From positions 1-53,132 of the forward strand of contig JBAXPX010000002.1 in NCBI GenBank assembly GCA_037132055.1: a stretch of 53,132 bases of DNA, in the 5' to 3' direction. The notes beneath the pieces were generated by a model. That model made no database searches. It was not told the DNA's origin and worked only from the letters and a program-made list of their open reading frames with translations. Below, one piece after another: positions 1-53,132 of the stretch. The DNA is from a bacterium. GTDB taxonomy: Bacteria; Patescibacteriota; Minisyncoccia; Phycocordibacterales; UBA9973. Each line of letters opens with the position of its first letter. The first letter of the stretch is position 1. The position numbers and the translations under genes are program-made.

Positions 1-216
1 GAAAAAAATTATACAAAAAAGCAAACTATTCAAATTTTAAAGAGGTTAGTAAATTCATTAGAAAAAGGGAAGACATTTAGAATGCAAATTAAAAACAAGA
101 AGGTTTATATACCGAAAGAATCAGAAATCGAGATAGAATACGAGAAAGAAAAGAAAGACCTGTCTGCCGGTAGACATGGAGAAAAAATAGAAATTGAGAT
201 TAAATGGAAAAAATAA
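1..216 (+). CDS. 3-prime end of a CDS that starts upstream of the window (hypothetical; C-terminus ...GEKIEIEIKWKK resembles amphi-Trp-type small proteins)
   Basis: Frame 1 is open from base 1 to TAA at 214-216. It is not in the ORF track because no start lies in the window. The peptide is Lys/Glu-rich and ends in an alternating E-I-E-I-K-W pattern. Confidence 0.4.
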   Translation, partial: EKNYTKKQTIQILKRLVNSLEKGKTFRMQIKNKKVYIPKESEIEIEYEKEKKDLSAGRHGEKIEIEIKWKK

Positions 217-326
217 ATTTACCTGTCCCGTACTAAATTTTTGAGTAAATGTTATCATGATAAATATAGTTAGAAAGAAGAAAAATGCAAAAATTATTAG
301 TAAAAATTTAAAATTTTAGTACTGGG

Positions 327-818
327 ATGAAAATACCAATTGTAGATGAAAATGATAATATTATAGGTGTTAAAGACAGAGAAGAGAGAAACTTCAATGA
401 TATTATTCGTGTTGCAGTTATTTGGATAACTGATAAAAATGGCAACATTTTACTTCAGCAAAGAAAATTTAGTAAAAAAGTTAATCCAGGGAAATGGGGG
501 CCAGGAGTAGCAGGGACAGTTGAAGAAGGAGAAACTTACGAAAGTAACGCATATAAAGAATTAGAAGAAGAAATTGGAGTTAAAAATGTTTCTTTAACTA
601 AATCAAAAAAATTTTTTGGAGAAACAAATGTAGGAAGAAGATTTGCTCAGTTATTTTTGTGTGAGATTAGTAAGGATCAAGAATTAGTTCCACAAGAGGA
701 TGAAGTTCAAGAATTGAAATGGTTTTCCAAGGAAGAATTTATGAATTTTTATAAAGAAAAACCAGAAGAATTTCCTTCTTTAATAAAAGACCTTATAGAT
801 TTTTTTGGATATAAATAA
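327..818 (+). CDS. NUDIX hydrolase
   Basis: Nudix box GVAGTVEEGETYESNAYKELEEEIGV (GX5EX7REUXEEXGU-like); 163 aa. Confidence 0.8.
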   Translation: MKIPIVDENDNIIGVKDREERNFNDIIRVAVIWITDKNGNILLQQRKFSKKVNPGKWGPGVAGTVEEGETYESNAYKELEEEIGVKNVSLTKSKKFFGETNVGRRFAQLFLCEISKDQELVPQEDEVQELKWFSKEEFMNFYKEKPEEFPSLIKDLIDFFGYK

Positions 819-819
819 T

Positions 820-2109
820 ATGGAACAAATAAACTTAGACACAATTAAAAAGGTATATTTTATCGGAATCGGGGGGATTGGGATTTCGGCGTTGGCCAAA
901 TGGGTAAAAGCTCGTGGGCTCGAAGTGTCTGGGGTAAATGATGAAGAGGGGAAAACTGTCGATTCATTGAAAGAAATAGGAATTGAAATAGTTTTTAAAA
1001 AAGAATACAAGATTTTACTGGAGGCTGACTTGTATGTTTACTCTGACGCCTGGCTCAATAGGGGACCAGAGATTTTAGAAGCTGCAAAGAAAACAGGTAA
1101 ACCAGTGCTTTCATACGCCGAAGCGCTTGGAGTTTTTGCGAAAGATTATAAAGTAATCGCGATTTCTGGAACTCATGGAAAAACAACGACAACAGCCATG
1201 GTGGCAGATATTTTAATTGACGCAGGGTTAGACCCGACGGTTGTCGTGGGTTCTTTCATTAAAAAATTTAATTCAAACTTTAAGGAAGGTCACCCTTCGA
1301 CAAGCTCAGGGCAAGAAGCGAATTATTTAGTTGTAGAAGCGGATGAATACAATAGGCATATGCTAGAGCTTCATCCATACATTGGAGCGATAACAAATAT
1401 TGAGGCAGATCATTTGGATTGTTATAAAGATTTAGATGATATTAAAAGTGCTTTTGATAAGTTTCTTACCCAAAGTGAAAACAGAATTTTAAATTATGAA
1501 GAATATATAAGTAGGGTACCAAAACTTTCTGTCCCAGGAGAACACAATCGTCAAAACGGAGCTCTTGCTCTTGCCATAGCTCTGACTTTAGGGATAGATG
1601 AGAATATCGCCAAGAAATCACTTGAGAATTTCCAAGGTACCTGGCGTAGGCTTGAAAAAAGGGGAATGACAGAGGCCGGGACAATAATTTATGATGATTA
1701 CGCTCATCACCCGACCGAGGTTAGGGCTAGTCTTGAAGCTTTAAGAGAAATCTATCCACATGCTTCGCCAGAGGCCACGCAGGGCAAGCAAATTACTGTA
1801 GTATTTCAACCACATCTTTACAGCCGAACTAAAGCTTTATTTGATGACTTTGCCAAAGCTTTCCATGGGGCAGACATGATAGTTCTTTTGCCTATCTATT
1901 TTGCCCGGGAAAACCCTGATGAGTCTATTTCAAGTGGTAAGTTGGCCGAGGCGATATGCCAGAACGGGGACAAGGCAATAGCCTTTACAGATTTTGAGCT
2001 AGCGGAGGAGTATCTAAAAGGTCAGACTTTTGGAAAAGATGATGTTTTTGTAACCATGGGAGCAGGGGAAGCATATAAGATAGCGGATAAGGTTTTCCAC
2101 TTTAGTTAA
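820..2109 (+). CDS. murC: UDP-N-acetylmuramate--L-alanine ligase
   Basis: Motifs GIGGIGISALA, P-loop GTHGKTTTTAM, VVEADEY and TNIEADHLD. ATG at 820 follows directly after the Nudix stop and is preferred over the TTG at 805 used in the ORF track. Confidence 0.9.
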   Translation: MEQINLDTIKKVYFIGIGGIGISALAKWVKARGLEVSGVNDEEGKTVDSLKEIGIEIVFKKEYKILLEADLYVYSDAWLNRGPEILEAAKKTGKPVLSYAEALGVFAKDYKVIAISGTHGKTTTTAMVADILIDAGLDPTVVVGSFIKKFNSNFKEGHPSTSSGQEANYLVVEADEYNRHMLELHPYIGAITNIEADHLDCYKDLDDIKSAFDKFLTQSENRILNYEEYISRVPKLSVPGEHNRQNGALALAIALTLGIDENIAKKSLENFQGTWRRLEKRGMTEAGTIIYDDYAHHPTEVRASLEALREIYPHASPEATQGKQITVVFQPHLYSRTKALFDDFAKAFHGADMIVLLPIYFARENPDESISSGKLAEAICQNGDKAIAFTDFELAEEYLKGQTFGKDDVFVTMGAGEAYKIADKVFHFS

Positions 2110-2212
2110 ATTATCCCTATTTTGGCCTTATTTGTCAAGGAGATACATTGAAAATATCCTTATTTTTCAAGCTATTTTCAATTTGACATATGAAAAAATT
2201 GTTGCTTAACTA

Positions 2213-2241
2213 TTGACTTTTGATACTCAATATGCTAGTAT
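2213..2241 (+). promoter_or_regulatory. Sigma-70-like promoter candidate (TTGACT-17 nt-TAGTAT)
   Basis: -35 TTGACT at 2213-2218, 17-nt spacer, -10 TAGTAT at 2236-2241, about 95 nt upstream of the 2337 ATG. Confidence 0.35.
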
Positions 2242-2336
2242 ATAGACATGTCCTTCACTTTTAATAAAGTAAGGACTGCTTTCATTTAAAGCAGGAAATT
2301 CACAGATTTGATGTTGGCGGAGCAAAACCGCTTTAT

Positions 2337-2975
2337 ATGCAAAATAAAAAATTAATACGATTTGCGGAGTCATTCATTCTTTTACCAATAATGACGTTAT
2401 CAATGCCATCAGGGACTATCCCTAAAAATGATTTTGATACAACTGTTCAAGCTCCTCGGATAGTATTATCTCAAAAAGAGAATATTGGGCCCCTAAATCT
2501 ATTTGCTTTTAACCAAGCAGTAGACGAAAAGGCTAAAATCCTTAAGATCAAAGCTGATGCCGTAGATGCGTATTTCGAGTCGCATAGTATGCCACTTCAT
2601 GGTATGGGATTGAAATTAGTACAAGAAGCCGAAAACAACGATCTTGACTGGCGTCTTTTGGCTGCGATAGCTGTTCGAGAGTCTACTGGGGGTAAGTTTG
2701 ATTGTAAGAAAGTTGAAAATAATCCTTTTGGCTGGGGATCTTGTAAAATAGGTTTTGACACTATTGATGAATCTATTGAGACAGTAGCTAGGAATCTTGG
2801 TGGGAACAATCCCAACACTGCGTACCACTATTCTGGTAAGGATACCAAAGCAATACTTCAAAAATATAATCCACCGTCAATTGTACCAAGATATGCTCAG
2901 CAAGTGATGTCTATAATGAACGAAATTGGAAATGAAATTATAGTGCTTTCTGAAGAAACTAATAATAATACATAA
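2337..2975 (+). CDS. Secreted or anchored protein with a glucosaminidase/lysozyme-like domain (cell-wall hydrolase candidate)
   Basis: N-terminal hydrophobic segment. LDWRLLAAIAVRESTGGKF...NNPFGWGS resembles the muramidase/glucosaminidase fold motif (..ESGWG...N.FG). Confidence 0.45.
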   Translation: MQNKKLIRFAESFILLPIMTLSMPSGTIPKNDFDTTVQAPRIVLSQKENIGPLNLFAFNQAVDEKAKILKIKADAVDAYFESHSMPLHGMGLKLVQEAENNDLDWRLLAAIAVRESTGGKFDCKKVENNPFGWGSCKIGFDTIDESIETVARNLGGNNPNTAYHYSGKDTKAILQKYNPPSIVPRYAQQVMSIMNEIGNEIIVLSEETNNNT

Positions 2976-2985
2976 TAAACAAAAA

Positions 2986-3005
2986 CCCCTGTCAGATGAC
3001 AGGGG
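2986..3005. terminator. Bidirectional rho-independent terminator between convergent genes
   Basis: Hairpin cccctgtc-agat-gacagggg, flanked by an A-run upstream and a T-run downstream. Confidence 0.7.
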
Positions 3006-3018
3006 TTTTTGTTTTGGC

Positions 3019-4107
3019 TTATTCAAGGTGAATCAAAGTCATCTTGTGGTTTTTTGGTTCAAATAGTGTTATTTGGAAATTGTATTTCTTTCCAAGCTCT
3101 AATTTTTCTCTAAGTTTTGATTCAGAAGTAAAGGTTGAGTTGTGAACAAGGCCAGCCACTCCTTCTTTTATAGAGACAAGTGCGCCATGTTTGTTGTATT
3201 TGATTATTACCCCTTCGATAATGTCTCCTTTTTTTAGTTTTCCTTCAAATTCTTTCCATGGATTTTCCTTCAATGCTTTTATTGAAAGAGAAATTTTACC
3301 GTCTTTGATTTCTATGATTTTTGCTCGTATTTTATCTCCTACTTTGAACATTGAACGAGGATCCTCTACAAGACCCCAGTCTAGTTCAGAGATATGAACG
3401 AGTCCCTCTAGTCCATCTTCCAATTTCAAAAACATTCCGAAATCAACAATTCCTGCGATAGTGCATTCTAGTTCATCACCGATATTGTATTTACTCAAAA
3501 TTTCTTTTTTCTCTTCAGGGTTGTTGTCTTTTTCAGAAAAGATTAGTTTTCCTTCTTTTGGAAGTGTAGAAATAATAGTAACTCCAATTTTCTGGCCAAC
3601 GAGCTTCTTTAGTTCTTTTAATATTTTGTCTTTGTCAGAGTCTTCTACTCTTGGATAATGCTCTGCTTTAAGTTGAGATGCAGGCAAAAACCCTTGTATT
3701 CCTTGCCATTCTAGTATCAATCCACCCTTATTTGCGTCTTTGATATCTAGATTCATTATAGTCTTTGCTTTTATTGCTTTTTCTGCGTCGTTCCAAATGA
3801 GAGCTTGTTTAGCTTCTCGTAATGAAAGCTCAGTATAACCATCTTCATTTTCCGCTTCTACGACTTTTGCTTTTACAATATCACCGAGACTTATTTTTTT
3901 GATAATGTCTTTGGCGTTTATAAATTCACGACCGTAAATAATACCTGTTCCGAAAGGTGACAAGTCCACGAAAACTGATGATTTTTGAATAAAAATCACT
4001 GGACCCTCGACAAGTGAATCATTTTCTGGCCTGTGAGCACTTCGATCAGTGATCGATTTTAAAACCGGATTCTCTTTTTCGTCTTTTATAATTTCTTCTT
4101 TTTTCAT
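3019..4107 (-). CDS. rpsA: 30S ribosomal protein S1 (four S1 domains, short form)
   Basis: Repeated S1 OB-fold modules (G..v.G.V......G.fV.l..g.eGl.h.Se) seen four times in 362 aa. Confidence 0.8.
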   Translation of the reverse strand: MKKEEIIKDEKENPVLKSITDRSAHRPENDSLVEGPVIFIQKSSVFVDLSPFGTGIIYGREFINAKDIIKKISLGDIVKAKVVEAENEDGYTELSLREAKQALIWNDAEKAIKAKTIMNLDIKDANKGGLILEWQGIQGFLPASQLKAEHYPRVEDSDKDKILKELKKLVGQKIGVTIISTLPKEGKLIFSEKDNNPEEKKEILSKYNIGDELECTIAGIVDFGMFLKLEDGLEGLVHISELDWGLVEDPRSMFKVGDKIRAKIIEIKDGKISLSIKALKENPWKEFEGKLKKGDIIEGVIIKYNKHGALVSIKEGVAGLVHNSTFTSESKLREKLELGKKYNFQITLFEPKNHKMTLIHLE

Positions 4108-4273
4108 AAATTTCTAACAAAAAATCCGCTATAAAGCGGATATAAGGTTTAGGTTTTATCTTTGCTTTCGCTTTGATAGTGTTACCCTAAATCCGTGCTT
4201 TTAATAAAATTTAAGTTGTGTAGTCATACTACTATAAATATAAAAAAAAGCAAGTATTTTTGTGAGGAAAAAG

Positions 4274-4936
4274 ATGATTTTTATTTTATTTTTTGCTATA
4301 ATATACCTAATGATAATTACATATTTCGGGAAACAATTTTTTAAGATCACACAAGGTGACATGGCTATCGCTTTTAACCCAGTTAGTAAAAGCTCCAAAA
4401 CAGGGATTTCAGCTAAGTTTGGGGCAGATATTGGCCTTGTTGCTACCAATCATCCAGATTACAACGGAGCGGACCAGCTTTCTCATGGAGACAGAGCTCC
4501 TTTTATAATTTCTGGTCCTGGAGACTATGAAGTAAAAGAAATTTTTATAAAGGGTATTGTTTCTAACGCTTTAATAGGAGGCAAGAAATATATCAATACC
4601 ATTTATTTGCTTTCTGTTGATAGTATAAATATTGCATTTTTGGGTGCCTTGTCAGATCCTGAGTTGTCAAAAGAAGCCCGTGAAGCCATAAGTGAACCAG
4701 ACATACTATTTATTCCAGTTGGAGGAAAAGGGGAATTTAATGTAAAACAATCTGCAAAAATTGCTTCTTCTTTAGAGCCAAAATTAATTATCCCAATGGA
4801 TTATGATAGTGATACTCTGAAGTCTTTTTTAAAGGAACTAGGAGAAGAAAAAGCAGAAGTGGTAGATAAATTAACATTAAAAAGAAAAGATTTGGAGGGG
4901 AAAGAAGGTGAAGTGATTGTTCTAAAGCCAATTTAA
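4274..4936 (+). CDS. MBL-fold (beta-lactamase-like) protein with a degenerate metal motif, N-terminal membrane anchor
   Basis: ADIGLVATNHPDYNG sits in place of the HxHxDH motif. The C-terminal LIIPMDYD is typical of the UPF0173-like MBL fold. ATG at 4274 is preceded by AGGA; the ORF track uses GTG at 4262. Confidence 0.4.
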   Translation: MIFILFFAIIYLMIITYFGKQFFKITQGDMAIAFNPVSKSSKTGISAKFGADIGLVATNHPDYNGADQLSHGDRAPFIISGPGDYEVKEIFIKGIVSNALIGGKKYINTIYLLSVDSINIAFLGALSDPELSKEAREAISEPDILFIPVGGKGEFNVKQSAKIASSLEPKLIIPMDYDSDTLKSFLKELGEEKAEVVDKLTLKRKDLEGKEGEVIVLKPI

Positions 4937-4938
4937 CA

Positions 4939-5163
4939 ATGAAAAAAATAATTAACAACTTAAGAAATCAACCAGAAGACACAAGGAGACATATCTTACA
5001 CATTATAACTTTTGGTTTTGGGATTATTTTGATAATTATTTGGATTTATTCTTTGGGTAGAACTGTTACAAGTACTGAAACAAAAACACAAATCCAACAA
5101 GATTTAAAACCCTTTACAATGCTAAAAGACACAATAGTTAACAATAGTGATAATGAAAATTAA
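4939..5163 (+). CDS. Small single-pass membrane protein (hypothetical)
   Basis: 74 aa with one hydrophobic helix (ILHIITFGFGIILIIIWIY); start is tightly spaced after the upstream stop. Confidence 0.4.
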   Translation: MKKIINNLRNQPEDTRRHILHIITFGFGIILIIIWIYSLGRTVTSTETKTQIQQDLKPFTMLKDTIVNNSDNEN

Positions 5164-5177
5164 TTTTATAAATAATT

Positions 5178-7640
5178 ATGGCAAAAAAATCTGACAATCA
5201 AGTTGAAGAAGTATTGAGAAAAGATGGAATAATACCGGTAGATATAGTATCTGAGATGAAAGAGTCTTATTTGGCATATGCAATGTCTGTCATTACAGCG
5301 CGAGCATTGCCAGATGTCAGGGATGGGTTAAAGCCAGTGCATCGTAGAATCTTATATGCAATGCACGAAATGGGGCTCACTTCTTCTGCACGTTTTAGAA
5401 AATCTGCAGCAGTAGTGGGAGATGTGCTTGGGAAATATCATCCCCATGGGGATACGGCTGTTTATGATTCTATGGTTGGAATGGCTCAAGAATTTTCTTA
5501 TAGATATCCTTTGGTGTTGGGACAAGGTAACTTTGGCTCTATTGATGGTGACAATGCTGCAGCTATGCGTTATACAGAAGCAAAAATGTCCAAAATATCT
5601 TCTGAACTTTTGCGTGACTTAGAAAAAGAGACGATTGATTTTCGTCCAAACTACGATCAAACAAGAAAAGAACCAATAGTATTTCCTGCAGCAGTGCCAT
5701 CACTTCTGTTGAACGGAACTCTTGGTATTGCTGTCGGTATGGCTACGAATATTCCGTCACACAATTTAGCTGAGGTAGTAGACGCGACAGTACACCTAAT
5801 AGAAGATGAAGATGCGACCACTGAGGACTTGATGCAATTTATAAAAGGTCCAGACTTTCCGACAGGTGGTATCGCCTACGGTTACAAAGATATGCTTCAC
5901 GCATATTCTACTGGTCGTGGAGGTGTTGTTTGTCGTGGAGAGGCTGAAATAATAGAAACAAAAGGAGGAATGTTTCAGATTATTATCACTTCTATTCCTT
6001 TTCGTGTAAACAAGGCAAACCTCATAATGGCTATAGCCGAACTCGTACAAGAGAAGAAACTAGATGGCATAAAAGGACTACGAGACGAATCCACAAAGGA
6101 CATAAGAGTTGTTATTGATTTAAAAAATGGAGCACATCCGGAAAAAATATTAAATTATATTTATAAAAACACTCAACTCGAATCAAATTTTAATTTTAAT
6201 ATTGTTGCGCTTGTTGATGGGGTACCACAAACATTATCACTAAAATCAATTCTTTTGGAATTTATTTCTCATAGAAAAGAAATAATAAAAAGAAGGTCAC
6301 AATTTGATTTGAAAAGAGCAGAAGAACGCGAGCACATACTTCTTGGGCTCAAAAAAGCTCTTGATAAAATTGACCGTGTGATTAGTGTTATACGTGGCTC
6401 AAAAGATGCTGGGCTAGCAAAGATAAATCTAATGAAAGAATTCAAGTTTTCTGAACTTCAAACGATAGCTATATTGGAGATGAGGTTGCAGAAGCTTGCA
6501 GGATTGGAAAGGAAGGCAGTTGAAAACGAATTGGAAGAAAAACAGAATTTTATAAAAGAAATGAAAGAACTTTTAGCAAGTCCAAAGAAAATGCTAAATA
6601 TTGTTTCTAAAGAGTTAAAAGAAATTCGTGAAAAATATGCTGATGATCGTAGAACTAAAATAGTAAAAGGCGGAGTCAAAGAAATAAATGATGAAGACCT
6701 GATTCCAGAGAAAGATACAATGCTGGTCTTTACTGCTGGTGGGTATGTTAAACGCACAGATCCTAGTGAATATCATTCACAAAAACGTGGTGGAGTAGGC
6801 GTTGTTGACCTTGAAACAAAAGAAGAAGATTTTGTTACTATGCTTGTTTCTGGGTCTACTCATAGCGATCTGTTGTTTTTCACAAACTTAGGAAAAGCAT
6901 ATCAGATGAAGATGTATGATATTCCAGAAGGTAGACGTGCCACAAAAGGCAAATCAGTCATGAACTTTCTTTCTTTGGGAGGAGATGAAAAAGTAACTTC
7001 CATTTTATTGTTTCCAAAAGAGATAAAGAAGTCCCCAGTGTCTTTGATGCTTGTGACAAAAAATGGTGTAGCCAAAAAAATGTCAGCAGAAAGTTTCCAA
7101 GATGTCAGAAGAAGTGGCATTATAGCTATTCGTCTTGATAAGGGGGATCAGCTCGTACAGGCACTAATCACAGACAAGGGTGATGAGGTTATGGTCGCTA
7201 CTTCTGGAGGACAGTCAATAAGGTTTAAAGAGAGTGACATTAGAGAAATGGGTCGTACAGCAGGTGGAGTACGCGGTATCAAGCTTGGTAAAAGTGACGA
7301 AATTATAGGAGTTGATGTCGTCAAAAAAGACAATAAAAATGGTGCATTTTTAACAATGAGTGCAAATGGTTTTGGTAAAAAAACAGCCCTAAAAGAATAT
7401 AAGGTACAAAAGCGTGGTGGTTCTGGTATAAAAACAGCAAAAGTCACACCAAAGACTGGAAAACTCATAGTGGCTAAAGTTTTAAGCGGGGAAGAAGAAG
7501 AACTTATCGCTATGTCTAAAAAGGGGCAGGTCATCAGGACAGCACTAAAAGATATCCCATCGCTTGGGCGTCAGACTCAGGGAGTCACCGTCATGCGACT
7601 TCGTGCGGGAGATGGCATAGCATCTGTTGCATGTGTATAA
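5178..7640 (+). CDS. gyrA: DNA gyrase subunit A
   Basis: [26 protein letters not shown], catalytic AAMRYTE and the C-terminal beta-pinwheel repeats; 820 aa. Confidence 0.95.
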
Positions 7641-7672
7641 TTTTTCTAAAATTATTGTGTTATAATTAAATC

Positions 7673-8200
7673 ATGTTCACTGATCCGATTAAAAATTTAA
7701 AAGCGTTCGGACTTCGAGACGATATGGTTGTAGCAGATTTGGGTGCAGGAACTGGATTTTATTCTATAGCAGCAGCACAGATGGTGCCAAGGGGAAAAGT
7801 TTATGCAATAGAAATAATAAAAGATTTTTTAACTAGTATTAAAAATAAAGCCAAAGAAGCCCATTTGAACAATATGGAGTGTTTTTGGGGCAACATAGAA
7901 AAGATCGGAGGGACACAAATAAAAGATAAAGTTGTAGATGCAGTTATCGCTTCGAATATACTTTTTCAAGTTGAAAACAAAGATAAATTTATTGATGAGG
8001 CAAAAAGAATTTTAAAACCAGATGGCAAAATGCTCCTTATTGATTGGTCTGATGACATATCATCTATTGGAGCATCTTTAGATAAATCAATTTCAGAGAA
8101 GCAAGCACGAGAAATGTTTGAGAGAAAAGGTTTTACATTAGACAGAGAAATAGATGCGGGGAATCATCATTATGGAATGATTTTAAAAAACAGCAAATAA
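7673..8200 (+). CDS. Class I SAM-dependent methyltransferase
   Basis: Motif I VADLGAGTGFYS; post-I acidic E; LKPDGKMLLIDW. Confidence 0.75.
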   Translation: MFTDPIKNLKAFGLRDDMVVADLGAGTGFYSIAAAQMVPRGKVYAIEIIKDFLTSIKNKAKEAHLNNMECFWGNIEKIGGTQIKDKVVDAVIASNILFQVENKDKFIDEAKRILKPDGKMLLIDWSDDISSIGASLDKSISEKQAREMFERKGFTLDREIDAGNHHYGMILKNSK

Positions 8201-8201
8201 A

Positions 8202-9494
8202 ATGAAAGGAAATTTTCAAATTATAATCATTGTTATATTCATCGCAGCAGCTATTTTTGGTATTTTGGTTTTTTCTGGAACTATTCCGATAGGTAATAAA
8301 AATAATTCTAATGCTCAAGGCACAGTAGTAATTTGGGGTACAGCGAAAAGTGATGCAGTTTCTTTGGCTCTAGAGAATTTTAATCGTTCGAATAAAACGT
8401 TTATCGTGAAATATGTTCAAAAATTTCCAGAGACTTTTGATCAAGATTTATTAGAAGCTCTCGCCTCAGGGGTTGGTCCTGATATGTTTTTTTTATCTGA
8501 GGATTTAGCCTTCAAATACAGCAATAAAATATACACGATACCATATCAAAGCTTTCCGCTTGCTTCATTTAAAAATACTTTTGCAGGAGCGGGAGAAATA
8601 TTTTTGACATCAAAAGGTATTTTAGCTTTTCCAATATCTGTAGATCCACTAATGATGTATTATAACCGCAGTATTTTAGATGCCAATTCCATTATATATC
8701 CTCCAGTTTATTGGGATGAATTTGCCGATTTGGTACCTATTTTAACAAAAAGAGATGAGTCTGGAAAAATTATTCAAAGTACCGTAGCAATGGGACAATT
8801 TTCAAATATTTTTAATGCAAAAGACATAATTTCTACTTTATTTATGCAAGTTGGCAATCCTATAGTTTCTGAAAAAAATGGATTTTTTTCGTCTGTTTTG
8901 GGTGAAAGTAGCTCAAGTTATAATCTGGCAAATACTTTAAAGTTTTACACGAATTTTGCTGATCCGCTTCAGAGCGTTTATTCATGGAATAAATCATTAG
9001 CGAATTCTAGGGATGCTTTTAGTGCAGAGAAGTTAGCATTTTATTTTGGCTATGCAAGTGAGTTGCCGTCATTGATAAGTAAAAATCCAAATCAAAATTT
9101 TCTAGTTGCGTCTATGCCACAAATAAGAAATAGTAAATTTAAATTAACTTCTGGTCATGTCACTGGTATCGCCATATCTTCTTTTTCTAAAAATTTTAAC
9201 ACGGCTTTTACCGCAGCGAGCCTGATGTCAACAGGGGACTTTGCTTCTAAGTTTGCTGAAGTTGTAAATAGTACTCCAGCGAGACGTGATTTACTTGCAG
9301 TAAAAAAGACAGACGCATTTGCTCCCATTTTTTATGCCTCTACTTTATATGCAAAGAGCTGGCTCGATCCTTCTTCGTCAGACACTGACAATATATTTCG
9401 TGTTATGGTTGATGGTGTACTTTCGAACAACATGTCTACGGAAAATGCCGTAAAAGATGCCAGTGGTAAACTAAATTTATTGTTTATTAAATAA
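8202..9494 (+). CDS. Membrane-anchored extracellular solute-binding-protein-like protein
   Basis: N-terminal TM helix. The overall size and motifs (VVIWGT..., DMFFLSEDL..., PISVDPLMMYYN) resemble ABC-type sugar-binding proteins. No permease or ATPase gene is adjacent. Confidence 0.5.
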   Translation: MKGNFQIIIIVIFIAAAIFGILVFSGTIPIGNKNNSNAQGTVVIWGTAKSDAVSLALENFNRSNKTFIVKYVQKFPETFDQDLLEALASGVGPDMFFLSEDLAFKYSNKIYTIPYQSFPLASFKNTFAGAGEIFLTSKGILAFPISVDPLMMYYNRSILDANSIIYPPVYWDEFADLVPILTKRDESGKIIQSTVAMGQFSNIFNAKDIISTLFMQVGNPIVSEKNGFFSSVLGESSSSYNLANTLKFYTNFADPLQSVYSWNKSLANSRDAFSAEKLAFYFGYASELPSLISKNPNQNFLVASMPQIRNSKFKLTSGHVTGIAISSFSKNFNTAFTAASLMSTGDFASKFAEVVNSTPARRDLLAVKKTDAFAPIFYASTLYAKSWLDPSSSDTDNIFRVMVDGVLSNNMSTENAVKDASGKLNLLFIK

Positions 9495-9496
9495 TT

Positions 9497-9964
9497 ATGC
9501 ATAAGACGACATTTTTAAATAAAAATAAAAAAAATACAGCAGGACTATTATTTTTTGTTTTTTTATTTTCGATTTTAATTTACCCGATTTCTTCTTTTGC
9601 AGAACCAAGCAATTTGATTCCTTGTGGTACAGAGAAAACTCCTTTTGAAATGAAAGATGGCAAACAAGTAGGTGGAGAGATAATAAATCCTTGCGAAAAA
9701 AATGGTATTAAATATTTATTGGAAATGGTGAATAAAGTTATTCATTTTATTCTTTTTACTCTAGCTGTACCTATAGCTGCCATACTCTTTGCTTATGCTG
9801 GTTTTATGCTTATAACATCTGGTGGTGAAGTTGGTAAAAAGAAAAAAGCACTGGGTGTTTTCTGGCATGTGGGGTTAGGTTTGGTTATAGTTATTGCTTC
9901 TTGGCTTATTATAAGTACGATATTGTCTATTTTGGGATACAATGGTTCTTGGATAGGATTTTAA
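9497..9964 (+). CDS. VirB2/TrbC-like (type IV secretion pilin-like) small membrane protein, paralog 1
   Basis: Signal peptide (...ISSFA/EP), a Cys pair, then two hydrophobic helices separated by a charged loop (SGGEVGKKKKA). Confidence 0.6.
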   Translation: MHKTTFLNKNKKNTAGLLFFVFLFSILIYPISSFAEPSNLIPCGTEKTPFEMKDGKQVGGEIINPCEKNGIKYLLEMVNKVIHFILFTLAVPIAAILFAYAGFMLITSGGEVGKKKKALGVFWHVGLGLVIVIASWLIISTILSILGYNGSWIGF

Positions 9965-9990
9965 AATAGTGTATAATTTTCAGATCTCTT

Positions 9991-10386
9991 ATGATTAAGA
10001 CTAAATTTATAAATTGGACAAATTATTTTAATAAGAAATCATACATTGTTTCTGTATTTATTGTAGGTATCTTTTTGCCATTTATTTTTGTTTTTGCTCA
10101 AGGAGAGTCATGTGATCCTGGCTTGGGGAAGATTTGTAATCCAATAAGTGCTACGTCTATAACAGAATTAATAAGAACCATCTTGGAAGGGGTTGTAAAA
10201 ATAGGTATTCCCGTTATCGCTCTCGCTATAATTTATTGTGGTTTCCTTTTTGTTCAAGCCAGAGGAAAGCCAGGTGAGATCGAAAGAGCAAGGAATTCAT
10301 TGATTTATACATTGCTTGGGGCAGCGATAATACTTGGGGCATGGGCAATAGCTCAACTTATAACCGAAACAGTTCTCGCATTATAA
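9991..10386 (+). CDS. VirB2/TrbC-like pilin-like protein, paralog 2
   Basis: Signal peptide (...FVFA/QG), a Cys pair, and helix-loop(ARGKPGEIERAR)-helix topology. Confidence 0.6.
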   Translation: MIKTKFINWTNYFNKKSYIVSVFIVGIFLPFIFVFAQGESCDPGLGKICNPISATSITELIRTILEGVVKIGIPVIALAIIYCGFLFVQARGKPGEIERARNSLIYTLLGAAIILGAWAIAQLITETVLAL

Positions 10387-10401
10387 ATTAACTTTATTTT
10401 T

Positions 10402-10698
10402 ATGTTATGTACATTAGCGACTAATCCAAAACTTCAGAATCTCATAGGTTATGTGACCTGTATTATTAATAGTTCTGTTATTCCACTTATTTTAGCTTTA
10501 GCTATAGTCATGTTTGTCTGGGGAGTCGTACAATATGTTATAAATGATGCAGAAGAAGCTAAAAAAGAGAAGGGTAGAATGTTTATGTTATGGGGGATTA
10601 TAGGTATTACTGTTATGGTTTCAGTTTGGGGCTTGGTTGCAATTGTGGGCAATACTTTCAACCTAAATACGACTTTTGTTCCACAATTAAAACAATAG
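10402..10698 (+). CDS. VirB2/TrbC-like pilin-like protein, paralog 3
   Basis: Shares the core VWGVVQYVI..AEEAKKEKGR.FMLWGIIGI.VMVSVWGLV with paralog 4. Confidence 0.6.
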   Translation: MLCTLATNPKLQNLIGYVTCIINSSVIPLILALAIVMFVWGVVQYVINDAEEAKKEKGRMFMLWGIIGITVMVSVWGLVAIVGNTFNLNTTFVPQLKQ

Positions 10699-10722
10699 TT
10701 TGTTTTTTTTTATATTTACATA

Positions 10723-10731
10723 TGGTATAAT
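10723..10731 (+). promoter_or_regulatory. Extended -10 promoter element (TGgTATAAT) ahead of pilin paralog 4
   Basis: The sequence tggtataat lies in the 133-nt gap between paralogs 3 and 4. Confidence 0.35.
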
Positions 10732-10831
10732 TGTCGCATAGTTCTTTTTAAAAAGTTAGTATTATTAATATTATTAGGTCGTTTTTTAAGGTTTTATTAT
10801 TAGTTTTCTCGCTTATGGCGGGATAAAAATT

Positions 10832-11227
10832 ATGAAAAAGCAATTAATCGTATTATCAAGTTTAGGATTAGTATTAGCACCACTTTTTGTATTTGCTCAA
10901 AACTTTGCACAATGTGGCAGCACTCAGATGGGGATTGGAGCAGTTTTATGTAAAATTGCATCTATACTAAATACAATTATACCTATAATAGTTGTCTTGG
11001 GTGTTGTGTATTTTGTTTGGGGAGTTGTGCAATATGTCATCTCAAGTGATGAAGAAGCAAAGAAAACAGGCAGGATGCGAATGCTTTATGGAATAATCGG
11101 ACTTGTTGTTATTGTTGGTATGTGGGGTCTTGTAAGAATAGTAACGAATACTTTTGATCTAAATAACACACAACAGGGACTTAATCCTCCTTGTGTTACG
11201 GGCACACCAGGGTGTATGCCACAATAG
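10832..11227 (+). CDS. VirB2/TrbC-like pilin-like protein, paralog 4
   Basis: Signal peptide (...FVFA/QN), Cys pair, VWGVVQYVISSDEEAKKTGRMRMLYGIIGL core, and a Cys-containing C-terminal tail. Confidence 0.6.
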   Translation: MKKQLIVLSSLGLVLAPLFVFAQNFAQCGSTQMGIGAVLCKIASILNTIIPIIVVLGVVYFVWGVVQYVISSDEEAKKTGRMRMLYGIIGLVVIVGMWGLVRIVTNTFDLNNTQQGLNPPCVTGTPGCMPQ

Positions 11228-11233
11228 TTTATT

Positions 11234-11566
11234 ATGGATTTATTCTTTACAAACGTAGCTTATGCTAGCGTCGATACTGTGATCGCGAGTATTAATAGGC
11301 AGATAATAAATCCTCTTATTTTATTGCTTTTTGCTCTCGCACTTGTTTATTTTCTTTATGGGGTGTTTGAGTTTATTGCAAATCAGTCAAGCGAAGAGAG
11401 CAAAACGGATGGCAAAAAACACATGATATGGGGAATTATAGGTATTACTATTATGATGGGAGTGTTTTCAATTATGAATATAATTATAAACACTCTTAAT
11501 ATAGAAGGTATAAATCCAGAACAAGGAACAGTTCGGCTAAATGAATACGATCCGCCTACGCGTTAG
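11234..11566 (+). CDS. VirB2/TrbC-like pilin-like protein, paralog 5
   Basis: Same helix-loop-helix core (LYGVFEFIANQSSEESKTDGKKHMIWGIIGITIMMG). Confidence 0.55.
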   Translation: MDLFFTNVAYASVDTVIASINRQIINPLILLLFALALVYFLYGVFEFIANQSSEESKTDGKKHMIWGIIGITIMMGVFSIMNIIINTLNIEGINPEQGTVRLNEYDPPTR

Positions 11567-11592
11567 TCTTTACTGAATGTATTATAAAACAG

Positions 11593-11620
11593 ATCCCCTA
11601 CAAGAGGGGATTTTGTTTTT
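11593..11620 (+). terminator. Rho-independent terminator after the pilin array
   Basis: Hairpin atcccct-acaag-aggggat followed by ttttgttttt. Confidence 0.65.
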
Positions 11621-11679
11621 GTGTAAATGAAAAACAGTCAATCGAGTGAACGACTAACTGTTTTGATTATTTTTGTCAA

Positions 11680-12168
11680 CTACCAATAGTTGTAAATTTC
11701 AACTCCGAGAGTTTTAGATTCTTCGGGGTAAAAGATGTACACCCCGTCTGGTTGGTACCCAACGTATTTATATACCCCGGGTTTAAAAATGAAAGTCATA
11801 TTATCAGGGGTTTTCATTTTTACGTTACCTCCCCTTGGGTAACATTTCCACCCAGCCTTTAAATAGACTGTGAACCCCTTTCCTCCTTCGAAAGGAAAAT
11901 ACTTAGGGATCTTTTGTTTTTGGGGAGGTGGACACAGTCTAATGACTGTGTTTTCCTCGCCGGAACCTTCACGGCTATCTGATGATGGGGGCAGGGAAAT
12001 AAATATCAGCCCCAAAATCAAAAGAACTCCCAGCCACACGAACCGGCGGTATCCGTGTGTAAAAAAATTCTGTACGCCACGTGCTCTTCTGCGAGCACTT
12101 TCAACCAGCCATATGATTATATTGCTTAATATAATCACACAGATGATAAAAATAAAAATATTGATCAT
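11680..12168 (-). CDS. Hypothetical N-terminally anchored protein
   Basis: 162 aa with two hydrophobic segments near the N-terminus and an aromatic-rich C-terminal domain. No family recognised. Confidence 0.45.
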   Translation of the reverse strand: MINIFIFIICVIILSNIIIWLVESARRRARGVQNFFTHGYRRFVWLGVLLILGLIFISLPPSSDSREGSGEENTVIRLCPPPQKQKIPKYFPFEGGKGFTVYLKAGWKCYPRGGNVKMKTPDNMTFIFKPGVYKYVGYQPDGVYIFYPEESKTLGVEIYNYW

Positions 12169-12227
12169 ATTACCTCCGTTTTTTTATGTAAATAACTTTA
12201 TTGTCTGTATTAAGTATAGCACAAAAC

Positions 12228-12263
12228 AAAGAAAAAGTCAACCATATGGTTGACTTTTTCTTT
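12228..12263 (-). terminator. Perfect 36-nt palindrome, likely terminator of the 12277-12780 gene
   Basis: aaagaaaaagtcaaccat/atggttgactttttcttt; T-rich on the minus strand downstream. Confidence 0.55.
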
Positions 12264-12276
12264 AATAAGTTGATTT

Positions 12277-12780
12277 TTAAGCGTGCTTTAGTGGTTTGGC
12301 TTTATATTTATCACCTACATAGATTTTTCTCCATAATATTATTATAAATAAAATCAATATTAAGACGAAAAACCACTGAAGAAAGGTTGATGGCATAAAC
12401 CCATTTGAACCAAATAAGGCATTGGCAGATAAATCATATTTAGAATTCTCGGTTGAATTATCGCTTGAATTGTCAGTATTTTTTGATACGGTTATGTTTT
12501 TTGTTTTTGTTGTAGTGTTTGTTTTTGTAGTATTATTTTGTTGAGCAGTATGATAATTGTAATAATCTCGCATTGTAGTATTTATATTTCCACAACCTAC
12601 GAAATTGCCATAATTATCTAAGTCAGTTTCACAACCTATATAATTTCCATTTACCCAACCAACGTAATAATAAGCGCTAGCATTGTTTGGCAGAGAGTAA
12701 AAGGCCAAAAAAGTGAATAGAATTAGGCCAGAAAATATTAAATTGTTTTTTATATTTTTCATACCCTCATAGTATAGCAT
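12277..12780 (-). CDS. Hypothetical secreted protein with Asn/Thr-rich low-complexity linker and C-terminal TM helix
   Basis: Signal-like N-terminus (...NNASA/YYY), NNTTKTNTTTKTKN tract, and C-terminal helix FFVLILILFIIILW. Confidence 0.45.
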   Translation of the reverse strand: MLYYEGMKNIKNNLIFSGLILFTFLAFYSLPNNASAYYYVGWVNGNYIGCETDLDNYGNFVGCGNINTTMRDYYNYHTAQQNNTTKTNTTTKTKNITVSKNTDNSSDNSTENSKYDLSANALFGSNGFMPSTFLQWFFVLILILFIIILWRKIYVGDKYKAKPLKHA

Positions 12781-12844
12781 ATTGGAATATAAAAGTCAAG
12801 CCCTAAAATAGAGTATAAAAAGGGTTAAGTAGGTTGTGTGTTTG

Positions 12845-12928
12845 TGCCGAGGGGGAGACTTGAACTCCCATGAGATTACTCTCGCTTGCTCCTAAGGCAA
12901 GTGCGTCTGCCAATTTCGCCACCTCGGC
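12845..12928 (-). tRNA. tRNA-Leu (anticodon UAG)
   Basis: Manual cloverleaf: acceptor gccgagg/cctcggc, anticodon stem cttgc/gcaag with loop cuUAGga, long variable arm, T-loop ttcaagt. No encoded CCA. Confidence 0.88.
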
Positions 12929-12976
12929 ATGTAAAAACAATATGACAATTAAAAAATTTATACAATTTTTTAATTG

Positions 12977-13049
12977 TCCGCCCTGAAGGGATCGAACCTT
13001 CGACCTTATCCTTAAGAGGGATCTGCTCTACCAGCTGAGCTAAGGGCGG
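12977..13049 (-). tRNA. tRNA-Lys (anticodon CUU)
   Basis: Manual cloverleaf: U8, D-arm gctc-agctggta-gagc, anticodon loop cuCUUaa, T-arm gaagg-ttcgatc-ccttc, acceptor ccgccct/agggcgg (C1-G72). No encoded CCA. Confidence 0.85.
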
Positions 13050-13069
13050 ATAAAAATTATTAAGTTGTG

Positions 13070-13153
13070 TGCCCAAGGTGGGAATCGAACCCACACGACC
13101 TTGCGGTCACGAAATTTTAAGTCTCGCGCGGCTACCAATTACGCCACTTGGGC
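13070..13153 (-). tRNA. tRNA-Leu (anticodon UAA)
   Basis: Acceptor gcccaag/cttgggc, anticodon loop cuUAAaa, long variable arm (gaccgcaaggtc), T-loop ttcgatt. No encoded CCA. Confidence 0.88.
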
Positions 13154-13183
13154 TTTAAAATATTATATGGCATCTCTGCCATG

Positions 13184-13255
13184 AGGCCTGGGGCGGAATT
13201 GAACCGCCGCATAGAGATTTTGCAGATCTCTGCCTTACCACTTGGCTACCAGGCC
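13184..13255 (-). tRNA. tRNA-Cys (anticodon GCA)
   Basis: Acceptor ggcctgg/ccaggcc, anticodon stem gagat/atctc with loop cuGCAaa, T-arm ggcgg-ttcaatt-ccgcc, discriminator U. Confidence 0.88.
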
Positions 13256-13267
13256 TTACTATTCATA

Positions 13268-13591
13268 TTACTTTCTCCTTAGCAATTCGTCAATTTTTTG
13301 TCTGTTTTTTTCACCACTGTCTATTTCAAAATCTATAAAAGGAATGATCTTTGTTTTCATGTTTTTTTTAAGGTAATCTCTCAACTCAGTTCTTTTTCTT
13401 TTTGTAAATTCTAATGCGTCATGTTCTTTTGATTCTGGTAATACTGTTATAAATATAGTGCCTCTTTTCAAATCAGGAGACGTTGTGCAAGATGTGACAG
13501 TTATAAGAGAGGTACGATTATTTTCACGTCCAAGAAAATTAGCTGATAGCTCCTTTATAAGATTCGCAACCTTGTCATTTCTGTTTGTCAT
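13268..13591 (-). CDS. rbfA: Ribosome-binding factor A
   Basis: 107 aa with an RbfA-like pattern (R..KVANLIKE.....L.......ITVT.......DLK...IF.T). Its start overlaps the infB stop (ATAATG-type coupling), matching the conserved infB-rbfA order. Confidence 0.8.
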   Translation of the reverse strand: MTNRNDKVANLIKELSANFLGRENNRTSLITVTSCTTSPDLKRGTIFITVLPESKEHDALEFTKRKRTELRDYLKKNMKTKIIPFIDFEIDSGEKNRQKIDELLRRK

Positions 13592-15126
13592 TATTTTTGT
13601 ATTACGCTAAAGGATTCAATCATGTCACCTTGAGCGACTTCTGTTTTTGATTCTATCATCATACCAAACTCCATTCCTTCTTCAACCTCAGAAATTTTTG
13701 ACTTACCTTTTTCTAAGTTTACAATTTTTCCAGTTCCTATTTCAAAATCTCGACGTAAAATCCTAACAACTCCTGAAAGAGTTATTTTGCCTTGTATTAC
13801 TTTTCCTCCCAATATTTGACGTTCTTTTGTGCGACTAAAAGTTTTTAGTATTTTAGCTTTTCCTGTGATTTCTACTGTTTCTACTTTCAGTCTTCTTTTT
13901 TCTAGTTCTTCTTTCAAATATTCAGTCATTTTGTATATTATGTCGAAGAACGAAATACTAATCCCTCTTTTTTCAGCTAGTTCTATAGCACTTTTGTCTG
14001 CTTTTACATTAAATCCTATAACGATAGCATCTTTGCATGAGGCGATAGATTTTATGTCTGTTTCGCTTATTGGTCCAGCGCATTTTTGGATTATTCTATA
14101 TTCTGTGTTTTCAGTTTTTATTTTTTTGATTTCTTTTTCAATTGCTTCGATCGAACCAGCTACATCTGTTTTTATGATTATAGGAATTATTTTTTTATTT
14201 GGATCTTCTTCAGTTGAGATTTGTTCGCAGACTGTTTTTATATCACAATTATTTGCACAACCCTCTGCCTCACTTTTTGTTTTGAAAGATTTAAACACAG
14301 CTCCAGTTCTAGGCATTTTATCGAACCCAACAAGTCTAATTGGGGAAGAAAAGGTAGCTTCTTCTATCGTTTTGCCTAAGAAATTTTCTATTATACGAGT
14401 AGAACATATGGCGTTTTCTGCTACTACAGTCATTCCTTTTTTTATAGAACCATTTTTTATGATGAGCGTTGCTTGAATTCCTCGTCTTGGATCGAGGTCT
14501 GATTCTATCACAAAACCAGAAGCATTTTCTGATGGGTTTCCTGTAAAGTTTTCCATTTCGGCAATAATATTTATTAAATCTAGCAGGTCATCTATTCCTT
14601 CGCCTGTTTTTGCAGAGATTAAAACAAACGGTATTTTACCACCATAATTTTCTAGATAGATTTCATTTTCTGCCAATTCTATTTTTGTTTTTTCAATATT
14701 AGCACCAGGTCTGTCTATTTTATTTATTGCTACGATACATGGTATTTTATTTTCTGCTATTGTTTTCCAAGCTTCGATAGTTTGAGGCATTACGCCATCT
14801 TCTGCTGACACTATCAAAATAGCGATATCTGCAATCATTGCTCCGCGTTCACGCATTTTAGAAAAAGCCTCATGTCCGGGGGTATCAAGAAATGTTATTT
14901 TGCTTTCTTTCCCGGTTTTTTCTTTTTGAGTAACTTCATAAGCTGCGATATGTTGAGTTATTCCGCCTGCTTCTCTGTCGACAATGTTTGTTTTTCGAAT
15001 GTAGTCCAGTAATGTTGATTTACCATGATCGATATGACCCATCACTACTACCACTGGAGGTCGTGCCAGCGTTTCTTTGACTGATGGTTTACCCATCATA
15101 TTTTTTTTGTCATTTATTTTACTCAT
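13591..15126 (-). CDS. infB: Translation initiation factor IF-2 (short form lacking the long N-terminal region)
   Basis: G-domain GHIDHGKSTLLD, DTPGHEAF, NKID, followed by the domain II-IV pattern; 511 aa. Confidence 0.92.
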   Translation of the reverse strand: MSKINDKKNMMGKPSVKETLARPPVVVVMGHIDHGKSTLLDYIRKTNIVDREAGGITQHIAAYEVTQKEKTGKESKITFLDTPGHEAFSKMRERGAMIADIAILIVSAEDGVMPQTIEAWKTIAENKIPCIVAINKIDRPGANIEKTKIELAENEIYLENYGGKIPFVLISAKTGEGIDDLLDLINIIAEMENFTGNPSENASGFVIESDLDPRRGIQATLIIKNGSIKKGMTVVAENAICSTRIIENFLGKTIEEATFSSPIRLVGFDKMPRTGAVFKSFKTKSEAEGCANNCDIKTVCEQISTEEDPNKKIIPIIIKTDVAGSIEAIEKEIKKIKTENTEYRIIQKCAGPISETDIKSIASCKDAIVIGFNVKADKSAIELAEKRGISISFFDIIYKMTEYLKEELEKRRLKVETVEITGKAKILKTFSRTKERQILGGKVIQGKITLSGVVRILRRDFEIGTGKIVNLEKGKSKISEVEEGMEFGMMIESKTEVAQGDMIESFSVIQK

Positions 15127-15585
15127 TTATTTTACGGTTGCTTTTTGTAGTGCCTCTTTTTCTTCTTCTGTTAATTCATAATCGGATTTTCCACTCTTGA
15201 TTGGTTTTGCAAACATACTCATTCTTTCGCGTGAATACAAACTAGAGAGAACGACGCCGTCATTGTCTTCATTTAAAATTCCAATTGCGAAACTTTGATT
15301 ACTTCCTTGATCAGGAAATGGATTAAAGCGTATCGTCTCGAGCCCGCGGATACTCTTTTTAAGTTTTCCGTTTATCGTTGCCAATTCTTTCTCTGTATTT
15401 TCTTTTGATTTTTTTAGTTTTTCTATATTTTCTTCCAAAACGATAATCGTGTCTTCCAGGTCCTTTGCTTTTTTGCCTAGAAAAAATCTTTTAAGACGTT
15501 TTTCTGTTGTAATAACCCAGATAACATCAAGTAAAATAATGATTCCGATGAAAATAAAAAAACCTATTTCGAGCTTTGTATTCAT
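15127..15585 (-). CDS. DUF4446-family protein (N-terminal TM, coiled coil)
   Basis: IRFNPFPDQGSNQSFAIGILNEDNDGVVLSSLYSRE..MFAKPI..G.S...LTEEEKEAL matches the remembered DUF4446 pattern. It lies immediately upstream of infB. Confidence 0.6.
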   Translation of the reverse strand: MNTKLEIGFFIFIGIIILLDVIWVITTEKRLKRFFLGKKAKDLEDTIIVLEENIEKLKKSKENTEKELATINGKLKKSIRGLETIRFNPFPDQGSNQSFAIGILNEDNDGVVLSSLYSRERMSMFAKPIKSGKSDYELTEEEKEALQKATVK

Positions 15586-15609
15586 ATTGTTTCATATTAT
15601 ACTATATCG

Positions 15610-16800
15610 ATGTTAAAATCAAAGGGTAAATTAAATTTACCAAGTAAAACCAAAGCGTCAGCGGGGAAGGTATATATGGATTATGCAGCTTCTTTTTTAC
15701 CAAATCCAAGTTCAATACATTCTCTCGGGATAGAAGCAAAAAGTAGACTTGAAAATGCCAGGAAAGAGGTGGCAAACATTTTATCGACTATCCCAGAAAA
15801 TGTGATTTTCACAAGTGGTGGTACTGAAAGCAATAACTTGGCCATACAGGGTGTTGTTTTTGCCTGGGTTTTAGATAAAAGAGAAAAAAAAATACCACAT
15901 ATTATAACAACAAACATTGAGCATCCTTCAGTATTGGAGACTTTTAAATTGTTGGAGAAAAGAAATCTAGTACAAATATCTATTGTGTCAGTCGAACCAA
16001 ATGGAATAGTAGATCCTAAAAAGATAAAAAAAGAAATAAAGGATAATACTGTACTTGTTTCGGTAATATATGCCAATAATGAAATTGGCACAATACAACC
16101 AATTAAAGAAATTGCAAAAGAAATTAGGCATTTTAAAAAAAACAACAGGCAAGGCCTGTTTCCGCTTTTTCATACAGATGGAGTACAAGCAGCGAATTAT
16201 TTGGATTTAAACGTAGAGAAACTTGGAGTGGATTTGCTTGCTCTTTCTAGCTCAAAGATCGAAGGGGGAGGACGCGTTGGGGTACTTTATAAAAGAAAAA
16301 ATGTACCGCTTGCAAATATTTTTGGTGGGGGAGACCAAGAGATGGGCTTACGTCCGGGAACAGAAAATCTAGAAGAAATCTTGAAATTTTCTAGTGCTTT
16401 AAAATTAGCATATAAAATGAAAGAAAATGAAAACAAAAGGTTGTTAATATTGAAAGATTATTTTATTAAAAAATTATTAAACTTAGATCCCGATATAAAA
16501 ATAAATGGAGATTTAATAAATAGATTGCCAAATAATATAAATATTACAATTCCAAATATTCCGAGTGACCTTTTAGTGATAGAGCTTTCAGCTTACGGAA
16601 TCATGGTTTCTTCAAAAAGTGCTTGCAAGAGTTCCAGTAAGGAAGGTTCATATGTAATAAAAGCAATACATCCAGAAATTGATTCCGAAATCGGGGGTTT
16701 GCGTTTTTCTTTGGGCAGAAGTACAACAAAAAAAGATATTGATTTTACTTTAAAAACTTTATCTAAAATTTTGAAAAAATTAGGAAAGTGGTATAATTGA
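15610..16800 (+). CDS. Cysteine desulfurase (class V aminotransferase, NifS/IscS-like)
   Basis: VYMDYAAS..., FTSGGTESNN, PLP-lysine region SSSKIEGG, active-site SSKSACKSS. The first ~20 aa may be a start-codon over-extension. Confidence 0.85.
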   Translation: MLKSKGKLNLPSKTKASAGKVYMDYAASFLPNPSSIHSLGIEAKSRLENARKEVANILSTIPENVIFTSGGTESNNLAIQGVVFAWVLDKREKKIPHIITTNIEHPSVLETFKLLEKRNLVQISIVSVEPNGIVDPKKIKKEIKDNTVLVSVIYANNEIGTIQPIKEIAKEIRHFKKNNRQGLFPLFHTDGVQAANYLDLNVEKLGVDLLALSSSKIEGGGRVGVLYKRKNVPLANIFGGGDQEMGLRPGTENLEEILKFSSALKLAYKMKENENKRLLILKDYFIKKLLNLDPDIKINGDLINRLPNNINITIPNIPSDLLVIELSAYGIMVSSKSACKSSSKEGSYVIKAIHPEIDSEIGGLRFSLGRSTTKKDIDFTLKTLSKILKKLGKWYN

Positions 16801-16803
16801 GTT

Positions 16804-17577
16804 ATGGATGTCAAAGAATTAAATAAATCACAACTTATAATGCTTGCGTTATTGCTTAGTTTCGTTACTTCTATAGCCACGGGGATAACTACTGTGACTT
16901 TAATGCAACAAGCTCCAGCTTCTGTTACTGTCCCGATAAATCGCATAGTCAGACAAACAGTTGAGAAGATTGTCCCTGGCGAAACGACAAACACAGTACA
17001 AACAGTTGTTATAAAAGAAGAAGATCTAGTAGTAGATGCAATTGCTAAAAATCAAGCAGCTTTATTTTCAATAAGTAAAGAAGGATTAAATGAAACTGGG
17101 GAAACTGTTGAAATAAGTGCAGGTAAAGGGCTAGCGATTTCCACAGACGGTATTATTGTAGTTGATGCGGCACTTGTGCCAGACAAAGGAGTTTACTATG
17201 TAAAGAATGACAGTGGAAAATTCAAAGCTGATTTTTTGTCGACAGACAAACTTGGATTTTCGTTTCTTAAAATCGGAGCTCCGCTTGATGAAAAAAATAA
17301 ATTAACATATACAGTCCCTACTTTTGGAGATTTAAATAAAATGAAAATCGGACAGAAGATAATAGTTTTAGGTAGTTCGATCTCTTCTTTTATTTTTGAT
17401 GGTTCAAATGATTTAAAATTAAGCGGTGCAAAATCCAATGCCGGGGCTCCAGTTTTAGATCTCGATGGTAATGTTTTAGGGATAGCACTATCTGGTGATA
17501 CGGCTTCTTTTGTTCAAATTTCAAATATTACTGATGCTTTGAAATCGGCTATTGTGCCTATTGTAAAAGCTCAATAA
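16804..17577 (+). CDS. Membrane-anchored trypsin-fold (HtrA-like) domain protein, probably catalytically inactive
   Basis: N-terminal TM. SNAGAPVLDLDGNVLGIAL aligns to the protease motif GNSGGPL...G.viGI with Ser replaced by Ala. Confidence 0.5.
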   Translation: MDVKELNKSQLIMLALLLSFVTSIATGITTVTLMQQAPASVTVPINRIVRQTVEKIVPGETTNTVQTVVIKEEDLVVDAIAKNQAALFSISKEGLNETGETVEISAGKGLAISTDGIIVVDAALVPDKGVYYVKNDSGKFKADFLSTDKLGFSFLKIGAPLDEKNKLTYTVPTFGDLNKMKIGQKIIVLGSSISSFIFDGSNDLKLSGAKSNAGAPVLDLDGNVLGIALSGDTASFVQISNITDALKSAIVPIVKAQ

Positions 17578-17623
17578 CTCTTCATTAGGTTTTCATTTTA
17601 CTCTGATACTAATATAAAAAAAT

Positions 17624-20335
17624 ATGCCACCATTAAATAAATTTACAACCAAAGCTAAAGATGCAATCAAGAAAGCTCACGAGCTCGCTATTGAACGTGG
17701 ACAGAACCATGTTTCTTCGCTTCATTTGCTTGCCGCGCTCTTACTTCAAGAGGAAAGTATTGTAAATTCTATTTTAGATAAACTAGAAGTTGACACAATG
17801 CTTCTTACTGATTCTGTATTAGAATCGATTGAATTACCTGAAACCCACAATACCTTATCACCCGCATATCAGATTTATCTTAACCCTGATTTAGCGCAGG
17901 TGATAGAACATTCTGTAAAGCTCGCTGAATATTTAAAAGATGATTTTGTGTCGACAGAGCATCTCTTTATTGCTACCTTAGAAGTTACAAGTGAAGCACG
18001 AGAAATCTTGTCTAGATTTAGGATATTTAAAGATCCTGTCATAAAAGTATTAGAAGAACTTCGCAGTCAAAATATAAATGATTTTTCAGAACCAAAAAAA
18101 TTTAAACTCATTCTAAAATATACTAGGAACTTAACCAAGCTTGCGAAAGAGGATAAATTAGATCCAGTCATAGGACGTGACAATGAGATAACTCGCATAA
18201 TGCAAATCCTTTCTCGTAGAACGAAGAATAATCCTATTTTAATAGGAGAAGCAGGAACCGGAAAAACAGCAGTAGTAGAGGGATTGGCTCAACGCATCGC
18301 AAAAAACACCGTTCCAGAATCATTAAAAGAAAAAGAACTCGTGTCTCTTGATCTTGGTTCACTTATTGCTGGCACAAAATATCGTGGAGAATTTGAAGAA
18401 AGATTGAAGGGTATTATGAAAGAGATAGAAAGGGCAGATGGTAAAGTTATTTTATTTATTGATGAGATTCATACGATTATTGGCGCAGGAGGATCAGAGG
18501 GCACCATGGATGCATCAAACATGTTAAAGCCTGCTCTTTCTCGTGGGGAGTTGCGTGCGATAGGGGCAACAACCCTAAAAGAATATCAAAAACATATTGA
18601 AAAAGATCCTGCCTTTGCAAGGCGCTTTCAACCTGTATACATAGAAGAACCTACCCTAGAAGATGCTTATGCGATACTTCGTGGGCTCAAGGAGAAATAT
18701 GAATTATTTCATGGTGTAAGGATTACCGACGATGCTATTGTTGCTGCGGTCAATCTTTCTATCAGATATATAACCAATAGATTCTTACCAGATAAAGCAG
18801 TTGACTTGATTGATGAAGCTTCTTCTTCTTTAAAAATAATGCTTGAAAACAAACCACCAATCCTAGAGGATGCTCATAGAAAAATAATGCGTTTAGAAAT
18901 TGAAAAAGAGGCACTTAAAAAAGAAATTTCTGCTATGAGTGAATCTGTTTTTGGAACAGAGAAGCAAAGAGAAAAAGATAATAAAGATAGGATAAAAGTT
19001 ATAGAAAAAGAGATAGGAAATCTTAAAGAAAAAACAAAAGAAATCGAATTAAAATGGCAAAATGAAAAGGAGACTGTGACTGAAATTCGTACTATTAAAA
19101 AAGATCTTGAAACTTTACGCATAGAAGCAGAAAATGCAGAGCTACATGCAGATCTTTCACGTACAGCGGAGATTCGTTATGGTAAAATCCCTACTCTCAA
19201 AAAAGATCTTGAAACAAAACTTTTACGATTAAAGAAATTACAAAAATCTCGCAGAATATTAAAAGAAGAAATTACAGCTGAAGACATAGCAGAGGTTGTA
19301 GCACGTTGGACGGGAATTCCATTAAATAAAATGTTGGAGGAAGAACGTATAAAATTAGAGAAAATGGAGAGCGAACTCAGAAATAGAGTCGTTGGCCAGG
19401 ATGAAGCTATAAAGAGAGTAGCAGACGTTATACGTCGTTCTCGTGCTGGTATATCTGATCCAAATAGACCCATTGGTTCGTTTATATTTTTAGGCCCATC
19501 TGGTGTTGGGAAAACAGAACTTACAAAAGCATTGGCACAGTTTATGTTTAATGATGACAAAGCACTTATTCGGGTAGATATGTCTGAATATATGGAAAGA
19601 CATTCTGTTTCAAAACTGATTGGTTCGCCACCCGGATACGTTGGTTATGACGAAGCAGGGCAACTAACCGAGTCAGCAAGACATAGACCTTATGCTGTGA
19701 TACTTTTTGATGAGATTGAAAAAGCTCACCCAGAAGTATTTAATATGTTGTTGCAAGTTATCGACGAAGGAAGATTGACCGATGGAAAAGGTAGAGTTAT
19801 TAATTTTAAAAATACTATAATTATTCTCACTTCTAATATTGGTTCACAATTTGTTGAAAAAATGGAGTCGATTGGATTTTCTAATAATTCCGACAAAGAA
19901 GATTATAGCAACATGAAAGGGAAAGTTTTAGAGGCACTGAAAGATCATTTCCGTCCAGAATTTTTAAATAGACTTGATGAAGTAGTTGTCTTTGATATTT
20001 TGAGTGAAGAAGCTATTTTAAAAATAGTTAGTTTAAGAATAAAAGTTGTAGAAGATAGACTTATGGCAAAAGAAATAGGATTGAAGGTCTCAGGAGAGGC
20101 CCTGTCTTACTTGGCAAAGGAAGGATACAATCCACACTATGGCGCAAGACCACTAAACCGTTTAATTCAGAATAAAATTTTGAATCCTGTAGCTTCTTAT
20201 ATTATTTCAAATGGGGTAAAGCGGGGAGACACTATTGTTGTTTCAGTAAAAAACAATGAGTTAATAATTCAAAATCAAAAAGGTAAAATTAAAAGTCCCA
20301 TACGAATAAATCGTCGATCTCAAACAAAAGTCTAA
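17624..20335 (+). CDS. clpB: ATP-dependent chaperone ClpB
   Basis: Clp N-domain, two AAA+ modules ([15 protein letters not shown]; [15 protein letters not shown]), and a long coiled-coil middle domain between them; 903 aa. Confidence 0.93.
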
Positions 20336-20340
20336 ACATA

Positions 20341-20365
20341 AAAATCCCCTAAAGGGGATTTTTAT
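20341..20365 (+). terminator. Rho-independent terminator after clpB
   Basis: aaaatcccc-taaa-ggggatttt followed by tatt. Confidence 0.75.
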
Positions 20366-20370
20366 TGTTG

Positions 20371-20454
20371 TGCGCCGGGTAGGATTCGAACCTACGTAGC
20401 CCGAAGGGCGACTGATTTACAGTCAGTTGCAATTGACCACTCTGCCACCGACGC
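20371..20454 (-). tRNA. tRNA-Tyr (anticodon GUA)
   Basis: Acceptor gcgtcgg/ccggcgc, anticodon stem actga/tcagt with loop cuGUAaa, long variable arm (gccc-ttcg-gggc), T-arm gtagg-ttcgaat-cctac. Confidence 0.88.
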
Positions 20455-20533
20455 CTATACAACACAAAATAACACAAAAATAAAATTTTTGCACCTTTTT
20501 ATTTGGTAAATCAAGTATTTTTGTTATACTTTT

Positions 20534-21193
20534 ATGGTGAATAGTGATTATAAAATTACTTTGCCAAAACACATTATTGCTTTAGTTGTGTTGGTTGTAG
20601 TTTTGGTTTTAGGCTTTACTATACGGTATGACTCAGATTATTTCTTCTATCTTTTATGGAATATCTTTTTGGCATTTATTCCTTTCTTAATAAGCTCAAA
20701 ACTTTTATGGTATAAAAACAAAGAAAAAAAATATCCTGTAATTTTTGTTTTAGGTCTAACTCTTTGGTTGGTTGTTTTTCCAAATGCTCCATATGTCGTT
20801 ACTGATCTTATACATTTGATTGCGAGTACGTTCGTTCCTTTATGGATAAATGTTATTTTACTTTTTTCTTCTGCATGGATTGGTATTTTTTTAGGAATAA
20901 TCTCTCTTTTTCATATAGAACAGATAATATTGCCATGGTTTGGCAGAATAACAACTGATCTGATTATTTTAGGAGTTATATTATTGTCTAGCTTTGGAGT
21001 ATATTTAGGACGTTTTTTACGCTGGAACAGTTGGGACATATTTTTACAACCAAAAGCTATTTTGAATGATTTTATAGATATTTTTTCTAATCCACTTAGT
21101 CACAAGGAAGCATATATCACCACAATAGTATTTTTTGTTTTAATTACTGTTTCTTACAACATCTGGAAGAGCGTATTCAAAGAAACAAGATGA
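20534..21193 (+). CDS. DUF1361-family integral membrane protein
   Basis: Multi-pass membrane protein with NIFLAFIPF and FPNAPYVVTDLIHL motifs. Confidence 0.6.
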   Translation: MVNSDYKITLPKHIIALVVLVVVLVLGFTIRYDSDYFFYLLWNIFLAFIPFLISSKLLWYKNKEKKYPVIFVLGLTLWLVVFPNAPYVVTDLIHLIASTFVPLWINVILLFSSAWIGIFLGIISLFHIEQIILPWFGRITTDLIILGVILLSSFGVYLGRFLRWNSWDIFLQPKAILNDFIDIFSNPLSHKEAYITTIVFFVLITVSYNIWKSVFKETR

Positions 21194-21224
21194 AGTATTT
21201 GTATATTTAACATATAATGTAATT

Positions 21225-23852
21225 ATGAAATGGTTGCGTCATATTCTTTTGAAGAATAAAGATGGAGAAAAAGAAATAAGCTCTCGTCAAAAAGAACTTT
21301 TTGATAAATTGTTGGAGTTTGCAAAAAACGATCCAGATTTTGCACTAAGCAAACTAAGCTCCCAAATAAATGGTTTAAAAAAAGAAGAAGCAAAAAAGAG
21401 AATAAAAATATTTGGTTTTAATGATATTGCTGATGAGAAAAAAACTAATCACCTTTTAAGATTGTTAATAATTTTAAAAAATCCATTAAATTTATTACTT
21501 GGAACACTGGCAGTAATATCTTTATTCGTAGGTGACACAAAAGCTTTTATCATTATCATTGTAATGGTGTTGCTTAGTGTAATTCTAAATTTTTATCAAG
21601 AAACAAAAGCAGACATTGCTGCTGATAAACTAAAATCTATAATTCATGCGAGAGTTACGGTTATAAGAGATGGAATAAAATCCGAGATTCTATTGAGAGA
21701 GGTTGTTCCGGGAGACATTGTTTTCTTATATTCGGGGACAATAATTCCTGGAGACGTGAGAATAATAACTTCAAAAGATTTGTTTATAAACCAAGCTACT
21801 CTTACTGGCGAATCTTTGCCAGTAGAAAAACATGTTGTTGATTCTAATTTAGAAAACAAAAGCGTAATAGAGCTTTGTAATTTATGTTTTTTTGGTTCAA
21901 GCGTAGAGAGTGGGTTGGCACAGGCTATTGTTTTGAGTACTGGGAGAAATACTTATTTAGGTAGTATTGCTTCTGATATAAATAAAAACGATCATGTTTC
22001 TGATTTTAGTAAAGAGTTAAAAAAGTTTGTTCTTTTGATTCTCAAGTTTATGTTATTTATGGTTCCGGCAGTTTTCTTTTTAAATGGAATTTTTAAGGGA
22101 GATTGGTTTCAGGCATTTTTATTTGCGCTTGCTGTAGCTGTTGGAATTGCACCTGAGATGATACCTACTATTGTTGCTGTTAATTTATCAAAAGGGGCTT
22201 TGGCATTATCAAAAAATAAAGTGATTGTAAAACACTTAGACTCGATAGAAAATCTAGGAGTGATGGATGTTTTGTGTACAGACAAAACTGGGACTTTGAC
22301 TGAAGGGAAAATTGTTTTGGAAAAACACTTAGATATCAATGGCAACGAAAGCTTATCATCACTACATTATGCATTTTTAAATAGTTATTTTCAAACAGGG
22401 TTAAGTGACATAATAGATGAAGCTATTTTAAAACACGAAGAAGCAAAGGAAAAATTAGAAATAGAAAGTTACCAAAAAATTGACGAAATTCCTTTTGACT
22501 ACAACAGGAGAAAAATGTCAGTAATTGTATCAAACAACATAGATAAACATTTGTTTATTTGCAAGGGAGCAGTAGAAGAGATTTTTGACGCTTGTACAAA
22601 TGTTCTGATAGATGGAAAGGTTGTTTCCCTTAAAGATTTTAAAGAAGAAAATAAAATTGTTATAGAAAAAAAATTAAACGAAGAAGGTTTTCGAGTTATA
22701 GCAATAGCATATAAAGAAGTCGAAAAAGATAAAAAAGCTTTTACGATTGATGATGAAAAAGGGCTCACCTTTGTTGGTTTTTTAGCTTTCTTTGATCCAC
22801 CAAAACAAAGTGCTGCCGAAACAATTAAGGATTTAAATACACTAGGTGTAAATGTTAAAATTTTGACAGGTGACAATGACATTGTGACGAAAAAGATATG
22901 TGAAGAAGTCGGAATGAAATTCGACAAGATTCTTTTAGGTAAAGATATGGAAAAGATGAACGATGAAGAATTAGAGAAAGAAGTAGAATCAATATCAGTT
23001 TTTGCAAAACTTTCTCCTTATGATAAGGAAAGAATTATAAAAATTTTACGTAAAAATGGTCACGTTGTTGGTTTTCTCGGTGATGGTATAAATGATTCTC
23101 TTTCGCTTATTGCGGCAGACGTAGGTATTTCTGTCGACACTGCAGCGGATATAGCAAAGGAGTCTTCAGATATGATTTTGCTTGAAAAGAGTTTGCATGT
23201 TTTAAAAGAAGGGATAAAAGAAGGAAGAAGAATTTTTGACAATATTATTAAATATATAAAAATGTCAGCAAGTTCAAATTTTGGAAACATATTTAGTATT
23301 ACTGGTTCTAGTATTTTTCTACCCTTTTTACCTATGTTGCCTTTGCAGATTTTAACGAACAATATCCTTTACGATTTTTCGCAGATGACTATTCCTACAG
23401 ATAAAGTTGACGAAGAGAGATTGCTTAAACCTAAAAAATGGGATTTCAAACATATCAAAAGATTTATTTTATTTTTTGGTCCAATAAATTCATTATTTGA
23501 TTATGCTTTCTTTTTTATTATGCTTTACATATTTAACGCTTGGGGGAATCCCGCTCTTTTTCATACTGGTTTTTTTGTAGAAAATATAGTAATGCAAACT
23601 TTTATTGTGCATATTATTAGAACAAGCAAGATTCCGTTTTTCCAAAGCTGGGCATCGAAGTCACTTATTATTTCCACAATATGTATAATTGCAATTGGAA
23701 TTTATTTACCGTTTTCACCATTCGCTTCCGCATTTCAATTTTTACCATTACCACCACTTTATTTTGTCTTCTTGTTTGTTGGAATAATTTTATATTTCTT
23801 AATAACTCAATTCTTAAAAATGTGGTTCATAAAAAAATATGAGTGGATCTAA
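21225..23852 (+). CDS. mgtA: Magnesium-translocating P-type ATPase (MgtA-like)
   Basis: LTGESLPVEK, phosphorylation site CTDKTGTLT, TGDN, GDGINDS; 875 aa with the MgtA-type N-terminal region. Confidence 0.8.
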   Translation: MKWLRHILLKNKDGEKEISSRQKELFDKLLEFAKNDPDFALSKLSSQINGLKKEEAKKRIKIFGFNDIADEKKTNHLLRLLIILKNPLNLLLGTLAVISLFVGDTKAFIIIIVMVLLSVILNFYQETKADIAADKLKSIIHARVTVIRDGIKSEILLREVVPGDIVFLYSGTIIPGDVRIITSKDLFINQATLTGESLPVEKHVVDSNLENKSVIELCNLCFFGSSVESGLAQAIVLSTGRNTYLGSIASDINKNDHVSDFSKELKKFVLLILKFMLFMVPAVFFLNGIFKGDWFQAFLFALAVAVGIAPEMIPTIVAVNLSKGALALSKNKVIVKHLDSIENLGVMDVLCTDKTGTLTEGKIVLEKHLDINGNESLSSLHYAFLNSYFQTGLSDIIDEAILKHEEAKEKLEIESYQKIDEIPFDYNRRKMSVIVSNNIDKHLFICKGAVEEIFDACTNVLIDGKVVSLKDFKEENKIVIEKKLNEEGFRVIAIAYKEVEKDKKAFTIDDEKGLTFVGFLAFFDPPKQSAAETIKDLNTLGVNVKILTGDNDIVTKKICEEVGMKFDKILLGKDMEKMNDEELEKEVESISVFAKLSPYDKERIIKILRKNGHVVGFLGDGINDSLSLIAADVGISVDTAADIAKESSDMILLEKSLHVLKEGIKEGRRIFDNIIKYIKMSASSNFGNIFSITGSSIFLPFLPMLPLQILTNNILYDFSQMTIPTDKVDEERLLKPKKWDFKHIKRFILFFGPINSLFDYAFFFIMLYIFNAWGNPALFHTGFFVENIVMQTFIVHIIRTSKIPFFQSWASKSLIISTICIIAIGIYLPFSPFASAFQFLPLPPLYFVFLFVGIILYFLITQFLKMWFIKKYEWI

Positions 23853-23896
23853 ACTTCTTCATGAAACGTTCATAGATTTAATTTATATTGTATAAT

Positions 23897-25201
23897 ATGA
23901 TGATGAAAATCAGGAAGAATTTGCCGTTGATTGTTATAATAATTTTGGCTTGGATTCCTATTAAAATATGGTTTTCTATGGAGCCCGTGTCTATTCGTTT
24001 TTTTGATTTAAATTCTACAATGACGAGTTTGGGACAAATCACTGGGCTATTGGGGATGATTTTATTTTCTATCAATTTAATTCTGAGTAATAGATCTCAT
24101 TTTTTTGATAAATTTTTTTCTGGGTTACATATTTTTTATGATCATCATAAATGGCTTGGAGCCGTTTCTTTTTCCCTACTTTTATTTCATCCACTTTTTT
24201 TAGTTGTAAAATATATTACTATTTCGATAAATAGTGCAGCATTGTTTTTGTTGCCAGGAACAAATTTTGCAATTACTATGGGAATAATTGCGCTTGGCTT
24301 AATGATTATACTTCTAGTAGCTACTCTTTATATGAAGATCAAGTATCATATTTGGAGATTTTCACATAAGTTTATGGTTGTAGTTTTTATATTTGCAATT
24401 TTACACACTTTATTTATTTCAAGCGACGTATCGAATAATATGTTTTTGAGATATTATATTTTTGTCTTTGCGATTTTAGGGCTTATCTCGGGTGCTTATA
24501 GATCATTTTTTCGAGTTTTCTTTAACAAAGATCATGAATTTAAAGTTGTGGGCATAAATACGCCAAGTGATAATGTCACTGAAATAGAAATAGAACCGAG
24601 AAATTCAAAAATGGAGTTTTTTCCAGGACAGTTTATCTTTATAAGATTTGTTGAAGTTGGAGTTAGCTCCGAGCCGCATCCTTTTTCTATCACTTCCACA
24701 AAAGGAGATAAGAATTTAAAAATAGTAATTAAATCATTGGGAGATTACACTAGTAAAATTGGAAACTTGAGACCTGGAGCAATTGCAAAAGTTGAGGGAC
24801 CGTTTGGTAGTTTTTTTAAAAATCGGGATATTTCCAAAAAAGAAATTTGGATTGGAGGTGGAGTAGGCATTACACCGTTTTTAAGTCTTGCTAGAAGTTT
24901 GAAGAATGTAAGAAATGATATTTATTTGTTTTATTGTTTAAACGACACAACTGAAGCTGTATTCTTGAAAGAATTGACGTCCATATCCGTTACTAATAGT
25001 AGGTTCCACTTAATAACTTGGTATGCCAAAGAGAAAGGGTGGATAAATGCAGATAAGATAAAAGAATTAACCAATGGTGTTTCTGATGCATATATTTATA
25101 TTTGCGGACCACTTTCGTTTATGAGAGCTCTAAAAGAACAATTTATAGAAAAAGGAGTCGATAAGAATAATATTAATTTTGAAGAATTTAACTTTTTATA
25201 A
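23897..25201 (+). CDS. Ferric-reductase-domain flavocytochrome (NOX/FRE-like: 6-TM bis-heme domain + FAD + NAD(P)H domains)
   Basis: His pairs HKWLGAVSFSLLLFH and HKFMVVVFIFAILH in TM helices; FAD motif HPFSITS; NAD(P)H motif GGGVGITPF; C-terminal ICGP. ATG at 23897 is preferred over TTG at 23888. Confidence 0.75.
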   Translation: MMMKIRKNLPLIVIIILAWIPIKIWFSMEPVSIRFFDLNSTMTSLGQITGLLGMILFSINLILSNRSHFFDKFFSGLHIFYDHHKWLGAVSFSLLLFHPLFLVVKYITISINSAALFLLPGTNFAITMGIIALGLMIILLVATLYMKIKYHIWRFSHKFMVVVFIFAILHTLFISSDVSNNMFLRYYIFVFAILGLISGAYRSFFRVFFNKDHEFKVVGINTPSDNVTEIEIEPRNSKMEFFPGQFIFIRFVEVGVSSEPHPFSITSTKGDKNLKIVIKSLGDYTSKIGNLRPGAIAKVEGPFGSFFKNRDISKKEIWIGGGVGITPFLSLARSLKNVRNDIYLFYCLNDTTEAVFLKELTSISVTNSRFHLITWYAKEKGWINADKIKELTNGVSDAYIYICGPLSFMRALKEQFIEKGVDKNNINFEEFNFL

Positions 25202-25202
25202 T

Positions 25203-26090
25203 ATGAAAAAACTAACAGGAATTTCTTTGTTTATATTTTTTTGTGTTATGACTGCAATTTTGACTGCGGGCCTTGTTTTTTATCAAGACAATAAAAATAA
25301 TAATTTAAATACAGGATTAACGAATCAAAATAAAACAGCAGATATTACAAATTTACTATCTTCTGGAATTACTGTTTTAGATTCCAAAGAAATAGCTAAA
25401 CATAATACAAATGCGAATTGCTGGATTATTGTTAACAGTAAGGTTTATGATATTTCAAACTATGCCTCTGCTCATCCTGGTGGAACAAGAAGCATTTTAG
25501 ACTACTGTGGAAAAGAAGCAACGGTTGCTTTTGATACAAAAGGAGGAAAGGGAAATTCTCATTCTACGTCTGCGAATAATTTACTAGCGCAGTATTATAT
25601 TGGAAATTTAAACCAAAAACTTAGCCAGAATACATTAAATCAGAATGTTCAAAATGCAAAATCTAATTCAAATAATTCCAATAACTCAAATAATAATTTG
25701 AATAATAATGTAAATAATCCAACACCAACACCACCACCTGTCGGGAATGTTGTATTGAATTCTCAGGAAGTTGCAAAACATAATACGGTTTCTGATTGCT
25801 GGATGATTATAAATAACAAGGTTTATAATCTTTCTGATTATGCGGGAGCTCACCCAGGTGGAACACAAAATATTACAAACTATTGTGGCAAGGAAGCAAC
25901 TGTTGCTTTTGATACAAAGGGGGGTGTAGGCAATCCACACTCCACTTCTGCTAATAATTTGTTGGCCCAGTATTACATCGGAGATTTAAATCAAAATATT
26001 AGTCAAAATACATTAAATCAAACTATTCAAAACACTCAACTAAATCCTCCCCCACAAAATAATAGGGGTGGAGATGGGGAAGACGATTAG
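25203..26090 (+). CDS. N-terminally anchored protein with two tandem cytochrome b5-like heme-binding domains
   Basis: Two copies of ...VAKHNT...CW.I.N.KVY..S.YA.AHPGG......CGKEATVAFDTKGG.GN.HSTSANNLLAQYYIG.LNQ, separated by an Asn/Ser/Pro-rich linker. ATG at 25203 follows directly after the upstream stop. Confidence 0.7.
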   Translation: MKKLTGISLFIFFCVMTAILTAGLVFYQDNKNNNLNTGLTNQNKTADITNLLSSGITVLDSKEIAKHNTNANCWIIVNSKVYDISNYASAHPGGTRSILDYCGKEATVAFDTKGGKGNSHSTSANNLLAQYYIGNLNQKLSQNTLNQNVQNAKSNSNNSNNSNNNLNNNVNNPTPTPPPVGNVVLNSQEVAKHNTVSDCWMIINNKVYNLSDYAGAHPGGTQNITNYCGKEATVAFDTKGGVGNPHSTSANNLLAQYYIGDLNQNISQNTLNQTIQNTQLNPPPQNNRGGDGEDD

Positions 26091-26126
26091 CCATTTGTTG
26101 TTTTTTAAAAAGTATGTTATTATTAA

Positions 26127-26150
26127 AAAAAGCCAGAAGGCTTTTTTTGA
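26127..26150 (+). terminator. Rho-independent terminator after the cytochrome b5 gene
   Basis: aaaaaaagcc-agaa-ggcttttttt. Confidence 0.6.
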
Positions 26151-26160
26151 TTAAATCAAG

Positions 26161-27969
26161 ATGGAAATTAGAAATATAGCCATAATAGCACACGTTGACC
26201 ACGGTAAGACAAAACTTACTGATTCTTTGATGCAACAAAATGGTGGACTAGAAGAAGGAGCATCGATGGATTCAAATGATCTCGAAAAAGAGCGTGGTAT
26301 CACTATTTATTCTAAAAATACCTCTATCTATTATAAAGGTACAAAGATAAACATTGTAGACACACCAGGACATGCTGATTTTGGTTCGGAAGTAGAAAGG
26401 GTATTGAGGGCCATAGACTCTGTGCTTTTACTTGTAGATGCAAGTGAAGGTCCAATGCCGCAAACAAGATTTGTATTAAAAAAGTCTTTAGAGTTGGGTC
26501 TCAGGCCGATAGTTGTAATAAATAAAATAGACAAAAAAGCAGCAGATCCAAACCGAGCGCACGATGAAATTTTAGAATTGTTTCTTGAGTTGGGCGCTAC
26601 TGACGAACAAGCAAATTTTGAAACAGTATATGCTATTGGACGCGATGGTATAGCCAAAAAGAATCTAAAAGACGAATCAAAAGATTTAACACCACTGCTC
26701 GATGTTATTTTAGAAAAAGTTTCTCCTGCATCACAAAAAAAAGAAGATAAAATGTCTGCACAGGTTTTTAATCTAGGCTATGATAATTTCTTAGGAAGAC
26801 TCGCCATAGCAAGAATTTATTCTGGTGAAATTAATTCTGGAAGTCAGGTTTTTGTAAAAGGAGAGAATGGATCCAGAAATGGCAAAATAACTAAACTTTT
26901 TACTTTTGAAGGGATAAATCGAAAAGAAGTTTCAAAAGCGTTTTCTGGTGACATTGTTTTAATTTCAGGAATTCCTGATATTTATATTGGGGAAACTATT
27001 TGTGAAGATAATACAGTTGAACAAATGCCCCATATTGCCATAGATGAACCGACCATCTCTCTTAATTTTTTAGTTAATGATTCTCCGTTTGCAGGGCGTG
27101 AAGGTAAATATGTTACTTCAAGACAAATAAAAGAAAGATTAGAGAAAGAATTAGAAATGAACGTAGGATTGAGAGTTGATTTTTCTCCAGATCAAGGCAG
27201 TACAAGTGGCCCAAGCTTTTTCAAAGTTTATGGTCGTGGAGAGCTTCATGTTGCAATTCTATTAGAAAACATGAGACGTGAAGGATTTGAAATGCAAGTC
27301 TCTCAGCCAGAGGTAATCATAAAAGAAGATAATGGACAAAAGACAGAACCATACGAAGAATTAGTGATAGATGTACCGATCGAATCGTCTGGCATTGTAA
27401 TTGAAAAAATTGGGAAACGTAAGGGGATAATGAAACATATGTCAGAAAAGCATGGGATTGCTAGAATTATTTTTGAAATACCTACCCGTGGGCTTTTAGG
27501 ATATCGTGGAGAATTTATTGTCGACACAAAAGGAGAAGGTATTATGTCTTCTCAAGTCTTAGGATTCAAGGAGTATGTCGGTGAAATAAAGAGGAGAGAA
27601 TACGGGTCTATGGCCTCTATGACTTCTGGTAAAGCAGTAGCGTTTTCTCTTGCCAACCTACAAGAACGGGGGCTTCTTTTTATAGAACACGGGACTGAAG
27701 TCTATGAAGGTATGGTTGTGGGTAATGTTTTAAAAGGAGAAGATATGTCTGTAAATCCGACAAAAGGTAAACAGCTCACAAACATGAGAGCCTCGGGTAC
27801 TGATGATGCAATATATTTAAAACCGGCCTTTATTTTAACGATCGAACGGGGGCTTGAGGTTATGAACGATGATGAATTTTTGGAAATAACCCCTAAAAGT
27901 GTACGATTGCGCAAAAAGTTTTTAACTGAACTTGAAAGAACGCGAGCGGGAAGAGAAGAAAAAAAATAA
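26161..27969 (+). CDS. typA: Translational GTPase TypA/BipA
   Basis: IRNIAIIAHVDHGKTKLTD, DTPGHADF, NKID, and a C-terminal BipA-specific region; 602 aa. Confidence 0.92.
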   Translation: MEIRNIAIIAHVDHGKTKLTDSLMQQNGGLEEGASMDSNDLEKERGITIYSKNTSIYYKGTKINIVDTPGHADFGSEVERVLRAIDSVLLLVDASEGPMPQTRFVLKKSLELGLRPIVVINKIDKKAADPNRAHDEILELFLELGATDEQANFETVYAIGRDGIAKKNLKDESKDLTPLLDVILEKVSPASQKKEDKMSAQVFNLGYDNFLGRLAIARIYSGEINSGSQVFVKGENGSRNGKITKLFTFEGINRKEVSKAFSGDIVLISGIPDIYIGETICEDNTVEQMPHIAIDEPTISLNFLVNDSPFAGREGKYVTSRQIKERLEKELEMNVGLRVDFSPDQGSTSGPSFFKVYGRGELHVAILLENMRREGFEMQVSQPEVIIKEDNGQKTEPYEELVIDVPIESSGIVIEKIGKRKGIMKHMSEKHGIARIIFEIPTRGLLGYRGEFIVDTKGEGIMSSQVLGFKEYVGEIKRREYGSMASMTSGKAVAFSLANLQERGLLFIEHGTEVYEGMVVGNVLKGEDMSVNPTKGKQLTNMRASGTDDAIYLKPAFILTIERGLEVMNDDEFLEITPKSVRLRKKFLTELERTRAGREEKK

Positions 27970-27985
27970 TCGCTAGTATACACAT

Positions 27986-28013
27986 TTGACATTGGTCAAT
28001 CTATGTGTATAAT
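27986..28013 (+). promoter_or_regulatory. Consensus sigma-70 promoter (TTGACA-16 nt-TATAAT)
   Basis: -35 TTGACA at 27986-27991 and -10 TATAAT at 28008-28013, about 65 nt upstream of ATG 28079. Confidence 0.5.
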
Positions 28014-28078
28014 TAGAACACAGCATAAATTAATTATTAGCCTATCCCACAATTGTGTGGGTTATATTTATAAAAATT

Positions 28079-29107
28079 ATGTCAACAATATCATTCAAGC
28101 CAAAACAAATTACAAAAAAGATAACCTCACACCTCCAAGACAGGGCGAGTGATGTTATTATGAACCGTTTTGGGTTGACTGGAGACGCAGAAAGAAGGAC
28201 ACTTGAAGAAATTGGCAAGAAATACAACATTACTCGTGAACGTGTAAGACAAATAGAAGAGGCAGCACTAACTTTAATTAAAAAATCCCAAGCTTACAAA
28301 GGTGAACAAGTAATATTTGATGAATTAAAACAATTAATCCATTCACTCGGAGCAGTCGTTGCAGAAAATGATTTATTGAATCATATATCAAAAGACAAAG
28401 CGACCCAAAATCATATTCATTTTTTTCTAGTTTTAAGTGACGTCTTTAAGAAACACAGAGAAGACGAGCATTTTCATACTCGTTGGAGCGTTGATGACGA
28501 AATGGCACAAAAAGTCCACGAATCTCTTAAAAAACTTTATTCAAGCTTAAATGACGAAGATCTTATTCTAGAAGCTGAGATGATAAAAAAGTTTTTTGAT
28601 CAAATGAAAGATGTTGCTGATCAGTATAAAAATGAAGAAATTGCCAAAAGATGGCTATCAATGTCAAAAACAATTTCCAAAAATCCACTTGGAGAATGGG
28701 GTAAAGCAACTTCACCAAATATCAGAACACGTGGAGTAAAAGATTATGCATTCTTAGTCATGAGACGTCATGGTTCGCCTATGCATTTTAGAGAAGTTGC
28801 TGATGCTATAACAAAAACTTTCGGTAAAAAAACTCATTATGCAACTTGTCACAATGAACTTATAAAAGATTCCAGATTTGTTTTGGTTGGACGTGGAATG
28901 TATGCACTTTCTGAATGGGGATACAAAGCGGGTATTGCTCGGGAAGTTATTAAAGATATATTAAAAAGAGAAGGTCCTCTTACCAAAGAACAAATAGCAG
29001 AAAAGGTAATGAAAGAGAGATATTTCAAGAAGAATACTATTTTGGTAAATTTAGCAAATTCAAAATATTTCAAGAAAAACAAAAGTGGGCTTTATACACT
29101 AGCTTAA
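28079..29107 (+). CDS. Sigma-70 region-4-like HTH fused to a C-terminal HARE-HTH (RNAP delta-like) domain
   Basis: N-terminal RFGL.G....TLEEIGKKYNITRERVRQIEEAAL (sigma region 4.2 signature). C-terminal MHFREVADAI...ATCHNELIKDSRFVLVGRGMYALSEWGY (HARE-HTH-like). Confidence 0.55.
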   Translation: MSTISFKPKQITKKITSHLQDRASDVIMNRFGLTGDAERRTLEEIGKKYNITRERVRQIEEAALTLIKKSQAYKGEQVIFDELKQLIHSLGAVVAENDLLNHISKDKATQNHIHFFLVLSDVFKKHREDEHFHTRWSVDDEMAQKVHESLKKLYSSLNDEDLILEAEMIKKFFDQMKDVADQYKNEEIAKRWLSMSKTISKNPLGEWGKATSPNIRTRGVKDYAFLVMRRHGSPMHFREVADAITKTFGKKTHYATCHNELIKDSRFVLVGRGMYALSEWGYKAGIAREVIKDILKREGPLTKEQIAEKVMKERYFKKNTILVNLANSKYFKKNKSGLYTLA

Positions 29108-29159
29108 CTTTCCACAAATTTGCTTCTTATTTTAAGGTTTTTGTATTAAAATGTAAGTA

Positions 29160-30440
29160 ATGGCTGACCCATTGTTTAGTTTTATTTGGAGTATAATATC
29201 ATTTTTATTACCCTATGTTGCAGTAGTGATTCTTTGTGTTGTTGCTTGGAAATTCTGGCTTCATTATATTCAGCAAAATTTTATAGCTGGAATAGAGTGG
29301 GTTTTACTTGAAATAGTTCCTCCGCGCGATGTTTTGAGATCCCCAAAGGGAATGGAGCTCTTTATAACAAATGCTCTCTATCATTGGAGTATGAAAGGAG
29401 GAAAAGAAGAATACTGGCAAGGAGCAGTTTGGTTTTGGTTTTCTCTTGAAATTGCATCTATTGACGGGCAGGTACATTTTTATGTGCGTACTCCTTCTCG
29501 TTTAAAAAGCTTAATCGAAACACAGATGTATGCACAGTATCCCCAAGCTCAAGTAAAAGTAGTAGAAGATTATACCTTGGCTGTCGATGAAATTTCACCA
29601 AGTAGTACTTGGAATGGTTGGGGGTGTGAATTTAAATTAAAAAATCCTCAAGCCTTCCCGATAAAAACTTATGTTGACTATGGACTAGACAAAGATCCAA
29701 AAGAAGAACAGAAAGTCGATCCTATTTCCTCAGTCATAGAACTTTTTGGTTCTATACAAAAAGGAGAGCAAATGTGGATGCAAATAGTAGTTACTCCTTC
29801 AAAAAAAGAATATCACACAAAAGGAACCTTTTTTGGCCATCATGATTGGGTAGAAGAATCAAAACTTCAGATAAACAAATTATTGAAACCTTATACCAGT
29901 GTCAAGGATGAAGGGGCAAGGATAGAAGTACGTGTTCCTTCATTTGTTGAACCAGTAATAAAAGGAGCTACTGCAAAAATGCAAAAACTCGGCTTTGATA
30001 CTGGCATTAGGATTTTTTATGTTGCTAAAAAAGAAGCCTTCAGTATGAACAATCGACGAAATATCCGATTGATTTTTAGACAATACGCTAATCCATTTTC
30101 GAATGAACTTATGCGTCATAATTCTACACAAGCTGATGCCTATGGTGGATATTTTACAATTTCTCCCAAGGTAGTCATGTTGTTAGCTGATAGAATGCTT
30201 CATGAATACAGAGAAAGAGCGTTTTTTCATCTCCCAATGCGACATAATATTTTTAATACGCACAATGTTTTTTGGCCGTTTTCTCTTTTCTTTCATGCGT
30301 ATCATCATCCAGAGAACTTTGTTTTAAACGTAGAAGAGCTTGCCACTCTATGGCACTTCCCAGGCCAAATCCTAAAAGTGCCTACTCTTGAACGTATCGA
30401 GTCCAAAGAAGCTGCTCCACCTACGAATTTACCGACCTAA
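29160..30440 (+). CDS. Conserved hypothetical N-terminally anchored protein
   Basis: TM helix, then WVLLEIVPPRDVLRSPKGMELF...FSLEIASIDGQVHFYVRTP...AQYPQAQV... and C-terminal EELATLWHFPG. Family name not recalled with certainty. Confidence 0.45.
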   Translation: MADPLFSFIWSIISFLLPYVAVVILCVVAWKFWLHYIQQNFIAGIEWVLLEIVPPRDVLRSPKGMELFITNALYHWSMKGGKEEYWQGAVWFWFSLEIASIDGQVHFYVRTPSRLKSLIETQMYAQYPQAQVKVVEDYTLAVDEISPSSTWNGWGCEFKLKNPQAFPIKTYVDYGLDKDPKEEQKVDPISSVIELFGSIQKGEQMWMQIVVTPSKKEYHTKGTFFGHHDWVEESKLQINKLLKPYTSVKDEGARIEVRVPSFVEPVIKGATAKMQKLGFDTGIRIFYVAKKEAFSMNNRRNIRLIFRQYANPFSNELMRHNSTQADAYGGYFTISPKVVMLLADRMLHEYRERAFFHLPMRHNIFNTHNVFWPFSLFFHAYHHPENFVLNVEELATLWHFPGQILKVPTLERIESKEAAPPTNLPT

Positions 30441-30443
30441 TTT

Positions 30444-31385
30444 ATGGAAAATACTCAATTGCCAAAGAATGAAGTTGAATTTATAAAAAATTCTTCTAGA
30501 GATAGTTTATTTATAAAAAGCGCAATTATTTTTGTTGTTTTTCTTTTTCTATTTTCTATTTTCTATTTTCTATTTTTAAGTGCACCTAATAATTTCCCTA
30601 GTCAAAGTATCATTAGTATTGAAAAAGGCGCAACACTCACAAGTATTTCTGAAGATTTAAAAGAAAAAAAAATAATACGCTCTAAAGTTTTATTTGAAGC
30701 TTTTGTTATAATCTATGGCGGCGAGAATCATATAGCCCAAGGAGATTACCTTTTTGAAGGAAAGTTACCAGTTTTTGAAGTTGCAAGAAGAATTTCAAAA
30801 AGGGATAGGCACCTAGCTACGGTAAAAGTTACTATTCCTGAGGGTTTTGATTCGGCTCAAATTTCAGATACATTTTCAGCGAAATTGAGGAATTTTAATG
30901 AGGAGAATTTTTTATTAGAAGCAAAAAATAAGGAGGGGTATCTTTTTCCAGATACATATTTTTTCTTTACGACAGACAATGAACAAGATGTAATAAAATA
31001 TATGAGTGACAATTTTAATAAGAAAATTAAATTAGTGGAACGTGATATAATTTCAACCGGTAAAAATCAAAATGAAATTATTATAATGGCATCTCTTATA
31101 GAGAGAGAAGCAAAAGGAGATAGTGATAGGGGCATAATTTCTGGAATTTTATGGAATAGGATATCAAAAAAAATGCCACTTCAAGTAGATGCTGCGCCAG
31201 ATACTTATAAAACAAGAGGATTGCCAGAAAGTCCGATTTGCAATCCAGGGATTGAAGCTATAAGGGCGGCGATAAAGCCCAACGCCTCTAACTATTTGTA
31301 TTACATACATGACAAAAATGGAGTGATACATTATGCCCGTAGTTTTACAGAGCATAAAAAAAATATATCAAAATATTTAAAATAA
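30444..31385 (+). CDS. mltG: Endolytic murein transglycosylase MltG (YceG-like)
   Basis: N-terminal TM, MASLIEREAK, LQVDA, YKTRGLPESPICNPG.EAIRAA..P. Confidence 0.85.
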   Translation: MENTQLPKNEVEFIKNSSRDSLFIKSAIIFVVFLFLFSIFYFLFLSAPNNFPSQSIISIEKGATLTSISEDLKEKKIIRSKVLFEAFVIIYGGENHIAQGDYLFEGKLPVFEVARRISKRDRHLATVKVTIPEGFDSAQISDTFSAKLRNFNEENFLLEAKNKEGYLFPDTYFFFTTDNEQDVIKYMSDNFNKKIKLVERDIISTGKNQNEIIIMASLIEREAKGDSDRGIISGILWNRISKKMPLQVDAAPDTYKTRGLPESPICNPGIEAIRAAIKPNASNYLYYIHDKNGVIHYARSFTEHKKNISKYLK

Positions 31386-31386
31386 A

Positions 31387-31914
31387 ATGAGAAAACACGA
31401 TTTTGCTTTTATAGATATAGAAACTACTGGACTCAGCGTTATAGAGCATGAGATTATCCAGATTGGTTGTGTTGTTACCGACGACAAACTTAAAATCAAA
31501 GAAGAGTTCGAGCTGAAAATAAAACCAAAAAATATTGAAAATGCCGATAAAACTGCTTTAAAAATAAACCATTATAATGAGCAAGATTGGGAAAACGCAT
31601 ACGAGCTGAAAGATGCTTTAAAAATTTTTTCCAAAAAAGTAAAAGATTGTATAATGGTCGGGCAAAATGTGGCATTTGATTCTGGGTTTTTGGAATATAA
31701 TTTTGAAAAGAATAATATAAAAAATAGCATGCATTATCATAGGCTAGATACTATATCTATCGCTTGGGCGAAGCTTCATAACAACGAAGATGTCTTGCAT
31801 TTTTCTTTACGAGAAATGTGTAAATATTTTGATATAAAAAATGACAATCCACACAGTGCGCTTTCAGACGCACGTGCTACCTATGAGCTTTACAAAAAGC
31901 TCATGAATCTATAA
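31387..31914 (+). CDS. DEDDh 3-prime-5-prime exonuclease (DnaQ/epsilon-like)
   Basis: ExoI FIDIETTGL, ExoII GQNVAFDSGFL, ExoIII HSALSDARATYELY. Confidence 0.8.
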   Translation: MRKHDFAFIDIETTGLSVIEHEIIQIGCVVTDDKLKIKEEFELKIKPKNIENADKTALKINHYNEQDWENAYELKDALKIFSKKVKDCIMVGQNVAFDSGFLEYNFEKNNIKNSMHYHRLDTISIAWAKLHNNEDVLHFSLREMCKYFDIKNDNPHSALSDARATYELYKKLMNL

Positions 31915-31944
31915 AATTCAAGAATGATGTTTTTAAGGGGTTTT

Positions 31945-31990
31945 GAGGCTGACGAGCCGAAAATTTCAGGCCTTCGGCTCTGAGAGCCTC
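31945..31990 (+). other. GC-rich two-tier hairpin in the exonuclease-mnmA spacer
   Basis: gaggct-gac-gagccgaa-aatttcaggcc-ttcggctc-tgag-agcctc. It stands out against AT-rich surroundings. It may act as a terminator, but there is no immediate T-run. Confidence 0.4.
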
Positions 31991-32058
31991 AGGCTCGATG
32001 AGATTTTTTAAGCTTCAAAAAATCCGTACCGGCAAAAATATCATTCCTGAATTTTATT

Positions 32059-33258
32059 ATGAAAAAGAAAAAAACAGCTTGTGGTGAGCAAAGTCGAACT
32101 GTATTTGTGGGCATGTCTGGAGGGGTAGACTCATCTGTCTCGGCAGCATTATTAAAAGAGCAAGGTTTTAATGTTGTTGGGGTGTTTATTAAAACATGGC
32201 ACCCAGATTTTTTAGTGTGCAATGAGGAGGAGGAGCGTCGTGATGCTATGCGAGTTTGTGCTCATTTAGATATTCCTTTTTTAACTTTTGATTTTGAAAA
32301 AATATATAAAAAAGAAGTTGCTGATTATATGATTGCTGAATATAAGCAAGGACGGACCCCAAATCCGGACGTGATGTGCAATAAAGAAATAAAGTTTGGC
32401 GCTTTTTTAAAAAAGGTGCTTGCTATGGGAGCGGACTATGTCGCGACTGGACATTATGCGCAAACATGTGACGTTTCTTCTCATTTTTCGTCCCTGCGCC
32501 CTTCCCTTGATTACAAGGGCGGGGCCCTCGGGAAGCTAAAAATGAAAAGAAATGTCACATGTTTATGTAAGGGTATTGATTCAACAAAAGATCAAAGTTA
32601 TTTTCTTTGGACATTAAAAAAAGAACAACTCTCAAAAATTCTTTTTCCAGTAGGCAATTTAGAAAAAAAACAAGTCAGAATTTTAGCAAAAAAATTTAAA
32701 TTGCCTGTGGCAGAAAAAAAAGATAGTCAGGGCATATGTTTTTTGGGGGTGGTGGATTTAAAAGAATTTTTGAAGCACTATATTAAAGAAAAAAAAGGCG
32801 ATGTAGTCATCGTTCCGAGCGAAAGCGAAAGAGGAAAGAAGCAAGTTATCGGATTTCACAATGGTGTTGTTTTTCATACTCTTGGAGAGAGACATGGTTT
32901 TACTGTAACAAAAAAAAGCCCTAACGACGCACCATATTATGTTGTTGCAAAAGATATTAAAAAAAATATTTTATATGTGTCGCAAAACATAAATAAAAAT
33001 AAAGATTATTCATACTCTTTTAAGGATAATTTTTGTCTGATATTAAATAATACGAATTGGGTTTCTGTTATTCCAGAAGAAAACAAAAATTACACCGCAC
33101 AAATACGTTATCATGGAGAATTCTTAATCTGTCAAATTAAGAAGATAAATAAAAAAGAAGTAAAAGTCGTATTTGATAGGCCTATTCTGGTAGATAGAGG
33201 TCAGTCTTGTGTTATATATGATAAAGATGTTGTTTTAGGCGGGGGAGTTATAAAATAA
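32059..33258 (+). CDS. mnmA: tRNA 2-thiouridine(34) synthase MnmA, carrying an in-frame insertion
   Basis: PP-loop GMSGGVDSSV, RTPNPDVMCN, ATGHYA, KDQSYFL, and a C-terminal beta-barrel; 399 aa. Confidence 0.9.
   Translation: MKKKKTACGEQSRTVFVGMSGGVDSSVSAALLKEQGFNVVGVFIKTWHPDFLVCNEEEERRDAMRVCAHLDIPFLTFDFEKIYKKEVADYMIAEYKQGRTPNPDVMCNKEIKFGAFLKKVLAMGADYVATGHYAQTCDVSSHFSSLRPSLDYKGGALGKLKMKRNVTCLCKGIDSTKDQSYFLWTLKKEQLSKILFPVGNLEKKQVRILAKKFKLPVAEKKDSQGICFLGVVDLKEFLKHYIKEKKGDVVIVPSESERGKKQVIGFHNGVVFHTLGERHGFTVTKKSPNDAPYYVVAKDIKKNILYVSQNINKNKDYSYSFKDNFCLILNNTNWVSVIPEENKNYTAQIRYHGEFLICQIKKINKKEVKVVFDRPILVDRGQSCVIYDKDVVLGGGVIK
32464..32562 (+). repeat. 99-nt palindromic element lying in frame inside mnmA (AT-rich 25-nt inverted arms, GC-rich hairpin core)
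   Basis: The arms acatgtgacgtttcttctcattttt (32464-32488) and aaaaatgaaaagaaatgtcacatgt (32538-32562) are complementary at 23 of 25 positions. The core contains cgccctt(32497-32503)/aagggcg(32515-32521). The segment is 33 codons with no stop. Confidence 0.6.
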
Positions 33259-33300
33259 CTTCCTTTCTTTTTTAAAAGTAGTCTTATATAATAGATATAT

Positions 33301-33783
33301 ATGGAACAATTTTTTGTGCAAAATAGTCACGTAATTTTAAGATTATCAGTAGCAATAATTTTAGGGATGCTCATAGGAGCTGAACGTATTTTAGTACACA
33401 AAGAAGCTGGAATGAAAACCCATGCTCTTGTTTCTATGGGGGCTGCATTGTTTATTATAGTTTCTGAATATTTATCAGTACTTTACGCTGGAGTAAATGG
33501 TTTTAATCCTGCAGTTATAGCTTCAAACATAATCGTTGGAATTGGGTTTCTGGGAGCAGGATCTATTATTCTTCAAGGTTCTCGCTTGAAGGGTCTTACA
33601 ACGGCTGGAGGGCTTTGGGTTACAGCAGGCATAGGCATAGCAGCTGGGTATGGGCTTTTTAGTCTTGCTATTATCTCTACTCTATTAGTTCTTATGATTT
33701 TTGTAATATTAAATATGTTAGAACAACCGCTTTTGAGAATATCCGAAAAGAGTTTAAATAATTCTGAAAAAATAGAGAGCTAA
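33301..33783 (+). CDS. mgtC: MgtC/SapB family membrane protein
   Basis: RLSVAIILGMLIGAERI...AGMKTHALV..GAAL and several TM helices; 160 aa. Confidence 0.8.
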   Translation: MEQFFVQNSHVILRLSVAIILGMLIGAERILVHKEAGMKTHALVSMGAALFIIVSEYLSVLYAGVNGFNPAVIASNIIVGIGFLGAGSIILQGSRLKGLTTAGGLWVTAGIGIAAGYGLFSLAIISTLLVLMIFVILNMLEQPLLRISEKSLNNSEKIES

Positions 33784-33789
33784 TCGTAT

Positions 33790-35529
33790 ATGCAATCAAA
33801 TGAAATAAGGTCAAGATTTTTGAAATTTTTTGAAGAACGAGGACATAAAATAGTTCCTTCTTCTTCACTGTTGCCAGAAAACGATCCATCTGTGCTTTTT
33901 ACCACTGCCGGAATGCAGCAATTTAAACCCTACTATACAGCTCCACAGAATGCTCAAAAAGATTTTGATTCTAAAAACACGACATCATCACAAAAATGCG
34001 TGCGTACTTCTGATATAGATGAAGTTGGAGACAAGACGCACCTTTCTTTTTTTGAAATGTTAGGAAATTTTTCTTTTGGTGGTTATGGTAAAAAAGAAGC
34101 TATTACTTTTGCATATGATTTTATTACGAAAGAATTAGGGTTAACTATTTCTTATGTAACTTATTATGAAGGTGCAGGATTTATTCCGGCAGACGAAAAG
34201 TCAAAAAAAATTTGGGAGGAAATTGGGGTTAAAGACGTGAGAAAGGATGGGAGTGATGTATTTTGGGGCCCTACCGGGGATTCTGGCCCATGTGGTCCTA
34301 CTACTGAGATATATTGCAAAAACGCTTCTGGGGAAGATGTGGAGATATGGAATATTGTTTTCAATGAATATTTTTGTGATGGTTCTAGAGAAAAATTTGA
34401 CAAGGGTGAAGCAAACCTAACAAAACTAGAAACATTTGGTGTTGATACTGGTATGGGTTTTGAAAGATTACTTATGACTGAAAACAAAAAAGATAGTATT
34501 TATGAAACTGATTTATTTGAACAGGTTATGTCTTTGATAAAAGAAAAAGCCAAAAATTATAATGAAAAATCAGCACGTGTTGTAGCTGATCATTTGCGTA
34601 GTGCGTTGTTTATGGTTTCTGACAATTCAATTCCTGGGAACAAAGGTAGTGGCTATATAACACGTCGTCTTATTAGGAGAGCTGTTGTGAAAGCAAGTGG
34701 GCTTGGTCTTTCTGATGATGTTTTTGGGGGTATTTTAGATAAATTTGTTGAAAAATATAAAGATATATATCCAAAAGTAAACAATGATATTGTAAGACAG
34801 GAAATAAAAAAAGAAATTTCAAAATTTAAAGAATCGCTAGAACAGGGTATAAAAGAATTTAACAAAGACACAGATCCATTTATTTTAGCTACGACATATG
34901 GTTTTCCTATTGAATTAACTGAAGAACTAGCTAATGAAAAAGGTTTAAAGATAAATAGAGAAGATTTTGATAAAAAAATGGTTGAACATCAGAAGCTTTC
35001 GAAGACTGCATCAGTTGGTATGTTTAAAGGAGGCCTTTTAAATGACAATGAAAAGACGATCAAACTTCACACAGCTCACCACTTACTTTTGGCTGGACTT
35101 CAAGCAACAATAAATCAAAACATAAAACAAAAAGGTAGCAATATAAATGAAGAAAGATTACGAATAGATTTTCTTTGTGATCATAAGCTTACCGACGAAG
35201 AAAAGAAAAAAATTGAAGATTGGGTAAATGACAAGATAAAAGCTAAATTGAATGTTGTTCACAAAGAGATGAGTCTTGTCGACGCACAAAAGATCGGAGC
35301 TCAAATGGAATTTGGAGCAAAATACAAAGATAATGTGTCTGTATATTTTATTGAAGATGATAAAGGTAACCAAATATCTAAAGAATTCTGTGCGGGTCCG
35401 CATGTCAAAAACACCAGTGAGCTTGCTAGTGTTTTTGATCCCGATGGTAATCCGAAAGGTAACTTCAAAATAATCAAGGAAGAGGCTGTGGCTTCTGGCG
35501 TACGTAGGATTAAGGCTGTACTTCTATAA
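33790..35529 (+). CDS. alaS: Alanine--tRNA ligase, short form (no C-terminal C-Ala/DHHA1 extension)
   Basis: IRSRFLKFFEERGHKIVPSSSL, FTTAGMQQFKP, FFEMLGNFSFG, WGP.GPCGP..EI, editing-domain HTAHHLL and CAGPHV; only 579 aa. Confidence 0.9.
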   Translation: MQSNEIRSRFLKFFEERGHKIVPSSSLLPENDPSVLFTTAGMQQFKPYYTAPQNAQKDFDSKNTTSSQKCVRTSDIDEVGDKTHLSFFEMLGNFSFGGYGKKEAITFAYDFITKELGLTISYVTYYEGAGFIPADEKSKKIWEEIGVKDVRKDGSDVFWGPTGDSGPCGPTTEIYCKNASGEDVEIWNIVFNEYFCDGSREKFDKGEANLTKLETFGVDTGMGFERLLMTENKKDSIYETDLFEQVMSLIKEKAKNYNEKSARVVADHLRSALFMVSDNSIPGNKGSGYITRRLIRRAVVKASGLGLSDDVFGGILDKFVEKYKDIYPKVNNDIVRQEIKKEISKFKESLEQGIKEFNKDTDPFILATTYGFPIELTEELANEKGLKINREDFDKKMVEHQKLSKTASVGMFKGGLLNDNEKTIKLHTAHHLLLAGLQATINQNIKQKGSNINEERLRIDFLCDHKLTDEEKKKIEDWVNDKIKAKLNVVHKEMSLVDAQKIGAQMEFGAKYKDNVSVYFIEDDKGNQISKEFCAGPHVKNTSELASVFDPDGNPKGNFKIIKEEAVASGVRRIKAVLL

Positions 35530-35553
35530 TTTTGTTTATGATATAATTGTAGT

Positions 35554-36726
35554 ATGGGAATTTTTTCTAAACAAAAAGAAGAATCAAAACTGGCGTTGGT
35601 TTTTGATCTAGGGTCTTCTTCTGTTAGTGGTGCACTTTTTTGGATGAAAAGAGATGGTGCGCCACAGATTATCTTCTCTATTCGTGAACCAATAGTTCTA
35701 GAAGAAAAAATTGATTTTAACAAATTCTTATCTGAAACTCTAAAAACACTAGAAATAGTAGCAAGTAAAGCAAGCATATCGGGGCTCGGTGCTCCAACGA
35801 AGTTTTTTTGCGTATTATCGTCACCGTGGTATTCTTCTCAAGTTAGAAATATTTCTCTTAAAAAAAATACTCCGTTTATTTTTACTTCGAAACTTGCAGA
35901 TGAATTAATACAAAAGGAGAGTAGTCTCTTTAAAGAAGAATATTTGAAGAACGAACAAAGTGAAAATCAAGTTCGCCCGATAGAACTTAGAAATATGAGG
36001 ACTATGCTGAATGGTTATGCTACAAGTAAGCCATTAAATCAGAAAACAAAAGACATAGAAATGGCTGTTTTTGTATCGATGAGCCCTGAAAAAGTCTTGA
36101 TTGGGATAGAGGATATAGTAGAGAAACACTTTCATCAGAGAGATGTTAAATTCTCTTCTTTTGTTCTGGCGTCATTTACGGTTGCTCGCGATATGTTTAT
36201 ACATCAAGATAATTTTTCTTTAGTTGATATCGGTGGAGAAATCACAGAGATATCTTTAGTCAAAAAAGATGCTTTGTGTTCGTCGTCTTCTTTTCCGATA
36301 GGCTACAATTATTTTGTTCGTGAATTGTCAGCCAGATTAAAATGTTCTCTCGATGAAGCAAAATCTTACATTTCTCTCTATAACGACAATCATGCATCCG
36401 TAACTACAGAAAAAAAACTTAAACCAATTATTGAAAAATTAAAGTTAGAGTGGCTTGCACAATTTCAAAAAGCCTTGGTATTTCTGTCGAACGATATTTC
36501 TGTTTCCTCTACTATTTTTATGACAGTTGACGAAGAATTAGCAGAATTTTTTGCTGAAACAATTAAAAACGAACAATTCAACCAATATGCTTTTACTGAA
36601 TCAAAATTTAGAGTTGTATATTTAGGTACTCAAATGCTCCATGGTATAGCTGAATATAAAAAGGATATAAAACATGATTCTTTTATTACTATTGAGTCTA
36701 TTTATATAAATCATTTTTTAGGATAA
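35554..36726 (+). CDS. Actin-fold ATPase-like protein (FtsA/PilM-like)
   Basis: Phosphate-1-like LVFDLGSSSVSGAL and phosphate-2-like LVDIGGEITEISLV; 390 aa. Confidence 0.4.
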   Translation: MGIFSKQKEESKLALVFDLGSSSVSGALFWMKRDGAPQIIFSIREPIVLEEKIDFNKFLSETLKTLEIVASKASISGLGAPTKFFCVLSSPWYSSQVRNISLKKNTPFIFTSKLADELIQKESSLFKEEYLKNEQSENQVRPIELRNMRTMLNGYATSKPLNQKTKDIEMAVFVSMSPEKVLIGIEDIVEKHFHQRDVKFSSFVLASFTVARDMFIHQDNFSLVDIGGEITEISLVKKDALCSSSSFPIGYNYFVRELSARLKCSLDEAKSYISLYNDNHASVTTEKKLKPIIEKLKLEWLAQFQKALVFLSNDISVSSTIFMTVDEELAEFFAETIKNEQFNQYAFTESKFRVVYLGTQMLHGIAEYKKDIKHDSFITIESIYINHFLG

Positions 36727-36735
36727 GATATATTT

Positions 36736-38016
36736 ATGTCGAGAAATTTACTTCAGGATATAAAAAAAGTAAACAAAATAAAGAAGGACACAACTCCTAG
36801 GAAAATTTATATTCCTTCTGACATTCCTAAAATTGTTAATACAAATACAAACAACAAATATTCTTTAGAAGAAAACAAGACAGATGGAAATCATTACAAA
36901 CTTTGGATTGTGGCATTGGTTTCTGTAATTTTTCTTTTCTTTGCTCTGTCCTTTTTATTTTCCAAGGCGACTATTACGGTTAATCCAAAAATAAAAACAA
37001 TATCTCTAAACGAAGATTTGTCTGCTGTTAAAAATTCAAATACTGACAAGTTGCCTTTTGATCTTATGGTCATTTCAGATCAAGAAACAAAAACAATATT
37101 GGGCGGAGAAGAAAAAGATTTAAAAGAAAACGCGAACGGTAAAGTTGTACTTTATAATAATTTTAGTTCTTCACCACAACCACTTCTGATAGACACACGA
37201 CTGGAAGGGTCAAATGGGAAAATTTATAAAACAAAAACAAAAATTGTAATTCCTGGGATAAATAAAGACGGGGTTCCTGGTAAAGTTAGTGTAGATATAT
37301 ATGCTTTAGATCCGGGGATTGAATACAATAGTCCACCCATTGATTTTAAAATATTTGGTTTTAAGGGATCACCCAAATACTCAAAATTTTATGGCAGGTC
37401 TGTTGGAGAAATAACTGGTGGGTTTGTTGGTAAATCTAAACAGATTAGTGATAACCAAAAACAAAATACAGAAAAAGAATTAGAAAATAATTTGAAAACG
37501 AAACTCTTTGGCAAAGCAGCGAGTCAGATTCCGGAAGGGTTCATACTCTTTAAAGATGCTACCTTTCTAAATGTAGACGATACTAGTGCTAGTCCAGTGT
37601 CAGCTGATGGTTCTATCACTTTGACTGTCAAAGGTACGCTTTACGGGTTTGTTTTTAATGAAAAAAAATTAACAGACAAAATTGTTAAATATCTTATCCC
37701 AGACTACGATGGGAGTGAAGTATATATATCAAATATTAAAGATTTAACCTTTGAACTTTCCAACAAGGAGAGCATGGCGTTTGCTAGTGTTACAGATATA
37801 AATTTCAATATTTATGGTGTACCAAAAATTGTATATAAACTTGATGGAACCAAGTTGGCCACAAGTCTAGCTGGGAAAAGCAAAAAGGATTTTAATCAGA
37901 TACTATCTCAGTATCCAAACATAGACTCTGCTTCATCAGTTATCAGACCCGTATGGAAATCATCTTTTCCAGACAAGAGTAATAAGATAAAAATCACTAT
38001 AAATTACCCCAAATAA
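36736..38016 (+). CDS. Hypothetical bitopic membrane protein with a large extracytoplasmic domain
   Basis: About 55-aa basic cytoplasmic N-terminus (MSRNLLQDIKK...), one TM (LWIVALVSVIFLFFALSFLF), and an external domain of about 350 aa. Confidence 0.4.
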   Translation: MSRNLLQDIKKVNKIKKDTTPRKIYIPSDIPKIVNTNTNNKYSLEENKTDGNHYKLWIVALVSVIFLFFALSFLFSKATITVNPKIKTISLNEDLSAVKNSNTDKLPFDLMVISDQETKTILGGEEKDLKENANGKVVLYNNFSSSPQPLLIDTRLEGSNGKIYKTKTKIVIPGINKDGVPGKVSVDIYALDPGIEYNSPPIDFKIFGFKGSPKYSKFYGRSVGEITGGFVGKSKQISDNQKQNTEKELENNLKTKLFGKAASQIPEGFILFKDATFLNVDDTSASPVSADGSITLTVKGTLYGFVFNEKKLTDKIVKYLIPDYDGSEVYISNIKDLTFELSNKESMAFASVTDINFNIYGVPKIVYKLDGTKLATSLAGKSKKDFNQILSQYPNIDSASSVIRPVWKSSFPDKSNKIKITINYPK

Positions 38017-38079
38017 AGTTGTTCAGAAAAGATATCAAAGATAAGAATAGGCATATAAACGATTATTAACAATAAAGTA

Positions 38080-38108
38080 TTGACCTGTGTGGTTAATTTT
38101 GTTAGAAT
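38080..38108 (+). promoter_or_regulatory. Sigma-70-like promoter (TTGACC-17 nt-TAGAAT) ahead of infA
   Basis: -35 at 38080-38085 and -10 at 38103-38108, with the ATG at 38121. Confidence 0.5.
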
Positions 38109-38120
38109 TACAAAACCTAA

Positions 38121-38342
38121 ATGAGTGATTCAAAAGAAGAAAAAATATTGACAGCGCATGGCTTTATTACTGAAGCGTTGCCTAGTACTTTGTTCAGAGT
38201 AAAATTAGAAGACGATAAAGAAATTCTAGCATATCTTTCTGGTAAAATGAGGATGCACAGAATTAAAGTCTTAATCGGAGATTCTGTTGAAGTCGTCTTA
38301 GATTCATATGGTGGAAAGGGTAGAATTGTGAAAAGGTTGTAA
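38121..38342 (+). CDS. infA: Translation initiation factor IF-1
   Basis: 73 aa S1-like OB fold: G.ITEALP...FRVKLEDDKEILAYLSGKMR...IKVL.GD.V.V. Confidence 0.92.
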   Translation: MSDSKEEKILTAHGFITEALPSTLFRVKLEDDKEILAYLSGKMRMHRIKVLIGDSVEVVLDSYGGKGRIVKRL

Positions 38343-38454
38343 TTTTTTTAACAATGGTGTATTATTGTAGTTACAGTTTATAAAAGATTTTAAACATTGA
38401 AAAATAAGGGTTTTCCCTTTGTTTTTGTATTGTTTTGAACAAAATTTGATTTTT

Positions 38455-38565
38455 ATGAAAATAAAAGCATCAGTAAAAAAAATTTGTGACAAGTGTAAAT
38501 TGGTCAAACGCCAGAGGCATTTGAGGGTCATTTGTTCAAATCCAAAGCACAAGCAAAAACAATAA
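38455..38565 (+). CDS. rpmJ: 50S ribosomal protein L36 (not in the ORF track; too short)
   Basis: Hand translation gives [36 protein letters not shown], with the C..C...C....H zinc ribbon and the canonical position between infA and rpsM. Confidence 0.9.
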
Positions 38566-38570
38566 TTTAT

Positions 38571-38951
38571 ATGAGAATTCTTGGAATAACAGTACCAAAT
38601 GAAAAGAGACTTGAAATAGGCCTAACATGTGTATATGGCATAGGGATTTCTTCGGCTCGTAAAATATTAGATAAGGTTGGAATAGAGCGTGGTAAGCATG
38701 CAAAAGATTTAACTCTAGACGAAGAGAATAAAATACGTGCAATTATCGAGAGCATGAATATAGAGGGGAATCTTAAGAGAGAAATTTCTGGAAACATCAA
38801 AAGATTAAAAGATATAAAAGCCTACAGAGGAGTCAGGCATACAAAAAGATTGCCAGTACGAGGACAACGCACAAAAACAAACTCAAGGACAATCAGAGGA
38901 AATGTACGTAGGACTATGGCATCAGGAAAAAGAAAAGAAAGTAAAACATAA
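38571..38951 (+). CDS. rpsM: 30S ribosomal protein S13
   Basis: MRILGITVPNEKRLEIGLTCVYGIG...YRGVRH...LPVRGQRTKTN. ATG at 38571 lies just after the rpmJ stop. The ORF-track start at 38532 overlaps rpmJ. Confidence 0.93.
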   Translation: MRILGITVPNEKRLEIGLTCVYGIGISSARKILDKVGIERGKHAKDLTLDEENKIRAIIESMNIEGNLKREISGNIKRLKDIKAYRGVRHTKRLPVRGQRTKTNSRTIRGNVRRTMASGKRKESKT

Positions 38952-38961
38952 TTAATTTAAA

Positions 38962-39399
38962 ATGGGAAAAACAAAAATTACAAAAGAATCAAGCACTGAT
39001 GTTGCAAAAGAAGGAGATGCAAAAGTAGCTCCATCTAAACTTCCAAAAAAGAAGATAACTTCCGGTATCATACACATCGACGCTACTTTCAATAATACAA
39101 AGGTTTTATTTTCTGACAAGAATGGCAATGCTTTGTTTGCTACGAGTGCTGGAGCTATGGGTTTTAAAGGTGCCAAAAAGGGAACTCCGTTTGCTGCTTC
39201 AAAAGTCGGTGATATTATCGGAGACAAAGCAAGTACCTTAGGAGTAAAAGATGCAGATGTCGTAGTGAGGGGGGTTGGCTCTGGACGTGAGCCAGCGATT
39301 AGAGCTTTTATGGCTTATGGTATTGAAATTACTTCAATAAAAGATGTGACACCTGTGCCACATAACGGTCCGAAACCAAAGAAGCCAAGGAGAGTATAA
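38962..39399 (+). CDS. rpsK: 30S ribosomal protein S11
   Basis: GIIHIDATFNNT...G.KGAKKGTPFAA......V.GVGSGRE.AIRA...GIEITSIKDVTPVPHNG. Confidence 0.93.
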   Translation: MGKTKITKESSTDVAKEGDAKVAPSKLPKKKITSGIIHIDATFNNTKVLFSDKNGNALFATSAGAMGFKGAKKGTPFAASKVGDIIGDKASTLGVKDADVVVRGVGSGREPAIRAFMAYGIEITSIKDVTPVPHNGPKPKKPRRV

Positions 39400-39417
39400 T
39401 TTTTAAAATATAAATAC

Positions 39418-40020
39418 ATGATATCAAAACCAAAATTTAAAATTTGTAAGAGATTGGGTGCAGGAGTTTACGACAAATGTCAGACTACCAAATTTTCCAC
39501 TTCTACTGGAGGTTTCAATCCTAGTGCTCGTCGTCCGAAAGCTCTTTCTGAATATGGTACTCAGCTTAATGAAAAACAAAAAATAAGATTTTCTTATGGC
39601 ATAACAGAAAGACAACTTTCAAACTATGTTAAAAAAGCATCTTTGACAAAGGGTGCTCATACCGCTGAAAAATTTTACGAAGAACTAGAGACTCGTCTCG
39701 ACAACGTAGTCTATCGTATGGGAATGGCAAATAGTCGACGCGGAGCAAGGCAAATGGTTTCCCATGGACACTTTATAGTAAATGATCACAAAGTCACTAT
39801 TCCTTCATATCAAGTCAAAGTAGGAGATATTATAAAAATTCGTGAAGGATCAAAGACAAAGAAGATTTTTGATAATTTAGCTGAAAGATTAAAAGATTAC
39901 AAAGCACCTTCTTGGATTTCATTTGATATTACAAAAATAGAAGGCAAGATTACAGATAAACCTAAAAACATAGAAACATTTCTTGATTTAAATGTAGTCT
40001 TGGAATTTTATAGTCGTTAA
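39418..40020 (+). CDS. rpsD: 30S ribosomal protein S4
   Basis: SEYG.QL.EKQK.RF.YG..ERQ, LE.RLDNVVYR.G.A.SRR.ARQ.VSHGH..VN...V.IPSY. Confidence 0.93.
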   Translation: MISKPKFKICKRLGAGVYDKCQTTKFSTSTGGFNPSARRPKALSEYGTQLNEKQKIRFSYGITERQLSNYVKKASLTKGAHTAEKFYEELETRLDNVVYRMGMANSRRGARQMVSHGHFIVNDHKVTIPSYQVKVGDIIKIREGSKTKKIFDNLAERLKDYKAPSWISFDITKIEGKITDKPKNIETFLDLNVVLEFYSR

Positions 40021-40090
40021 TTTATTAGATTTTTCCTGCCAAAGGGCAGGTGAGTATTATTAAAACTAAAAGTAATTTTTATATAAAAAC

Positions 40091-41068
40091 ATGCCTGAAT
40101 ATAAAATAATTATGCCTTCAAAACCTCGTGTAATTGAGGAAGTTGGCAACAAAGGAGTATTTGAAATAGATGGTTTGTATCCTGGATATGGACACACTCT
40201 AGGAAACAGTCTTAGGAGAATAATTCTTTCTTCTTTACCAGGCGCTAGTATAGTCTCAATAAAAATTGATGGTGTTTCTCATGAATTTGCAACCATGGAT
40301 GGGGTCAAAGAAGATGTCATTGCCATAATATTAAATTTGAAAAAGACTCGTTTTAAAATGATTTCCAATGAACCTCAGGTAGTCACCCTTTCTGTAAAAG
40401 GTCCAAAGCAAGTGACTGCAGCAGATATAAAAACAGGAGGACAGGTTGAAATATTAAATGGGGAGCAATATATCGCAGAAGTTACAGGAAAAGTAAATTT
40501 AAATATTGAAATGAGAATTGAGAAAGGTCTAGGATTTATACCAAAAGAAGTTTTACAAAAAGAAAAAGTAGACATAGGAACTATCGCAGTAGACGCTATC
40601 TTTACTCCAGTTCGCAGGGTTTCTTATGAAGTTGAGAATATGCGTGTTGGTGACAAGACAAATCACAACCGTCTAAGGATGGTGATAGAGACAGATGGTA
40701 CTCTTTCTCCACGTGAAGCTCTTTCAAATTCTATTGAGATAATGATAAACCAATTAAAAGCTATTATCGACTACATAGAACCTGAAGAAGAGGTAGTAGT
40801 TGAGAAAAAATCCACGAAGACTGAGGATAAAAAAGAGGAAGATGAAAAGAAAGAAGATGACTTTACCGATGTTTTAAAAACTCGCACAGACAACCTTGAT
40901 CTTTCAACGAGAACCTTAAACGCTCTTACTGCGGCAAATATCAGGACACTAGGAGGGCTTGCTAGAAAAAAGCGAGAAGACTTGCTCGAGGTTGAAGGTA
41001 TAGGAGAAAAAGGAATTACTGAGATTAAAAAGGTGCTCGGTAAATTTGGTCTTAATTTGAAAGAATAA
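40091..41068 (+). CDS. rpoA: DNA-directed RNA polymerase subunit alpha
   Basis: GYGHTLGNSLRRILLSSLPGA and a C-terminal domain with LDLSTRTLNAL..ANIRTLG.L; acidic linker. Confidence 0.93.
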   Translation: MPEYKIIMPSKPRVIEEVGNKGVFEIDGLYPGYGHTLGNSLRRIILSSLPGASIVSIKIDGVSHEFATMDGVKEDVIAIILNLKKTRFKMISNEPQVVTLSVKGPKQVTAADIKTGGQVEILNGEQYIAEVTGKVNLNIEMRIEKGLGFIPKEVLQKEKVDIGTIAVDAIFTPVRRVSYEVENMRVGDKTNHNRLRMVIETDGTLSPREALSNSIEIMINQLKAIIDYIEPEEEVVVEKKSTKTEDKKEEDEKKEDDFTDVLKTRTDNLDLSTRTLNALTAANIRTLGGLARKKREDLLEVEGIGEKGITEIKKVLGKFGLNLKE

Positions 41069-41078
41069 TTTATAATAT

Positions 41079-41432
41079 ATGCGACATCATAATTCTAAAA
41101 GAAAATTTGGTAGAACGAAAAATCAAAGGAATGCGTTGATCAATTCTTTGGCGCTAAATCTAATAGTACGGGAGAAAATAAAAACGACTGAACCAAAAGC
41201 AAAAGAACTGCGACCTTTCATAGAAAAGATAGTAACTCACGCTAAAAAGAACACTTTAGCAAATAAGAAATTGATAGTTTCTAAACTTTCAAACCGCAAG
41301 AAAGAAGTAAAGAAACTTTTTGATATAATAGCTCCAAAATATATAGACAAGAAAGGCGGATATACTAGAATAATTAAGATGGGAGTAAGAAAATCAGACG
41401 GAGCGAAGATGGCGATTATAGAATTTGTGTAA
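41079..41432 (+). CDS. rplQ: 50S ribosomal protein L17
   Basis: MRHHNSKRKFGR....R.AL...LA..L......I.TT..KAKELRPF.EK..T. Confidence 0.9.
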   Translation: MRHHNSKRKFGRTKNQRNALINSLALNLIVREKIKTTEPKAKELRPFIEKIVTHAKKNTLANKKLIVSKLSNRKKEVKKLFDIIAPKYIDKKGGYTRIIKMGVRKSDGAKMAIIEFV

Positions 41433-41463
41433 TTAAAAGATTTGATTTAATATAAAAAAACAG

Positions 41464-41820
41464 ATGAAAAAGAATGATACAAAAATAATAGATGCAGCCG
41501 GTATTACTCTAGGGAGGGTTGCTTCTGCTGTGGCTATGTCTTTGATGGGTAAGACAAAAACGACTTTCGAGAGGAATGTTTATTCTGGCGTTCCGGTAAA
41601 GGTAATAAATGTATCAAAAATTAGTATAACTACAAAAAAATTGGAAAGTATGACCCACAAGAGATACTCAGGCCACAGAGGAGGTCTTCGTATATTTAAA
41701 GGTACTGAAACTCTTGAAAAAAAGGGAATGGGAGAATTACTAAAACTTGCTGTTTTTCAAATGCTTCCAGGCAATAAGATTAGAAGAGAAATGATGAAAA
41801 ATTTAACTATTGAGAAATAA
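41464..41820 (+). CDS. rplM: 50S ribosomal protein L13 (short, 118 aa)
   Basis: IDA.G..LGR.AS.VA..L.GK....F...V..G..V.VIN..KI..T..K.....Y.R.SG..GG; precedes rpsI as usual. Confidence 0.85.
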   Translation: MKKNDTKIIDAAGITLGRVASAVAMSLMGKTKTTFERNVYSGVPVKVINVSKISITTKKLESMTHKRYSGHRGGLRIFKGTETLEKKGMGELLKLAVFQMLPGNKIRREMMKNLTIEK

Positions 41821-41828
41821 TTAATAAC

Positions 41829-42239
41829 ATGGAACAAAAAACGACAAAAGAAAAATATATTGAGGCTATAGGTAGAAGAAAAACATCGACTGCCAGAGTT
41901 CGTGTTTGGGAAGCGACAAAAACAAGCTTTGTTGTAAATGGAGTAGATGCAAAAGATTATTTTAAAACAGAAGAACAACGCCATTTGATTTTAGATCCTA
42001 TTGCCAAAGGAAAACCCGGATCAAAGTGGAATGTTTTAGCTAAAGTTTCTGGTGGTGGAATACATTCTCAAGCGGAAGCAGTACGTCATGGTCTGACTAG
42101 AGCTATGGTAGAGGGGGATGGTGAGCTTCGCACAAAATTAAAGACATTGGGTTTTCTAAAACGTGATCCTAGAGCAAAAGAAAGAAGAAAATTTGGATTG
42201 AAAAAAGCTCGCAAGGCTCCTCAATGGTCTAAACGTTAA
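41829..42239 (+). CDS. rpsI: 30S ribosomal protein S9
   Basis: GRRKTSTARV......G...VNG........, GGG...QAEAVRHGL.RA.., LKRDPR.KERRK.GLKKARK.PQ.SKR. Confidence 0.92.
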   Translation: MEQKTTKEKYIEAIGRRKTSTARVRVWEATKTSFVVNGVDAKDYFKTEEQRHLILDPIAKGKPGSKWNVLAKVSGGGIHSQAEAVRHGLTRAMVEGDGELRTKLKTLGFLKRDPRAKERRKFGLKKARKAPQWSKR

Positions 42240-42250
42240 TTTTTAATCTA

Positions 42251-42348
42251 CTAAAAATGAAAAACCAAGAATTCTTATACCTTCGTCCTCGAAGTCAAAG
42301 AGACAGGGGACCTGTGATGATTATGATGCTTGGTTTTTCATTTTTTAG
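42251..42348 (+). other. 98-nt long-stem structured element between rpsI and grpE (terminator and/or small repeat element)
   Basis: ctaaaaatgaaaaaccaag (42251-42269) pairs with cttggtttttcattttttag (42329-42348), 19 bp with one bulged T. The 59-nt interior carries two GC mini-hairpins (cttcg-tcct-cgaag; cagg-gga-cctg). Confidence 0.5.
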
Positions 42349-42370
42349 GAATTTATGTTAACATAAAAAT

Positions 42371-42997
42371 ATGAAAAAAGTTGGTGATGAAATAATTAAA
42401 AAAGAAGAAAACGAACATATTGAAAGTACTCCAGCTGATTCGTCTGAATTAGATTCCGAAGTACTTGAGTTCGAATTCAACGAAGACGGAGAAGAAGATC
42501 TTAAAAAAACAATTAAAAAATTAAGATCTGATTTAAAGTTGTGTAAAAAAGAAAAAGATGAATATTTGGCAGGTTGGCAAAAAGAGCGAGCGGATTTTGT
42601 TAATTATAAAAAACAAGAAGAAGCAAGGAAATTAAATTTTTCGGAAAGTTTACGTGAGAGAATTTTGGCCAGATTCCTCACTGTTATAGATAGTTTTAAT
42701 ATGGCATTTTCAAACAAGGAAACTTGGGAGAAGGTAGATGAAAATTGGAGGAAGGGAATAGAATATATTTATGCTCAGATGAATACGATTTTCGAAGAGT
42801 ACGGAGTAAAACCCGTTGGAGAAGTAGGGGAGAGTTTTGATCCAAATATTCATCAGTCTGTAGAAATGGTAGAAACTCTAAAAAAAGAAGAAGATCATAA
42901 AGTCTGTGAGGTTGTTCAAAAAGGGTATAAACTTGGTGAACGTGTTATCCGTGCTGCGCGAGTAAATATTTTTGAATACAAAAACTCTACAGAATAG
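42371..42997 (+). CDS. grpE: Nucleotide exchange factor GrpE
   Basis: Acidic N-terminus, coiled coil, WQKERADFVNYKKQ, FDPN.HQSV, V.QKGYKLGERVIRAA.V. Confidence 0.88.
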   Translation: MKKVGDEIIKKEENEHIESTPADSSELDSEVLEFEFNEDGEEDLKKTIKKLRSDLKLCKKEKDEYLAGWQKERADFVNYKKQEEARKLNFSESLRERILARFLTVIDSFNMAFSNKETWEKVDENWRKGIEYIYAQMNTIFEEYGVKPVGEVGESFDPNIHQSVEMVETLKKEEDHKVCEVVQKGYKLGERVIRAARVNIFEYKNSTE

Positions 42998-43030
42998 TTT
43001 ATAAAAATAAATAGTTTTAAATAACAAAAA

Positions 43031-43055
43031 TTGAGCAAGGCCTTGCCTTGCTCAA
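43031..43055. repeat. REP-like 25-nt palindrome, copy 1 (inverted relative to copies 2 and 3); also serves as the grpE terminator hairpin
   Basis: ttgagcaagg-ccttg-ccttgctcaa followed by ttttt. It is the exact reverse complement of the 25-mer at 43758 and 44002. Confidence 0.8.
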
Positions 43056-43089
43056 TTTTTGTTAAGATAATTTATGTTATGATATAAAT

Positions 43090-43761
43090 ATGTCTATAAG
43101 AAAAATAAATTTTGTAGAGGGGGAATATTATCATATTTATAATCGGGGTAATAGTAAACAAAAAATTTTTAATGACAAAGAAGATTATTTAAGATTTATT
43201 TCTTTACTTTATATTTCTAATTCAAATGAAGGATTTAGATTTTTTAACACATCTAGAAATATGAGTATCTATGAAATAGATAAAGGTAGTCCTTTAGTTA
43301 GTATTGGAGCGTATTGTTTAATGCCAAATCATTTTCATATATTAATAACTCAAAAAAAGAAAAATGGTATCAGTCAATTTATGCAAAAATTAAGTACCGG
43401 ATATTCAATGTACTATAATAAAAAATATGAAAGGACTGGCAGTCTTTTTGAAGGTAAATTCAAATCACAGCATTTAGGTACAGATAAATATTTAAAATAT
43501 TTGTTTTCTTACATTCATTTGAATCCAGTAAAATTAATTCAAAACGACTGGAAGGAGAAGGGGATTAAAAATAAAAAAGATGTTATTGATTATTTAGAGA
43601 AGTATTCTTATTCAAGTTATTTAGATTATTTAAATTTTGAATCAAAAAGGCCAGAGTTCAATATATTGACTCCAAATTTTTTCCCAGAATATTTCCCAAC
43701 AAAAGATAAATTTCAAAAAGAAATCTTTGAATGGCTTTCATATGACATTATGCAAAGTTGA
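43090..43761 (+). CDS. REP-associated tyrosine transposase (RAYT) / IS200-like Y1 HUH transposase
   Basis: YHIYNRGN, YCLMPNHFHILI (HUH = HFH), and catalytic Tyr region YIHLNPV; 223 aa. Confidence 0.85.
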   Translation: MSIRKINFVEGEYYHIYNRGNSKQKIFNDKEDYLRFISLLYISNSNEGFRFFNTSRNMSIYEIDKGSPLVSIGAYCLMPNHFHILITQKKKNGISQFMQKLSTGYSMYYNKKYERTGSLFEGKFKSQHLGTDKYLKYLFSYIHLNPVKLIQNDWKEKGIKNKKDVIDYLEKYSYSSYLDYLNFESKRPEFNILTPNFFPEYFPTKDKFQKEIFEWLSYDIMQS

Positions 43762-43782
43762 GCAAGGCAAGGCCTTGCTCAA
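43758..43782. repeat. REP-like palindrome, copy 2 (overlaps the RAYT stop codon), followed by a degenerate half-copy at 43783-43797
   Basis: ttgagcaagg-caagg-ccttgctcaa. The TGA stop lies at 43759-43761, inside the left arm. Confidence 0.8.
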
Positions 43783-44001
43783 CTTTGCCTTGCTCGAATC
43801 TTGAAGGCCATAGTATAAGGGTAGAGTATTATATACATTGATAAACATTGATATTAAAAATAATATTGTTTAGTAATGTTTTACAGATTCTTTTAAAGAA
43901 AATGCATTTCAAACAAAGTGTTTTTAGAAATTAGTTTCAAAATATAAAAAATGAAAGTAAAAACGGAGGCGATACCTTTGTTTTTTTTCTATGAACAATG
44001 T

Positions 44002-44026
44002 TTGAGCAAGGCAAGGCCTTGCTCAA
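44002..44026. repeat. REP-like palindrome, copy 3 (direct repeat of copy 2)
   Basis: 25-mer identical to 43758-43782, lying 92 nt upstream of the giant ORF's first ATG. Confidence 0.8.
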
Positions 44027-44117
44027 GTAGAGTAAATTAATTTTTTAAGTTATTAACATTTTTTAGTGAAAAAAGTTGAATATATAATGATATAATTTAT
44101 GTAGTAAAAAATATTAA

Positions 44118-47100
44118 ATGAGAAAATTTCTCCAAAGAATAATTAAAAAGTTCAGAAGTTCTAATATTTGGCTTATAGATAAAAAGAATCTGAGTTCTTT
44201 TTATCGTATTCGTGTCCGTGATAAAAAAATCATTACAAATTTTAAAATTACTAACTTAAAAAATCAATTAACAATTAAATATAAAATTATGCCCAGCATC
44301 ATTTCACTAAATCAAATGAAAAACTTATTAAAAAAAATAAATAAAGAAAGAAAAAATATTTTTTTCTTTTTAAAACAAATTAAGAAAATAAAAAGAACAC
44401 AGCTTGTCGGACTTGTTTTGATTTTTTCAGTAGTTTCTTTTTTTTATAATCCAAAACCAGTTCATGCTGCTTGTGCTCTTTCTGGAACCATAGCTACGAG
44501 TTACAACTGGGCAGGTTGTGCCGGAGAAGCGACCATCAGCGGTAGTGTGACTTTCGCAGCAGGAACTCATAATCTAGGTGCTACTAATTTGACCATCAAC
44601 AGTGGTGGGACACTTATCCCTGCGCCTTCTAGTACTACTGTAAATGGTGCGACGGGAGTGACAATAAACACTACCGGGAATATTACAGTGGCTTCTGGTG
44701 GAACTATCAATGGAAATGGCCAAGGATACACTGGAAGAAGTTATGCTTCTGGTAGTCCACTTGGTCAGGGCTATGGTGAAGGTGGTGGAACAAGAGGTTA
44801 TTATGGTGGAGCTGGTGGAGCTCATGGTGGAGCTGGTGGAAAAGGAAATGCTAGTAGTGTGAGAAATACAACTACTTATGGTAGTGCAACTAATCCAGTT
44901 AGCTTGGGTTCTGCTTCAGGGGCATCGAATGGTACTAACATATTCAATCCTGGTGGTGGAGCAATAAAATTAAATGCATCGGGAACTGTCACTATCAACG
45001 GAACAGTTTCTGCTAATGGAAATTCGGGGACTGGAACAAGTGCTGGTGGAGCGGGAGGAAGTGTTTGGATAGTTGCTGGGACTTTGACGGGTTCTAATTC
45101 GGCAACTATTTCGGCTAATGGTGGAGATGGAGCAGGAACTTATAGTACTAATGCTGGTGGAGGAGGTGGAGGAGGAAGAATTAGTTTACAAACTTCTGGC
45201 ACAGATACTTATGCTGGATCAATAATAGTTGAAGGAGGTTTGGGGCTAGAAGGAGGAGAAGCAGGGACACTAGAGAGAACTGTTGGAACTCCGGGTGATA
45301 TTATTATTGCAGCTGGGAGTACTGTTACTTGGACAAGGGGTGAACACACTTTTCATGATTTAACAATTCAATCAACTGGTGTCCTTACGACCGGTGAAGC
45401 TGAAGCTGCAGGAGGAGGCAATAATTCCAATGGCCCATTTATTGGTGGAGGACCTGGTCCCGGATTAAGTGGTGATAAGGGTGGAGGTGGTGGAGGGCAC
45501 GTTGGAGCTGGTGGAACTGAAGGTGGCGGAACAAGGGCAGGAGTTGGTGGTAGTGCATACAATAGTGATGGACTTCAAGTGACACAGCCAACAGATATGG
45601 GATCAGCTGGTGGAGGTTCTGCGCAAGATGGTCTTGGTAGTTATGGAGGAGGAGCAATAAAATTAACTATAACGGGGACTTTGACAGTAAATGGTAAAAT
45701 TTTAGCTGATGGTCAATCCAATGGAACTAGCGGTGGAGGATCAGGAGGAAGTATTTGGATAAATGCGCCTACGGGCACAGTGAATTCTACCGGTGGAGAA
45801 TTTTCTGCACATGGTGGAGTTGCTGGAACTGGTACAGCCAACAATGGAGGCGGCGGAGGATCAGGAGGAAGAATTGCTTTTAATGCGGGAACAAAAAATC
45901 TCAGTGCTATTACTGTTGACGTCGCAGGTGGTACGGGAGTAAATAATGGTGGAGACGGAACTGTCTCGGGGTTGCTTTATTCATCGATCACTTCTCCAAC
46001 GTCTGCAGCTAGAAATACTTTTACATCAGTAACAGGAACTGCGGCAGACTATAGTGGGGCGACACTTGGTTATGTTGATGTTTCTATTTATAATGGAAGC
46101 CAATATTGGAACGGTTCTAGTTTTAATCAAGCTAGTGAATATTGGTTGAGAGCGACAGGAACTTCTTCTTGGAGTTATGCGGTGAGTGGACTTACGAGTC
46201 CGGGTGTTACCTTGACAGTACACTCGAGAGCGAAATCTGGAAGAGGAGTTGAATCTTTTTTTGAAACACCTGGAACAGGAGTAACTTTTAATTTAGATAC
46301 TGTTGCGCCGACCCTAGCTACTGTCACAGCTATACCAACTGCTACAAATGACAACACTCCAAACTATATTTTTTCTTCCACAGAAGCCGGAACCATAACT
46401 TATGGTGGATCATGTAGTTCTGCCACAACTTCAGCAACATCTGGATCAAATACTGTTACTTTCAATACACTTACTGATGGAACATACAGCAACTGTACAG
46501 TGACAGTTACTGATGCAGCGACAAATGCTTCGTCTGCACTTTCTGTGCCTACGTTTACTGTTGATACAGTTGCGCCTACCGCTCCCATCGCAGTCACATT
46601 TACTGCAACAGGTGGAAATGTTTTAGCAAATACTTTAAATTCTACAAATACAAACTTTACAGCAGGTGCAACTATAACTGCAGCAGATGCAACTGGTGGA
46701 ACAGCAGAACTTTTGAAAGGTGGTGCATCTTTTAGTCCAGCTATAATGGATAGCAGTATTTCTGCTGGAGATACGACTGTGACATTTAACGCAGGACTTG
46801 CAAGTAATGCAGCCGTGCAGACAGCATTTGCAAGTGGAGCAGCACTTTCAGTAAGACTTTGCGACCTCGCAGGAAACTGCACAACGAGTTCTGTATCAAA
46901 CCCTACTATTACTGTCGACTACATAGCACCAACAAATCAAGATTCTGTATTAACGGCAGATGCTATGTTTAGATCGAGTGGCACAGTGACGATAGCAAGC
47001 TCAGGAAATGCTACAAACAATATTTGGATCGCGCCACTTGGCACGACTAGTTTTACAGCAGGTTCTACAATGACGACAGCAGGAGGAACATCTACTACTA

Positions 47101-50100
47101 TTCTTTCTCCTTCAGCTGAGGGAACTTATCGTTTGTATGTCATCGATGCAGCAGGGAACGTATCAGCTGCATCTACACACACAGTCATAGTAGACTCGAC
47201 TGCACCTACACCAAGTGCACCGACAAATACTGCCCAGAGATTAAATAGTGAAAGTCTTTCTAACTCAACTGTTCAGATAAATGAAGCGGGGACGATATAT
47301 TTAGTAAAGACAGGTACTGGACCAGTAGCGGCTCTTCCTGATACTGCGAATTTAACAAATATGGTTATCAGTAATTCACCATCAAATTATACTTTCTCTG
47401 GTGGAACATATAATTATAATGGTGTTACTGTGCTCAGCACTGTAACAAGTGTCACAGTAACTCCGACAGGAGCAGGGACTATCACAGTAAATGGAATGAC
47501 AGTGACATCAGGTCAAGCATCAGGAGCAATTGCTCTTACTGCTGGAGTAGAAAGAGTGATCGATGTAGTGGCTACAGAGTCAGGAAAAAATCCAAGGATT
47601 TATACGATTAGGATAATAAGAGGTCCGACGTTAGGTACAAGTTGGCAAGGTGGTAAAGTTGCTTATGTTAATGGGTCTGGGGGGTTTATAGTAACGGACA
47701 ATGACATAACTAGTGCAGACAATGCTTCTTGTTCTGCTGTACACCCAATTGGACAAGGACAAGGAGCAGGTACAGGATCAGCAATAGGTACAGGAAAGGC
47801 AAACACAGATGCACTTGTAGCACTTTGCGGAGCAGGTCCAAACTCTGCTACTGTTGCTCATGCTTTAGTATTAAATGGTTATAGTGATTGGTATGTACCA
47901 TCATCTGGTGAATTCATTACTATGTCATTAAATAAAAACGCAATTAATGCTAATTTTGTCGATTCCACTAATTACTGGAGTTCAACGACTTCCGGCTGGT
48001 TGTCCTCTGTTACTTGTGATATAAATGGGTATTCTTCTTGTGGAGGAAGTGGTTATAATGTAATTAAGCCTGGTCGTGCCATTCGAGACATCACAATAAC
48101 TCCAACTCTTCCAACTCCAACATTCAGTCTAAGTGGAGCAGTTGCTCATGGTTCAACTGTAACAATCACATCTGCTGGAGCCGATGCAATATATTACACT
48201 ACTGATGGTAGTACTCCTACGACGTCATCAACGAATCAAGCGACGACACCACTTGTAATAAATGGACCTGTGACTGTAAAAGCTTTGGCAGTGAAAGCTA
48301 ACTATTATAACGCTTCTAGTCTTGCAACCTTTACTGAAATATTTGATTGGAATAATGAAATCAATGTTGATCACACTGCATTCATAGGCAAATCATCTGC
48401 TGTTGCAGATATTCCATATAGAGTTACATTACCAGCAGGATTGGTAGATGGAGTTTATGACATAATCGGAGTTGACTTGGTTGGAAATACATCAAATGCA
48501 CTTGCTGGCTGGCTGACGGTGGATAATACTGCTCCAACCTTGGCTACGGTCACAGCAGTCACAAACCCCACAAACGACAATACTCCAAATTATATTTTTT
48601 CTTCCACAGAAGCAGGAACTATATCATATGCTGGATCATGTAGTTCTGCCACAACTTCAGCAACGTCTGGATCAAATACTATTACTTTCACTACACTTAC
48701 TGATGGAACATACAGCAACTGTACAGTGACAGTGACTGACGCAGCGACAAATACTTCGTCTCTACTTTCTGTGCCTTCGTTTACAGTTGATACTGCTGGT
48801 CCAACAGTCACCCTTACCTCTAATGATCCTGATCCAACAAATGGAACTATAAATGTTAGAGCGACATTCGGTGAATCAACCACAAACTTTGTAGTAGGAG
48901 ATATTACAGTCACAAATGGTACTGCAGGTAATTTTACAGGTAGTGGAATGGTATATGATTTTGAAATTACTCCAACTACTGACGGAACAGTATCAGTCGA
49001 TGTCAATGCAGGAGTAGCGACTGATGCAGCAGGAAATCCTAACTCTGCAGCAACACAATTGACGAGATTGTATGATAGTATTAACCCTACTTCAACTATC
49101 ACACCTATATGTAGCACTCCGGGCAACGGATGTACTCCTGCAGGAGAAGCTCAAAATCCACCAGGATCATATGGGGTGAGGTCAATAGTAGGTAGCGCAT
49201 CAGATGCTACAGGTGGAGCTGGAGTTAGTACGGTAGAAATTTCTATAAAAGATACAAATGCAAATGTTTGGTATAGTGGCACATCTTTCTCTGATGTGAG
49301 CGAGACATACCTTCCAGTCACGACAGGCACGACTACGTGGAGTTATAATTCCTCTGGAATATCACTTGAAATCGGACATGTCTATCAAGTAAATGTGAGA
49401 GCGACAGATGGAGCAGGGAACGTAGAAAGTCCCGTGCAAACTCTTTCATTTGAATTTACAAACTCTCCGCCGACTGTTTCAAATGTATCTGCATCACAAA
49501 ATTCAAGTGGAGTAGTAAGTGTGTCTTATAATGTTACAGATAATGAATCTACACAAACTTCAAATTCTCTATTCTATTGGTCAGGTTCTACTCTCAGTGG
49601 AAATATTTCAAGTGCAGTGACATCATTGACTACATCAAATGTAACAAGTTTCCCAACTTCTGGAACTATTTTGATAGATGATGAAATTATAAACTATGCA
49701 AGTAAGTCAGGAAATGTATTGCAAGGTCTCACAAGGGGATCGGCAATAAATTATCCTACTACTTCAAATACAACGACACCGTTTGCGCACTCTTCAGGAG
49801 CACAAATATTTATTTATGCTACTTCTGCTACGGGAGATATTGGTTTGTTGAATAAAGGTACAGGGAAAAATATAACATGGACTGCAAGTGCTGATGCAGA
49901 TGGTTATGAAAATATAAATGAAATTATAAAAGTTGTTGCAAACGATGGATCTACAGGTTCGATGGTTGGATCTTCGCTGTCTTCTATATTTATTCTTGAC
50001 GCAGCGAAACCAACGATAAATGGCACAACACTTTTGATAAATGACACTGATGCTGATGTGATAAGTTTATCACCTAATATAACTCTCAAACTTCAAAATA

Positions 50101-53100
50101 TAACTGGGCATCCTGTTGACGAAAATATTTTTGTGCAATTCTCAAGAGATGGGGGAACTACTTGGTATGGAGCAAACGCAGATGGAACTCTCTCGGGATC
50201 AGGGACAATGGGGACAGGATTTTCTTCTAGCTTGACTGTCATCGGCGCGCTTTCGTGGCCTTGGACTATGACCTCAAGATCAGAAACCATAACTGTAAAA
50301 ATAACAGACAGCTATGGAAACTATGCAGAAGACACAAACACTGTCGGGTATAATGCTCCACCAGAATTCAATGTCGACTATCCTTCGACTAGTGCAGGTG
50401 GGCTCAGTGTTGTTCAAGTAGCTGACAAAAATGATGCGAATTTTGGAAAAGTAAAAATAGAATATTCTATTCGTGATACTGACACAGACGTGGACACAGT
50501 TCCAGGGTTTGTGACTCCTACATTTAGTTACAATACTGGTAGTGGGTGGAATACGATAAATGACGTGGATATTGTTTATGCAACTGCGCCAACTGGAGGA
50601 CAAATAATAGATCAAAATACTGATGGAGTTCGTGATAATAAAGTTTCAACTTCTTCATACTATATCTATACAGCATACTGGACACCGACAACTAATATCG
50701 AAACTGCAACTGCACAATTTAAACTCTCGATCAGTGACTTGGAAACAAATAACAGCACTACGACTAAAGAAATTTCTAATTTACTAATAGATTCAAAAAA
50801 ACCAGTGGTTACTCCGATCACGTTTGACGCGGGAATAGCAGGATCACCAGAGTCTGCTTTGGTTACCATACCTATGCCTACTGATTTATCTAGTGTTCAA
50901 TATAAAATCAAAGATGATTCTTCAAATTCTAATCCACAAGATACTGGTTGGAAAAGTATAAACGAAAGTACAACCATACCGTGGACGTTTGATTCTGTTT
51001 TGGGAATAAAAACATTAAAGTATCAATTCAGGGATGCTTATGAAAATACTACAAACGAAGTGTCCACTTCAACTCTTACCCCCGTCGACTCTAATTCATT
51101 TGTAGTACAAGATGCATCAAATCCGAGAATTCCTTCGTATGATATGTATATCAGTTGGAAGGCGATAACCGATGCAACGGGGTTTGATTCGTATAAATTA
51201 GAATTTGCAACTTCTACTGACAATTCATTCTTCTCAAGTTATCAATCTATCGGGACCGGGATGGATAGTTCTACTACAAATTATTTTGTTCACAGGAGTC
51301 TAGATCCGACAAAATATTATAGATATCGATTAGGAGTAGTAGGGACCAATGGAAATATTTCTGTTCGCTCAGGAGGATATGTCACTGCTAAGCCAGATGG
51401 AATTCAGAATTTTGGTGAAGGTAGTGGAGGGGGTAGTGTGGCTGCTGCTTCTCAAGTAGAAAATGTTGTTCCAGTCCAAGGTTCAGATAAAAATGTTACT
51501 GTTACTTATAAACTCACAGACCCATCTTTGTCGAACAAAACTGATCCTTTGTATGAAGCAAGAGTTTTCTATAATATCGGTATAACATTGCCGACAAATG
51601 CAGATGCTGGAGGAAATATAAAAGTATCTGATGCTTCAAAACTTAAATCTTCAGGATATATTCAAATAAATAATGAAGTTATAAAATACACTGGAAAATC
51701 TGAAAATACCTTAACAGGGATAACGAGAGGAACTTGGCCTACAGATATAACGACTAACCGTGTCACCAGACAAAATCCGTTATTATTTGCAGGTACACCA
51801 GTATGGGTAATGGCTTCTACGACAGCCATAAATACTATTGCAAACAATAGTATTGCTTATGGTCAAAATGGAACTATTACATGGACTACATACGATGAAT
51901 CAGCACTAGCTGGCGGAGTTTACAATAATGTTGGCATCAGAGTTCTAGTACACGACAATCAAGATGCTGGTTCTGGACCACTTTCGAGTCAGAGTGATTA
52001 TTCAGAAAACGGAATATTAAATATTTTGGATTTAAATACTCCGACGATTGGATTTGACACGACGCATAGTTCTGGTTTGGAAAGCGTAACTCCTGCCGTA
52101 TTTACTATAAACTTGAATAGAATTTATCCGAGTGCTGTGAGTGTAGACTATACTGTTGCCGGTACTGCAGTAGGTGGTGGAACAGACTATACACTTGTAA
52201 ATGGGACAGCGACAATAACAGCAGGACAAACTACGACGAGCTTGAGTGCTGTGATTGTGAACCATAATCAAGTAAGACCAAACAAAACAATAATTATAAC
52301 TCTTTCAAATCCTGTGAATGCAACTTTGGGAGCTAATAGTGTTCATACTTATACAATAATAAATCACGACACAAGTACTACACCTCCAACAGTCACTATC
52401 GTTCCGCCAAGTGTAATGCACGTACTCAGTGGAACTGTTTGGGCAGATCAAGATCCGGGCGCAACAGCTACGGATACAATAGATGGTGATCTTACTTCTA
52501 GTATAGTTGTTACTGGTGCTCCGTCTATGAATACTCCAAGCACAACTCCGTATACTGTCACATATTCTGCTACAAATAGTTCAGGGCAGACGGGAACTGC
52601 AACTCGTGAAGTTTATGTCGATGACGCAAATGCTGCAACATTTGAAATAACAGCGATTCAAAGTACTGGTGGTTTGATCTCACCAGAAAATGCTACGACT
52701 GTGCAAGTTCATTCAGATCAGGCTTATACTATTACTCCAGACGAATGGTATAAAGTTGACAGTATTACAATAGACACAAATCTTCCACTTGCGCCAACTG
52801 CAGGAGTAAATCATTACACATTTACAGATGTTACTGCGCCTCACACGATCACAGCAGCATTTTCTGCATTGCCTGATACAACTCCACCAGTTATCCTCAT
52901 AACAGGACCAACGACAGTCCAACTCACTGTCGGTGATACATATAGTGACCAAGGTGCAACAGCTTCAGACACATATCTTGGAGTTACTACTCCATTGACT
53001 GATTCGATTGAAGTATTTAGTAATGTAAATAATTTAATTCCAGGAACTTATCAAGTCAGATATACAGTCTCCGACTCCGCCGGCAACACAGCCACTGCCA

Positions 53101-53132
53101 CAAGAACAGTAGTAGTTTCTTACAATGAAACT
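44118..53132 (+). CDS. Giant membrane-anchored multi-domain surface protein (adhesin-like), 5-prime part only; at least 3005 codons and open at the window end
   Basis: Hand translation of the frame starting at 44118 (in-frame TAA at 44115-44117) shows no stop through 53132. Alternative in-frame ATGs lie at 44289 and 44316. TM/signal segment is TQLVGLVLIFSVVSFFY...VHA. Gly-rich repeats, many Ig-like modules, and Calx-beta-like and DUF5011-like modules follow. This ORF is absent from the supplied ORF track. Confidence 0.9.
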   Translation, partial: MRKFLQRIIKKFRSSNIWLIDKKNLSSFYRIRVRDKKIITNFKITNLKNQLTIKYKIMPSIISLNQMKNLLKKINKERKNIFFFLKQIKKIKRTQLVGLVLIFSVVSFFYNPKPVHAACALSGTIATSYNWAGCAGEATISGSVTFAAGTHNLGATNLTINSGGTLIPAPSSTTVNGATGVTINTTGNITVASGGTINGNGQGYTGRSYASGSPLGQGYGEGGGTRGYYGGAGGAHGGAGGKGNASSVRNTTTYGSATNPVSLGSASGASNGTNIFNPGGGAIKLNASGTVTINGTVSANGNSGTGTSAGGAGGSVWIVAGTLTGSNSATISANGGDGAGTYSTNAGGGGGGGRISLQTSGTDTYAGSIIVEGGLGLEGGEAGTLERTVGTPGDIIIAAGSTVTWTRGEHTFHDLTIQSTGVLTTGEAEAAGGGNNSNGPFIGGGPGPGLSGDKGGGGGGHVGAGGTEGGGTRAGVGGSAYNSDGLQVTQPTDMGSAGGGSAQDGLGSYGGGAIKLTITGTLTVNGKILADGQSNGTSGGGSGGSIWINAPTGTVNSTGGEFSAHGGVAGTGTANNGGGGGSGGRIAFNAGTKNLSAITVDVAGGTGVNNGGDGTVSGLLYSSITSPTSAARNTFTSVTGTAADYSGATLGYVDVSIYNGSQYWNGSSFNQASEYWLRATGTSSWSYAVSGLTSPGVTLTVHSRAKSGRGVESFFETPGTGVTFNLDTVAPTLATVTAIPTATNDNTPNYIFSSTEAGTITYGGSCSSATTSATSGSNTVTFNTLTDGTYSNCTVTVTDAATNASSALSVPTFTVDTVAPTAPIAVTFTATGGNVLANTLNSTNTNFTAGATITAADATGGTAELLKGGASFSPAIMDSSISAGDTTVTFNAGLASNAAVQTAFASGAALSVRLCDLAGNCTTSSVSNPTITVDYIAPTNQDSVLTADAMFRSSGTVTIASSGNATNNIWIAPLGTTSFTAGSTMTTAGGTSTTILSPSAEGTYRLYVIDAAGNVSAASTHTVIVDSTAPTPSAPTNTAQRLNSESLSNSTVQINEAGTIYLVKTGTGPVAALPDTANLTNMVISNSPSNYTFSGGTYNYNGVTVLSTVTSVTVTPTGAGTITVNGMTVTSGQASGAIALTAGVERVIDVVATESGKNPRIYTIRIIRGPTLGTSWQGGKVAYVNGSGGFIVTDNDITSADNASCSAVHPIGQGQGAGTGSAIGTGKANTDALVALCGAGPNSATVAHALVLNGYSDWYVPSSGEFITMSLNKNAINANFVDSTNYWSSTTSGWLSSVTCDINGYSSCGGSGYNVIKPGRAIRDITITPTLPTPTFSLSGAVAHGSTVTITSAGADAIYYTTDGSTPTTSSTNQATTPLVINGPVTVKALAVKANYYNASSLATFTEIFDWNNEINVDHTAFIGKSSAVADIPYRVTLPAGLVDGVYDIIGVDLVGNTSNALAGWLTVDNTAPTLATVTAVTNPTNDNTPNYIFSSTEAGTISYAGSCSSATTSATSGSNTITFTTLTDGTYSNCTVTVTDAATNTSSLLSVPSFTVDTAGPTVTLTSNDPDPTNGTINVRATFGESTTNFVVGDITVTNGTAGNFTGSGMVYDFEITPTTDGTVSVDVNAGVATDAAGNPNSAATQLTRLYDSINPTSTITPICSTPGNGCTPAGEAQNPPGSYGVRSIVGSASDATGGAGVSTVEISIKDTNANVWYSGTSFSDVSETYLPVTTGTTTWSYNSSGISLEIGHVYQVNVRATDGAGNVESPVQTLSFEFTNSPPTVSNVSASQNSSGVVSVSYNVTDNESTQTSNSLFYWSGSTLSGNISSAVTSLTTSNVTSFPTSGTILIDDEIINYASKSGNVLQGLTRGSAINYPTTSNTTTPFAHSSGAQIFIYATSATGDIGLLNKGTGKNITWTASADADGYENINEIIKVVANDGSTGSMVGSSLSSIFILDAAKPTINGTTLLINDTDADVISLSPNITLKLQNITGHPVDENIFVQFSRDGGTTWYGANADGTLSGSGTMGTGFSSSLTVIGALSWPWTMTSRSETITVKITDSYGNYAEDTNTVGYNAPPEFNVDYPSTSAGGLSVVQVADKNDANFGKVKIEYSIRDTDTDVDTVPGFVTPTFSYNTGSGWNTINDVDIVYATAPTGGQIIDQNTDGVRDNKVSTSSYYIYTAYWTPTTNIETATAQFKLSISDLETNNSTTTKEISNLLIDSKKPVVTPITFDAGIAGSPESALVTIPMPTDLSSVQYKIKDDSSNSNPQDTGWKSINESTTIPWTFDSVLGIKTLKYQFRDAYENTTNEVSTSTLTPVDSNSFVVQDASNPRIPSYDMYISWKAITDATGFDSYKLEFATSTDNSFFSSYQSIGTGMDSSTTNYFVHRSLDPTKYYRYRLGVVGTNGNISVRSGGYVTAKPDGIQNFGEGSGGGSVAAASQVENVVPVQGSDKNVTVTYKLTDPSLSNKTDPLYEARVFYNIGITLPTNADAGGNIKVSDASKLKSSGYIQINNEVIKYTGKSENTLTGITRGTWPTDITTNRVTRQNPLLFAGTPVWVMASTTAINTIANNSIAYGQNGTITWTTYDESALAGGVYNNVGIRVLVHDNQDAGSGPLSSQSDYSENGILNILDLNTPTIGFDTTHSSGLESVTPAVFTINLNRIYPSAVSVDYTVAGTAVGGGTDYTLVNGTATITAGQTTTSLSAVIVNHNQVRPNKTIIITLSNPVNATLGANSVHTYTIINHDTSTTPPTVTIVPPSVMHVLSGTVWADQDPGATATDTIDGDLTSSIVVTGAPSMNTPSTTPYTVTYSATNSSGQTGTATREVYVDDANAATFEITAIQSTGGLISPENATTVQVHSDQAYTITPDEWYKVDSITIDTNLPLAPTAGVNHYTFTDVTAPHTITAAFSALPDTTPPVILITGPTTVQLTVGDTYSDQGATASDTYLGVTTPLTDSIEVFSNVNNLIPGTYQVRYTVSDSAGNTATATRTVVVSYNET
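46300..46565 (+). repeat. Intragenic repeat A (Ig-like module ...NDNTPNYIFSSTEAGTITYGGSCSSATTSATSGSNTVTFNTLTDGTYSNCTVTVTDAATN...)
   Basis: About 90 percent identical by eye to 48526-48791, offset 2226 nt (742 codons, in frame). Identical runs of 33 and 42 nt. Confidence 0.85.
48526..48791 (+). repeat. Intragenic repeat B (second copy of the same Ig-like module)
   Basis: See repeat A. Shared runs are tggatcatgtagttctgccacaacttcagcaac and tacacttactgatggaacatacagcaactgtacagtgacagt. Confidence 0.85.

Follow-up and report, generated by a model that had tools for sequence, protein, structure and literature searches.

That CPR bacteria possess several divergent VirB2-like pilins has already been published (Wang 2023; Quinonero-Coronel 2025). 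In Ca. Southlakia epibionticum ML1 the pilins are encoded inside the T4SS cluster and were found by Tn-seq to be essential for epibiotic growth (Wang et al. 2023, PMC10633639); this organism possesses six divergent VirB2-like pilins (PMC12857230). The T4SS of Patescibacteria, which live on other cells, was the first for which an essential role in the growth of its own bearer was shown. A broader survey of this lineage by Quinonero-Coronel et al. 2025 recovered 441 VirB2 arrays of 2-11 genes from 383 Patescibacteria assemblies, mainly in Microgenomatia and Saccharimonadia, with a mean identity of 25%; of 1948 assemblies, 1135 had pilin genes close to virB4 and 813 did not have them adjacent to it (PMC12102498).

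Here we describe a pilin array from a freshwater ultra-small Ca. Nomurabacteria bacterium (class Paceibacteria, Patescibacteria), which resembles the surveyed arrays in its PF18895/TrbC family affiliation, tandem divergent paralogues, chromosomal location and absence of a relaxase. Arrays of the Nomurabacteria type additionally display position-wise orthology, tandem double pilins, leaderless members and ectodomain members, none of which figures in that survey. Like the Southlakia pilins, the products are structurally similar yet divergent in sequence, belong to a monoderm epibiont and have no relaxase nearby; unlike them, they are encoded apart from the core genes, come from the class Paceibacteria and are known from sequence alone. 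They share with VirB2 of the Agrobacterium T-pilus, TrbC of RP4 and TraA of F the small size, two-helix hairpin and short charged loop and, in three members, a putative leader peptide. Whereas the latter are single major pilins of diderms, encoded beside virB3/virB4 and in some cases cyclised, the array specifies a five-member set that scores under the TrbC threshold, includes two leaderless members and has no adjoining virB3/virB4. Tandemly amplified, divergent VirB2 genes, sometimes located apart from the other virB genes, are also known from Anaplasma phagocytophilum and Bartonella; those paralogues are thought to be strain-variable for immune evasion, whereas the paralogues of the array are old, position-specific and identical between strains. 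Finally, Mbov_0395 of the Mycoplasma ICE (NF045849), pLS20_p028 and PrgF of pCF10 are comparable in size and hairpin layout and come from the T4SS class that gave rise to the Patescibacterial VirB4, but each of their systems has a single gene of this kind, and the proteins studied here fall under the NF045849 cut-off. What is new in the present locus is the fixed five-position set, the orthology by position, the ectodomains at position A, the double pilin at position C and the remoteness from the motor.

The five proteins of the array

The window, that is, the whole stretch of 53,132 nucleotides that was analysed, contains five co-oriented + strand ORFs spanning 9497-11566, which occupy positions A to E of the array: P1 (9497-9964, 155 aa), P2 (9991-10386, 131 aa, the most canonical TrbC/VirB2-like of the five), P3 (10402-10698, 98 aa, a single pilin domain), P4 (10832-11227, 131 aa) and P5 (11234-11566, 110 aa). 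An earlier sequence-only reading of this DNA had given the overall extent and the sizes (98-155 aa) of these consecutive small ORFs correctly, and its picture of two hydrophobic helices joined by a short Lys/Glu-rich loop agrees with the hydropathy of all five proteins, each of which has two long hydrophobic segments and such a linking loop. AlphaFold predicts two-helix hairpins for P4 (helices 35-70 and 74-107, pLDDT 74) and for mature P2 (helices 18-55 and 61-94 in mature numbering, pLDDT 78). A Cys pair, described by that reading as frequent, is found in four of the five proteins and is absent from P5. The signal peptide that it assigned to every member is borne out for three: inspection of the sequences points to Sec-type N-terminal signal peptides in P1, P2 and P4 only, with ends at SFA/E, VFA/Q and VFA/Q respectively (the slash marks the putative cleavage site) and small residues at -3/-1 (S/V-x-A), and none in P3 and P5. 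P3 and P4 are clearly related, as it had noted, at 61% identity; the strong divergence that it saw in P1, P2 and P5 does not extend to P5, which shares 43% identity with P3 and 34% with P4. Most paralogue pairs inside the array are 19-25% identical.

P1 combines its signal peptide (SSFA/EP) with a short ectodomain bearing the Cys pair (C43, C66) and, at the C-terminus, a pilin hairpin that terminates in GSWIGF; the proteins at position A in relatives display Ig, Fn3, TSP1 and InlB-repeat ectodomains and have total lengths of 122-743 aa. P2 possesses a signal peptide (VFA/QG), Cys41/Cys49, an NPI motif and a hairpin that runs to a conserved C-terminus, ETVLAL. P3 begins with MLC, right before its Cys pair (C3, C20). 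Most relatives have at position C a tandem double pilin of 220-285 aa, and P3 is the counterpart of its second domain, being 59-69% identical to residues ~143-240 of the double pilins. The P2/P3 pair occupies one frame with a single stop, and a split gene was suspected; we rejected P3 as a fresh nonsense product because the leaderless single-domain form of position C, of 95-116 aa, recurs in at least eight species (loci L015, L019, L025, L033, L035, L038, L040 and L086). P4 has a signal peptide (VFA/QN), a Cys pair (C28/C40), a hairpin with a VYFVWGVVQYVI...EEAKK motif and a tail that holds two Cys (C121, C128); its orthologues are 46-70% identical. In P5 the short N-terminus, MDLFFTNVAYA-S, and the C-terminal NPEQGTV motif are both conserved in orthologues, which are 53-80% identical and have this N-terminus in common. 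P4 and P5 are likewise in frame with each other, separated by one stop; their origin as one split gene was rejected, given that D and E are separate in all relatives.

The profile searches support the identification, already put forward in the sequence-only reading, of P1-P5 as VirB2/TrbC-like T4SS pilins, and assign them to the Pfam PF18895 family. At Pfam gathering scores of 26.6 bits for PF18895 (T4SS_pilin) and 27.9 bits for PF04956 (TrbC/VirB2), PF18895 matches all five proteins (E 7e-4 to 1.6e-10) and lies above its threshold in P2 (41.3 bits), P4 (37.2 bits), P3 (31.8 bits) and P5 (28.9 bits). P1 remains under this threshold with 20.1 bits (22.6 bits for its C-terminal 112 aa); its orthologues match PF18895 in 30 of 30 cases (best E 2.7e-12) and TrbC in 17 of 30. 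PF18895 and PF04956 are both recovered in all 26 P2 orthologues, the latter at E <= 0.01 (best 8.5e-11). The window proteins themselves do not reach the PF04956 threshold, with 23.9 bits for P2, 17.5 for P4 and 14.3 for P1, and with P3 and P5 unmatched; judged by these scores, the array proteins are related to TrbC/VirB2 as a superfamily and are not members of PF04956. In hhalign comparisons the A set aligns with the B set at a probability of 97% (E 3e-11) and the E set with the B set at 93% (E 3e-7). Since all five proteins match PF18895 and the same array is present in 79 other genomes, their similarity is not due to chance, and on this sequence evidence P1-P5 are mutually homologous.

Foldseek searches of the PDB with both AlphaFold models retrieved no pilin (best E 0.38 and 4.9), and neither did PDB sequence-profile searches with the C/D and B alignments, a failure that we attribute to two-helix hairpins being too simple for such tools. 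As Foldseek returned no significant match, the likeness in fold to VirB2 that we propose is one of topology. Type IV pilins and T2SS pseudopilins, considered solely as an analogy for a set of several subunits, do not fit: the class III signal peptide (G followed by F/M-x-x-x-E) is absent from all five sequences, and all five have two hydrophobic helices in place of the single N-terminal one of that layout.

Conservation, gene neighborhood and location of the secretion machinery

One profile scan of species-representative genomes yielded 79 loci that were mapped for synteny, and the order GyrA-MTase-SBP-A-B-C-D-E-RbfA-IF2 is kept in these 79 Ca. Nomurabacteria/Paceibacteria species genomes. Best matches go position to position, and one-to-one orthologues for each position are maintained across ~75 species; these are about 40-70% identical (to 80% at E) and resemble one another more closely than do most paralogues of a single array. 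Relative to the orthologue in the window, the pilins have median identities of 44-62%, and the SBP and MTase of 64%. Position-specific motifs include the terminal WIGF of A, the terminal TVLAL of B, and the initial MDLF..AYA and the NPEQGTV of E. The number of pilin domains per array is five in 20, six in 40 and seven in 15 of 75 loci, with position C having one, two or three domains or additional genes; the commonest count equals the six pilins of Southlakia. The pilin genes are 100% identical in strains of six other samples, and in a gene lying 7 kb upstream, 21% of the sites differ between strains with identical pilin genes. On these comparisons of sequence and gene order, the array is a core, syntenic locus of the clade and its paralogues are far older than the species.

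Two + strand genes precede the array. The first codes for a class I SAM-dependent methyltransferase (MTase, 7673-8200, 175 aa; Pfam and NCBIfam matches); 74 related loci likewise have an MTase gene ahead of the SBP gene, the two being separated by a median of 6.5 nt. The second codes for a membrane-anchored solute-binding-like protein (SBP_bac_1, PF01547, E 1.4e-13; 8202-9494, 430 aa), which the sequence-only reading had recognized as such; it has an N-terminal hydrophobic anchor (residues 1-32), its stop codon lies 2 nt before the P1 start, and in 76-77 related loci it likewise stands upstream of the array, at a median distance of 5 nt. The MTase gene is probably the first of an MTase-SBP-A-B-C transcription unit. 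The only long gap in the array, of 133 nt between C and D (10699-10831), is associated with promoter-like hexamer pairs at 10687-10716, 10715-10742 and 10747-10774; its median length across 78 loci is 122 nt, as against medians of 5-15 nt for the other gaps, and it may be where a second transcription unit, D-E, begins. A terminator-like G+C-rich hairpin with a T-run on both strands (11591-11613 on the + strand, 11611-11593 on the - strand) lies between P5 and the convergent ORF 11680-12168, and is likely to be a bidirectional terminator closing the array. Downstream are two small convergent ORFs (11680-12168 and 12277-12780) and four tRNAs, much as the sequence-only reading had it, except that the 12277-12780 product is no orphan, having homologues at the equivalent position in 64 related loci. 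The window contains neither an ABC permease nor an ATPase to partner the SBP, and the close linkage of the array to this orphan SBP and the MTase is a feature that a pilus model does not explain.

In window ORFs of 90 aa or more, profile searches detected no VirB4, VirD4, VirB6 or relaxase domain. In the same-species DNA searched for T4SS core genes (the window and one 19-kb contig), no T4SS ATPase or core gene occurs from -16 kb to +41 kb of the array, a range over which the earlier remark that no T4SS machinery or relaxase is in view holds good, and in the 79 relatives no T4SS core gene occurs within ±10 kb of it. Two 426-aa ORFs lacking a Pfam match were considered as hidden T4SS parts and rejected: each has one N-terminal hydrophobic segment and no NCBIfam match, and nothing in Pfam, NCBIfam or their hydropathy links them to a T4SS. 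Six relatives with the same array are recorded as VirB4-positive (PMC12102498 Table S1). In one relative, GCA_000991415.1, the genes VirB2-x-VirB4-TrsD-VirB3-x-VirB6 stand at CDS 292-298 and the array-like matches at CDS 551 and 554, ~250 CDS numbers from the core cluster in annotation order across scaffolds (PMC12102498 Table S3). From these relatives and the published tables, we infer that the T4SS motor of the array is encoded elsewhere in the genome. The pilin arrays of Moranbacteria, on the other hand, flank VirB4 (PMC12102498 Table S3). In the one Nomurabacteria relative that was checked, the filters of the survey seem to score only one VirB2 and one 'PrgF' at the array locus; hence, the Nomurabacteria type of array is probably uncounted there, and published HMM filters probably give too low a count for arrays of this kind in Paceibacteria.

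A proposed set of specialized pilins and its competitors

We consider it reasonably probable that the array is a chromosomal set of five non-redundant VirB2/TrbC-superfamily pilin-like subunits of the Patescibacterial Gram-positive-type T4SS. By analogy to VirB2, TraA and TrbC, each pilin would sit in the cytoplasmic membrane with both termini on the outer side and the short charged loop on the inner side. P1, P2 and P4 would be inserted via Sec and signal peptidase, and P3 and P5 by translocation of their short N-tails, the outward topology of these two being an assumption on our part, as they have no signal peptides. The VirB4/TrsD/VirB3/VirB6 machine encoded elsewhere would extract the subunits from the membrane, and these would then stack into a surface filament or an envelope-spanning conduit touching the host cell. 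To our knowledge, no filament has been seen so far in any Patescibacterium. Since every position is maintained separately, the subunits probably differ in role: B and/or C/D might furnish the bulk subunits, A a display or tip subunit with an ectodomain that varies between species, and E and the leaderless C the minor or initiating subunits. Subunit A is likely to be the one that contacts the host.

The competitor that survives best, which we nonetheless regard as unlikely, is that these proteins stay in the membrane as parts of a monoderm T4SS channel and form no extended pilus, like PrgF of pCF10, pLS20_p028 and the Mbov_0395 family. NF045849 (Mbov_0395 family pilin-like conjugal transfer protein, cut-off 40 bits) is matched by all 69 of the C/D-type (double-domain) relatives (best E 1e-19), 25 of which also match pLS20_p028; all five window proteins match NF045849 as well, at 18.9-35.9 bits (P4 35.9), under its cut-off. 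The Patescibacterial VirB4, moreover, groups with the pilus-less MPF-FATA class. Yet the signal peptides and Cys-pair segments of three members and the large Ig/Fn3 ectodomains at position A argue for exposure outside the membrane, and the B set consistently matches the TrbC/VirB2 of diderms. The evidence from PrgF itself is divided: the pCF10 protein is likewise two-helix and has no signal peptide, and a published hmmscan placed a FATA_PrgF label (88% coverage) on a gene of a relative, most likely E, three positions past its VirB2 match, but the E set aligned to the single pCF10 PrgF sequence by hhalign gives a probability of 1.4%, which is not significant.

Less probable still is a variation device, in which interchangeable major pilins, alternating or mixed, would alter surface specificity and with it the host range or the escape from phages or host defence. 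This has already been suggested for Patescibacteria by Quinonero-Coronel et al. (PMC12102498), the VirB2 paralogues of Anaplasma and Bartonella have been the subject of the same proposal, and antigenic variation was one of the functional ideas of the sequence-only reading. The differences between species in the ectodomain and length of position A, and the variable domain or gene number at position C, are what such a device might produce. However, antigenic variation fits poorly with the one-to-one orthologues in ~75 species, where each position forms a separate orthologous group with its own motifs, and with pilin genes that are identical between strains when a gene 7 kb away is not; the paralogues are also much older than the species, and no switching repeats or cassettes were seen. 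On balance the comparative evidence favors specialized, non-redundant or heteromeric subunits, the other of the two ideas raised by that reading, over antigenic variation.

Finally, we find it highly improbable that the array is a T4SS-independent membrane module acting with the anchored SBP and the MTase, for instance as an uptake or sensing device: the lack of T4SS genes in the vicinity here and in 79 relatives, the tight MTase-SBP-A-B-C spacing (median gaps of 5-15 nt in ~75 genomes) and an SBP with no permease partner in the window would suit such a module, but adjacency to the SBP and MTase carries little weight as the entire 20-kb neighborhood is syntenic in the clade, the family is tied to virB4 clusters elsewhere (in Moranbacteria, in the 1135 assemblies mentioned above and in the essential pilins of Southlakia), and the array proteins match no transporter family above threshold in Pfam or NCBIfam.

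Returning to the set of specialized pilins, the locus offers a clean comparative handle on the role of multiple pilin paralogues, with subunit types that are readily distinguished as canonical, tandem-domain, leaderless and ectodomain-bearing, and its conserved, position-specific composition argues for a division of labor, not for variation. More tentatively, and as a possibility that we would rate as somewhat doubtful in its entirety, Nomurabacteria might build a heteromeric VirB2-type filament or conduit of five to seven specialized pilin domains, including a covalent tandem double pilin, leaderless subunits and a subunit displaying species-specific Ig/Fn3 adhesion domains; the set would be encoded away from the ATPase cluster, on one transcript with the gene for the orphan anchored SBP. 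If true, such a heteromer would be to the T4SS what the minor-pilin complexes are to type IV pili, and the likeness of the C/D type to proteins of the Mycoplasma ICE and pLS20 would also mean that 'pilins' are ancestral to monoderm T4SSs and were not borrowed from diderms.

Five hairpin proteins of the pilin superfamily

The five co-oriented small ORFs that a sequence-only reading had put forward as divergent VirB2/TrbC-like pilins lie exactly where it placed them: P1 (9497-9964, 155 aa), P2 (9991-10386, 131 aa), P3 (10402-10698, 98 aa), P4 (10832-11227, 131 aa) and P5 (11234-11566, 110 aa). They are separated by gaps of 26, 15, 133 and 6 nt, with P1 beginning 2 nt after the gene for an anchored solute-binding-like protein (SBP) and a terminator-like hairpin (11591-11613) following P5. 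All display the claimed layout of two long hydrophobic segments and a short Lys/Glu-rich loop, and the Cys pair described as frequent precedes the first helix in P1-P4, with P5 lacking it. A signal peptide had been ascribed to each, which is wrong as P3 and P5 have none; by inspection, Sec-type signal peptides are predicted in P1 (ending SFA/E), P2 and P4 (both VFA/Q). The proposed kinship of P3 and P4 is borne out by 61% BLASTP identity. P5, grouped earlier with the strongly divergent members, is in fact 43% identical to P3 and 34% to P4; in the remaining pairs identity is 19-25% along most of the sequence, or the match is short or absent.

All five proteins match the Pfam T4SS_pilin profile (PF18895), P2-P5 exceeding the gathering score of 26.6 bits and P1 falling below it at 20.1 bits. 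P1, P2 and P4 alone give sub-threshold matches to TrbC/VirB2 (PF04956), and all five match, under the cut-off, the NCBIfam family NF045849 (Mycoplasma ICE "pilin-like conjugal transfer protein"). We re-examined the weak cases with sets of orthologues from related genomes, in which A-E denote the corresponding array positions. PF18895 and TrbC are both matched by 26/26 P2 orthologues (best E 8.5e-11), and by 30/30 and 17/30 P1 orthologues respectively; hhalign further relates the A set to the B set (97%, E 3e-11) and the E set to the B set (93%, E 3e-7). These matches of the orthologue sets settle the weak cases. AlphaFold predicts a two-helix hairpin for P4 (pLDDT 74) and for mature P2 (pLDDT 78); searches of the PDB with Foldseek and with sequence profiles, in which simple hairpins rarely score, recovered no solved pilin. 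The earlier interpretation is thus right in the main. As multiple divergent Patescibacterial pilins have already been reported, it rediscovers, correctly, a kind of array known from the literature: a 2025 review counts six in Southlakia and points to a possible capacity for pilus assembly in a monoderm (PMC12857230), and the T4SS pilins of Southlakia are essential for epibiotic growth, in a system with no recognisable relaxase or coupling protein (Wang et al., PMC10633639). Further, PF18895 predominates among the domains of structure clusters specific to fresh water (bioRxiv 10.1101/2025.04.23.650224).

A syntenic array with position-specific orthologues

A profile search recovered 1552 homologues, the best being proteins of 230-260 aa with two pilin domains, annotated "pilin" and belonging to Ca. 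Paceibacterota or Nomurabacteria. Look-ups of three homologues and one scan of species-representative genomes yielded 79 loci, all from Ca. Nomurabacteria or Paceibacterota MAGs. Mapping of their ORFs by BLASTP revealed a near-constant gene order, S1-LactB-GyrA-MTase-SBP-A-B-C-D-E, a convergent small ORF, and RbfA-IF2-DUF4446-...-ClpB, with spacing conserved at 5-15 nt inside MTase-SBP-A-B-C and D-E and at about 122 nt between C and D. Each of P1-P5 has its single counterpart, in order, among A-E. P1 shares 40-44% identity with its relatives, P2 48-68%, P4 55-64% and P5 60-70%, whereas P3 aligns with the second domain of C at 59-69%. Taken over all loci, the pilins have median identities of 44-62% to the window orthologue, the SBP and the SAM-dependent methyltransferase (MTase) 64%, and GyrA 84%. 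In about 75 loci the genes for the MTase and for the SBP, which has no transporter partner (window 7673-8200 and 8202-9494, both forward), always lie 5' of the pilins at the same 5-15 nt spacing. Two proteins downstream of the array had been regarded as orphans. Of these, the 162-aa ORF at 11680-12168 (reverse) occurs in only 5 loci, and the 167-aa ORF at 12277-12780 (reverse) has homologues in 64; the latter protein begins with a signal-like segment, is rich in Asn and Thr in its middle part and finishes in a C-terminal anchor with the last residues KHA.

Position C is the variable one, being mostly a tandem double pilin, elsewhere a single domain, and sometimes accompanied by an extra gene, so that complete arrays hold five (20 arrays), six (40) or seven (15) pilin domains. 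In most relatives the C protein (220-285 aa; e.g. L007:10001-10756, L009:10001-10726) has one signal peptide and two complete PF18895 hairpins joined by a linker of 25-30 aa, and is hence a covalent pilin dimer. P3 is the second half alone, as a leaderless single-domain gene; at least 8 species share its MLCTL start (59-79% identity), which rules out gene debris and marks it as a maintained gene. At position A, protein length varies between 122 and 743 aa, and the longer proteins carry Big_7, Fn3, TSP1 or InlB-B-repeat-like ectodomains N-terminal to the hairpin (e.g. L022:6798-9029, L044:7280-9133, L046:1857-3098, L033:8299-8994); the papers covered here do not mention pilin-anchored display domains of this kind. 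Position E retains its short N-terminal stretch, MDLF..AYA-S, as well as the motif NPEQGTV at the C-terminus. The core synteny in Nomurabacteria and the position-specific orthologues are new comparative details, as are the tandem-domain, leaderless and ectodomain-bearing pilins and the detachment of the array from its motor.

Location of the motor and a proposed division of labour

As the sequence-only reading held, the window encodes no VirB4, VirD4, VirB6 or relaxase domain. A 19-kb contig of the same species, which reaches SecA and Mur ligase genes by covering another 6 kb on the upstream side, likewise shows no T4SS gene, and a T4SS ATPase occurs within ±10 kb in 0 of the 79 loci. Six Nomurabacteria genomes listed as VirB4-positive in Table S1 of Quinonero-Coronel et al. 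2025 (PMC12102498) carry the five-position array. One, GCA_000991415.1 (locus L033), shares the window's five-gene form; Table S3 of that study gives it a pilin (CDS 292), VirB4 (294), TrsD (295), VirB3 (296) and VirB6 (298), and a "VirB2" (551) and a "FATA_PrgF" (554), both flagged as not near VirB4. The offset of +3 between the latter equals that from B to E when the array proteins are ordered by their consecutive accessions; hence, CDS 551 and 554 are most likely genes B and E. If so, the core machine is encoded elsewhere with its own extra pilin, and only two of the five array genes probably passed the filters of the published survey. That survey recorded VirB2-like pilins in 1948 assemblies, 1135 of which have them close to virB4, and 441 arrays of 2-11 genes with a mean identity of 25%; the present type is probably absent from these 441 and under-counted. 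As the pilin runs of Moranbacteria, also Paceibacteria, flank VirB4 (Table S3), the detachment is lineage-specific.

The best-supported view is that P1-P5 are specialised, non-redundant subunits of a Patescibacterial T4SS. On the model of VirB2, TraA and TrbC, the hairpins would be embedded in the membrane, both termini facing outward, and the VirB4 machine would then extract and polymerise them. A serious rival is that they stay in the membrane as components of a channel, comparable to the small hairpin proteins known from monoderm conjugation systems: of 69 C/D-type relatives, all match the Mycoplasma ICE family, 43 match IncI1 TraQ and 25 match pLS20_p028. The resemblance to the Mycoplasma ICE and pLS20_p028 proteins also hints at a monoderm origin, bearing on the question left open in PMC12102498 of whether these pilins were co-opted from diderm systems. 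The same authors proposed that arrays are adaptations to different hosts. Position-wise orthology, position-specific motifs, the species-variable A ectodomain, the covalent double pilin at C, the leaderless C and E forms and the complete identity of the pilin genes between strains all favour a division of labour among subunits, which makes the antigenic variation suggested earlier for the paralogues unlikely. Such subunits may form a heteromeric pilus of fixed composition, one of them serving for display in a tip-like role. A T4SS-independent role of the array with the SBP and methyltransferase has the least support.

Other features of the window

The sequence derives from lake-water metagenomes, and the array recurs unchanged in several samples. 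Against L002, a second contig of the species, the 137 coding substitutions are confined to one 639-nt glucosaminidase-like gene (2337-2975), and 69 further differing alignment columns are intergenic (region 2105-2975); the following 9.5 kb, including the five pilin genes, are identical. This pattern reflects one of two things, a boundary of recombination or a chimeric assembly.

The remaining window codes for housekeeping proteins (a MurC-like ligase, S1, GyrA, RbfA, IF-2, ClpB, BipA, AlaRS, ribosomal proteins, RpoA and GrpE). The stretch at 21225-26090, with the lowest G+C of the window (0.30-0.31), encodes a P-type cation ATPase, a ferric-reductase-like FAD/NAD protein and a protein with two cytochrome b5 domains, an unusual cargo for a Patescibacterium thought to lack respiration. 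Two 426-aa ORFs (29160-30440 and 35554-38016), each with one N-terminal hydrophobic segment, have no match in Pfam or NCBIfam; the second is preceded by a weak FtsA/PilM-like gene, so that it may belong to a divergent module for type IV pili or for division. An IS200-like Y1 transposase gene (43090-43761) lies just upstream of a giant ORF of more than 3005 aa (44118-53132, forward) that runs off the window end, with a G+C of 0.40-0.42 against about 0.33 elsewhere; it has Ig-like, Big_12/13, Fn3-associated and Calx-beta domains and is probably a giant surface protein.

Follow-up and report, generated by a model that had tools for sequence, protein, structure and literature searches.

Two neighbouring genes on contig JBAXPX010000002.1 of a bacterium assigned to the Patescibacteriota (assembly GCA_037132055.1), one resembling NADPH oxidases and ferric reductases and the other a cytochrome b5, raise the question whether they code for a device by which electrons from cytoplasmic NAD(P)H are passed to the outside of the cell. 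CPR and DPANN organisms are regarded as lacking electron-transport chains, and bacterial NADPH oxidases (NOX) are a family with solved structures and a physiological role that is not known. With respect to the whole stretch of 53,132 nucleotides that was analysed, hereafter the window, a minimal trans-membrane electron conduit appears to be the best-supported reading of the two genes. It builds on domain architectures, cofactor motifs, ligand residues, topology signals and a tight and widespread coupling of the genes, all of which were directly observed.

Organisation of the locus

Both open reading frames that a preliminary description of this DNA had placed on the forward strand were recovered, and the start codon of gene 2 follows the stop codon of gene 1 after exactly one base, as had been claimed there. 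The locus is laid out as follows:

23897..25201, + strand: gene 1 (ATG at 23897, stop codon TAA at 25199-25201; 434 amino acids)
25203..26090, + strand: gene 2 (ATG at 25203, stop codon TAG at 26088-26090; 295 amino acids)
23869..23896, + strand: promoter-like site (TTCATA, 16 nt, TATAAT), abutting the ATG of gene 1; weak consensus match
26122..26151, + strand: hairpin resembling a terminator (stem of 13 bp with AGAA loop, then a U-run), located between gene 2 and the gene for a typA/bipA-like GTPase

Alternative starts of gene 1 are given by the ORF list (TTG at 23888) and by the database gene call (23903). The gene upstream is mgtA (TIGR01524 match, 1062 bits), in agreement with the earlier assignment, and as only 44 nt separate its stop codon from gene 1, read-through from mgtA into gene 1 is possible. 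The promoter-like site has 10 of 12 consensus matches, sites of this kind being no more frequent in the region than in shuffled sequence; if functional, it would give rise to a leaderless or near-leaderless gene 1 mRNA. Downstream of gene 2, where a terminator had been noted at 26127-26150, the hairpin folds with -13.9 kcal/mol (z -2.7) and is absent from the output of a simple terminator scan.

The genes flanking the pair code for a DUF1361 protein, MgtA, a BipA-like GTPase and a sigma-like protein. A P-type ATPase gene (mgtA) is found near the b5 gene in 9 of 80 loci, all from close relatives, and the mgtA neighbourhood therefore represents lineage-specific synteny by descent and lies outside the unit; a functional link of the pair to mgtA or DUF1361 was rejected, since distant pairs have unrelated surroundings. 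Pfam scans of the window detected neither a histidine kinase nor a response regulator, and there is no molybdoenzyme gene among the neighbours (mgtA, the b5 gene and the typA-like gene). Elsewhere in the window, the stretch from 44 to 53 kb, which seemed to be free of ORFs and has a higher GC content, turned out to be one giant ORF running off the window, and it gave no RNA family matches.

A predicted flavocytochrome of the SpNOX type

Bacterial NOX have been characterised by six TM helices, a His-X12/14-His pair in each of TM3 and TM5, a C-terminal FAD/NAD(P)H region and the cyanide-insensitive, NAD(P)H-dependent conversion of O2 to superoxide (Hajjar et al. 2017, PMC5676040). Every one of the sequence features in this list was found in gene 1, the product of which is, judging from its sequence, a bacterial NOX/ferric-reductase flavocytochrome of the SpNOX type. 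A six-TM di-heme domain (residues 1-208) precedes a cytoplasmic FAD/NAD(P)H dehydrogenase domain (residues 209-434), and Ferric_reduct (49-168), FAD_binding_8 (215-290) and NAD_binding_1 (319-413) score above the curated Pfam cut-offs. Of the families that the preliminary description had named for gene 1, Ferric_reduct and FAD_binding_8 were thus recovered, whereas NAD_binding_6 remained sub-threshold (16.5 bits versus a cut-off of 22.2), with NAD_binding_1 in its place.

The six TM segments proposed for the Ferric_reduct domain were also seen by hydropathy, with K/R-rich loops on the N-terminal/dehydrogenase side, and in the AF2 model (pLDDT 82), which has six long helices before residue 201. 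The NOX/FRE architecture claimed for the whole protein is borne out by sequence as well as by fold, since the best PDB sequence match is SpNOX (8qt6, E 3e-37, residues 50-433), and since SpNOX also heads the Foldseek results for the AF2 model (TMt 0.82), followed by NOX2, DUOX1 and NOX5. The residues and segments of interest in gene 1 are:

24146..24406, + strand: heme-ligand His codons (His84 at 24146-24148 and His98 at 24188-24190 in TM3; His157 at 24365-24367 and His170 at 24404-24406 in TM5)
24677..25111, + strand: dehydrogenase cofactor motifs (HPFSITS, FAD, at 24677-24697; GGGVGITPF, NAD(P)H, at 24854-24880; CGP at 25103-25111)
24188..24283, + strand: extracytoplasmic TM3-TM4 loop (His98 to Gly129, 32 residues; 14-residue insertion relative to SpNOX in the alignment)

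The two His pairs have the spacing of 13 and 12 residues previously given for them (His84-X13-His98 and His157-X12-His170), and all four histidines are invariant in 14 homologues and aligned with the SpNOX histidines; the inner heme would be ligated by His84 and His157 and the outer heme by His98 and His170. Likewise, the cofactor motifs were located where expected in the dehydrogenase domain (HPFSITS at residues 261-267, GGGVGITPF at 320-328 and CGP at 403-405), their HPF, GGxGxTPF and CGP cores being invariant in 14 gene 1 homologues. SpNOX (PDB 8qt6, 8qq7) is thus similar to gene 1 over nearly the full length, sharing six TM segments, bis-His pairs in TM3 and TM5, HPF(S/T), GxGxTPF/CGP and a C-terminal aromatic residue, but identity in the structural alignment is only about 23%.

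The TM3-TM4 loop may be regarded as a candidate docking surface for the b5 protein. It comprises 29-50 residues in 28 of 28 b5-linked NOX-like genes, and short loops of 18-26 residues are confined to genes that lack b5, 8 of 32 having one and a further gene a loop of 28 residues, a comparison that is confounded by phylogeny. As a marker of b5 partnership, loop length was rejected on account of this confounding and as a long loop is necessary but insufficient.

In E. coli, MsrQ-MsrP (YedZ-YedY) resembles the pair in that a di-heme FRD membrane protein passes electrons to a dedicated extracytoplasmic partner encoded next to it (PMC5676040). However, MsrQ is not fused to a FAD/NAD(P)H domain and serves a molybdoenzyme whose substrate is defined, whereas the dehydrogenase of gene 1 is fused and its presumed partner would be a pure electron carrier. 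An assignment of gene 1 to the MsrQ/YedZ type, which the preliminary description had set against its own reading, was rejected, as gene 1 has its own, SpNOX-like dehydrogenase domain and no MsrP gene accompanies it.

A predicted tethered double cytochrome b5

Gene 2 gives two Cyt-b5 (PF00173) matches in Pfam (E 1.2e-44), and its product is a predicted membrane-tethered double cytochrome b5 of the classical bis-His ('clade-2') type, in line with the two AHPGG ... HS domains that had been recognised in it before. Its parts are:

25221..25277, + strand: N-terminal signal anchor (residues 7-25, preceded by Met-Lys-Lys; predicts N-in, C-out)
25374..25616, + strand: b5 domain 1 (residues 58-138; axial His91 in HPGG and His120 in HS; conserved pair Cys73 and Cys102)
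25617..25751, + strand: Asn/Ser/Pro-rich, disordered linker (residues 139-183; pLDDT <50 at 157-179)
25752..25994, + strand: b5 domain 2 (residues 184-264; axial His217 and His246; conserved pair Cys199 and Cys228)
25995..26087, + strand: C-terminal tail ending in the acidic cluster GGDGEDD; disordered in the AF2 model

The two domains share 75% protein identity, and the duplication suspected at the DNA level extends over 282 nt (25373-25654 versus 25751-26032, 75% identity). In the AF2 model two b5 folds are separated by disordered linkers, of which the one between the domains is the Asn/Ser/Pro linker described before. The axial histidines of both domains, the loss of which would have spoken against the earlier reading, are invariant in 15 homologues and conserved to 90% or more among 228 domains, and 104 of 117 homologues have an acidic tail. 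The best PDB match of the domains is cytochrome b558 of Ectothiorhodospira vacuolata (1cxy; sequence E 1e-16, Foldseek TMt 0.90, 38% identity), in which the HPG and HS ligands recur and the two cysteines occupy equivalent positions; however, b558 is a soluble single-domain protein, whereas gene 2 has two domains and a membrane tether and lies beside a presumed reductase.

Relatives carry 3 to 11 b5 domains, and b5 domains of the same type are fused to Big_7, fn3 and other Ig-like domains. At two loci (L054 and L059) the NOX gene is followed by a single-b5 gene and this in turn by a gene for a protein with 7-8 b5 domains, an order that fits a relay chain. CXXCH motifs were found neither in gene 2 nor in 129 family representatives, and a wire of c-type cytochromes was therefore rejected.

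Tandem b5 arrays that are tethered to the surface, contain flexible linkers and in some cases include Ig-like domains could also be taken for heme-scavenging receptors like the NEAT proteins of Gram-positive bacteria. The NOX-like protein would then either reduce the iron of the bound heme so that the latter can be released, transferred or degraded, or simply be a main consumer of what is captured. The layout recalls that of multi-NEAT heme receptors, the organism, as a member of the CPR, probably has to import heme, and no conserved terminal acceptor gene was found beside the pair among 80 loci. However, the near-invariance of the axial histidines and the closeness of the fold to the electron carriers b5 and b558 argue against a receptor, as does the tight grip of six-coordinate bis-His b5 sites on their heme, such sites being typical of carriers and not of hand-off receptors; moreover, no ABC or Isd-like heme transporter is conserved beside the pair, and heme capture is thus unlikely to be the function of the arrays.

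Oxygen or cytochrome b5 as electron acceptor

Purified SpNOX directly reduces cytochrome c, and its authors consider the exposed heme to be open to periplasmic redox partners and O2 to be perhaps not the physiological acceptor of bacterial NOX (PMC5676040). For SpNOX itself a physiological acceptor is not known, and knocking out its gene causes no phenotype. Unlike SpNOX, for which no such partner is described in PMC5676040, gene 1 is translationally coupled to the gene for an exported b5.

If gene 1 were a true NADPH oxidase, it would release extracellular superoxide for host attack or signalling, and the b5 protein would modulate the enzyme or handle reactive oxygen, e.g., by feeding electrons to a peroxidase or oxidase at the surface. 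SpNOX, the closest characterised relative, which has the same architecture, does make superoxide constitutively in vitro (PMC5676040), but the doubts of its authors about O2 apply here as well, and O2 would face competition from a dedicated heme acceptor, coupled in translation, next to the outer heme. Many of the homologues come, going by record names, from groundwater or sediment metagenomes, and no peroxidase or SOD gene is conserved nearby. Hemes of the b5 type, furthermore, generally have potentials well above that of the O2/superoxide couple and are poor generators of superoxide, which altogether makes such a function quite unlikely. Of the roles put forward in the preliminary description (extracellular iron reduction, redox exchange with a host cell, superoxide production), none is supported as written; superoxide production ranks lowest, since with a dedicated b5 acceptor at hand electrons would be drawn away from O2.

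Coupling of the two genes across genomes

A survey of gene neighbourhoods, as had been suggested, showed that a NOX-like gene adjoins the b5 gene in 50 of 73 informative species-level b5 loci, the neighbourhoods being otherwise unrelated. In 45 of these loci it directly precedes the b5 gene in the same orientation, in the other 5 the two genes diverge, and the stop and start codons of paired genes often overlap. Conversely, a neighbouring b5 gene was found for 16 of the 20 close relatives of NOX and for 12 of the 40 distant relatives. The divergences of the NOX and b5 proteins are correlated (r 0.58, Mantel 0/2000). By these comparisons, the pairing is not a matter of chance, and the two genes form what is evidently a conserved unit.

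Co-transcription of two heme proteins without direct electron transfer, e.g., under common regulation by heme or iron, would be compatible with the finding that the NOX and b5 families each also occur alone. However, some 50 species-level lineages (40-75% identity) have retained the adjacency amid otherwise changing neighbours, and together with the overlapping codons and the correlated divergences this renders mere co-regulation very unlikely. The partnership is nevertheless not obligatory, given that it is found in 185 of 1427 CPR ferric-reductase genomes and that in 23 of the 73 b5 loci the NOX gene is missing within 4 kb. Where it is missing, the b5 gene is fused to a DoxX-like membrane domain or followed by a gene for a 2-TM protein with two conserved histidines, and the exported b5 is therefore regularly matched with a membrane partner.

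The pairing had been thought to be new for bacteria of this kind, but the co-localisation of NOX-like and b5 genes has already been published as a preprint (bioRxiv 10.1101/2021.11.17.468889). There, 185 of 7645 CPR genomes were reported to have a PF00173 gene no more than 10 kb from a PF01794 gene, and for the products a transmembrane complex with an unknown CPR-specific function was proposed; the words 'periplasm' and 'extracellular' are used zero times in that text. The present locus is like these 'pFre / cytochrome b5' clusters in consisting of an FRD gene and a PF00173 gene within 10 kb (here 1 nt) with CPR-type homologues. The clusters detailed in the preprint, however, comprise a MAPR-like, tyrosine-ligated cytb5MY, CBLA/CBLB and a two-component system, whereas the double b5 described here is of the classical bis-His HPGG/HS type, and neither a cytb5MY-like gene nor a two-component system was seen. 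CBLA/CBLB were not seen at the locus by Pfam either, and might be missed, their homologues being 'barely detectable' according to the preprint.

In contrast to the preprint, where the pairing was unseen outside CPR, it was here also encountered in records labelled as DPANN archaea. The b5-family loci belong mostly to Patescibacteria, with few in such DPANN-labelled records, and the nearest homologues are named Patescibacteria, Paceibacterota or Minisyncoccia. Pfam searches on the neighbours at two DPANN-labelled loci (L085 and L069) revealed nothing domain-diagnostic. Several TPA labels reading 'Gammaproteobacteria' or 'Saccharibacteria' look unreliable.

Orientation of the b5 domains

The b5 domains are predicted to face the outside of the cell, and all topology evidence, which consists of the positive-inside rule and comparative signals, agrees on this. 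The positive-inside anchor ascribed to gene 2 is present as MKK followed by the hydrophobic residues 7-25, and a hydrophobic N-terminus was found in 111 of 117 homologues, with K/R before the hydrophobic stretch in 110 of 117. In 4 of the 117 a lipobox (LAGC|T) takes the place of the anchor, and more distant relatives have classical Sec signal peptides. Of 228 domains, at least 90% keep the Cys pair, and its positions coincide with those in b558 of E. vacuolata. In that protein, as described in 1999, the two cysteines reportedly form a disulfide, and b558 is said to be periplasmic. The fusions to Ig-like and fn3 domains also point outward, as the preliminary description had predicted for the b5 domains, and no fusions of NOX with b5 (Rosetta-stone) were found in 160 loci, as expected if the dehydrogenase end of NOX and b5 are on opposite sides of the membrane.

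That b5 instead resides in the cytoplasm, reduced directly by the FNR-like domain as a homologue of NADH-cytochrome b5 reductase and feeding a membrane desaturase or hydroxylase as in eukaryotic membranes, is highly improbable, because the kinship of the dehydrogenase domain with cytochrome b5 reductases (2eix, 7rom) and the JGI label 'cytochrome b involved in lipid metabolism', a generic COG name, are opposed by the C-out prediction for the MKK anchor, the lipoprotein and Sec signals, the conserved Cys pair, the Ig/fn3 surface-domain fusions, the lack of any b5 fused to the cytoplasmic NOX end in 160 loci, the invariant trans-membrane heme ligands that would be left without a role, and the absence of a desaturase nearby.

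A proposed module for electron export

The two genes probably constitute a self-contained trans-membrane module for electron export, leading from NAD(P)H via FAD and two membrane hemes to a tethered extracytoplasmic b5. From the observations above we infer that heme is bound, that gene 1 hands electrons on to gene 2, that they flow outward and that an acceptor takes them up outside the cell. Gene 1 would take hydride from cytoplasmic NAD(P)H onto FAD, and single electrons would then move to the inner heme and on to the outer heme on the outward side of the membrane, which would reduce a b5 heme of gene 2 and not O2. Gene 2 would be held at the same membrane by its N-terminal anchor and flexible linkers, and its two near-identical domains might act as a short relay or as a tethered shuttle away from the membrane. 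The electrons might end up on Fe(III) or some other oxidised species outside the cell, on an extracytoplasmic redox enzyme or on a host cell's surface, and the cell could profit by reducing an external substrate, by re-oxidising NAD(P)H, or in both ways. Patescibacteria are generally without heme biosynthesis, and the three to four hemes per module would therefore need to be scavenged, which counts against the module, as does the finding that no acceptor gene is conserved beside the pair.

Conduits for extracellular electron transfer include the multiheme c-type cytochromes (Shewanella, Geobacter, Thermincola) and the flavin-based Ndh2/EetAB/PplA system (Listeria). The proposed module resembles these in that cytoplasmic reducing equivalents would cross the envelope via a chain of surface redox domains, and multi-domain relatives with up to 11 b5 domains resemble a heme relay. 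It differs from them by having no CXXCH motifs and no FMN-binding or ApbE-type domains, and no quinone step is implied. As the hemes would be non-covalent, of the b type and housed in separate globular domains, any b5 'wire' would work by collisions between domains and not by packed hemes.

Implications for NOX and for CPR biology

For bacterial NOX, a candidate partner is thus encoded one base downstream and conserved in dozens of lineages, and the open question of the acceptor is turned into a simple in-vitro one, namely whether NOX reduces its own b5. We know of no description of exported multi-b5 arrays as an alternative to multiheme c-type cytochromes. It is conceivable, if doubtful, that NOX-like genes together with exported arrays of 1-11 b5 domains represent an unrecognised b-heme pathway of extracellular electron transfer in ultra-small episymbionts, namely Patescibacteria and, provided that their records are labelled correctly, DPANN archaea. 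Organisms without a respiratory chain could in this way re-oxidise NAD(P)H via minerals, acceptors in solution, or a host's surface or quinone pool; the b5 would then be the first physiological acceptor for any bacterial NOX. If true, a module exporting electrons from NAD(P)H would offer CPR and DPANN organisms a route for redox balancing, for the reduction of iron or other substrates, and possibly for a redox link to the host.

Organisation of the locus

With respect to the organisation of the locus, the ORF listing shows that positions 23897-26090 are filled by two co-directional open reading frames separated by a single base between the stop of the first and the start of the second, with the following features:

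Upstream neighbours: a DUF1361 membrane protein gene and a gene for a P-type ATPase that translocates magnesium (TIGR01524, 1062 bits)
23897-25201, forward strand: gene 1, NOX-like ferric-reductase flavocytochrome, ATG 23897 to TAA 25199-25201, 434 amino acids
25203-26090, forward strand: gene 2, double cytochrome b5, ATG 25203 to TAG 26088-26090, 295 amino acids
25373-25654 and 25751-26032: b5-coding direct repeat of 282 nt, 75% identity
26122-26151: hairpin with a 13-bp stem and a U-run
Downstream neighbour: a TypA/BipA-like GTPase gene

The factual statements that the preliminary description had made on this sequence (coordinates, domains, motifs, repeat, flanks and hairpin) were all borne out. 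Gene 1 has alternative starts at TTG 23888 and ATG 23903, and the database copy of its protein comprises 432 amino acids. The hairpin folds with -13.9 kcal/mol (z -2.7) and is absent from the output of a simple terminator scan. No Shine-Dalgarno-like sequence precedes either gene, so that initiation at both may be leaderless or Shine-Dalgarno-independent. At positions 23891-23905 three successive ATG codons are found at the gene 1 start, with an abutting TATAAT hexamer.

Elsewhere in the window the following elements were observed:

9991-10386 and 10832-11227, forward strand: pair of small paralogues containing T4SS_pilin domains (PF18895)
12845-13255, reverse strand: four-tRNA gene cluster
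20371-20454, reverse strand: single tRNA gene, between a ClpB-like gene and the DUF1361 gene
43090-43761, forward strand: IS200-like Y1 transposase gene (PF01797), immediately 5' of the giant surface-protein gene
44118-53132, forward strand: one giant ORF (over 3005 amino acids), running off the window end

The last of these contains bacterial Ig-like domains of the surface type (Bact_surface_Ig-like, Big_12, Big_13, Fn3_assoc) and has a G + C content of about 0.40-0.42, compared to about 0.30-0.36 in the rest of the window. An ORF-free region at 44118-53132 is thus ruled out, and no RNA family matches were found there.

Gene 1 codes for a bacterial NOX of the SpNOX type

Gene 1 scores above the Pfam cut-offs for Ferric_reduct, FAD_binding_8 and NAD_binding_1, and its closest solved relative is the NADPH oxidase of Streptococcus pneumoniae, SpNOX (8qt6/8qq7; E 3e-37, residues 50-433). 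The AlphaFold model (pLDDT 82, pTM 0.76) likewise has SpNOX as its best structural match (TMt 0.82), followed by human NOX2, DUOX1 and NOX5. Hydropathy indicates six transmembrane (TM) segments, and the loops rich in lysine and arginine are located on the side shared by the N-terminus and the dehydrogenase domain, which places both termini in the cytoplasm. The heme ligands His84-X13-His98 in TM3 and His157-X12-His170 in TM5 align with those of SpNOX and are invariant in 14 homologues (47-72% identity), as are the motifs HPF, GGxGxTPF and CGP and the C-terminal phenylalanine. Six TM segments, bis-histidine pairs and FAD/NAD(P)H motifs define bacterial NOX proteins according to Hajjar et al. 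2017 (PMC5676040), and every sequence feature of that family is present in gene 1.

Compared with SpNOX, gene 1 has 14 additional residues inserted in its extracytoplasmic TM3-TM4 loop, as seen in the sequence alignment. This loop has 29-50 residues in all 28 NOX genes linked to a b5 gene, while short loops of 18-26 residues are confined to NOX genes without b5 (8 of 32; one further gene of this group, the ninth, has 28 residues). The comparison, which is confounded by phylogeny, suggests that the long loop may be a docking surface for b5.

The double cytochrome b5 and its predicted orientation

Gene 2 contains two Cyt-b5 domains (Pfam, E 1.2e-44) with every sequence hallmark of the classical b5 family, and in the AlphaFold model an N-terminal helix is followed by two b5 folds, while residues 31-54 and 157-179 form disordered linkers and 283-295 a disordered tail. 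Nearest to its domains amongst solved structures is a prokaryotic b5, cytochrome b558 of Ectothiorhodospira vacuolata (1cxy; sequence E 1e-16, fold TMt 0.90). Each of the two domains has its HPGG and HS histidines and one pair of cysteines (CW...CG); all of these residues are invariant in 15 double-b5 homologues and at least 90% conserved over 228 domains from 120 homologues. The cysteines occupy the same positions as in 1cxy and are not found in the eukaryotic b5 sequences of the same search. In b558 the two reportedly form a disulfide.

The N-terminus of gene 2 reads Met-Lys-Lys followed by a 19-residue hydrophobic segment. Such a segment is found in 111 of 117 b5 homologues, preceded by lysine or arginine in 110, and is replaced in four by a lipoprotein signal (LAGC|T), while distant family members carry textbook Sec signal peptides. 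Moreover, b5 domains of this type are also found combined with Big_7, fn3 and further domains of the Ig-like kind within one protein, and amongst the ORFs of 160 loci none was found in which b5 is fused to the NOX-like protein, both ends of which are cytoplasmic. Because of the anchor with its basic residues, the lipoprotein and Sec signals, the Ig-type domain partners and the lack of such fusions, the b5 domains of gene 2 are predicted to face outward while being tethered to the membrane. An acidic C-terminal tail (e.g. GGDGEDD; gene 2 residues 265-295, window 25995-26087) is kept in 104 of the 117 homologues.

Conservation of the gene pair

A scan with the b5 alignment, using one genome per GTDB species, yielded 169 relatives; 80 loci were retained and scored for a NOX-like gene with custom profiles. 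This gene was located directly upstream of b5 on the same strand, often with overlapping stop and start codons, in 45 loci, and divergently in five, where the b5 genes have three to four b5 domains; it was absent within 4 kb in 23, and in seven the upstream flank was too short for scoring. The NOX-like gene thus adjoins b5 in 50 of the 73 informative loci. In a converse test on 80 metagenomic loci retrieved with the NOX alignment, a b5 gene adjoined 16 of the 20 informative close NOX relatives (80%; profile score at least 450) and 12 of the 40 more distant ones. Pairwise divergences of the two proteins are correlated (r 0.58, with 0 of 2000 permutations as high). The synteny of the window recurs in a close relative whose b5 protein has just one b5 domain, and in distant homologues with b5 proteins 43-46% identical the order of NOX followed by b5 is kept in otherwise unrelated neighbourhoods. 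This conservation argues for gene 1 and gene 2 being a functional unit. Each family also occurs without the other, and no acceptor gene is conserved near the pair in the neighbourhoods of the b5 loci.

The b5 family was also observed in records labelled Woesearchaeota, Pacearchaeota, Aenigmatarchaeota or Micrarchaeota. Amongst these DPANN-labelled records, whose labels are taken from the records alone, the NOX-b5 pair is present in L069, L080 and L085 (on a 1.56-Mb scaffold), and b5 without NOX in L022, L049, L067, L075, L076 and L082; Pfam searches of the genes around L069 and L085 gave nothing domain-diagnostic.

The wider b5 family and alternative membrane partners

The 120 top-ranking homologues comprise 31 single-, 72 double- and 16 triple-b5 proteins and one with four b5 domains. 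In a library of representatives, where 269 clusters matched with an E value of 1e-30 or lower, the arrays comprise up to 11 domains. The latter number is found in P0241 (1252 amino acids), and P0253 and P0263 are also very large exported tandem-b5 proteins (7 to 11 domains). In two homologous loci from the scan the NOX-like gene is followed by a single-b5 gene and then by an exported large tandem-b5 protein:

L054, 2084-5713: eight b5 domains
L059, 3527-6763: seven b5 domains

Some large tandem-b5 representatives have classical Sec signal peptides and a HEGG variant of the heme motif, and these probably stem from non-CPR bacteria. Domains within one protein are 46-83% alike, usually more than orthologous domains across proteins, which suggests that the copies were repeatedly duplicated or homogenised. 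As this would be expected for equivalent relay units, the wider family appears, as judged from sequence comparison, to point to an electron relay.

Loci without NOX usually contain one of two other candidates. One is a DoxX/DoxD-like N-terminal domain with 3-4 TM segments fused to b5 (L022, L025, L031, L044, L067, L071, L075, L082), to which Big_7, fn3 or cupredoxin-like domains are sometimes added; records labelled DPANN archaea or Methanoregula are the source of several such fusions. The other is a protein of about 95 amino acids with two TM helices and the conserved histidine motifs KKIHRxLV and RYLHN, encoded directly downstream of b5 in 12 loci (L032, L033, L037, L038, L042, L043, L046, L056, L057, L065, L077, L084; e.g. 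L032:4868-5155, directly 3' of the b5 gene), none of which has a NOX-like gene. The Pfam similarity of this protein to PepSY_TM, DUF4405 and cytochrome b561 is weak and sub-threshold. It may serve the exported b5 as a minimal membrane partner that binds heme. The occurrence of one or the other arrangement where NOX is absent suggests that exported b5 is regularly paired with a membrane partner. In L005, on a 2-Mb contig, four neighbouring b5 genes were observed, one fused to DUF2231.

Proposed electron path and competing explanations

From the domain architectures with their ligands and motifs, together with the topology signals and the coupling of the genes, all of which were observed, we infer the following path. 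NAD(P)H would reduce FAD in the cytoplasmic domain of gene 1, and the electrons would cross the membrane via the inner heme (His84/His157) and then the outer heme (His98/His170). The latter would reduce a b5 domain kept close by the gene 2 tether, and the second b5 domain, attached through a flexible linker of 45 residues, might take the electrons farther out to an external acceptor. Support comes from the relative SpNOX, which in purified form reduces cytochrome c directly, and its authors considered the exposed heme to be reachable by periplasmic partners and the physiological acceptor to be possibly not O2 (PMC5676040). Electron transfer from gene 1 to an outward-facing gene 2 seems reasonably probable to us. 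Its weak points are that CPR bacteria are generally unable to synthesise heme, that either family can stand alone and that no acceptor gene is conserved near the pair.

Amongst the alternatives, a role of the b5 arrays in heme scavenging appears unlikely, and the production or handling of ROS is a quite doubtful explanation. That the two genes are adjacent yet functionally independent would agree with their separate occurrence elsewhere and is improbable given the conserved pairing. A cytoplasmic b5-reductase system is hardly credible in view of the export signals.

Relation to known systems and significance

Gene 1 as an MsrQ/YedZ protein is ruled out, as its dehydrogenase is fused and MsrP is lacking. 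The proposed logic of a ferric-reductase domain feeding a dedicated extracytoplasmic partner nevertheless resembles that of MsrQ-MsrP. Extracellular electron-transfer conduits are similar in proposed purpose; however, the pair has neither CXXCH hemes nor flavin-binding surface domains.

The preliminary description took the pairing to be undescribed, which is incorrect: a preprint of 2021 that deals with the origins of MAPR reported PF01794 from 1427 of 7645 CPR genomes, with a PF00173 gene within 10 kb in 185 of those 1427, did not see this co-localisation outside CPR, and proposed "a putative transmembrane protein complex" (bioRxiv 10.1101/2021.11.17.468889). The clusters detailed there differ in arrangement, combining a tyrosine-ligated MAPR-like b5 with a two-component system; neither "periplasm" nor "extracellular" appears in its text, and orientation and SpNOX homology are not discussed. 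In a paper on Vampirococcus, cytochrome b5 is merely named among CPR electron carriers. As regards the co-localisation of the genes, the module was therefore partly anticipated, and it is not categorically new, while its mechanistic reading is new as far as could be determined in a severely limited literature search. Beyond the preprint, the NOX partner is identified as SpNOX type, and the b5 as the classical bis-histidine type, in which export signals are consistent and a cysteine pair is conserved; further additions are the coupling of 80% among close relatives of the gene 1 NOX, the b5 arrays of up to 11 domains, the two alternative membrane partners, and the pair in L069, L080 and L085, DPANN-labelled by their records alone.

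Gene 1 and gene 2 are a real, conserved and well-formed two-gene module, which we propose to transport electrons across the membrane by means of a NOX-family protein, with the exported b5 as its dedicated acceptor. What bacterial NOX proteins reduce would thereby have a candidate answer that can be tested directly, and organisms without a respiratory chain might export electrons by this route.

Follow-up and report, generated by a model that had tools for sequence, protein, structure and literature searches.

The window analyzed here, a stretch of 53,132 nucleotides, carries at positions 32462-32564 of its + strand a palindrome that is one copy of a low-copy, dispersed and non-autonomous repeat, probably of a selfish kind, which resembles the in-frame palindromic elements of Rickettsia (RPEs) and would be translated as a loop extension of its host enzyme, MnmA. 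We designate this repeat family 1. An RPE-like nature had been proposed in a preliminary description of the single element, and is now backed by 90 dispersed, non-redundant copies identified with a core pattern and a covariance model, by their occurrence in at least nine unrelated genes, and by the existence of MnmA orthologs that do not carry the insert. The basic unit would measure ~80 nt: its hairpin core of ~50 nt is GC-rich, asymmetric and invariant, and the inverted, A/T-rich arms of ~15 nt on either side of it are semi-conserved.

The open reading frame that hosts the element encodes a full-length MnmA, as indicated by matches to PF03054, PF20259 and PF20258 and by similarity to the E. 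coli protein (2DER, E = 4.6e-82), and its alignments to Pfam and 2DER are interrupted exactly at residues ~137-168. This position falls within the N-terminal domain, in the short stretch between the ATGHYA and LxKGxD motifs, where the window protein has 35 residues, E. coli MnmA 12 and the shortest Patescibacteria orthologs ~7, in keeping with the initial statement that about a dozen residues are usual. Codon 136 begins at 32464 and the 33 codons onward are stop-free, as first reported; the insertion itself had been overestimated at 33 codons, since the net extra length relative to the shortest empty mnmA allele is ~28 codons (84 nt). The element would be kept in the mRNA and translated as an extension of ~28 residues, a reading suggested by open frames. 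An AlphaFold model of MnmA (mean pLDDT 58.9, below 50 over the insert) is too poor to place the loop reliably; it depicts the palindrome arms as two strands of an extended beta-hairpin and, judged solely from this low-confidence model, the insert may lie in a surface loop. The features of the host gene and the element are as follows.

32059..33258, + strand: mnmA, the host ORF, 399 aa, intact; retains the SGGVDSS PP-loop and the two catalytic-type Cys motifs
32462..32564, + strand: whole palindrome, a family 1 copy in forward orientation, encoding residues ~135-169 (QTCDVSSHFSSLRPSLDYKGGALGKLKMKRNVTCL)
32462..32473, + strand: left outer arm AAACATGTGACG, site- and lineage-specific, putatively resident loop codons turned palindromic
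32474..32488, + strand: left inner arm TTTCTTCTCATTTTT, semi-conserved in family 1 (consensus CTTCTTCCAATTTTT)
32489..32537, + strand: core, a GC-rich imperfect hairpin
32488-32504 and 32521-32537, + strand: blocks TCGTCCCTGCGCCCTTC and GGGGCCCTCGGGAAGCT, respectively, flanking the core apex and invariant family 1-wide
32504-32509 and 32514-32519, + strand: apical stem, CCCTTG pairing with CAAGGG, covarying among copies
32538..32552, + strand: right inner arm AAAAATGAAAAGAAA, with the family-typical C.A mismatch relative to the left arm
32553..32564, + strand: right outer arm TGTCACATGTTT, complementary to the left outer arm

The palindrome spans 103 nt, with 27-nt arms (32462-32488 and 32538-32564) that are complementary at 25 of 27 positions (93%) and enclose a GC-rich core of 49 nt; the 25-nt arms recognized at the outset (23/25 complementary) are a genuine inverted repeat and represent the inner part of these longer arms. 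A second inverted repeat is nested within the core (32498-32509 and 32514-32525), and the palindrome forms the highest 40-nt GC peak of the window (0.70, against ~0.33 for the window overall), confirming a GC-rich, self-folding core in AT-rich DNA. The only departure of the window copy from the family-invariant blocks is G32524, where the consensus is A. Folding against shuffled controls, a check called for in the preliminary description, gave a minimum free energy of -54.5 kcal/mol for the RNA of the 99-mer, compared with -22.3 +/- 3.0 kcal/mol for 200 shuffles (z = -10.6), none of which was as stable, and the palindrome is the most stable 110-nt stretch of the window. The covariance model, R1, scores the window copy at 115 bits on the + strand (32457-32568). 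Further copies, a search for which had also been proposed, were absent from the 53-kb window by exact search, by search with three mismatches and by the covariance model with filters off. Rfam 15 returned sub-threshold matches to generic miRNA hairpins (at most 28 bits against cut-offs of at least 74) and otherwise tRNAs, with no ribozyme or intron match to the element, and a tRNA-like element was ruled out by ARAGORN.

Among species-representative genomes, the core pattern in its strict form recovered 26 loci in 19 genome records, all but one labelled Patescibacteria or unlabelled, and a similar pattern recovered 76 loci from metagenomes; every pattern-found locus scores between 70 and 121 bits with R1. 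The same labelling holds for the contigs of the non-redundant set, again with a single exception, and family 1 appears to be confined to a clade of the ultra-small Patescibacteria with Nomurabacteria or Paceibacteria-type genomes. Several single genomes hold two or three loci and the window one, numbers that are unusually low if a selfish repeat were actively spreading. No copies were matched on viral contigs in IMG/VR, and a phage-borne element was accordingly dismissed. Hallmarks of transposition were also lacking: no transposase was evident near seven copies outside long ORFs whose neighborhoods were read by eye, flanking direct repeats were of 0-3 nt in all but one of 88 copies, near the shuffled expectation for a target-site duplication, and no terminal-repeat consensus was found among copies, the outermost arm positions being variable.

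The genic distribution of family 1 is pronounced, with 62 of the 90 copies (69%) inside long ORFs and the remaining 28 intergenic, at a contig edge or no more than 25 codons from an ORF end. Pfam-confirmed hosts comprise a UvrD-like helicase, UvrC, KsgA, a SAM methyltransferase, TGT, Dus, PGK and LeuRS, in addition to MnmA, and insertion sites recur in mnmA, leuS, uvrC, the UvrD-like helicase gene, ksgA, tgt, dus, pgk and the methyltransferase gene. All 62 clearly genic copies are open throughout, 40 in forward orientation (39 sharing one phase) and 22 in reverse (all in one phase), such that two of the six reading frames are used; two more are stop-free in many copies, yet essentially unused. 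Both used frames yield hydrophilic peptides rich in Gly, Pro, Lys and Arg, and persistence of the element probably depends on such in-frame readings being tolerated at permissive sites. Because unrelated proteins carry the same insert peptide, clustering joined them, merging 56 host proteins in our analysis.

The level at which the element is constrained emerges from a comparison of these readings. Approximately 35 positions of the core are identical in all 29 copies compared, regardless of frame or orientation, and the peptide of reverse copies, FELPEGPxPV..GRAQGRK, results from reading that core as its reverse complement. As the mid-core does not vary with the direction of reading, the constraint, judged from these sequences, is on the nucleic acid rather than the peptide; the nucleotide-level conservation extends to copies outside genes. 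The core is also more conserved than the flanking DNA of essential genes across genomes whose MnmA proteins are ~65-75% identical, which could reflect a host-level function instead of selection on the element. The strands are not equivalent: of 88 copies, 87 fold better on the reverse strand and 58 retain the C.A mismatch of the inner arms. Neither feature is predicted by simple homogenization of a palindrome, and together they hint at a specific single-stranded form. Two short variants, L010 and L017, have UNCG-type apical loops.

In contrast to the core, the arms vary between copies while maintaining their pairing. Their inner ~15 nt are A/T-rich and semi-conserved, whereas the outer arms differ by copy yet remain complementary over arm lengths of 11 to 34 nt, with positions 19 and beyond nearly all Watson-Crick. 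Across 69 distinct copies, 93.9% of arm cells are paired, compared with 79.7% in shuffles, and changes on both sides number 323 cells where 90 were expected, one-sided (G-U) changes being almost absent. Decay from a single long ancestral palindrome does not account for the arms, given that their sequences differ between copies while being complementary within each. At the mnmA site, the segment from GHY to KDQ is 43 aa long in 12 of 16 copies, in both orientations (15 aa in the shortest empty allele), despite a palindrome span that varies from 81 to 113 nt, which suggests that the arms are resident sequence made palindromic. Consistent with this, in the uvrC copy the left outer arm lies over native codons for K-N-L, which empty alleles conserve, and the outer arms appear to have been rewritten in place from resident codons. 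Outer arms that are simply part of the mobile unit would fail to explain the constant mnmA segment, although partial support for that view comes from arms that follow the orientation of the core and from the arms shared by leuS sites 1 and 2.

The mnmA site appears to be a hot spot at which the element is dispensable. At the insert position, the segment is short or missing in 12 of the 120 MnmA homologs. Long segments in orthologs, which the preliminary description had regarded as counting against an insertion, are formally widespread (108 of 120); those checked at the DNA level are family 1 in either orientation, family 2 or family 3, the same kind of element, and the RPE-like reading is therefore strengthened. 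At least two families other than family 1 fill the mnmA site in other genomes, in both orientations, and close relatives carry other families or no insert in MnmA. Likewise, family 1 sites in leuS, uvrC, ksgA and the helicase gene also hold other families, further recurrent insert peptides occupy shared sites in other genes, and one more group, family U, is intergenic. Both orientations of family 1 occur at the same mnmA site and encode unrelated peptides there. The closest opposite-orientation MnmA pair, P0004 (forward) and P0020 (reverse), has 89% amino acid identity outside the insert and ~77-93% identical flanking DNA, with the whole cassette differing between sharp boundaries, and the mnmA copies L004 (reverse) and L079 (forward) have left arms identical at 20 of 20 positions in element orientation. 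Orientation does not serve as a clade marker, forward and reverse copies being interleaved at ~85-87% flank identity. Rare apical-stem variants are common to loci of one genome, as in L013 (leuS) with L014 (mnmA) and L022 (leuS) with L028 (pgk).

We propose that a resident strong hairpin drives local events at the DNA level. Fold-back or template-switch synthesis, templated by the element itself, would turn neighboring resident codons into extra stem, which would explain why the outer arms are site-specific yet complementary; the cassette would also invert in place, accounting for both orientations at one site, and cores may be homogenized among loci within one genome. Template switching at quasipalindromes, characterized by Ripley and by the Lovett laboratory in E. 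coli, is a replication error that perfects imperfect inverted repeats by copying from arm to arm. It predicts double changes from one Watson-Crick pair to another, an absence of G-U intermediates and no net change in length, as seen in family 1, but it is known from ordinary loci and not systematically from a repeat family, and its role here is one that we infer.

Of the systems available for comparison, RPEs are the closest. The first described were ~150 bp, and RPEs as a whole account for 44 integrations in R. conorii (PMC10969869, summarising Ogata et al. 2000/2002). RPEs and family 1 are both short palindromic repeats of reduced AT-rich genomes, lie in frame in unrelated housekeeping genes, encode a conserved peptide without an ORF or transposase of their own, and presumably represent selfish DNA that the host tolerates. 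Family 1 differs in phylum, sequence, unit length (~80 nt versus ~150 bp) and low copy number per genome, in conservation that centers on a GC-rich core with site-specific outer arms, and in the occurrence of both orientations at one orthologous site and of several families at shared hot spots. Our assignment is to the functional class (dispersed, palindromic, in frame) and not to any of RPE-1 to RPE-10, the MnmA relatives placing the host in Patescibacteria; it is supported by a dispersed repeat with a stable hairpin that lies in frame in at least nine gene families with two peptide readings. MITEs such as Correia, ERIC and QMITE are IS-derived elements defined by terminal inverted repeats that are conserved and by target-site duplications, and the long stems of Correia transcripts were shown to be RNase III substrates (PMC10969869). 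Family 1 shares with them a small, non-coding, hairpin-forming nature and the existence of intragenic copies with in-frame fusions, and its long transcript stems could likewise be RNase III substrates. However, conservation is lowest at its termini, with semi-conservation limited to the inner ~15 nt of the arms, no consistent direct repeat or target-site duplication accompanies the element, and a MITE was rejected on these grounds.

Elements of the REP/BIME type with RAYT and other palindrome-associated elements derived from IS200/IS605 resemble family 1 in their conserved, imperfect GC-rich hairpin, their strand asymmetry, their lack of terminal repeats and target-site duplications, and the single-strand-specific recognition that these features suggest. 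REPs are extragenic and reach hundreds of copies, and family 1, being mostly intragenic with one to three copies per genome, was not assigned to them. The GC clusters of yeast mitochondria, which are mobile and include in-frame copies in VAR1, are also GC-rich hairpins scattered in a small AT-rich genome, occasionally in frame, with a spreading mechanism that is unknown or based on host replication; they differ in being organellar, shorter and usually flanked by a short duplication, and we know of no description of long self-complementary A/T-rich arms for them.

Several other explanations deserve consideration. The least improbable of these, though we still consider it unlikely, is a functional cis-acting hairpin, which a host protein would bind or an RNase would cleave in the co-regulation of nucleic-acid-handling genes (mnmA, tgt, dus, ksgA, leuS, uvrC and uvrD-like), or a DNA site selected by the host as a cruciform or for protein binding. 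A frame-independent core that is invariant over divergent genomes, few copies at recurrent sites, hosts that are nearly all RNA- or DNA-acting enzymes, the folding asymmetry between strands with its conserved mismatch, and the UNCG-type loops are all compatible with such a signal. Against it, copies lie in either orientation with respect to the host transcript, nearly a third of copies are not clearly genic, the better-folding strand is present in the mRNA for only about one third of genic copies, the site in orthologs is readily empty or filled by unrelated families, Rfam offers no match, and the host list may merely mirror the gene content of small genomes. The mRNA regulatory hairpin offered as an option in the preliminary description is thus disfavored, and a selected mRNA hairpin was rejected as the primary explanation in that the asymmetry of G-U versus A-C tracks the strand of the element rather than the sense of the mRNA. 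Somewhat less likely again is an adaptive, lineage-specific protein insertion, in which the loop would give MnmA and the other host enzymes a new surface that might, for instance, bind nucleic acid or a partner, and the palindrome is incidental. Selective use of two hydrophilic frames out of at least four that are stop-free in many copies, the modeled beta-hairpin and the constant length of the mnmA segment fit this idea; unrelated peptides from two orientations at one site, conservation of nucleotides that includes non-genic copies, arms that are exact DNA complements, and close relatives with other families or no insert do not. Secondary exaptation of an inserted loop may nevertheless have occurred.

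That the element is an intervening sequence, removed from the RNA before translation in an intron-like or processed manner or excised from the DNA, is very unlikely. The strong conserved hairpin has defined boundaries, and CPR bacteria carry many insertions in their rRNAs, which provide a precedent. Removal would, however, make needless the open frame and restricted phase seen in every clearly genic copy, and the C-to-A variant of the window copy creates a TAG stop in the reverse reading, a change absent from the reverse genic copies examined; in addition, Rfam holds no corresponding ribozyme or intron, and 99 nt is below the size of known self-splicing introns. A chance hairpin or assembly artefact, for which only the single copy in the window speaks, has next to no plausibility in view of the folding statistics and the presence of the same core in ~100 independent assemblies.

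Beyond the RPE-like selfish repeat that we favor for family 1 itself, the presence of at least three families at the mnmA site, recurrent insert peptides elsewhere and family U allow a broader and tentative proposal, which we regard as possible rather than probable, that these form a new class of bacterial hairpin elements that need no transposase-type ends. In such a class, a conserved strand-asymmetric core would be recognized as a single strand, and elements would be copied or swapped among a few shared hot spots in essential genes, with fold-back, self-templated synthesis regenerating and extending the stem from the flanks and flipping the cassette. These bacteria are naturally competent, and spread from cell to cell might involve the single-stranded DNA that they take up. 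We know of no earlier description of such elements in CPR/Patescibacteria.

To our knowledge, selfish repeats in frame within essential genes are textbook material only for Rickettsia. If our interpretation is correct, they recur in reduced AT-rich genomes, Patescibacteria included, and account for part of the length variation and 'insertions' of CPR housekeeping proteins; the shared peptide, in linking unrelated proteins, is a source of annotation and alignment artefacts. The combination of a constant segment length with a variable palindrome offers a natural data set for template-switch palindromization and in-place inversion in wild genomes. Should the core prove functional for the host, it would point to a recognition system of a new kind in CPR bacteria, and, if the reading as a hairpin class holds, the elements would constitute a resident engine that remodels the loops of CPR housekeeping proteins.

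The element at window 32462-32564 is a palindrome of 103 nt whose 27-nt arms, 93% complementary, are spaced by 49 nt, with a second, internal 12-nt repeat at 32498-32509 / 32514-32525. It is both the most stable 110-nt stretch of the window and its sharpest GC peak (0.70 over 40 nt, vs ~33% GC window-wide). As the preliminary description had proposed, this inverted repeat lies in frame within an intact mnmA, with codon 136 of ORF 32059..33258 beginning at 32464 and 33 codons running without a stop. The ORF encodes a complete MnmA, with all three of three Pfam domains and E. coli MnmA 2DER as its top PDB match (E = 4.6e-82), and MnmA alignments are interrupted across residues ~137-168. The anticipated excess of folding over shuffled controls is also borne out, at -54.5 kcal/mol for the 99-mer originally delimited here vs -22.3 +/- 3.0 for dinucleotide shuffles (z = -10.6). 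In the AlphaFold model (mean pLDDT 58.9; <50 for residues 131-186), both arms are modeled as beta-strands, 135-143 and 162-170, at pLDDT <50.

We aligned 120 MnmA homologs with 58-72% identity to the window protein, those with a named organism all being Patescibacteria / Nomurabacteria / Paceibacteria-type or plain 'bacterium'. The stretch from ATGHYA to LxKGxDxxKDQSYF is short in 12 of them (for example AQNKKNNLLKGKD), while the remainder carry long segments of several recurring types. DNA of relatives identifies one type, 'FELPEGPAPVLRGRAQGRK', as the reverse-complement reading of the window core at the identical mnmA site.

The core pattern CGTCCCTGYGCCC-N18-34-CCCTCGGGAAGC retrieved 26 loci from species-representative genomes, with two to three in each of several genomes, and a similar pattern matched 76 loci in metagenomes, confirming that copies of this repeat, here termed family 1, extend beyond mnmA. 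All but one of the 26 lie in Patescibacteria-type or unlabelled MAGs. The exception, locus L030 (JAMPXW010000001.1), is a 277-kb contig labelled Burkholderiales with its copy in a Patescibacteria-type uvrC, a record that probably reflects misbinning or mislabelling of a MAG. A covariance model with 29 copies as input scored every copy at 70-121 bits and located a single copy in the window, with 115 bits for the + strand and 41 for the - strand. Long-ORF interiors (at least 25 codons on either side) harbor 62 of 90 non-redundant copies, the others being intergenic, at contig edges, or fewer than 25 codons from an ORF end. Host identities at the insertion sites were confirmed by Pfam.

Host genes of family 1 copies (forward and reverse, orientation relative to the host gene)
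mnmA: 1 site, 16 copies (7 forward, 9 reverse)
UvrD-like helicase: 10 copies
leuS: 2 sites, 8 + 5 copies
uvrC: 2 sites, 6 + 2 copies
ksgA: 4 copies
SAM methyltransferase: 3 copies
dus: 3 copies
tgt: 2 copies
pgk: 1 copy

Genic copies use two of the six frames. The forward reading, as in the window, is (S)SNF-SSLRPSPEYRGGTLGKLK-IER, or SSLRPSRITEWDPREAQNRK for a core variant 2 nt shorter, and the reverse reading is FNF-ELPEGPxPVxxGRAQGRK-IGR. Two additional frames are stop-free in many copies yet essentially unused, a second phase occurring in 1/40 forward and 0/22 reverse copies. Chance is unlikely to account for this restriction across 11 host sites, which points to survival of hydrophilic readings only.

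Alignment of the copies revealed conservation graded from core blocks through inner arms to outer arms. Core blocks TCGTCCCTGYGCCCTTC and GGGACCCTCGGGAAGCTC show little or no variation across all copies, and the 5-6 bp apical stem between them covaries (CCCTTG/CAAGGG, CCCCTG/CAGGGG, CCTCTG/CAGAGG, TCTCGG/CCGAG, and others). The 15-nt inner arms, CTTCTTCCAATTTT / AAAATTGAAAGAAG, are semi-conserved, arm position 8 being a C.A mismatch in 58/88 copies; the outer arms are wholly different from copy to copy, yet still paired within each. Covariation is formally strong: 93.9% of cells are paired vs 79.7% in shuffles, changes on both sides number 323 cells vs 90 expected, the covariation score is 0.36 vs at most 0.11 with slid partners, and one-sided G-U changes are almost absent. 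Since the same nucleotides are kept whichever strand is translated, and in non-genic copies as well, the constraint acts on DNA or RNA and not on the peptide.

At the mnmA site, forward and reverse copies are interleaved among hosts with flanks ~85-87% identical. The left arms of a reverse copy (L004) and a forward copy (L079) are 20/20 identical when both are read in element orientation; inversion or replacement therefore involves the palindrome as a whole and not the core alone. In the closest opposite-orientation protein pair (P0004 forward, P0020 reverse; 89% amino acid identity outside the insert), the entire cassette differs, with the change bounded by GHYAQ and K(G/S)ID. Rare apical variants recur across loci of one genome, in leuS and mnmA of MFTY01 and in leuS and pgk of DAHVYC01, pointing to inter-locus copying or gene conversion. 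At least two more families occupy the same mnmA site in other genomes, each in both orientations:

L108: 10367-10495, palindromic family in mnmA
L109: 7926-8051, same family as L108, opposite orientation
L110: 4691-4813, palindromic family in mnmA
L111: 630-752, same family as L110, opposite orientation

Their peptides are LLNGLAGVGDPENRGPEK / FLSGPRFSGSLSQPDH and NFSGLLHPAGGTFPVQN / NFEGGRFRPQGGVMPKNF, and all three mnmA-site families have ..TTTTTC at the start and ..TCAAAA(T/G) at the end, adjoining A/T arms. Other families are likewise present in other genomes at the leuS, uvrC, ksgA and helicase sites; the insertion sites are hot spots shared by several families. Further recurrent in-frame insert peptides, such as TLGRSDGDGQRKFSAENFRGE and LFHGSHSNLNVV..IAYAEKSS, were seen at hot spots that carry family 1 in other genomes, namely in L005, L009, L033, L092 and others (helicase, uvrC, ksgA) and in L031 and L084 (leuS), and two or three different inserts often stand in tandem at the helicase site.

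Further repeats and features were observed in the window:

31911-32057: copy of another dispersed repeat, 'family U', in the intergenic region immediately upstream of mnmA
42253-42345: intergenic hairpin, 20-nt A/T-rich arms (95% complementary), 53-nt GC-richer center, z = -4.1
43027-43059, 43754-43786, 43998-44030: palindrome TTGAGCAAGGC(N3)GCCTTGCTCAA
2977-3014 and 12228-12263: perfect 18-bp inverted repeats, AAACAAAAACCCCTGTCA.. and AAAGAAAAAGTCAACCAT..
12844-13255 and 20370-20454, - strand: ordinary tRNA genes, a cluster of four (Leu-tag, Lys-ctt, Leu-taa, Cys-gca) and tRNA-Tyr
44118-53132, + strand: single open frame of at least 3005 codons, continuing past the window end

Family U comprises ~95 conserved nt, ATGTTTTTAAGGGGTTT-[variable GC hairpin]-AATTTCAGGATTTTTTAAGCTTCAAAAAATCCGTACCGGCAAAAATAT, closed by variable yet complementary outer arms, and folds as a long stem bearing two inner hairpins. 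A 26-nt seed of its conserved block detected 14 distinct copies besides that of the window among the collected loci, often just upstream of mnmA and elsewhere too; a 40-nt block is 100% identical in ~11 loci by blastn, ~33 nt are additionally inserted in the window copy, and Rfam contained no match. The 42253-42345 hairpin shares its architecture with the repeat families, and no relatives were found among the collected loci. The three palindromes are located within and beyond a strongly AT-rich stretch (GC 0.25 at 43-44 kb), where they flank ORF 43090-43761 and precede the giant ORF, and may be terminators or operators; the 18-bp repeats look like terminators. The giant ORF (GC 0.38-0.47, above the rest of the window) has cadherin-like, Fn3-associated/CHB_HEX_C, Calx-beta and bacterial Ig-like surface domains, and its predicted product is thus a giant surface protein.

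The GHY-to-KDQ segment of MnmA spans 43 aa in 12/16 mnmA copies and 42-56 aa in the other four, in both orientations, vs 15 aa in the shortest empty allele (an ortholog without insert), and the net gain is therefore ~28 codons (84 nt). This approximates the basic unit with 15-nt arms, which is the modal palindrome size (79-81 nt); detectable palindromes in the same 16 copies range from 81 to 113 nt, and insert length does not rise with palindrome length. Decay of one long ancestral palindrome is excluded, as arm sequences differ among orthologous copies while complementarity is kept within each. In a uvrC copy, the left outer arm overlies native K-N-L codons conserved in empty alleles. The outer arms thus look like resident sequence converted into palindrome. 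Template switching at quasipalindromes is a known process in E. coli, and in the simplest mechanism the strong hairpin would promote self-templated fold-back or template switching, rewriting flanking resident codons as stem; such a process would predict exact Watson-Crick complements, absence of G-U intermediates and unchanged length.

What family 1 is not can be stated from the same data. A classical MITE, by the defining features used for comparison (PMC10969869), is rejected, as the ends are unconserved and flanking direct repeats measure 0-3 nt in 87/88 copies, close to shuffled expectation. Mostly intragenic placement and low copy number likewise reject a classical REP, a phage-borne element is rejected by the 0 loci that a similar core pattern returned from viral contigs, and no known RNA family matched in Rfam. 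Excision before translation is unlikely, given the restricted open frame that every genic copy retains. The preliminary description had also entertained a regulatory hairpin in the mRNA. The reverse strand of the element is the better folder in 87/88 copies (mean -52.5 vs -40.9 kcal/mol forward). This strand asymmetry tracks the element, not the host mRNA, and the window's mnmA mRNA contains the less favorable strand. Copies occur in both orientations, and the strand that folds better is in most cases antisense to the host gene; both points make a dedicated regulatory hairpin in the mRNA unlikely.

To our knowledge, such elements have not been described in CPR bacteria. The suggested likeness to Rickettsia palindromic elements is upheld at the level of function, family 1 behaving as those elements do. 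In contrast, it belongs to another phylum, has another sequence and a basic unit of different size, and is present in few copies per genome; its conservation is centered on the core, its outer arms are self-complementary and site-specific, both orientations occur at one orthologous site, and several families share the hot spots.

Follow-up and report, generated by a model that had tools for sequence, protein, structure and literature searches.

Apart from the type IV pili of Saccharibacteria, little is established about how ultra-small Patescibacteria recognise and hold their partner cells. The usual candidates for attachment are giant surface proteins, which tend to emerge from metagenome assembly in fragments and with poor annotation. 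Among 2.1 million NCBI Patescibacteria proteins, 149 exceed 4,000 aa and are presumed adhesins that evolve by domain shuffling (PMC11809585). The protein analysed here belongs to the same phylum and size class as the FN3 surface proteins of more than 4,000 aa from Patescibacterium danicum and the Absconditicoccaceae (PMC11809585, PMC13059738), and shares with them an N-terminal signal or transmembrane segment, arrays of FN3, Ig-like and Calx-type domains, domain shuffling and a lack of full-length homologs outside close relatives; for both, a role in host interaction has been deduced. The P. danicum proteins are marked by FhaB (COG3210) and DUF2341 domains, unlike this protein, which is distinguished by a pair of Gly-rich solenoids invisible to Pfam, by Lcl_C-like, CHB_HEX_C and DUF5011/Flg_new_2 domains, and by a basic leader of 94 aa.

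In monoderm bacteria, many fibrillar adhesins are attached to the wall through a C-terminal LPXTG motif. Those typified by S. epidermidis Embp and a 7,651-aa protein of Mobiluncus mulieris (PMC9302970, PMC10619420) resemble this protein in coupling a Sec signal to an Ig/FN3-like stalk, in having dozens of stalk domains and few specialised binding modules, and in showing variation in repeat number that breaks assemblies; unlike them, it has neither LPXTG nor a C-terminal transmembrane helix, and its repeats are heterogeneous rather than near-identical. The RTX/T1SS giants LapA, MpIBP and SiiE are alike in size, in their Ig-like extender and in Calx-beta/cadherin-like domains of the Ca-binding type. 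These have RTX repeats at the C-terminus, a T1SS signal and a retention module at the N-terminus, and depend on an outer membrane, whereas this protein has an N-terminal Sec-type signal, no GGxGxD motif and a neighbouring ABC transporter of the MacB type (type VII), not T1SS. In the giant 'beta strand repeat-containing' proteins (for example P0009-P0030; the named ones are mostly from Verrucomicrobia), Gly-rich repeats of ~265 aa are 38-48% identical to the first two modules of this protein, share ~20 invariant Gly, Pro and Arg positions with them and are likewise placed directly after the signal peptide. Those giants have 7-10 tandem copies, often with a C-terminal Peptidase_C14 and PF24595, unlike the present protein, where two copies are followed by an Ig/FN3 array.

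The DNA analysed (the window) is a stretch of 53,132 nucleotides that makes up a whole contig, an identical protein being recorded from a contig of exactly this length (53,132 bp). A first-pass annotation had proposed that its last part holds an open frame of at least 3,005 codons, preceded by TAA and stop-free to the last base, and that an ultra-small bacterium makes from it a modular cell-surface protein; all testable parts of this proposal hold, and we regard it as supported. It had been staked on an unbroken frame and on significant matches for at least some modules, and both are found. Automated translation of 44118..53132 (+; the features placed below all lie on this strand) gives 3,005 codons with 0 stops, directly after a TAA at 44115-44117, and several modules exceed Pfam thresholds. 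The remaining five frames contain 108-263 stops each, and local base composition puts the chance of 3,005 stop-free codons at ~6e-90. As had been remarked, the list of ORFs shows only short antisense ORFs over this frame (44574-44825, 46400-46882, 48590-49126 and 50280-50615); the giant ORF, stopless in the window, is missing from it because the frame runs off the end of the source. Conservation of the leader among homologs supports the ATG at 44118 as the start, and 780 homologs of the protein are found at E ≤ 1e-5. Matches to a sigma-70-like promoter 5' of the ORF are no commoner than in shuffled sequence. The open frame is a real gene, of which the window contains the first 3,005 of ~4,210 codons.

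The gene is incomplete in the window because the contig ends inside a tandem repeat of 160-aa units, and this apparent incompleteness is nothing more than a short-read assembly broken in that repeat. Extension of the contig, advised at first pass, reached the stop. The frame continues in scaffolds (L002/L006) and in database proteins (P0128/P0129): L002 is 100% identical to the window over 20,043 nt and then runs on in frame, and P0128 begins with the last six residues of the window protein and continues for 1,205 aa to a stop. A complete version of 4,050 aa, with flanking genes on both sides, is present in two independent ENA assemblies and has one repeat unit fewer than the reconstruction of ~4,210 aa (five 160-aa units versus six), the length of the latter resting on the 6-aa overlap between the window protein and P0128 plus the scaffold. 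Scaffold and reconstruction agree as far as residue 3,166; a 100-N gap starts there, one 160-aa unit beyond the window's end. With 3,005 residues in the window, 4,050 when complete and a predicted N-terminal signal, the protein falls within the class of giants defined by length (>1,500-4,000 aa) and an N-terminal signal or transmembrane segment. The array itself starts at 52407..53132 as tandem [Bact_surface_Ig-like + Flg_new_2] units (PF16403, E 2.7e-26), with an Ig domain at aa 2764-2834, a Flg_new_2-like domain at ~aa 2842-2920 and a second Ig domain at aa 2928-3000, directly after which the contig ends; the two Ig modules, initially read as DUF5011-type, are both Bact_surface_Ig-like (formerly DUF5011) above the Pfam threshold. 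A search for the giant protein in genome contigs (GTDB representatives) gave 33 pattern matches, none of them confirmed; those representatives apparently include neither the species nor its close relatives.

The protein starts with an extended, very basic N-region that is predicted to be cytoplasmic (aa 1-94, 44118..44399), with 28 K/R against 3 D/E and a net charge of +25. This leader is 56% identical to the N-terminus of the homolog P0002, and a search of 1.84 billion representative proteins returned only four matches to it, two of them giant proteins (2,821 and 5,104 aa). It is followed (44400..44471) by the hydrophobic segment LVGLVLIFSVVSFFY and then by NPKPVHA|A, a putative signal-peptidase-I-like AXA site. 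All the elements read by eye, that is, a basic N-terminus, one hydrophobic helix and then KPVHA, are thus found; the recommended prediction of signal peptide and transmembrane segments took the form of a hydropathy scan, in which aa 95-110 (44400-44447) is the sole hydrophobic segment in 4,210 aa, and the predicted cleavage motif is VHA|A. H-region and AXA motif are conserved in P0002, P0255, P0257 and P0258. The 4,210-aa sequence has 14 cysteines, in seven close pairs (766/793 and 915/921 in the sandwich train). It contains no LPx[TSA]G anywhere, which sets it apart from the sortase-anchored class, and no GGxGxD motif or HemolysinCabind Pfam match, which sets it apart from the RTX class. Pfam scans of the full reconstructed protein, which ends in FN3 domains, find no SLH or other wall-anchoring family of the kind expected of an S-layer protein, and the extreme C-terminus, ...DVIFKNFDQTFNFLKNVK, has no hydrophobic helix. 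Cleavage at the AXA site would leave the protein with no recognisable anchor, LPXTG, SLH, lipobox and C-terminal transmembrane helix all being absent, and it could then be released rather than retained at the surface.

Beyond the leader the first Gly-rich beta-solenoid (module 1, aa 118-385, 44469..45272) has no Pfam match. Its AlphaFold2 model, built on a 26-sequence alignment, is all-beta (pLDDT 88.4, pTM 0.89), and Foldseek against the PDB gives nothing significant (best E 0.19), the weak matches being mostly beta-helix proteins. An internal repeat identifies module 2 (aa 386-620, 45273..45977) as its paralog, the Gly-rich repeats at aa 256-303 and 487-534 being 44-46% identical. The original description of two Gly-rich beta-helix-like modules is therefore upheld as to their presence and their confident all-beta model, and not as to beta-helix likeness, which is non-significant only. 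Next comes a train of beta-sandwich modules of ~90-118 aa (aa 621-1079, 45978..47354), delimited by junction motifs and internal repeats; the recurring VD..APT junctions claimed for it are present, as VDxxAPT at aa 726, 815, 933, 1025, 1468, 1557 and more. A Big_13-like module at aa 724-821 (Big_13 E 5.9e-9, two stretches, in the whole-protein Pfam search) recurs at aa 1466-1563 with 85% identity, and aa 637-738 recurs at 1689-1792; these repeats were found by BLAST of protein pieces, the whole-protein self-BLAST having given the trivial self-match alone. Over the protein as a whole, Cadherin-like, Big_12, Bact_surface_Ig-like, Calx-beta, fn3, Pur_ac_phosph_N and Flg_new_2 are at or above Pfam gathering scores. 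Nearly all of the domains called by eye hold, and FN3, Ig-like, Calx-beta and cadherin-like domains together make up an adhesion-type beta-sandwich array. Pfam matches nothing in some 1,600 residues (aa 118-720 and 1650-2640), and the whole protein, compared by sequence with the PDB, yielded no more than a marginal match to a bacillolysin Ig domain. These Pfam-dark stretches and the Gly-rich solenoid may have a non-adhesive activity.

The cadherin-like beta-sandwich expected at ~47349-47622 is found at aa 1080-1168 (47355..47621; PF12733, E 3.7e-8), with 34.1 bits against a gathering score (GA) of 24.2. The following region, aa 1169-1330 (47622..48107), is judging by its sequence best called a divergent relative of Lcl_C/DUF1566. 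Its match to Lcl_C (PF07603; E 3.5e-4) is partial, covering profile positions 33-85 of 117, and at 21.3 bits lies under the GA of 34.9, so that the earlier DUF1566/Lcl-like call falls short on the protein's own score; it gains support from P0257, which is collinear with the giant protein (aa 1023-1568 versus 116-673, 48%) and at the equivalent position passes Lcl_C with 35.3 bits. The best PDB sequence match of this region, 8q4e 'HbP1', consists of two collinear motifs at E = 1. The Lcl_C-like domain is the sole candidate ligand-binding module that is not Ig-like. The idea that it is the target of a diversity-generating (DGR) system was rejected: there is no second copy of 47501-48150 in the window (word size 7), and no reverse transcriptase gene is called in the 10-kb downstream flank. 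A CHB_HEX_C_1/Fn3_assoc domain follows at aa 1339-1404 (48132..48329; PF13290, E 4.8e-12; PF13287, E 1.9e-9), its 46.1 bits for CHB_HEX_C_1 (aa 1339-1402) agreeing with the chitobiase/hexosaminidase C-terminal-like segment proposed at first pass. Pfam then places Ig-like Big_13 (aa 1466-1559) and Big_12 (aa 1558-1647) domains at 48513..49058; here 48522-48793 is 87.5% identical to 46296-46567 at the DNA level.

Alignments A2/A3 define a beta module with an inserted mini-domain at aa 1790-1965 (49485..50012) and a paralog at aa 2440-2640 (51435-52037), in which Y, D, G, E, Y, K, R and W are invariant and the mini-domain carries the motif SGTILIDDEIINY...LxGLTRG. This module is restricted to one lineage, its named homologs being Patescibacteria (Nomurabacteria, Paceibacterota and Moraniibacteriota, P0005). 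The AlphaFold2 model, from a 13-row alignment, is confident for the mini-domain alone (pLDDT 83-94 over model residues 30-90; mean 58.5), and Foldseek finds nothing significant, with weak likeness to parts of phage baseplates and tailspikes (E ≥ 0.09). Origin from a phage tail fibre or receptor-binding protein was discarded, as no PHROG family matches at E ≤ 1e-3 and the flanks hold ribosomal, chaperone and regulator genes. Between the two copies lies an FN3 domain (aa 2322-2432, 51081..51413), recognised from its family profile (A4) against the PDB, where it matches the titin FN3 array (E 1.1e-14), contactin-5 (E 1.7e-4) and the FN3 of chitinase A1 (E 3.5e-3); hhalign also relates this family to the protein's own C-terminal FN3 repeats (P 7e-4). 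Pfam fn3 matches three of the 11 family members, and the copy at aa 2322-2432 is not significant (E 0.045), so the FN3-like assignment at ~51080-51400 stands on the PDB profile search, without a significant Pfam match of its own. The Calx-beta domain recognised by eye (aa 2641-2749, 52038..52364; PF03160) scores 28.6 bits on a 470-aa piece, above the GA of 27, and 23.8 bits, below it, on the whole 3,005-aa protein; P0257 has six strong copies.

Comparison with orthologs, likewise advised at first pass, shows that module number differs among P0002 (5,011 aa), P0258 (5,104 aa) and P0257 (2,821 aa). These metagenomic proteins are collinear with the giant protein at 48-62% identity over long blocks and share the leader (38-56% identical) and the C-terminal FN3 block, together with downstream genes for CarboxypepD_reg, response regulator, ABC ATPase and FtsX permease proteins (62-73% identical). 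P0002 and P0258 have extra Ig blocks relative to the window protein, P0257 has no Gly-rich solenoids, and P0002 lacks the Cadherin-like and Lcl_C block, with aa 1168-1339 unaligned; the coordinates for P0002 are from BLAST, since phmmer on segments missed it where BLAST aligns. The central region of the giant protein matches only five proteins, the three taxon-named ones being from Nomurabacteria or Paceibacterota. The closest named AlaRS homologs (65-68% identity) belong, with one exception, to Nomurabacteria, Paceibacterota, Parcubacteria and Minisyncoccia, and a Patescibacteria affiliation of the genome is supported by the sequences of AlaRS and the housekeeping neighbours.

Collectively these results indicate that the gene probably encodes a Sec-exported, extracellular surface protein of ~4,050-4,210 residues, adhesin-like and belonging to an uncultivated Patescibacteria (Parcubacteria/Nomurabacteria-like) bacterium, the window holding the 5' three-quarters of the gene. 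The chain would begin with the long basic leader, single H-region and AXA site, and all that follows would lie outside the cell: two Gly-rich beta-solenoids and ~25-30 Ig-like, FN3, cadherin-like and Calx-beta sandwich domains, then one Lcl_C/DUF1566-like and one CHB_HEX_C-like domain, then six [DUF5011-Ig + InlB-B-repeat-like] units and, at the C-terminus, five FN3 domains. Such a protein would most likely act as a long, rod-like adhesin or spacer on the cell surface that binds glycans or proteins of a partner cell or matrix, with reach coming from the Ig/FN3 array and binding from the solenoid, Lcl_C-like, CHB_HEX_C-like and Calx-beta modules. The ORF with its extension, the domains, the lone N-terminal hydrophobic segment, the taxonomic placement and the conserved neighbouring genes are demonstrated; export, signal cleavage, surface retention and adhesion are all predicted rather than observed, and a part in host attachment or an S-layer is likewise presumptive.

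A different view of the gene's origin is prompted by its composition, G+C being, as noticed at first pass, clearly raised (0.38-0.45 over the giant ORF versus 0.30-0.36 elsewhere in the window). A rise of ~8-10 points might signal a foreign or mobile cassette, recently acquired between two IS200-like genes. An IS200/RAYT-like Y1 transposase gene, separate from the giant protein, does lie directly upstream (43090..43761; PF01797, E 1.3e-10; NCBIfam REP_Tyr_transpos 45 bits, under the cutoff of 80), two Y1_Tnp genes sharing 51% identity, with REP-like hairpins, flank a 19-kb block that lies between grpE and dnaK, and the same cassette occurs in differing contexts in other genomes. However, the sliding-window G+C and codon-usage comparison with housekeeping genes, which the first-pass annotation had called for, places the whole excess at codon position 2 (0.545 versus ~0.26-0.46), where it is driven by Gly, Ala, Thr and Ser and therefore reflects amino-acid composition rather than foreign DNA. 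GC3 is 0.224, within the 0.20-0.29 of housekeeping genes, and synonymous codon usage matches theirs, on which grounds a foreign reading of the G+C rise was rejected; close homologs are all of the same Patescibacteria lineage, and no IS200/RAYT-type enzyme is known to move composite units of 19 kb. Recent acquisition is accordingly unlikely, and the giant gene is most likely native to the genome.

Patescibacteria have been reported to carry S-layers, and a secretion signal combined with an all-beta composition rich in Thr, Gly and Ser (T 15%, G 12%, S 11%) would suit an envelope protein that tiles the surface instead of binding ligands. This is nevertheless very unlikely, given that Pfam finds no SLH or other wall-anchoring domain, that size and beads-on-a-string build fit fibrillar adhesins and not lattice formers, that repeat number varies in close strains (4,050 versus 4,210 aa) in the manner of variable adhesins, and that domain order varies among sister genomes (2,821 to 5,104 aa), unlike a conserved lattice protein. 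Highly improbable, too, is a secreted carrier of an enzyme or toxin, of polysaccharide lyase-like beta-helix or FhaB/TPS-like type, in which the Ig/FN3 array would merely present the module. Foldseek does weakly match the Gly-rich modules, which are indeed beta-solenoids, to the EtpA TPS domain, to pectate and alginate lyases and to passengers of autotransporters, among others, and large Patescibacteria proteins are annotated with FhaB (COG3210) domains (PMC11809585). Yet no Foldseek match is significant (best E 0.19, TM ≤ 0.33), the one to the EtpA TPS domain having E 0.19 and TM 0.21-0.32; the N-terminus has no Pfam match that would place it in the FhaB-like TPS class; and Pfam and PHROGs show no catalytic, toxin or TPS (Haemagg_act) family. 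Secretion by the TPS or autotransporter route needs an outer membrane; no domain for either route, or for any other kind of outer-membrane secretion, is present in the giant protein, nor is a POTRA or ShlB-type gene seen in the flanks of its gene.

The adhesin model can be refined, rather than replaced, by the genes that lie beyond the window. Across eight related loci (the window's genome, P0002, P0003, P0004, P0020, P0027, P0257 and P0258, the contigs of P0003 and P0258 being broken), which were picked by homology to the giant protein and include several close relatives, the giant gene adjoins ABC_tran and MacB_PCD/FtsX genes in 8/8, and a receiver-only Response_reg gene is present in six; the flanks otherwise differ. 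By NCBIfam the closest families to the ABC pair are LolD/FtsE/MacB and FtsX/LolC/MacB. A MacB periplasmic core domain forms part of the transporter, whose ATPase bears a cytoplasmic extension of 210 aa that is conserved; the ATPases share 34-38% identity from end to end, this unusual C-terminal extension included, which marks them as one orthologous subfamily. FtsEX is known to switch the activity of PcsB/CwlO, and LolCDE to extract lipoproteins from the membrane. By analogy, the giant protein might be a client or extracellular partner of the adjacent MacB/FtsEX/LolCDE-type system, ATP-driven mechanotransmission extracting it, N-terminally anchored, from the membrane or switching its conformation or activity. 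Adjacency in all eight loci despite differing flanks, the accompanying response regulator, the shared ATPase subfamily and a leader H-region (LIFSxVSFxYNP) conserved beyond generic signal-peptide needs lend this some credit; but adjacency of genes does not amount to interaction, pumps of the MacB type are widespread and in many cases serve to export small molecules or peptides, and linkage was scored in a sample chosen by giant-protein homology that includes close relatives. The partnership is thus a tentative proposal, on balance doubtful. More speculative again is the view that giant protein, basic leader, a dedicated MacB/FtsEX-type ABC and receiver-only regulator form one co-inherited module in Patescibacteria of the Parcubacteria type, in which the ABC system handles the adhesin mechanically: once Sec has exported the adhesin, the type VII machine could pull it out of the membrane, keep it at the surface or, under a phosphorelay, switch its state. 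No mention of a linkage of giant proteins to a MacB-type ABC was found in the two accounts of the P. danicum and Absconditicoccaceae proteins (PMC11809585, PMC13059738).

The giant adhesin-like protein is real and ordinary in kind, one more member of a recognised class whose function is deduced, and it leaves the general picture of Patescibacteria surface proteins unchanged. What the case supplies is a full-length reconstruction mapped module by module, evidence both for a native origin of the gene and for a repeat number that differs among its assemblies, and a confidently modelled Gly-rich solenoid that has neither a Pfam match nor a significant PDB neighbour and is shared with giant proteins of other phyla. 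The linkage to the transporter is the most interesting lead, and a testable one, in that a MacB-type ABC transporter and a response regulator travel with the giant gene; if the proposed module is real, it would represent an undescribed system by which ultra-small bacteria with a wall but without the sortase/LPXTG and T1SS routes deploy giant adhesins.

Automated translation of window positions 44100-53132 showed a TAA stop (44115-44117) directly before an ATG at 44118, from which 3,005 sense codons run to the last base, in agreement with the first-pass annotation, which had read this frame by eye as open to the window end. In the stretch 44118-53132 (+) a script found no stops in this frame, against 108-263 in the other five, and at the base composition of this region 3,005 codons in a row would lack a stop with a probability of about 6e-90. 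Only four short antisense ORFs are listed for this stretch; the giant ORF is missing because the listing omits any ORF that is still open where the source ends. The raised G+C that had been noticed by eye was borne out by measurement (0.38-0.45, against 0.30-0.36 elsewhere). This surplus lies wholly at codon position 2 (0.545, against about 0.26-0.46 in neighbouring genes) and is explained by the richness of the protein in Thr (15%), Gly (12%), Ser (11%) and Ala (9%). The GC3 of the gene is 0.224, and both GC3 and synonymous codon choice are the same as those of housekeeping genes; the giant gene is compositionally native to the genome.

An identical 3,005-aa protein is already on record on a contig of 53,132 bp, so that the window is a whole contig; it ends within a repeat and cuts the giant gene short. 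The 90%-identity cluster of the window protein holds three further entries: P0129, a 4,050-aa version; P0128, a 1,211-aa partial sequence that begins with VSYNET, the six residues with which the window protein ends; and P0130, a 1,017-aa C-terminal piece encoded on a 94,398-bp NCBI scaffold. Joining the window ORF to P0128 gives a reconstruction of 4,210 aa, in which residues are numbered from the ATG at 44118. The NCBI scaffold shares 20,043 nt with the window at 100% identity and extends the giant frame by 161 residues, exactly one repeat unit, before a 100-N gap shifts the frame; as far as this gap it is concordant with the reconstruction. A complete 4,050-aa giant gene, with genes on both flanks, is present in two ENA assemblies. 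The source samples have the accessions GCA_964565115.1, ERZ27300065 and ERZ27300082. The difference of 160 aa between the 4,210- and 4,050-aa forms corresponds to one unit of Bact_surface_Ig-like plus Flg_new_2 (six against five units), and from this comparison and the longer versions it follows that the giant gene has a true stop, outside the window. Either the unit count varies among strains or one assembly has collapsed a repeat. Tandem repeats are the usual place for assemblies to break, as at the window end. Fragmentation of giant genes by assembly is already documented in a preprint (bioRxiv 10.1101/2023.11.21.568195). The window also contains a 272-nt direct DNA repeat (46296-46567 and 48522-48793, 87.5% identical), which encodes both Big_13-like modules (aa 724-821 and 1466-1563, 85% protein identity) and could be a second site where recombination or assembly error alters module number.

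The start at ATG 44118 is supported by conservation of the N-terminus, since aa 1-128 share 56% identity with the N-terminus of P0002, a 5,011-aa metagenomic ortholog. An exhaustive HMMER search of 1.84 billion representatives with aa 1-122 matched four proteins, two of them giant (2,821 and 5,104 aa). The leader comprises an N-region of 94 residues with 28 K/R and 3 D/E, followed by a hydrophobic segment (aa 95-110), the only one in the 4,210-aa reconstruction, and an AXA site, NPKPVHA/A (the slash marking the predicted cut), which relatives carry at the same position as VEA/A, ARA/D and AIA/A. From these features we infer that the protein would be exported by Sec with its N-terminus inside the cell, and cleavage at the predicted AXA site is likely. 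The 14 cysteines form seven close pairs, each within one module, which fits an extracytoplasmic protein.

Pfam scans of the whole protein and of ten overlapping pieces of the reconstruction recovered the Cadherin-like (aa 1080-1168, 34.1 bits, GA 24.2), chitobiase-type (CHB_HEX_C_1/Fn3_assoc, aa 1339-1404, 46.1 bits), Calx-beta (aa 2641-2749, 28.6 bits, GA 27) and two DUF5011 (Bact_surface_Ig-like, aa 2764-2834 and 2928-3000, E 2.7e-26) modules that had been recognised by eye. They also found two copies of Big_13 (E 5.9e-9 in the whole protein) and a Big_12 domain (aa 1558-1647, E 4.1e-14), and past the window end the reconstruction carries four further Ig + Flg_new_2 units and five fn3/Pur_ac_phosph_N domains. 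With roughly 35 beta-sandwich domains, the protein would be expected to give surface fibres about 100-150 nm in length. The proposed FN3-like segment (aa 2322-2432) falls short of the Pfam threshold (E 0.045); its identity is upheld by an 11-sequence family profile that matches solved FN3 structures (titin array, E 1.1e-14; contactin-5, E 1.7e-4; chitinase A1 FN3, E 3.5e-3), and hhalign aligns it in register with the FN3 repeats at the C-terminus of the same protein (P 7e-4). A DUF1566/Lcl-like domain had likewise been proposed: in the giant protein itself the Lcl_C match is weak and below threshold (aa 1249-1292, 21.3 bits, GA 34.9), but aa 1023-1568 are collinear (48%) with aa 116-673 of P0257, a metagenomic ortholog, and the assignment is rescued because the equivalent P0257 domain passes Lcl_C (35.3 bits). 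The VDxxAPT junctions are present and the internal paralogies are also real.

Residues 118-620 consist of two copies of a Gly-rich module of about 265 aa, which occurs in up to ten tandem copies in other giant proteins. Most of the named proteins with this tandem arrangement belong to Verrucomicrobia and a few to Planctomycetota, Omnitrophota and other groups; proteins with this arrangement account for most matches of the window protein outside Patescibacteria. A confident AlphaFold2 model from a 26-sequence alignment is all-beta, with rungs of three short strands (pLDDT 88.4, pTM 0.89). Foldseek found no significant neighbour in the PDB (best E 0.19, TM ≤ 0.33), and the module is without a characterised relative; the earlier description as beta-helix-like is nevertheless a fair name for the fold class, because the 37 weak matches are mostly beta-helix proteins (TPS domains, ice-binding proteins, autotransporter passengers and pectate lyases). 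Another pair of paralogous beta modules occupies residues 1790-1965 and 2440-2640. Both contain an inserted mini-domain bearing the motif SGTILIDDEIINY...LxGLTRG, and the named homologs of these modules belong to Patescibacteria (Nomurabacteria, Paceibacterota and Moraniibacteriota). The structure model is confident for the mini-domain only, and a structural search with it returned no significant match, with weak likeness to phage baseplate/tailspike parts and the N-terminal barrels of F1-ATPase.

Upstream of the giant gene lie genes for AlaRS, an FtsA-like protein, S13, S11, S4, RpoA, L17, L13, S9, GrpE and an IS200/RAYT-like Y1 transposase; with one exception, the nearest named AlaRS relatives (65-68% identity) are from Nomurabacteria, Paceibacterota or Parcubacteria. 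Downstream, outside the window, follow a CarboxypepD_reg multi-pass membrane protein (630-650 aa), a receiver-only response regulator (148 aa), an ABC ATPase (467 aa), a MacB_PCD/FtsX permease, a PaaX-like regulator, a second Y1 transposase, dnaK and a TraG/VirD4-like gene. The grpE and dnaK genes are usually neighbours; here, some 19 kb stand between grpE (window 42371-42997) and dnaK (19659-21545 on L006, the scaffold continuing the giant gene), in a block that runs from the first Y1 transposase gene through the giant gene, the CarboxypepD_reg gene, the response regulator, the ABC pair and the PaaX-like gene to the second Y1. The two transposases are 51% identical and in opposite orientations. 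The CarboxypepD_reg protein (L006:13137-15029, 630 aa) combines two CarboxypepD_reg domains and a Pro/Thr-rich linker with repeated GYAWG..GWVNL / GGWINF motifs; one TM helix is N-terminal, and there are several others. It is 66% identical to its counterpart beside P0002 and could act together with the giant protein as a membrane partner. The coupling-protein gene after dnaK (L006:21629-23054, outside the window; DUF87, TrwB_AAD_bind) fits the monoderm-type T4SS described for Patescibacteria in a published report (PMC12102498).

Three exact copies of the 21-nt hairpin-forming GAGCAAGGCAAGGCCTTGCTC, of which none is expected by chance, lie at window 43033-43053 (-), 43760-43780 (+) and 44004-44024 (+); they flank the Y1 transposase gene (43090-43761), and 94 nt separate the last of them from the giant ORF downstream. 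The arrangement looks like a REP/RAYT-type pairing, but the transposase scores below the cutoff of NCBIfam REP_Tyr_transpos (45 bits, cutoff 80). Between the transposase gene and the giant ORF there is a terminator-like hairpin followed by a T-run (43959-43985 (+); 1 found against 0.1 expected), which suggests that the giant gene has its own promoter; no promoter-like sites above those in shuffled sequence were found 5' of the ORF. In four related loci a small MerR-family gene lies directly 5' of the giant gene (L001:830-1099, L009:6546-6818, L011:7592-7789 and L013:7344-7610), a position occupied by the Y1 transposase in the window's genome.

The most interesting thing found is the linkage to a MacB/FtsX-type transporter. 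An ABC_tran plus MacB_PCD/FtsX pair adjoins the giant gene in all eight related loci inspected, namely that of the window's genome (L006:15054-18099), L001, L010, L011, L012, L013 and those of the homologs P0003 and P0004 (two of the eight being cut by contig ends), while their outer flanks differ from one another. In six of the eight a small response regulator lies between giant gene and ABC pair. The ATPases are 438-467 aa long, those from four loci sharing 34-38% identity over their full length, and at the C-terminus they carry about 210 additional conserved residues, with two GG[VL]G[LF]-type motifs, which ordinary MacB/LolD/FtsE ATPases lack. The linkage suggests a role for the giant protein as client or partner of a type VII (mechanotransmission) ABC system, a tentative reading of gene adjacency outside the window that we consider less likely than not.

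Among known classes, the protein is best placed with the giant fibrillar adhesin-like proteins of Patescibacteria. Of the 2.1 million NCBI proteins from this group, 149 exceed 4,000 aa; such proteins are without full-length homologs and are proposed to evolve by domain shuffling (PMC11809585). Pfam, hydropathy and motif scans did not place the protein among LPXTG adhesins, RTX/T1SS adhesins or S-layer proteins, nor did a Pfam scan and Foldseek place it among TPS exoproteins; a search of the window for a template repeat and a comparison with PHROGs likewise gave no match that would make it a DGR target or a phage fibre. The modular structural interpretation of the first-pass annotation is supported nearly point by point, and a function in adhesion may reasonably be inferred. 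Proteins of this kind are already known. Useful leads come from the reconstruction at full length, from the Gly-rich solenoid, which is uncharacterised, and from the co-inherited MacB-type transporter module.
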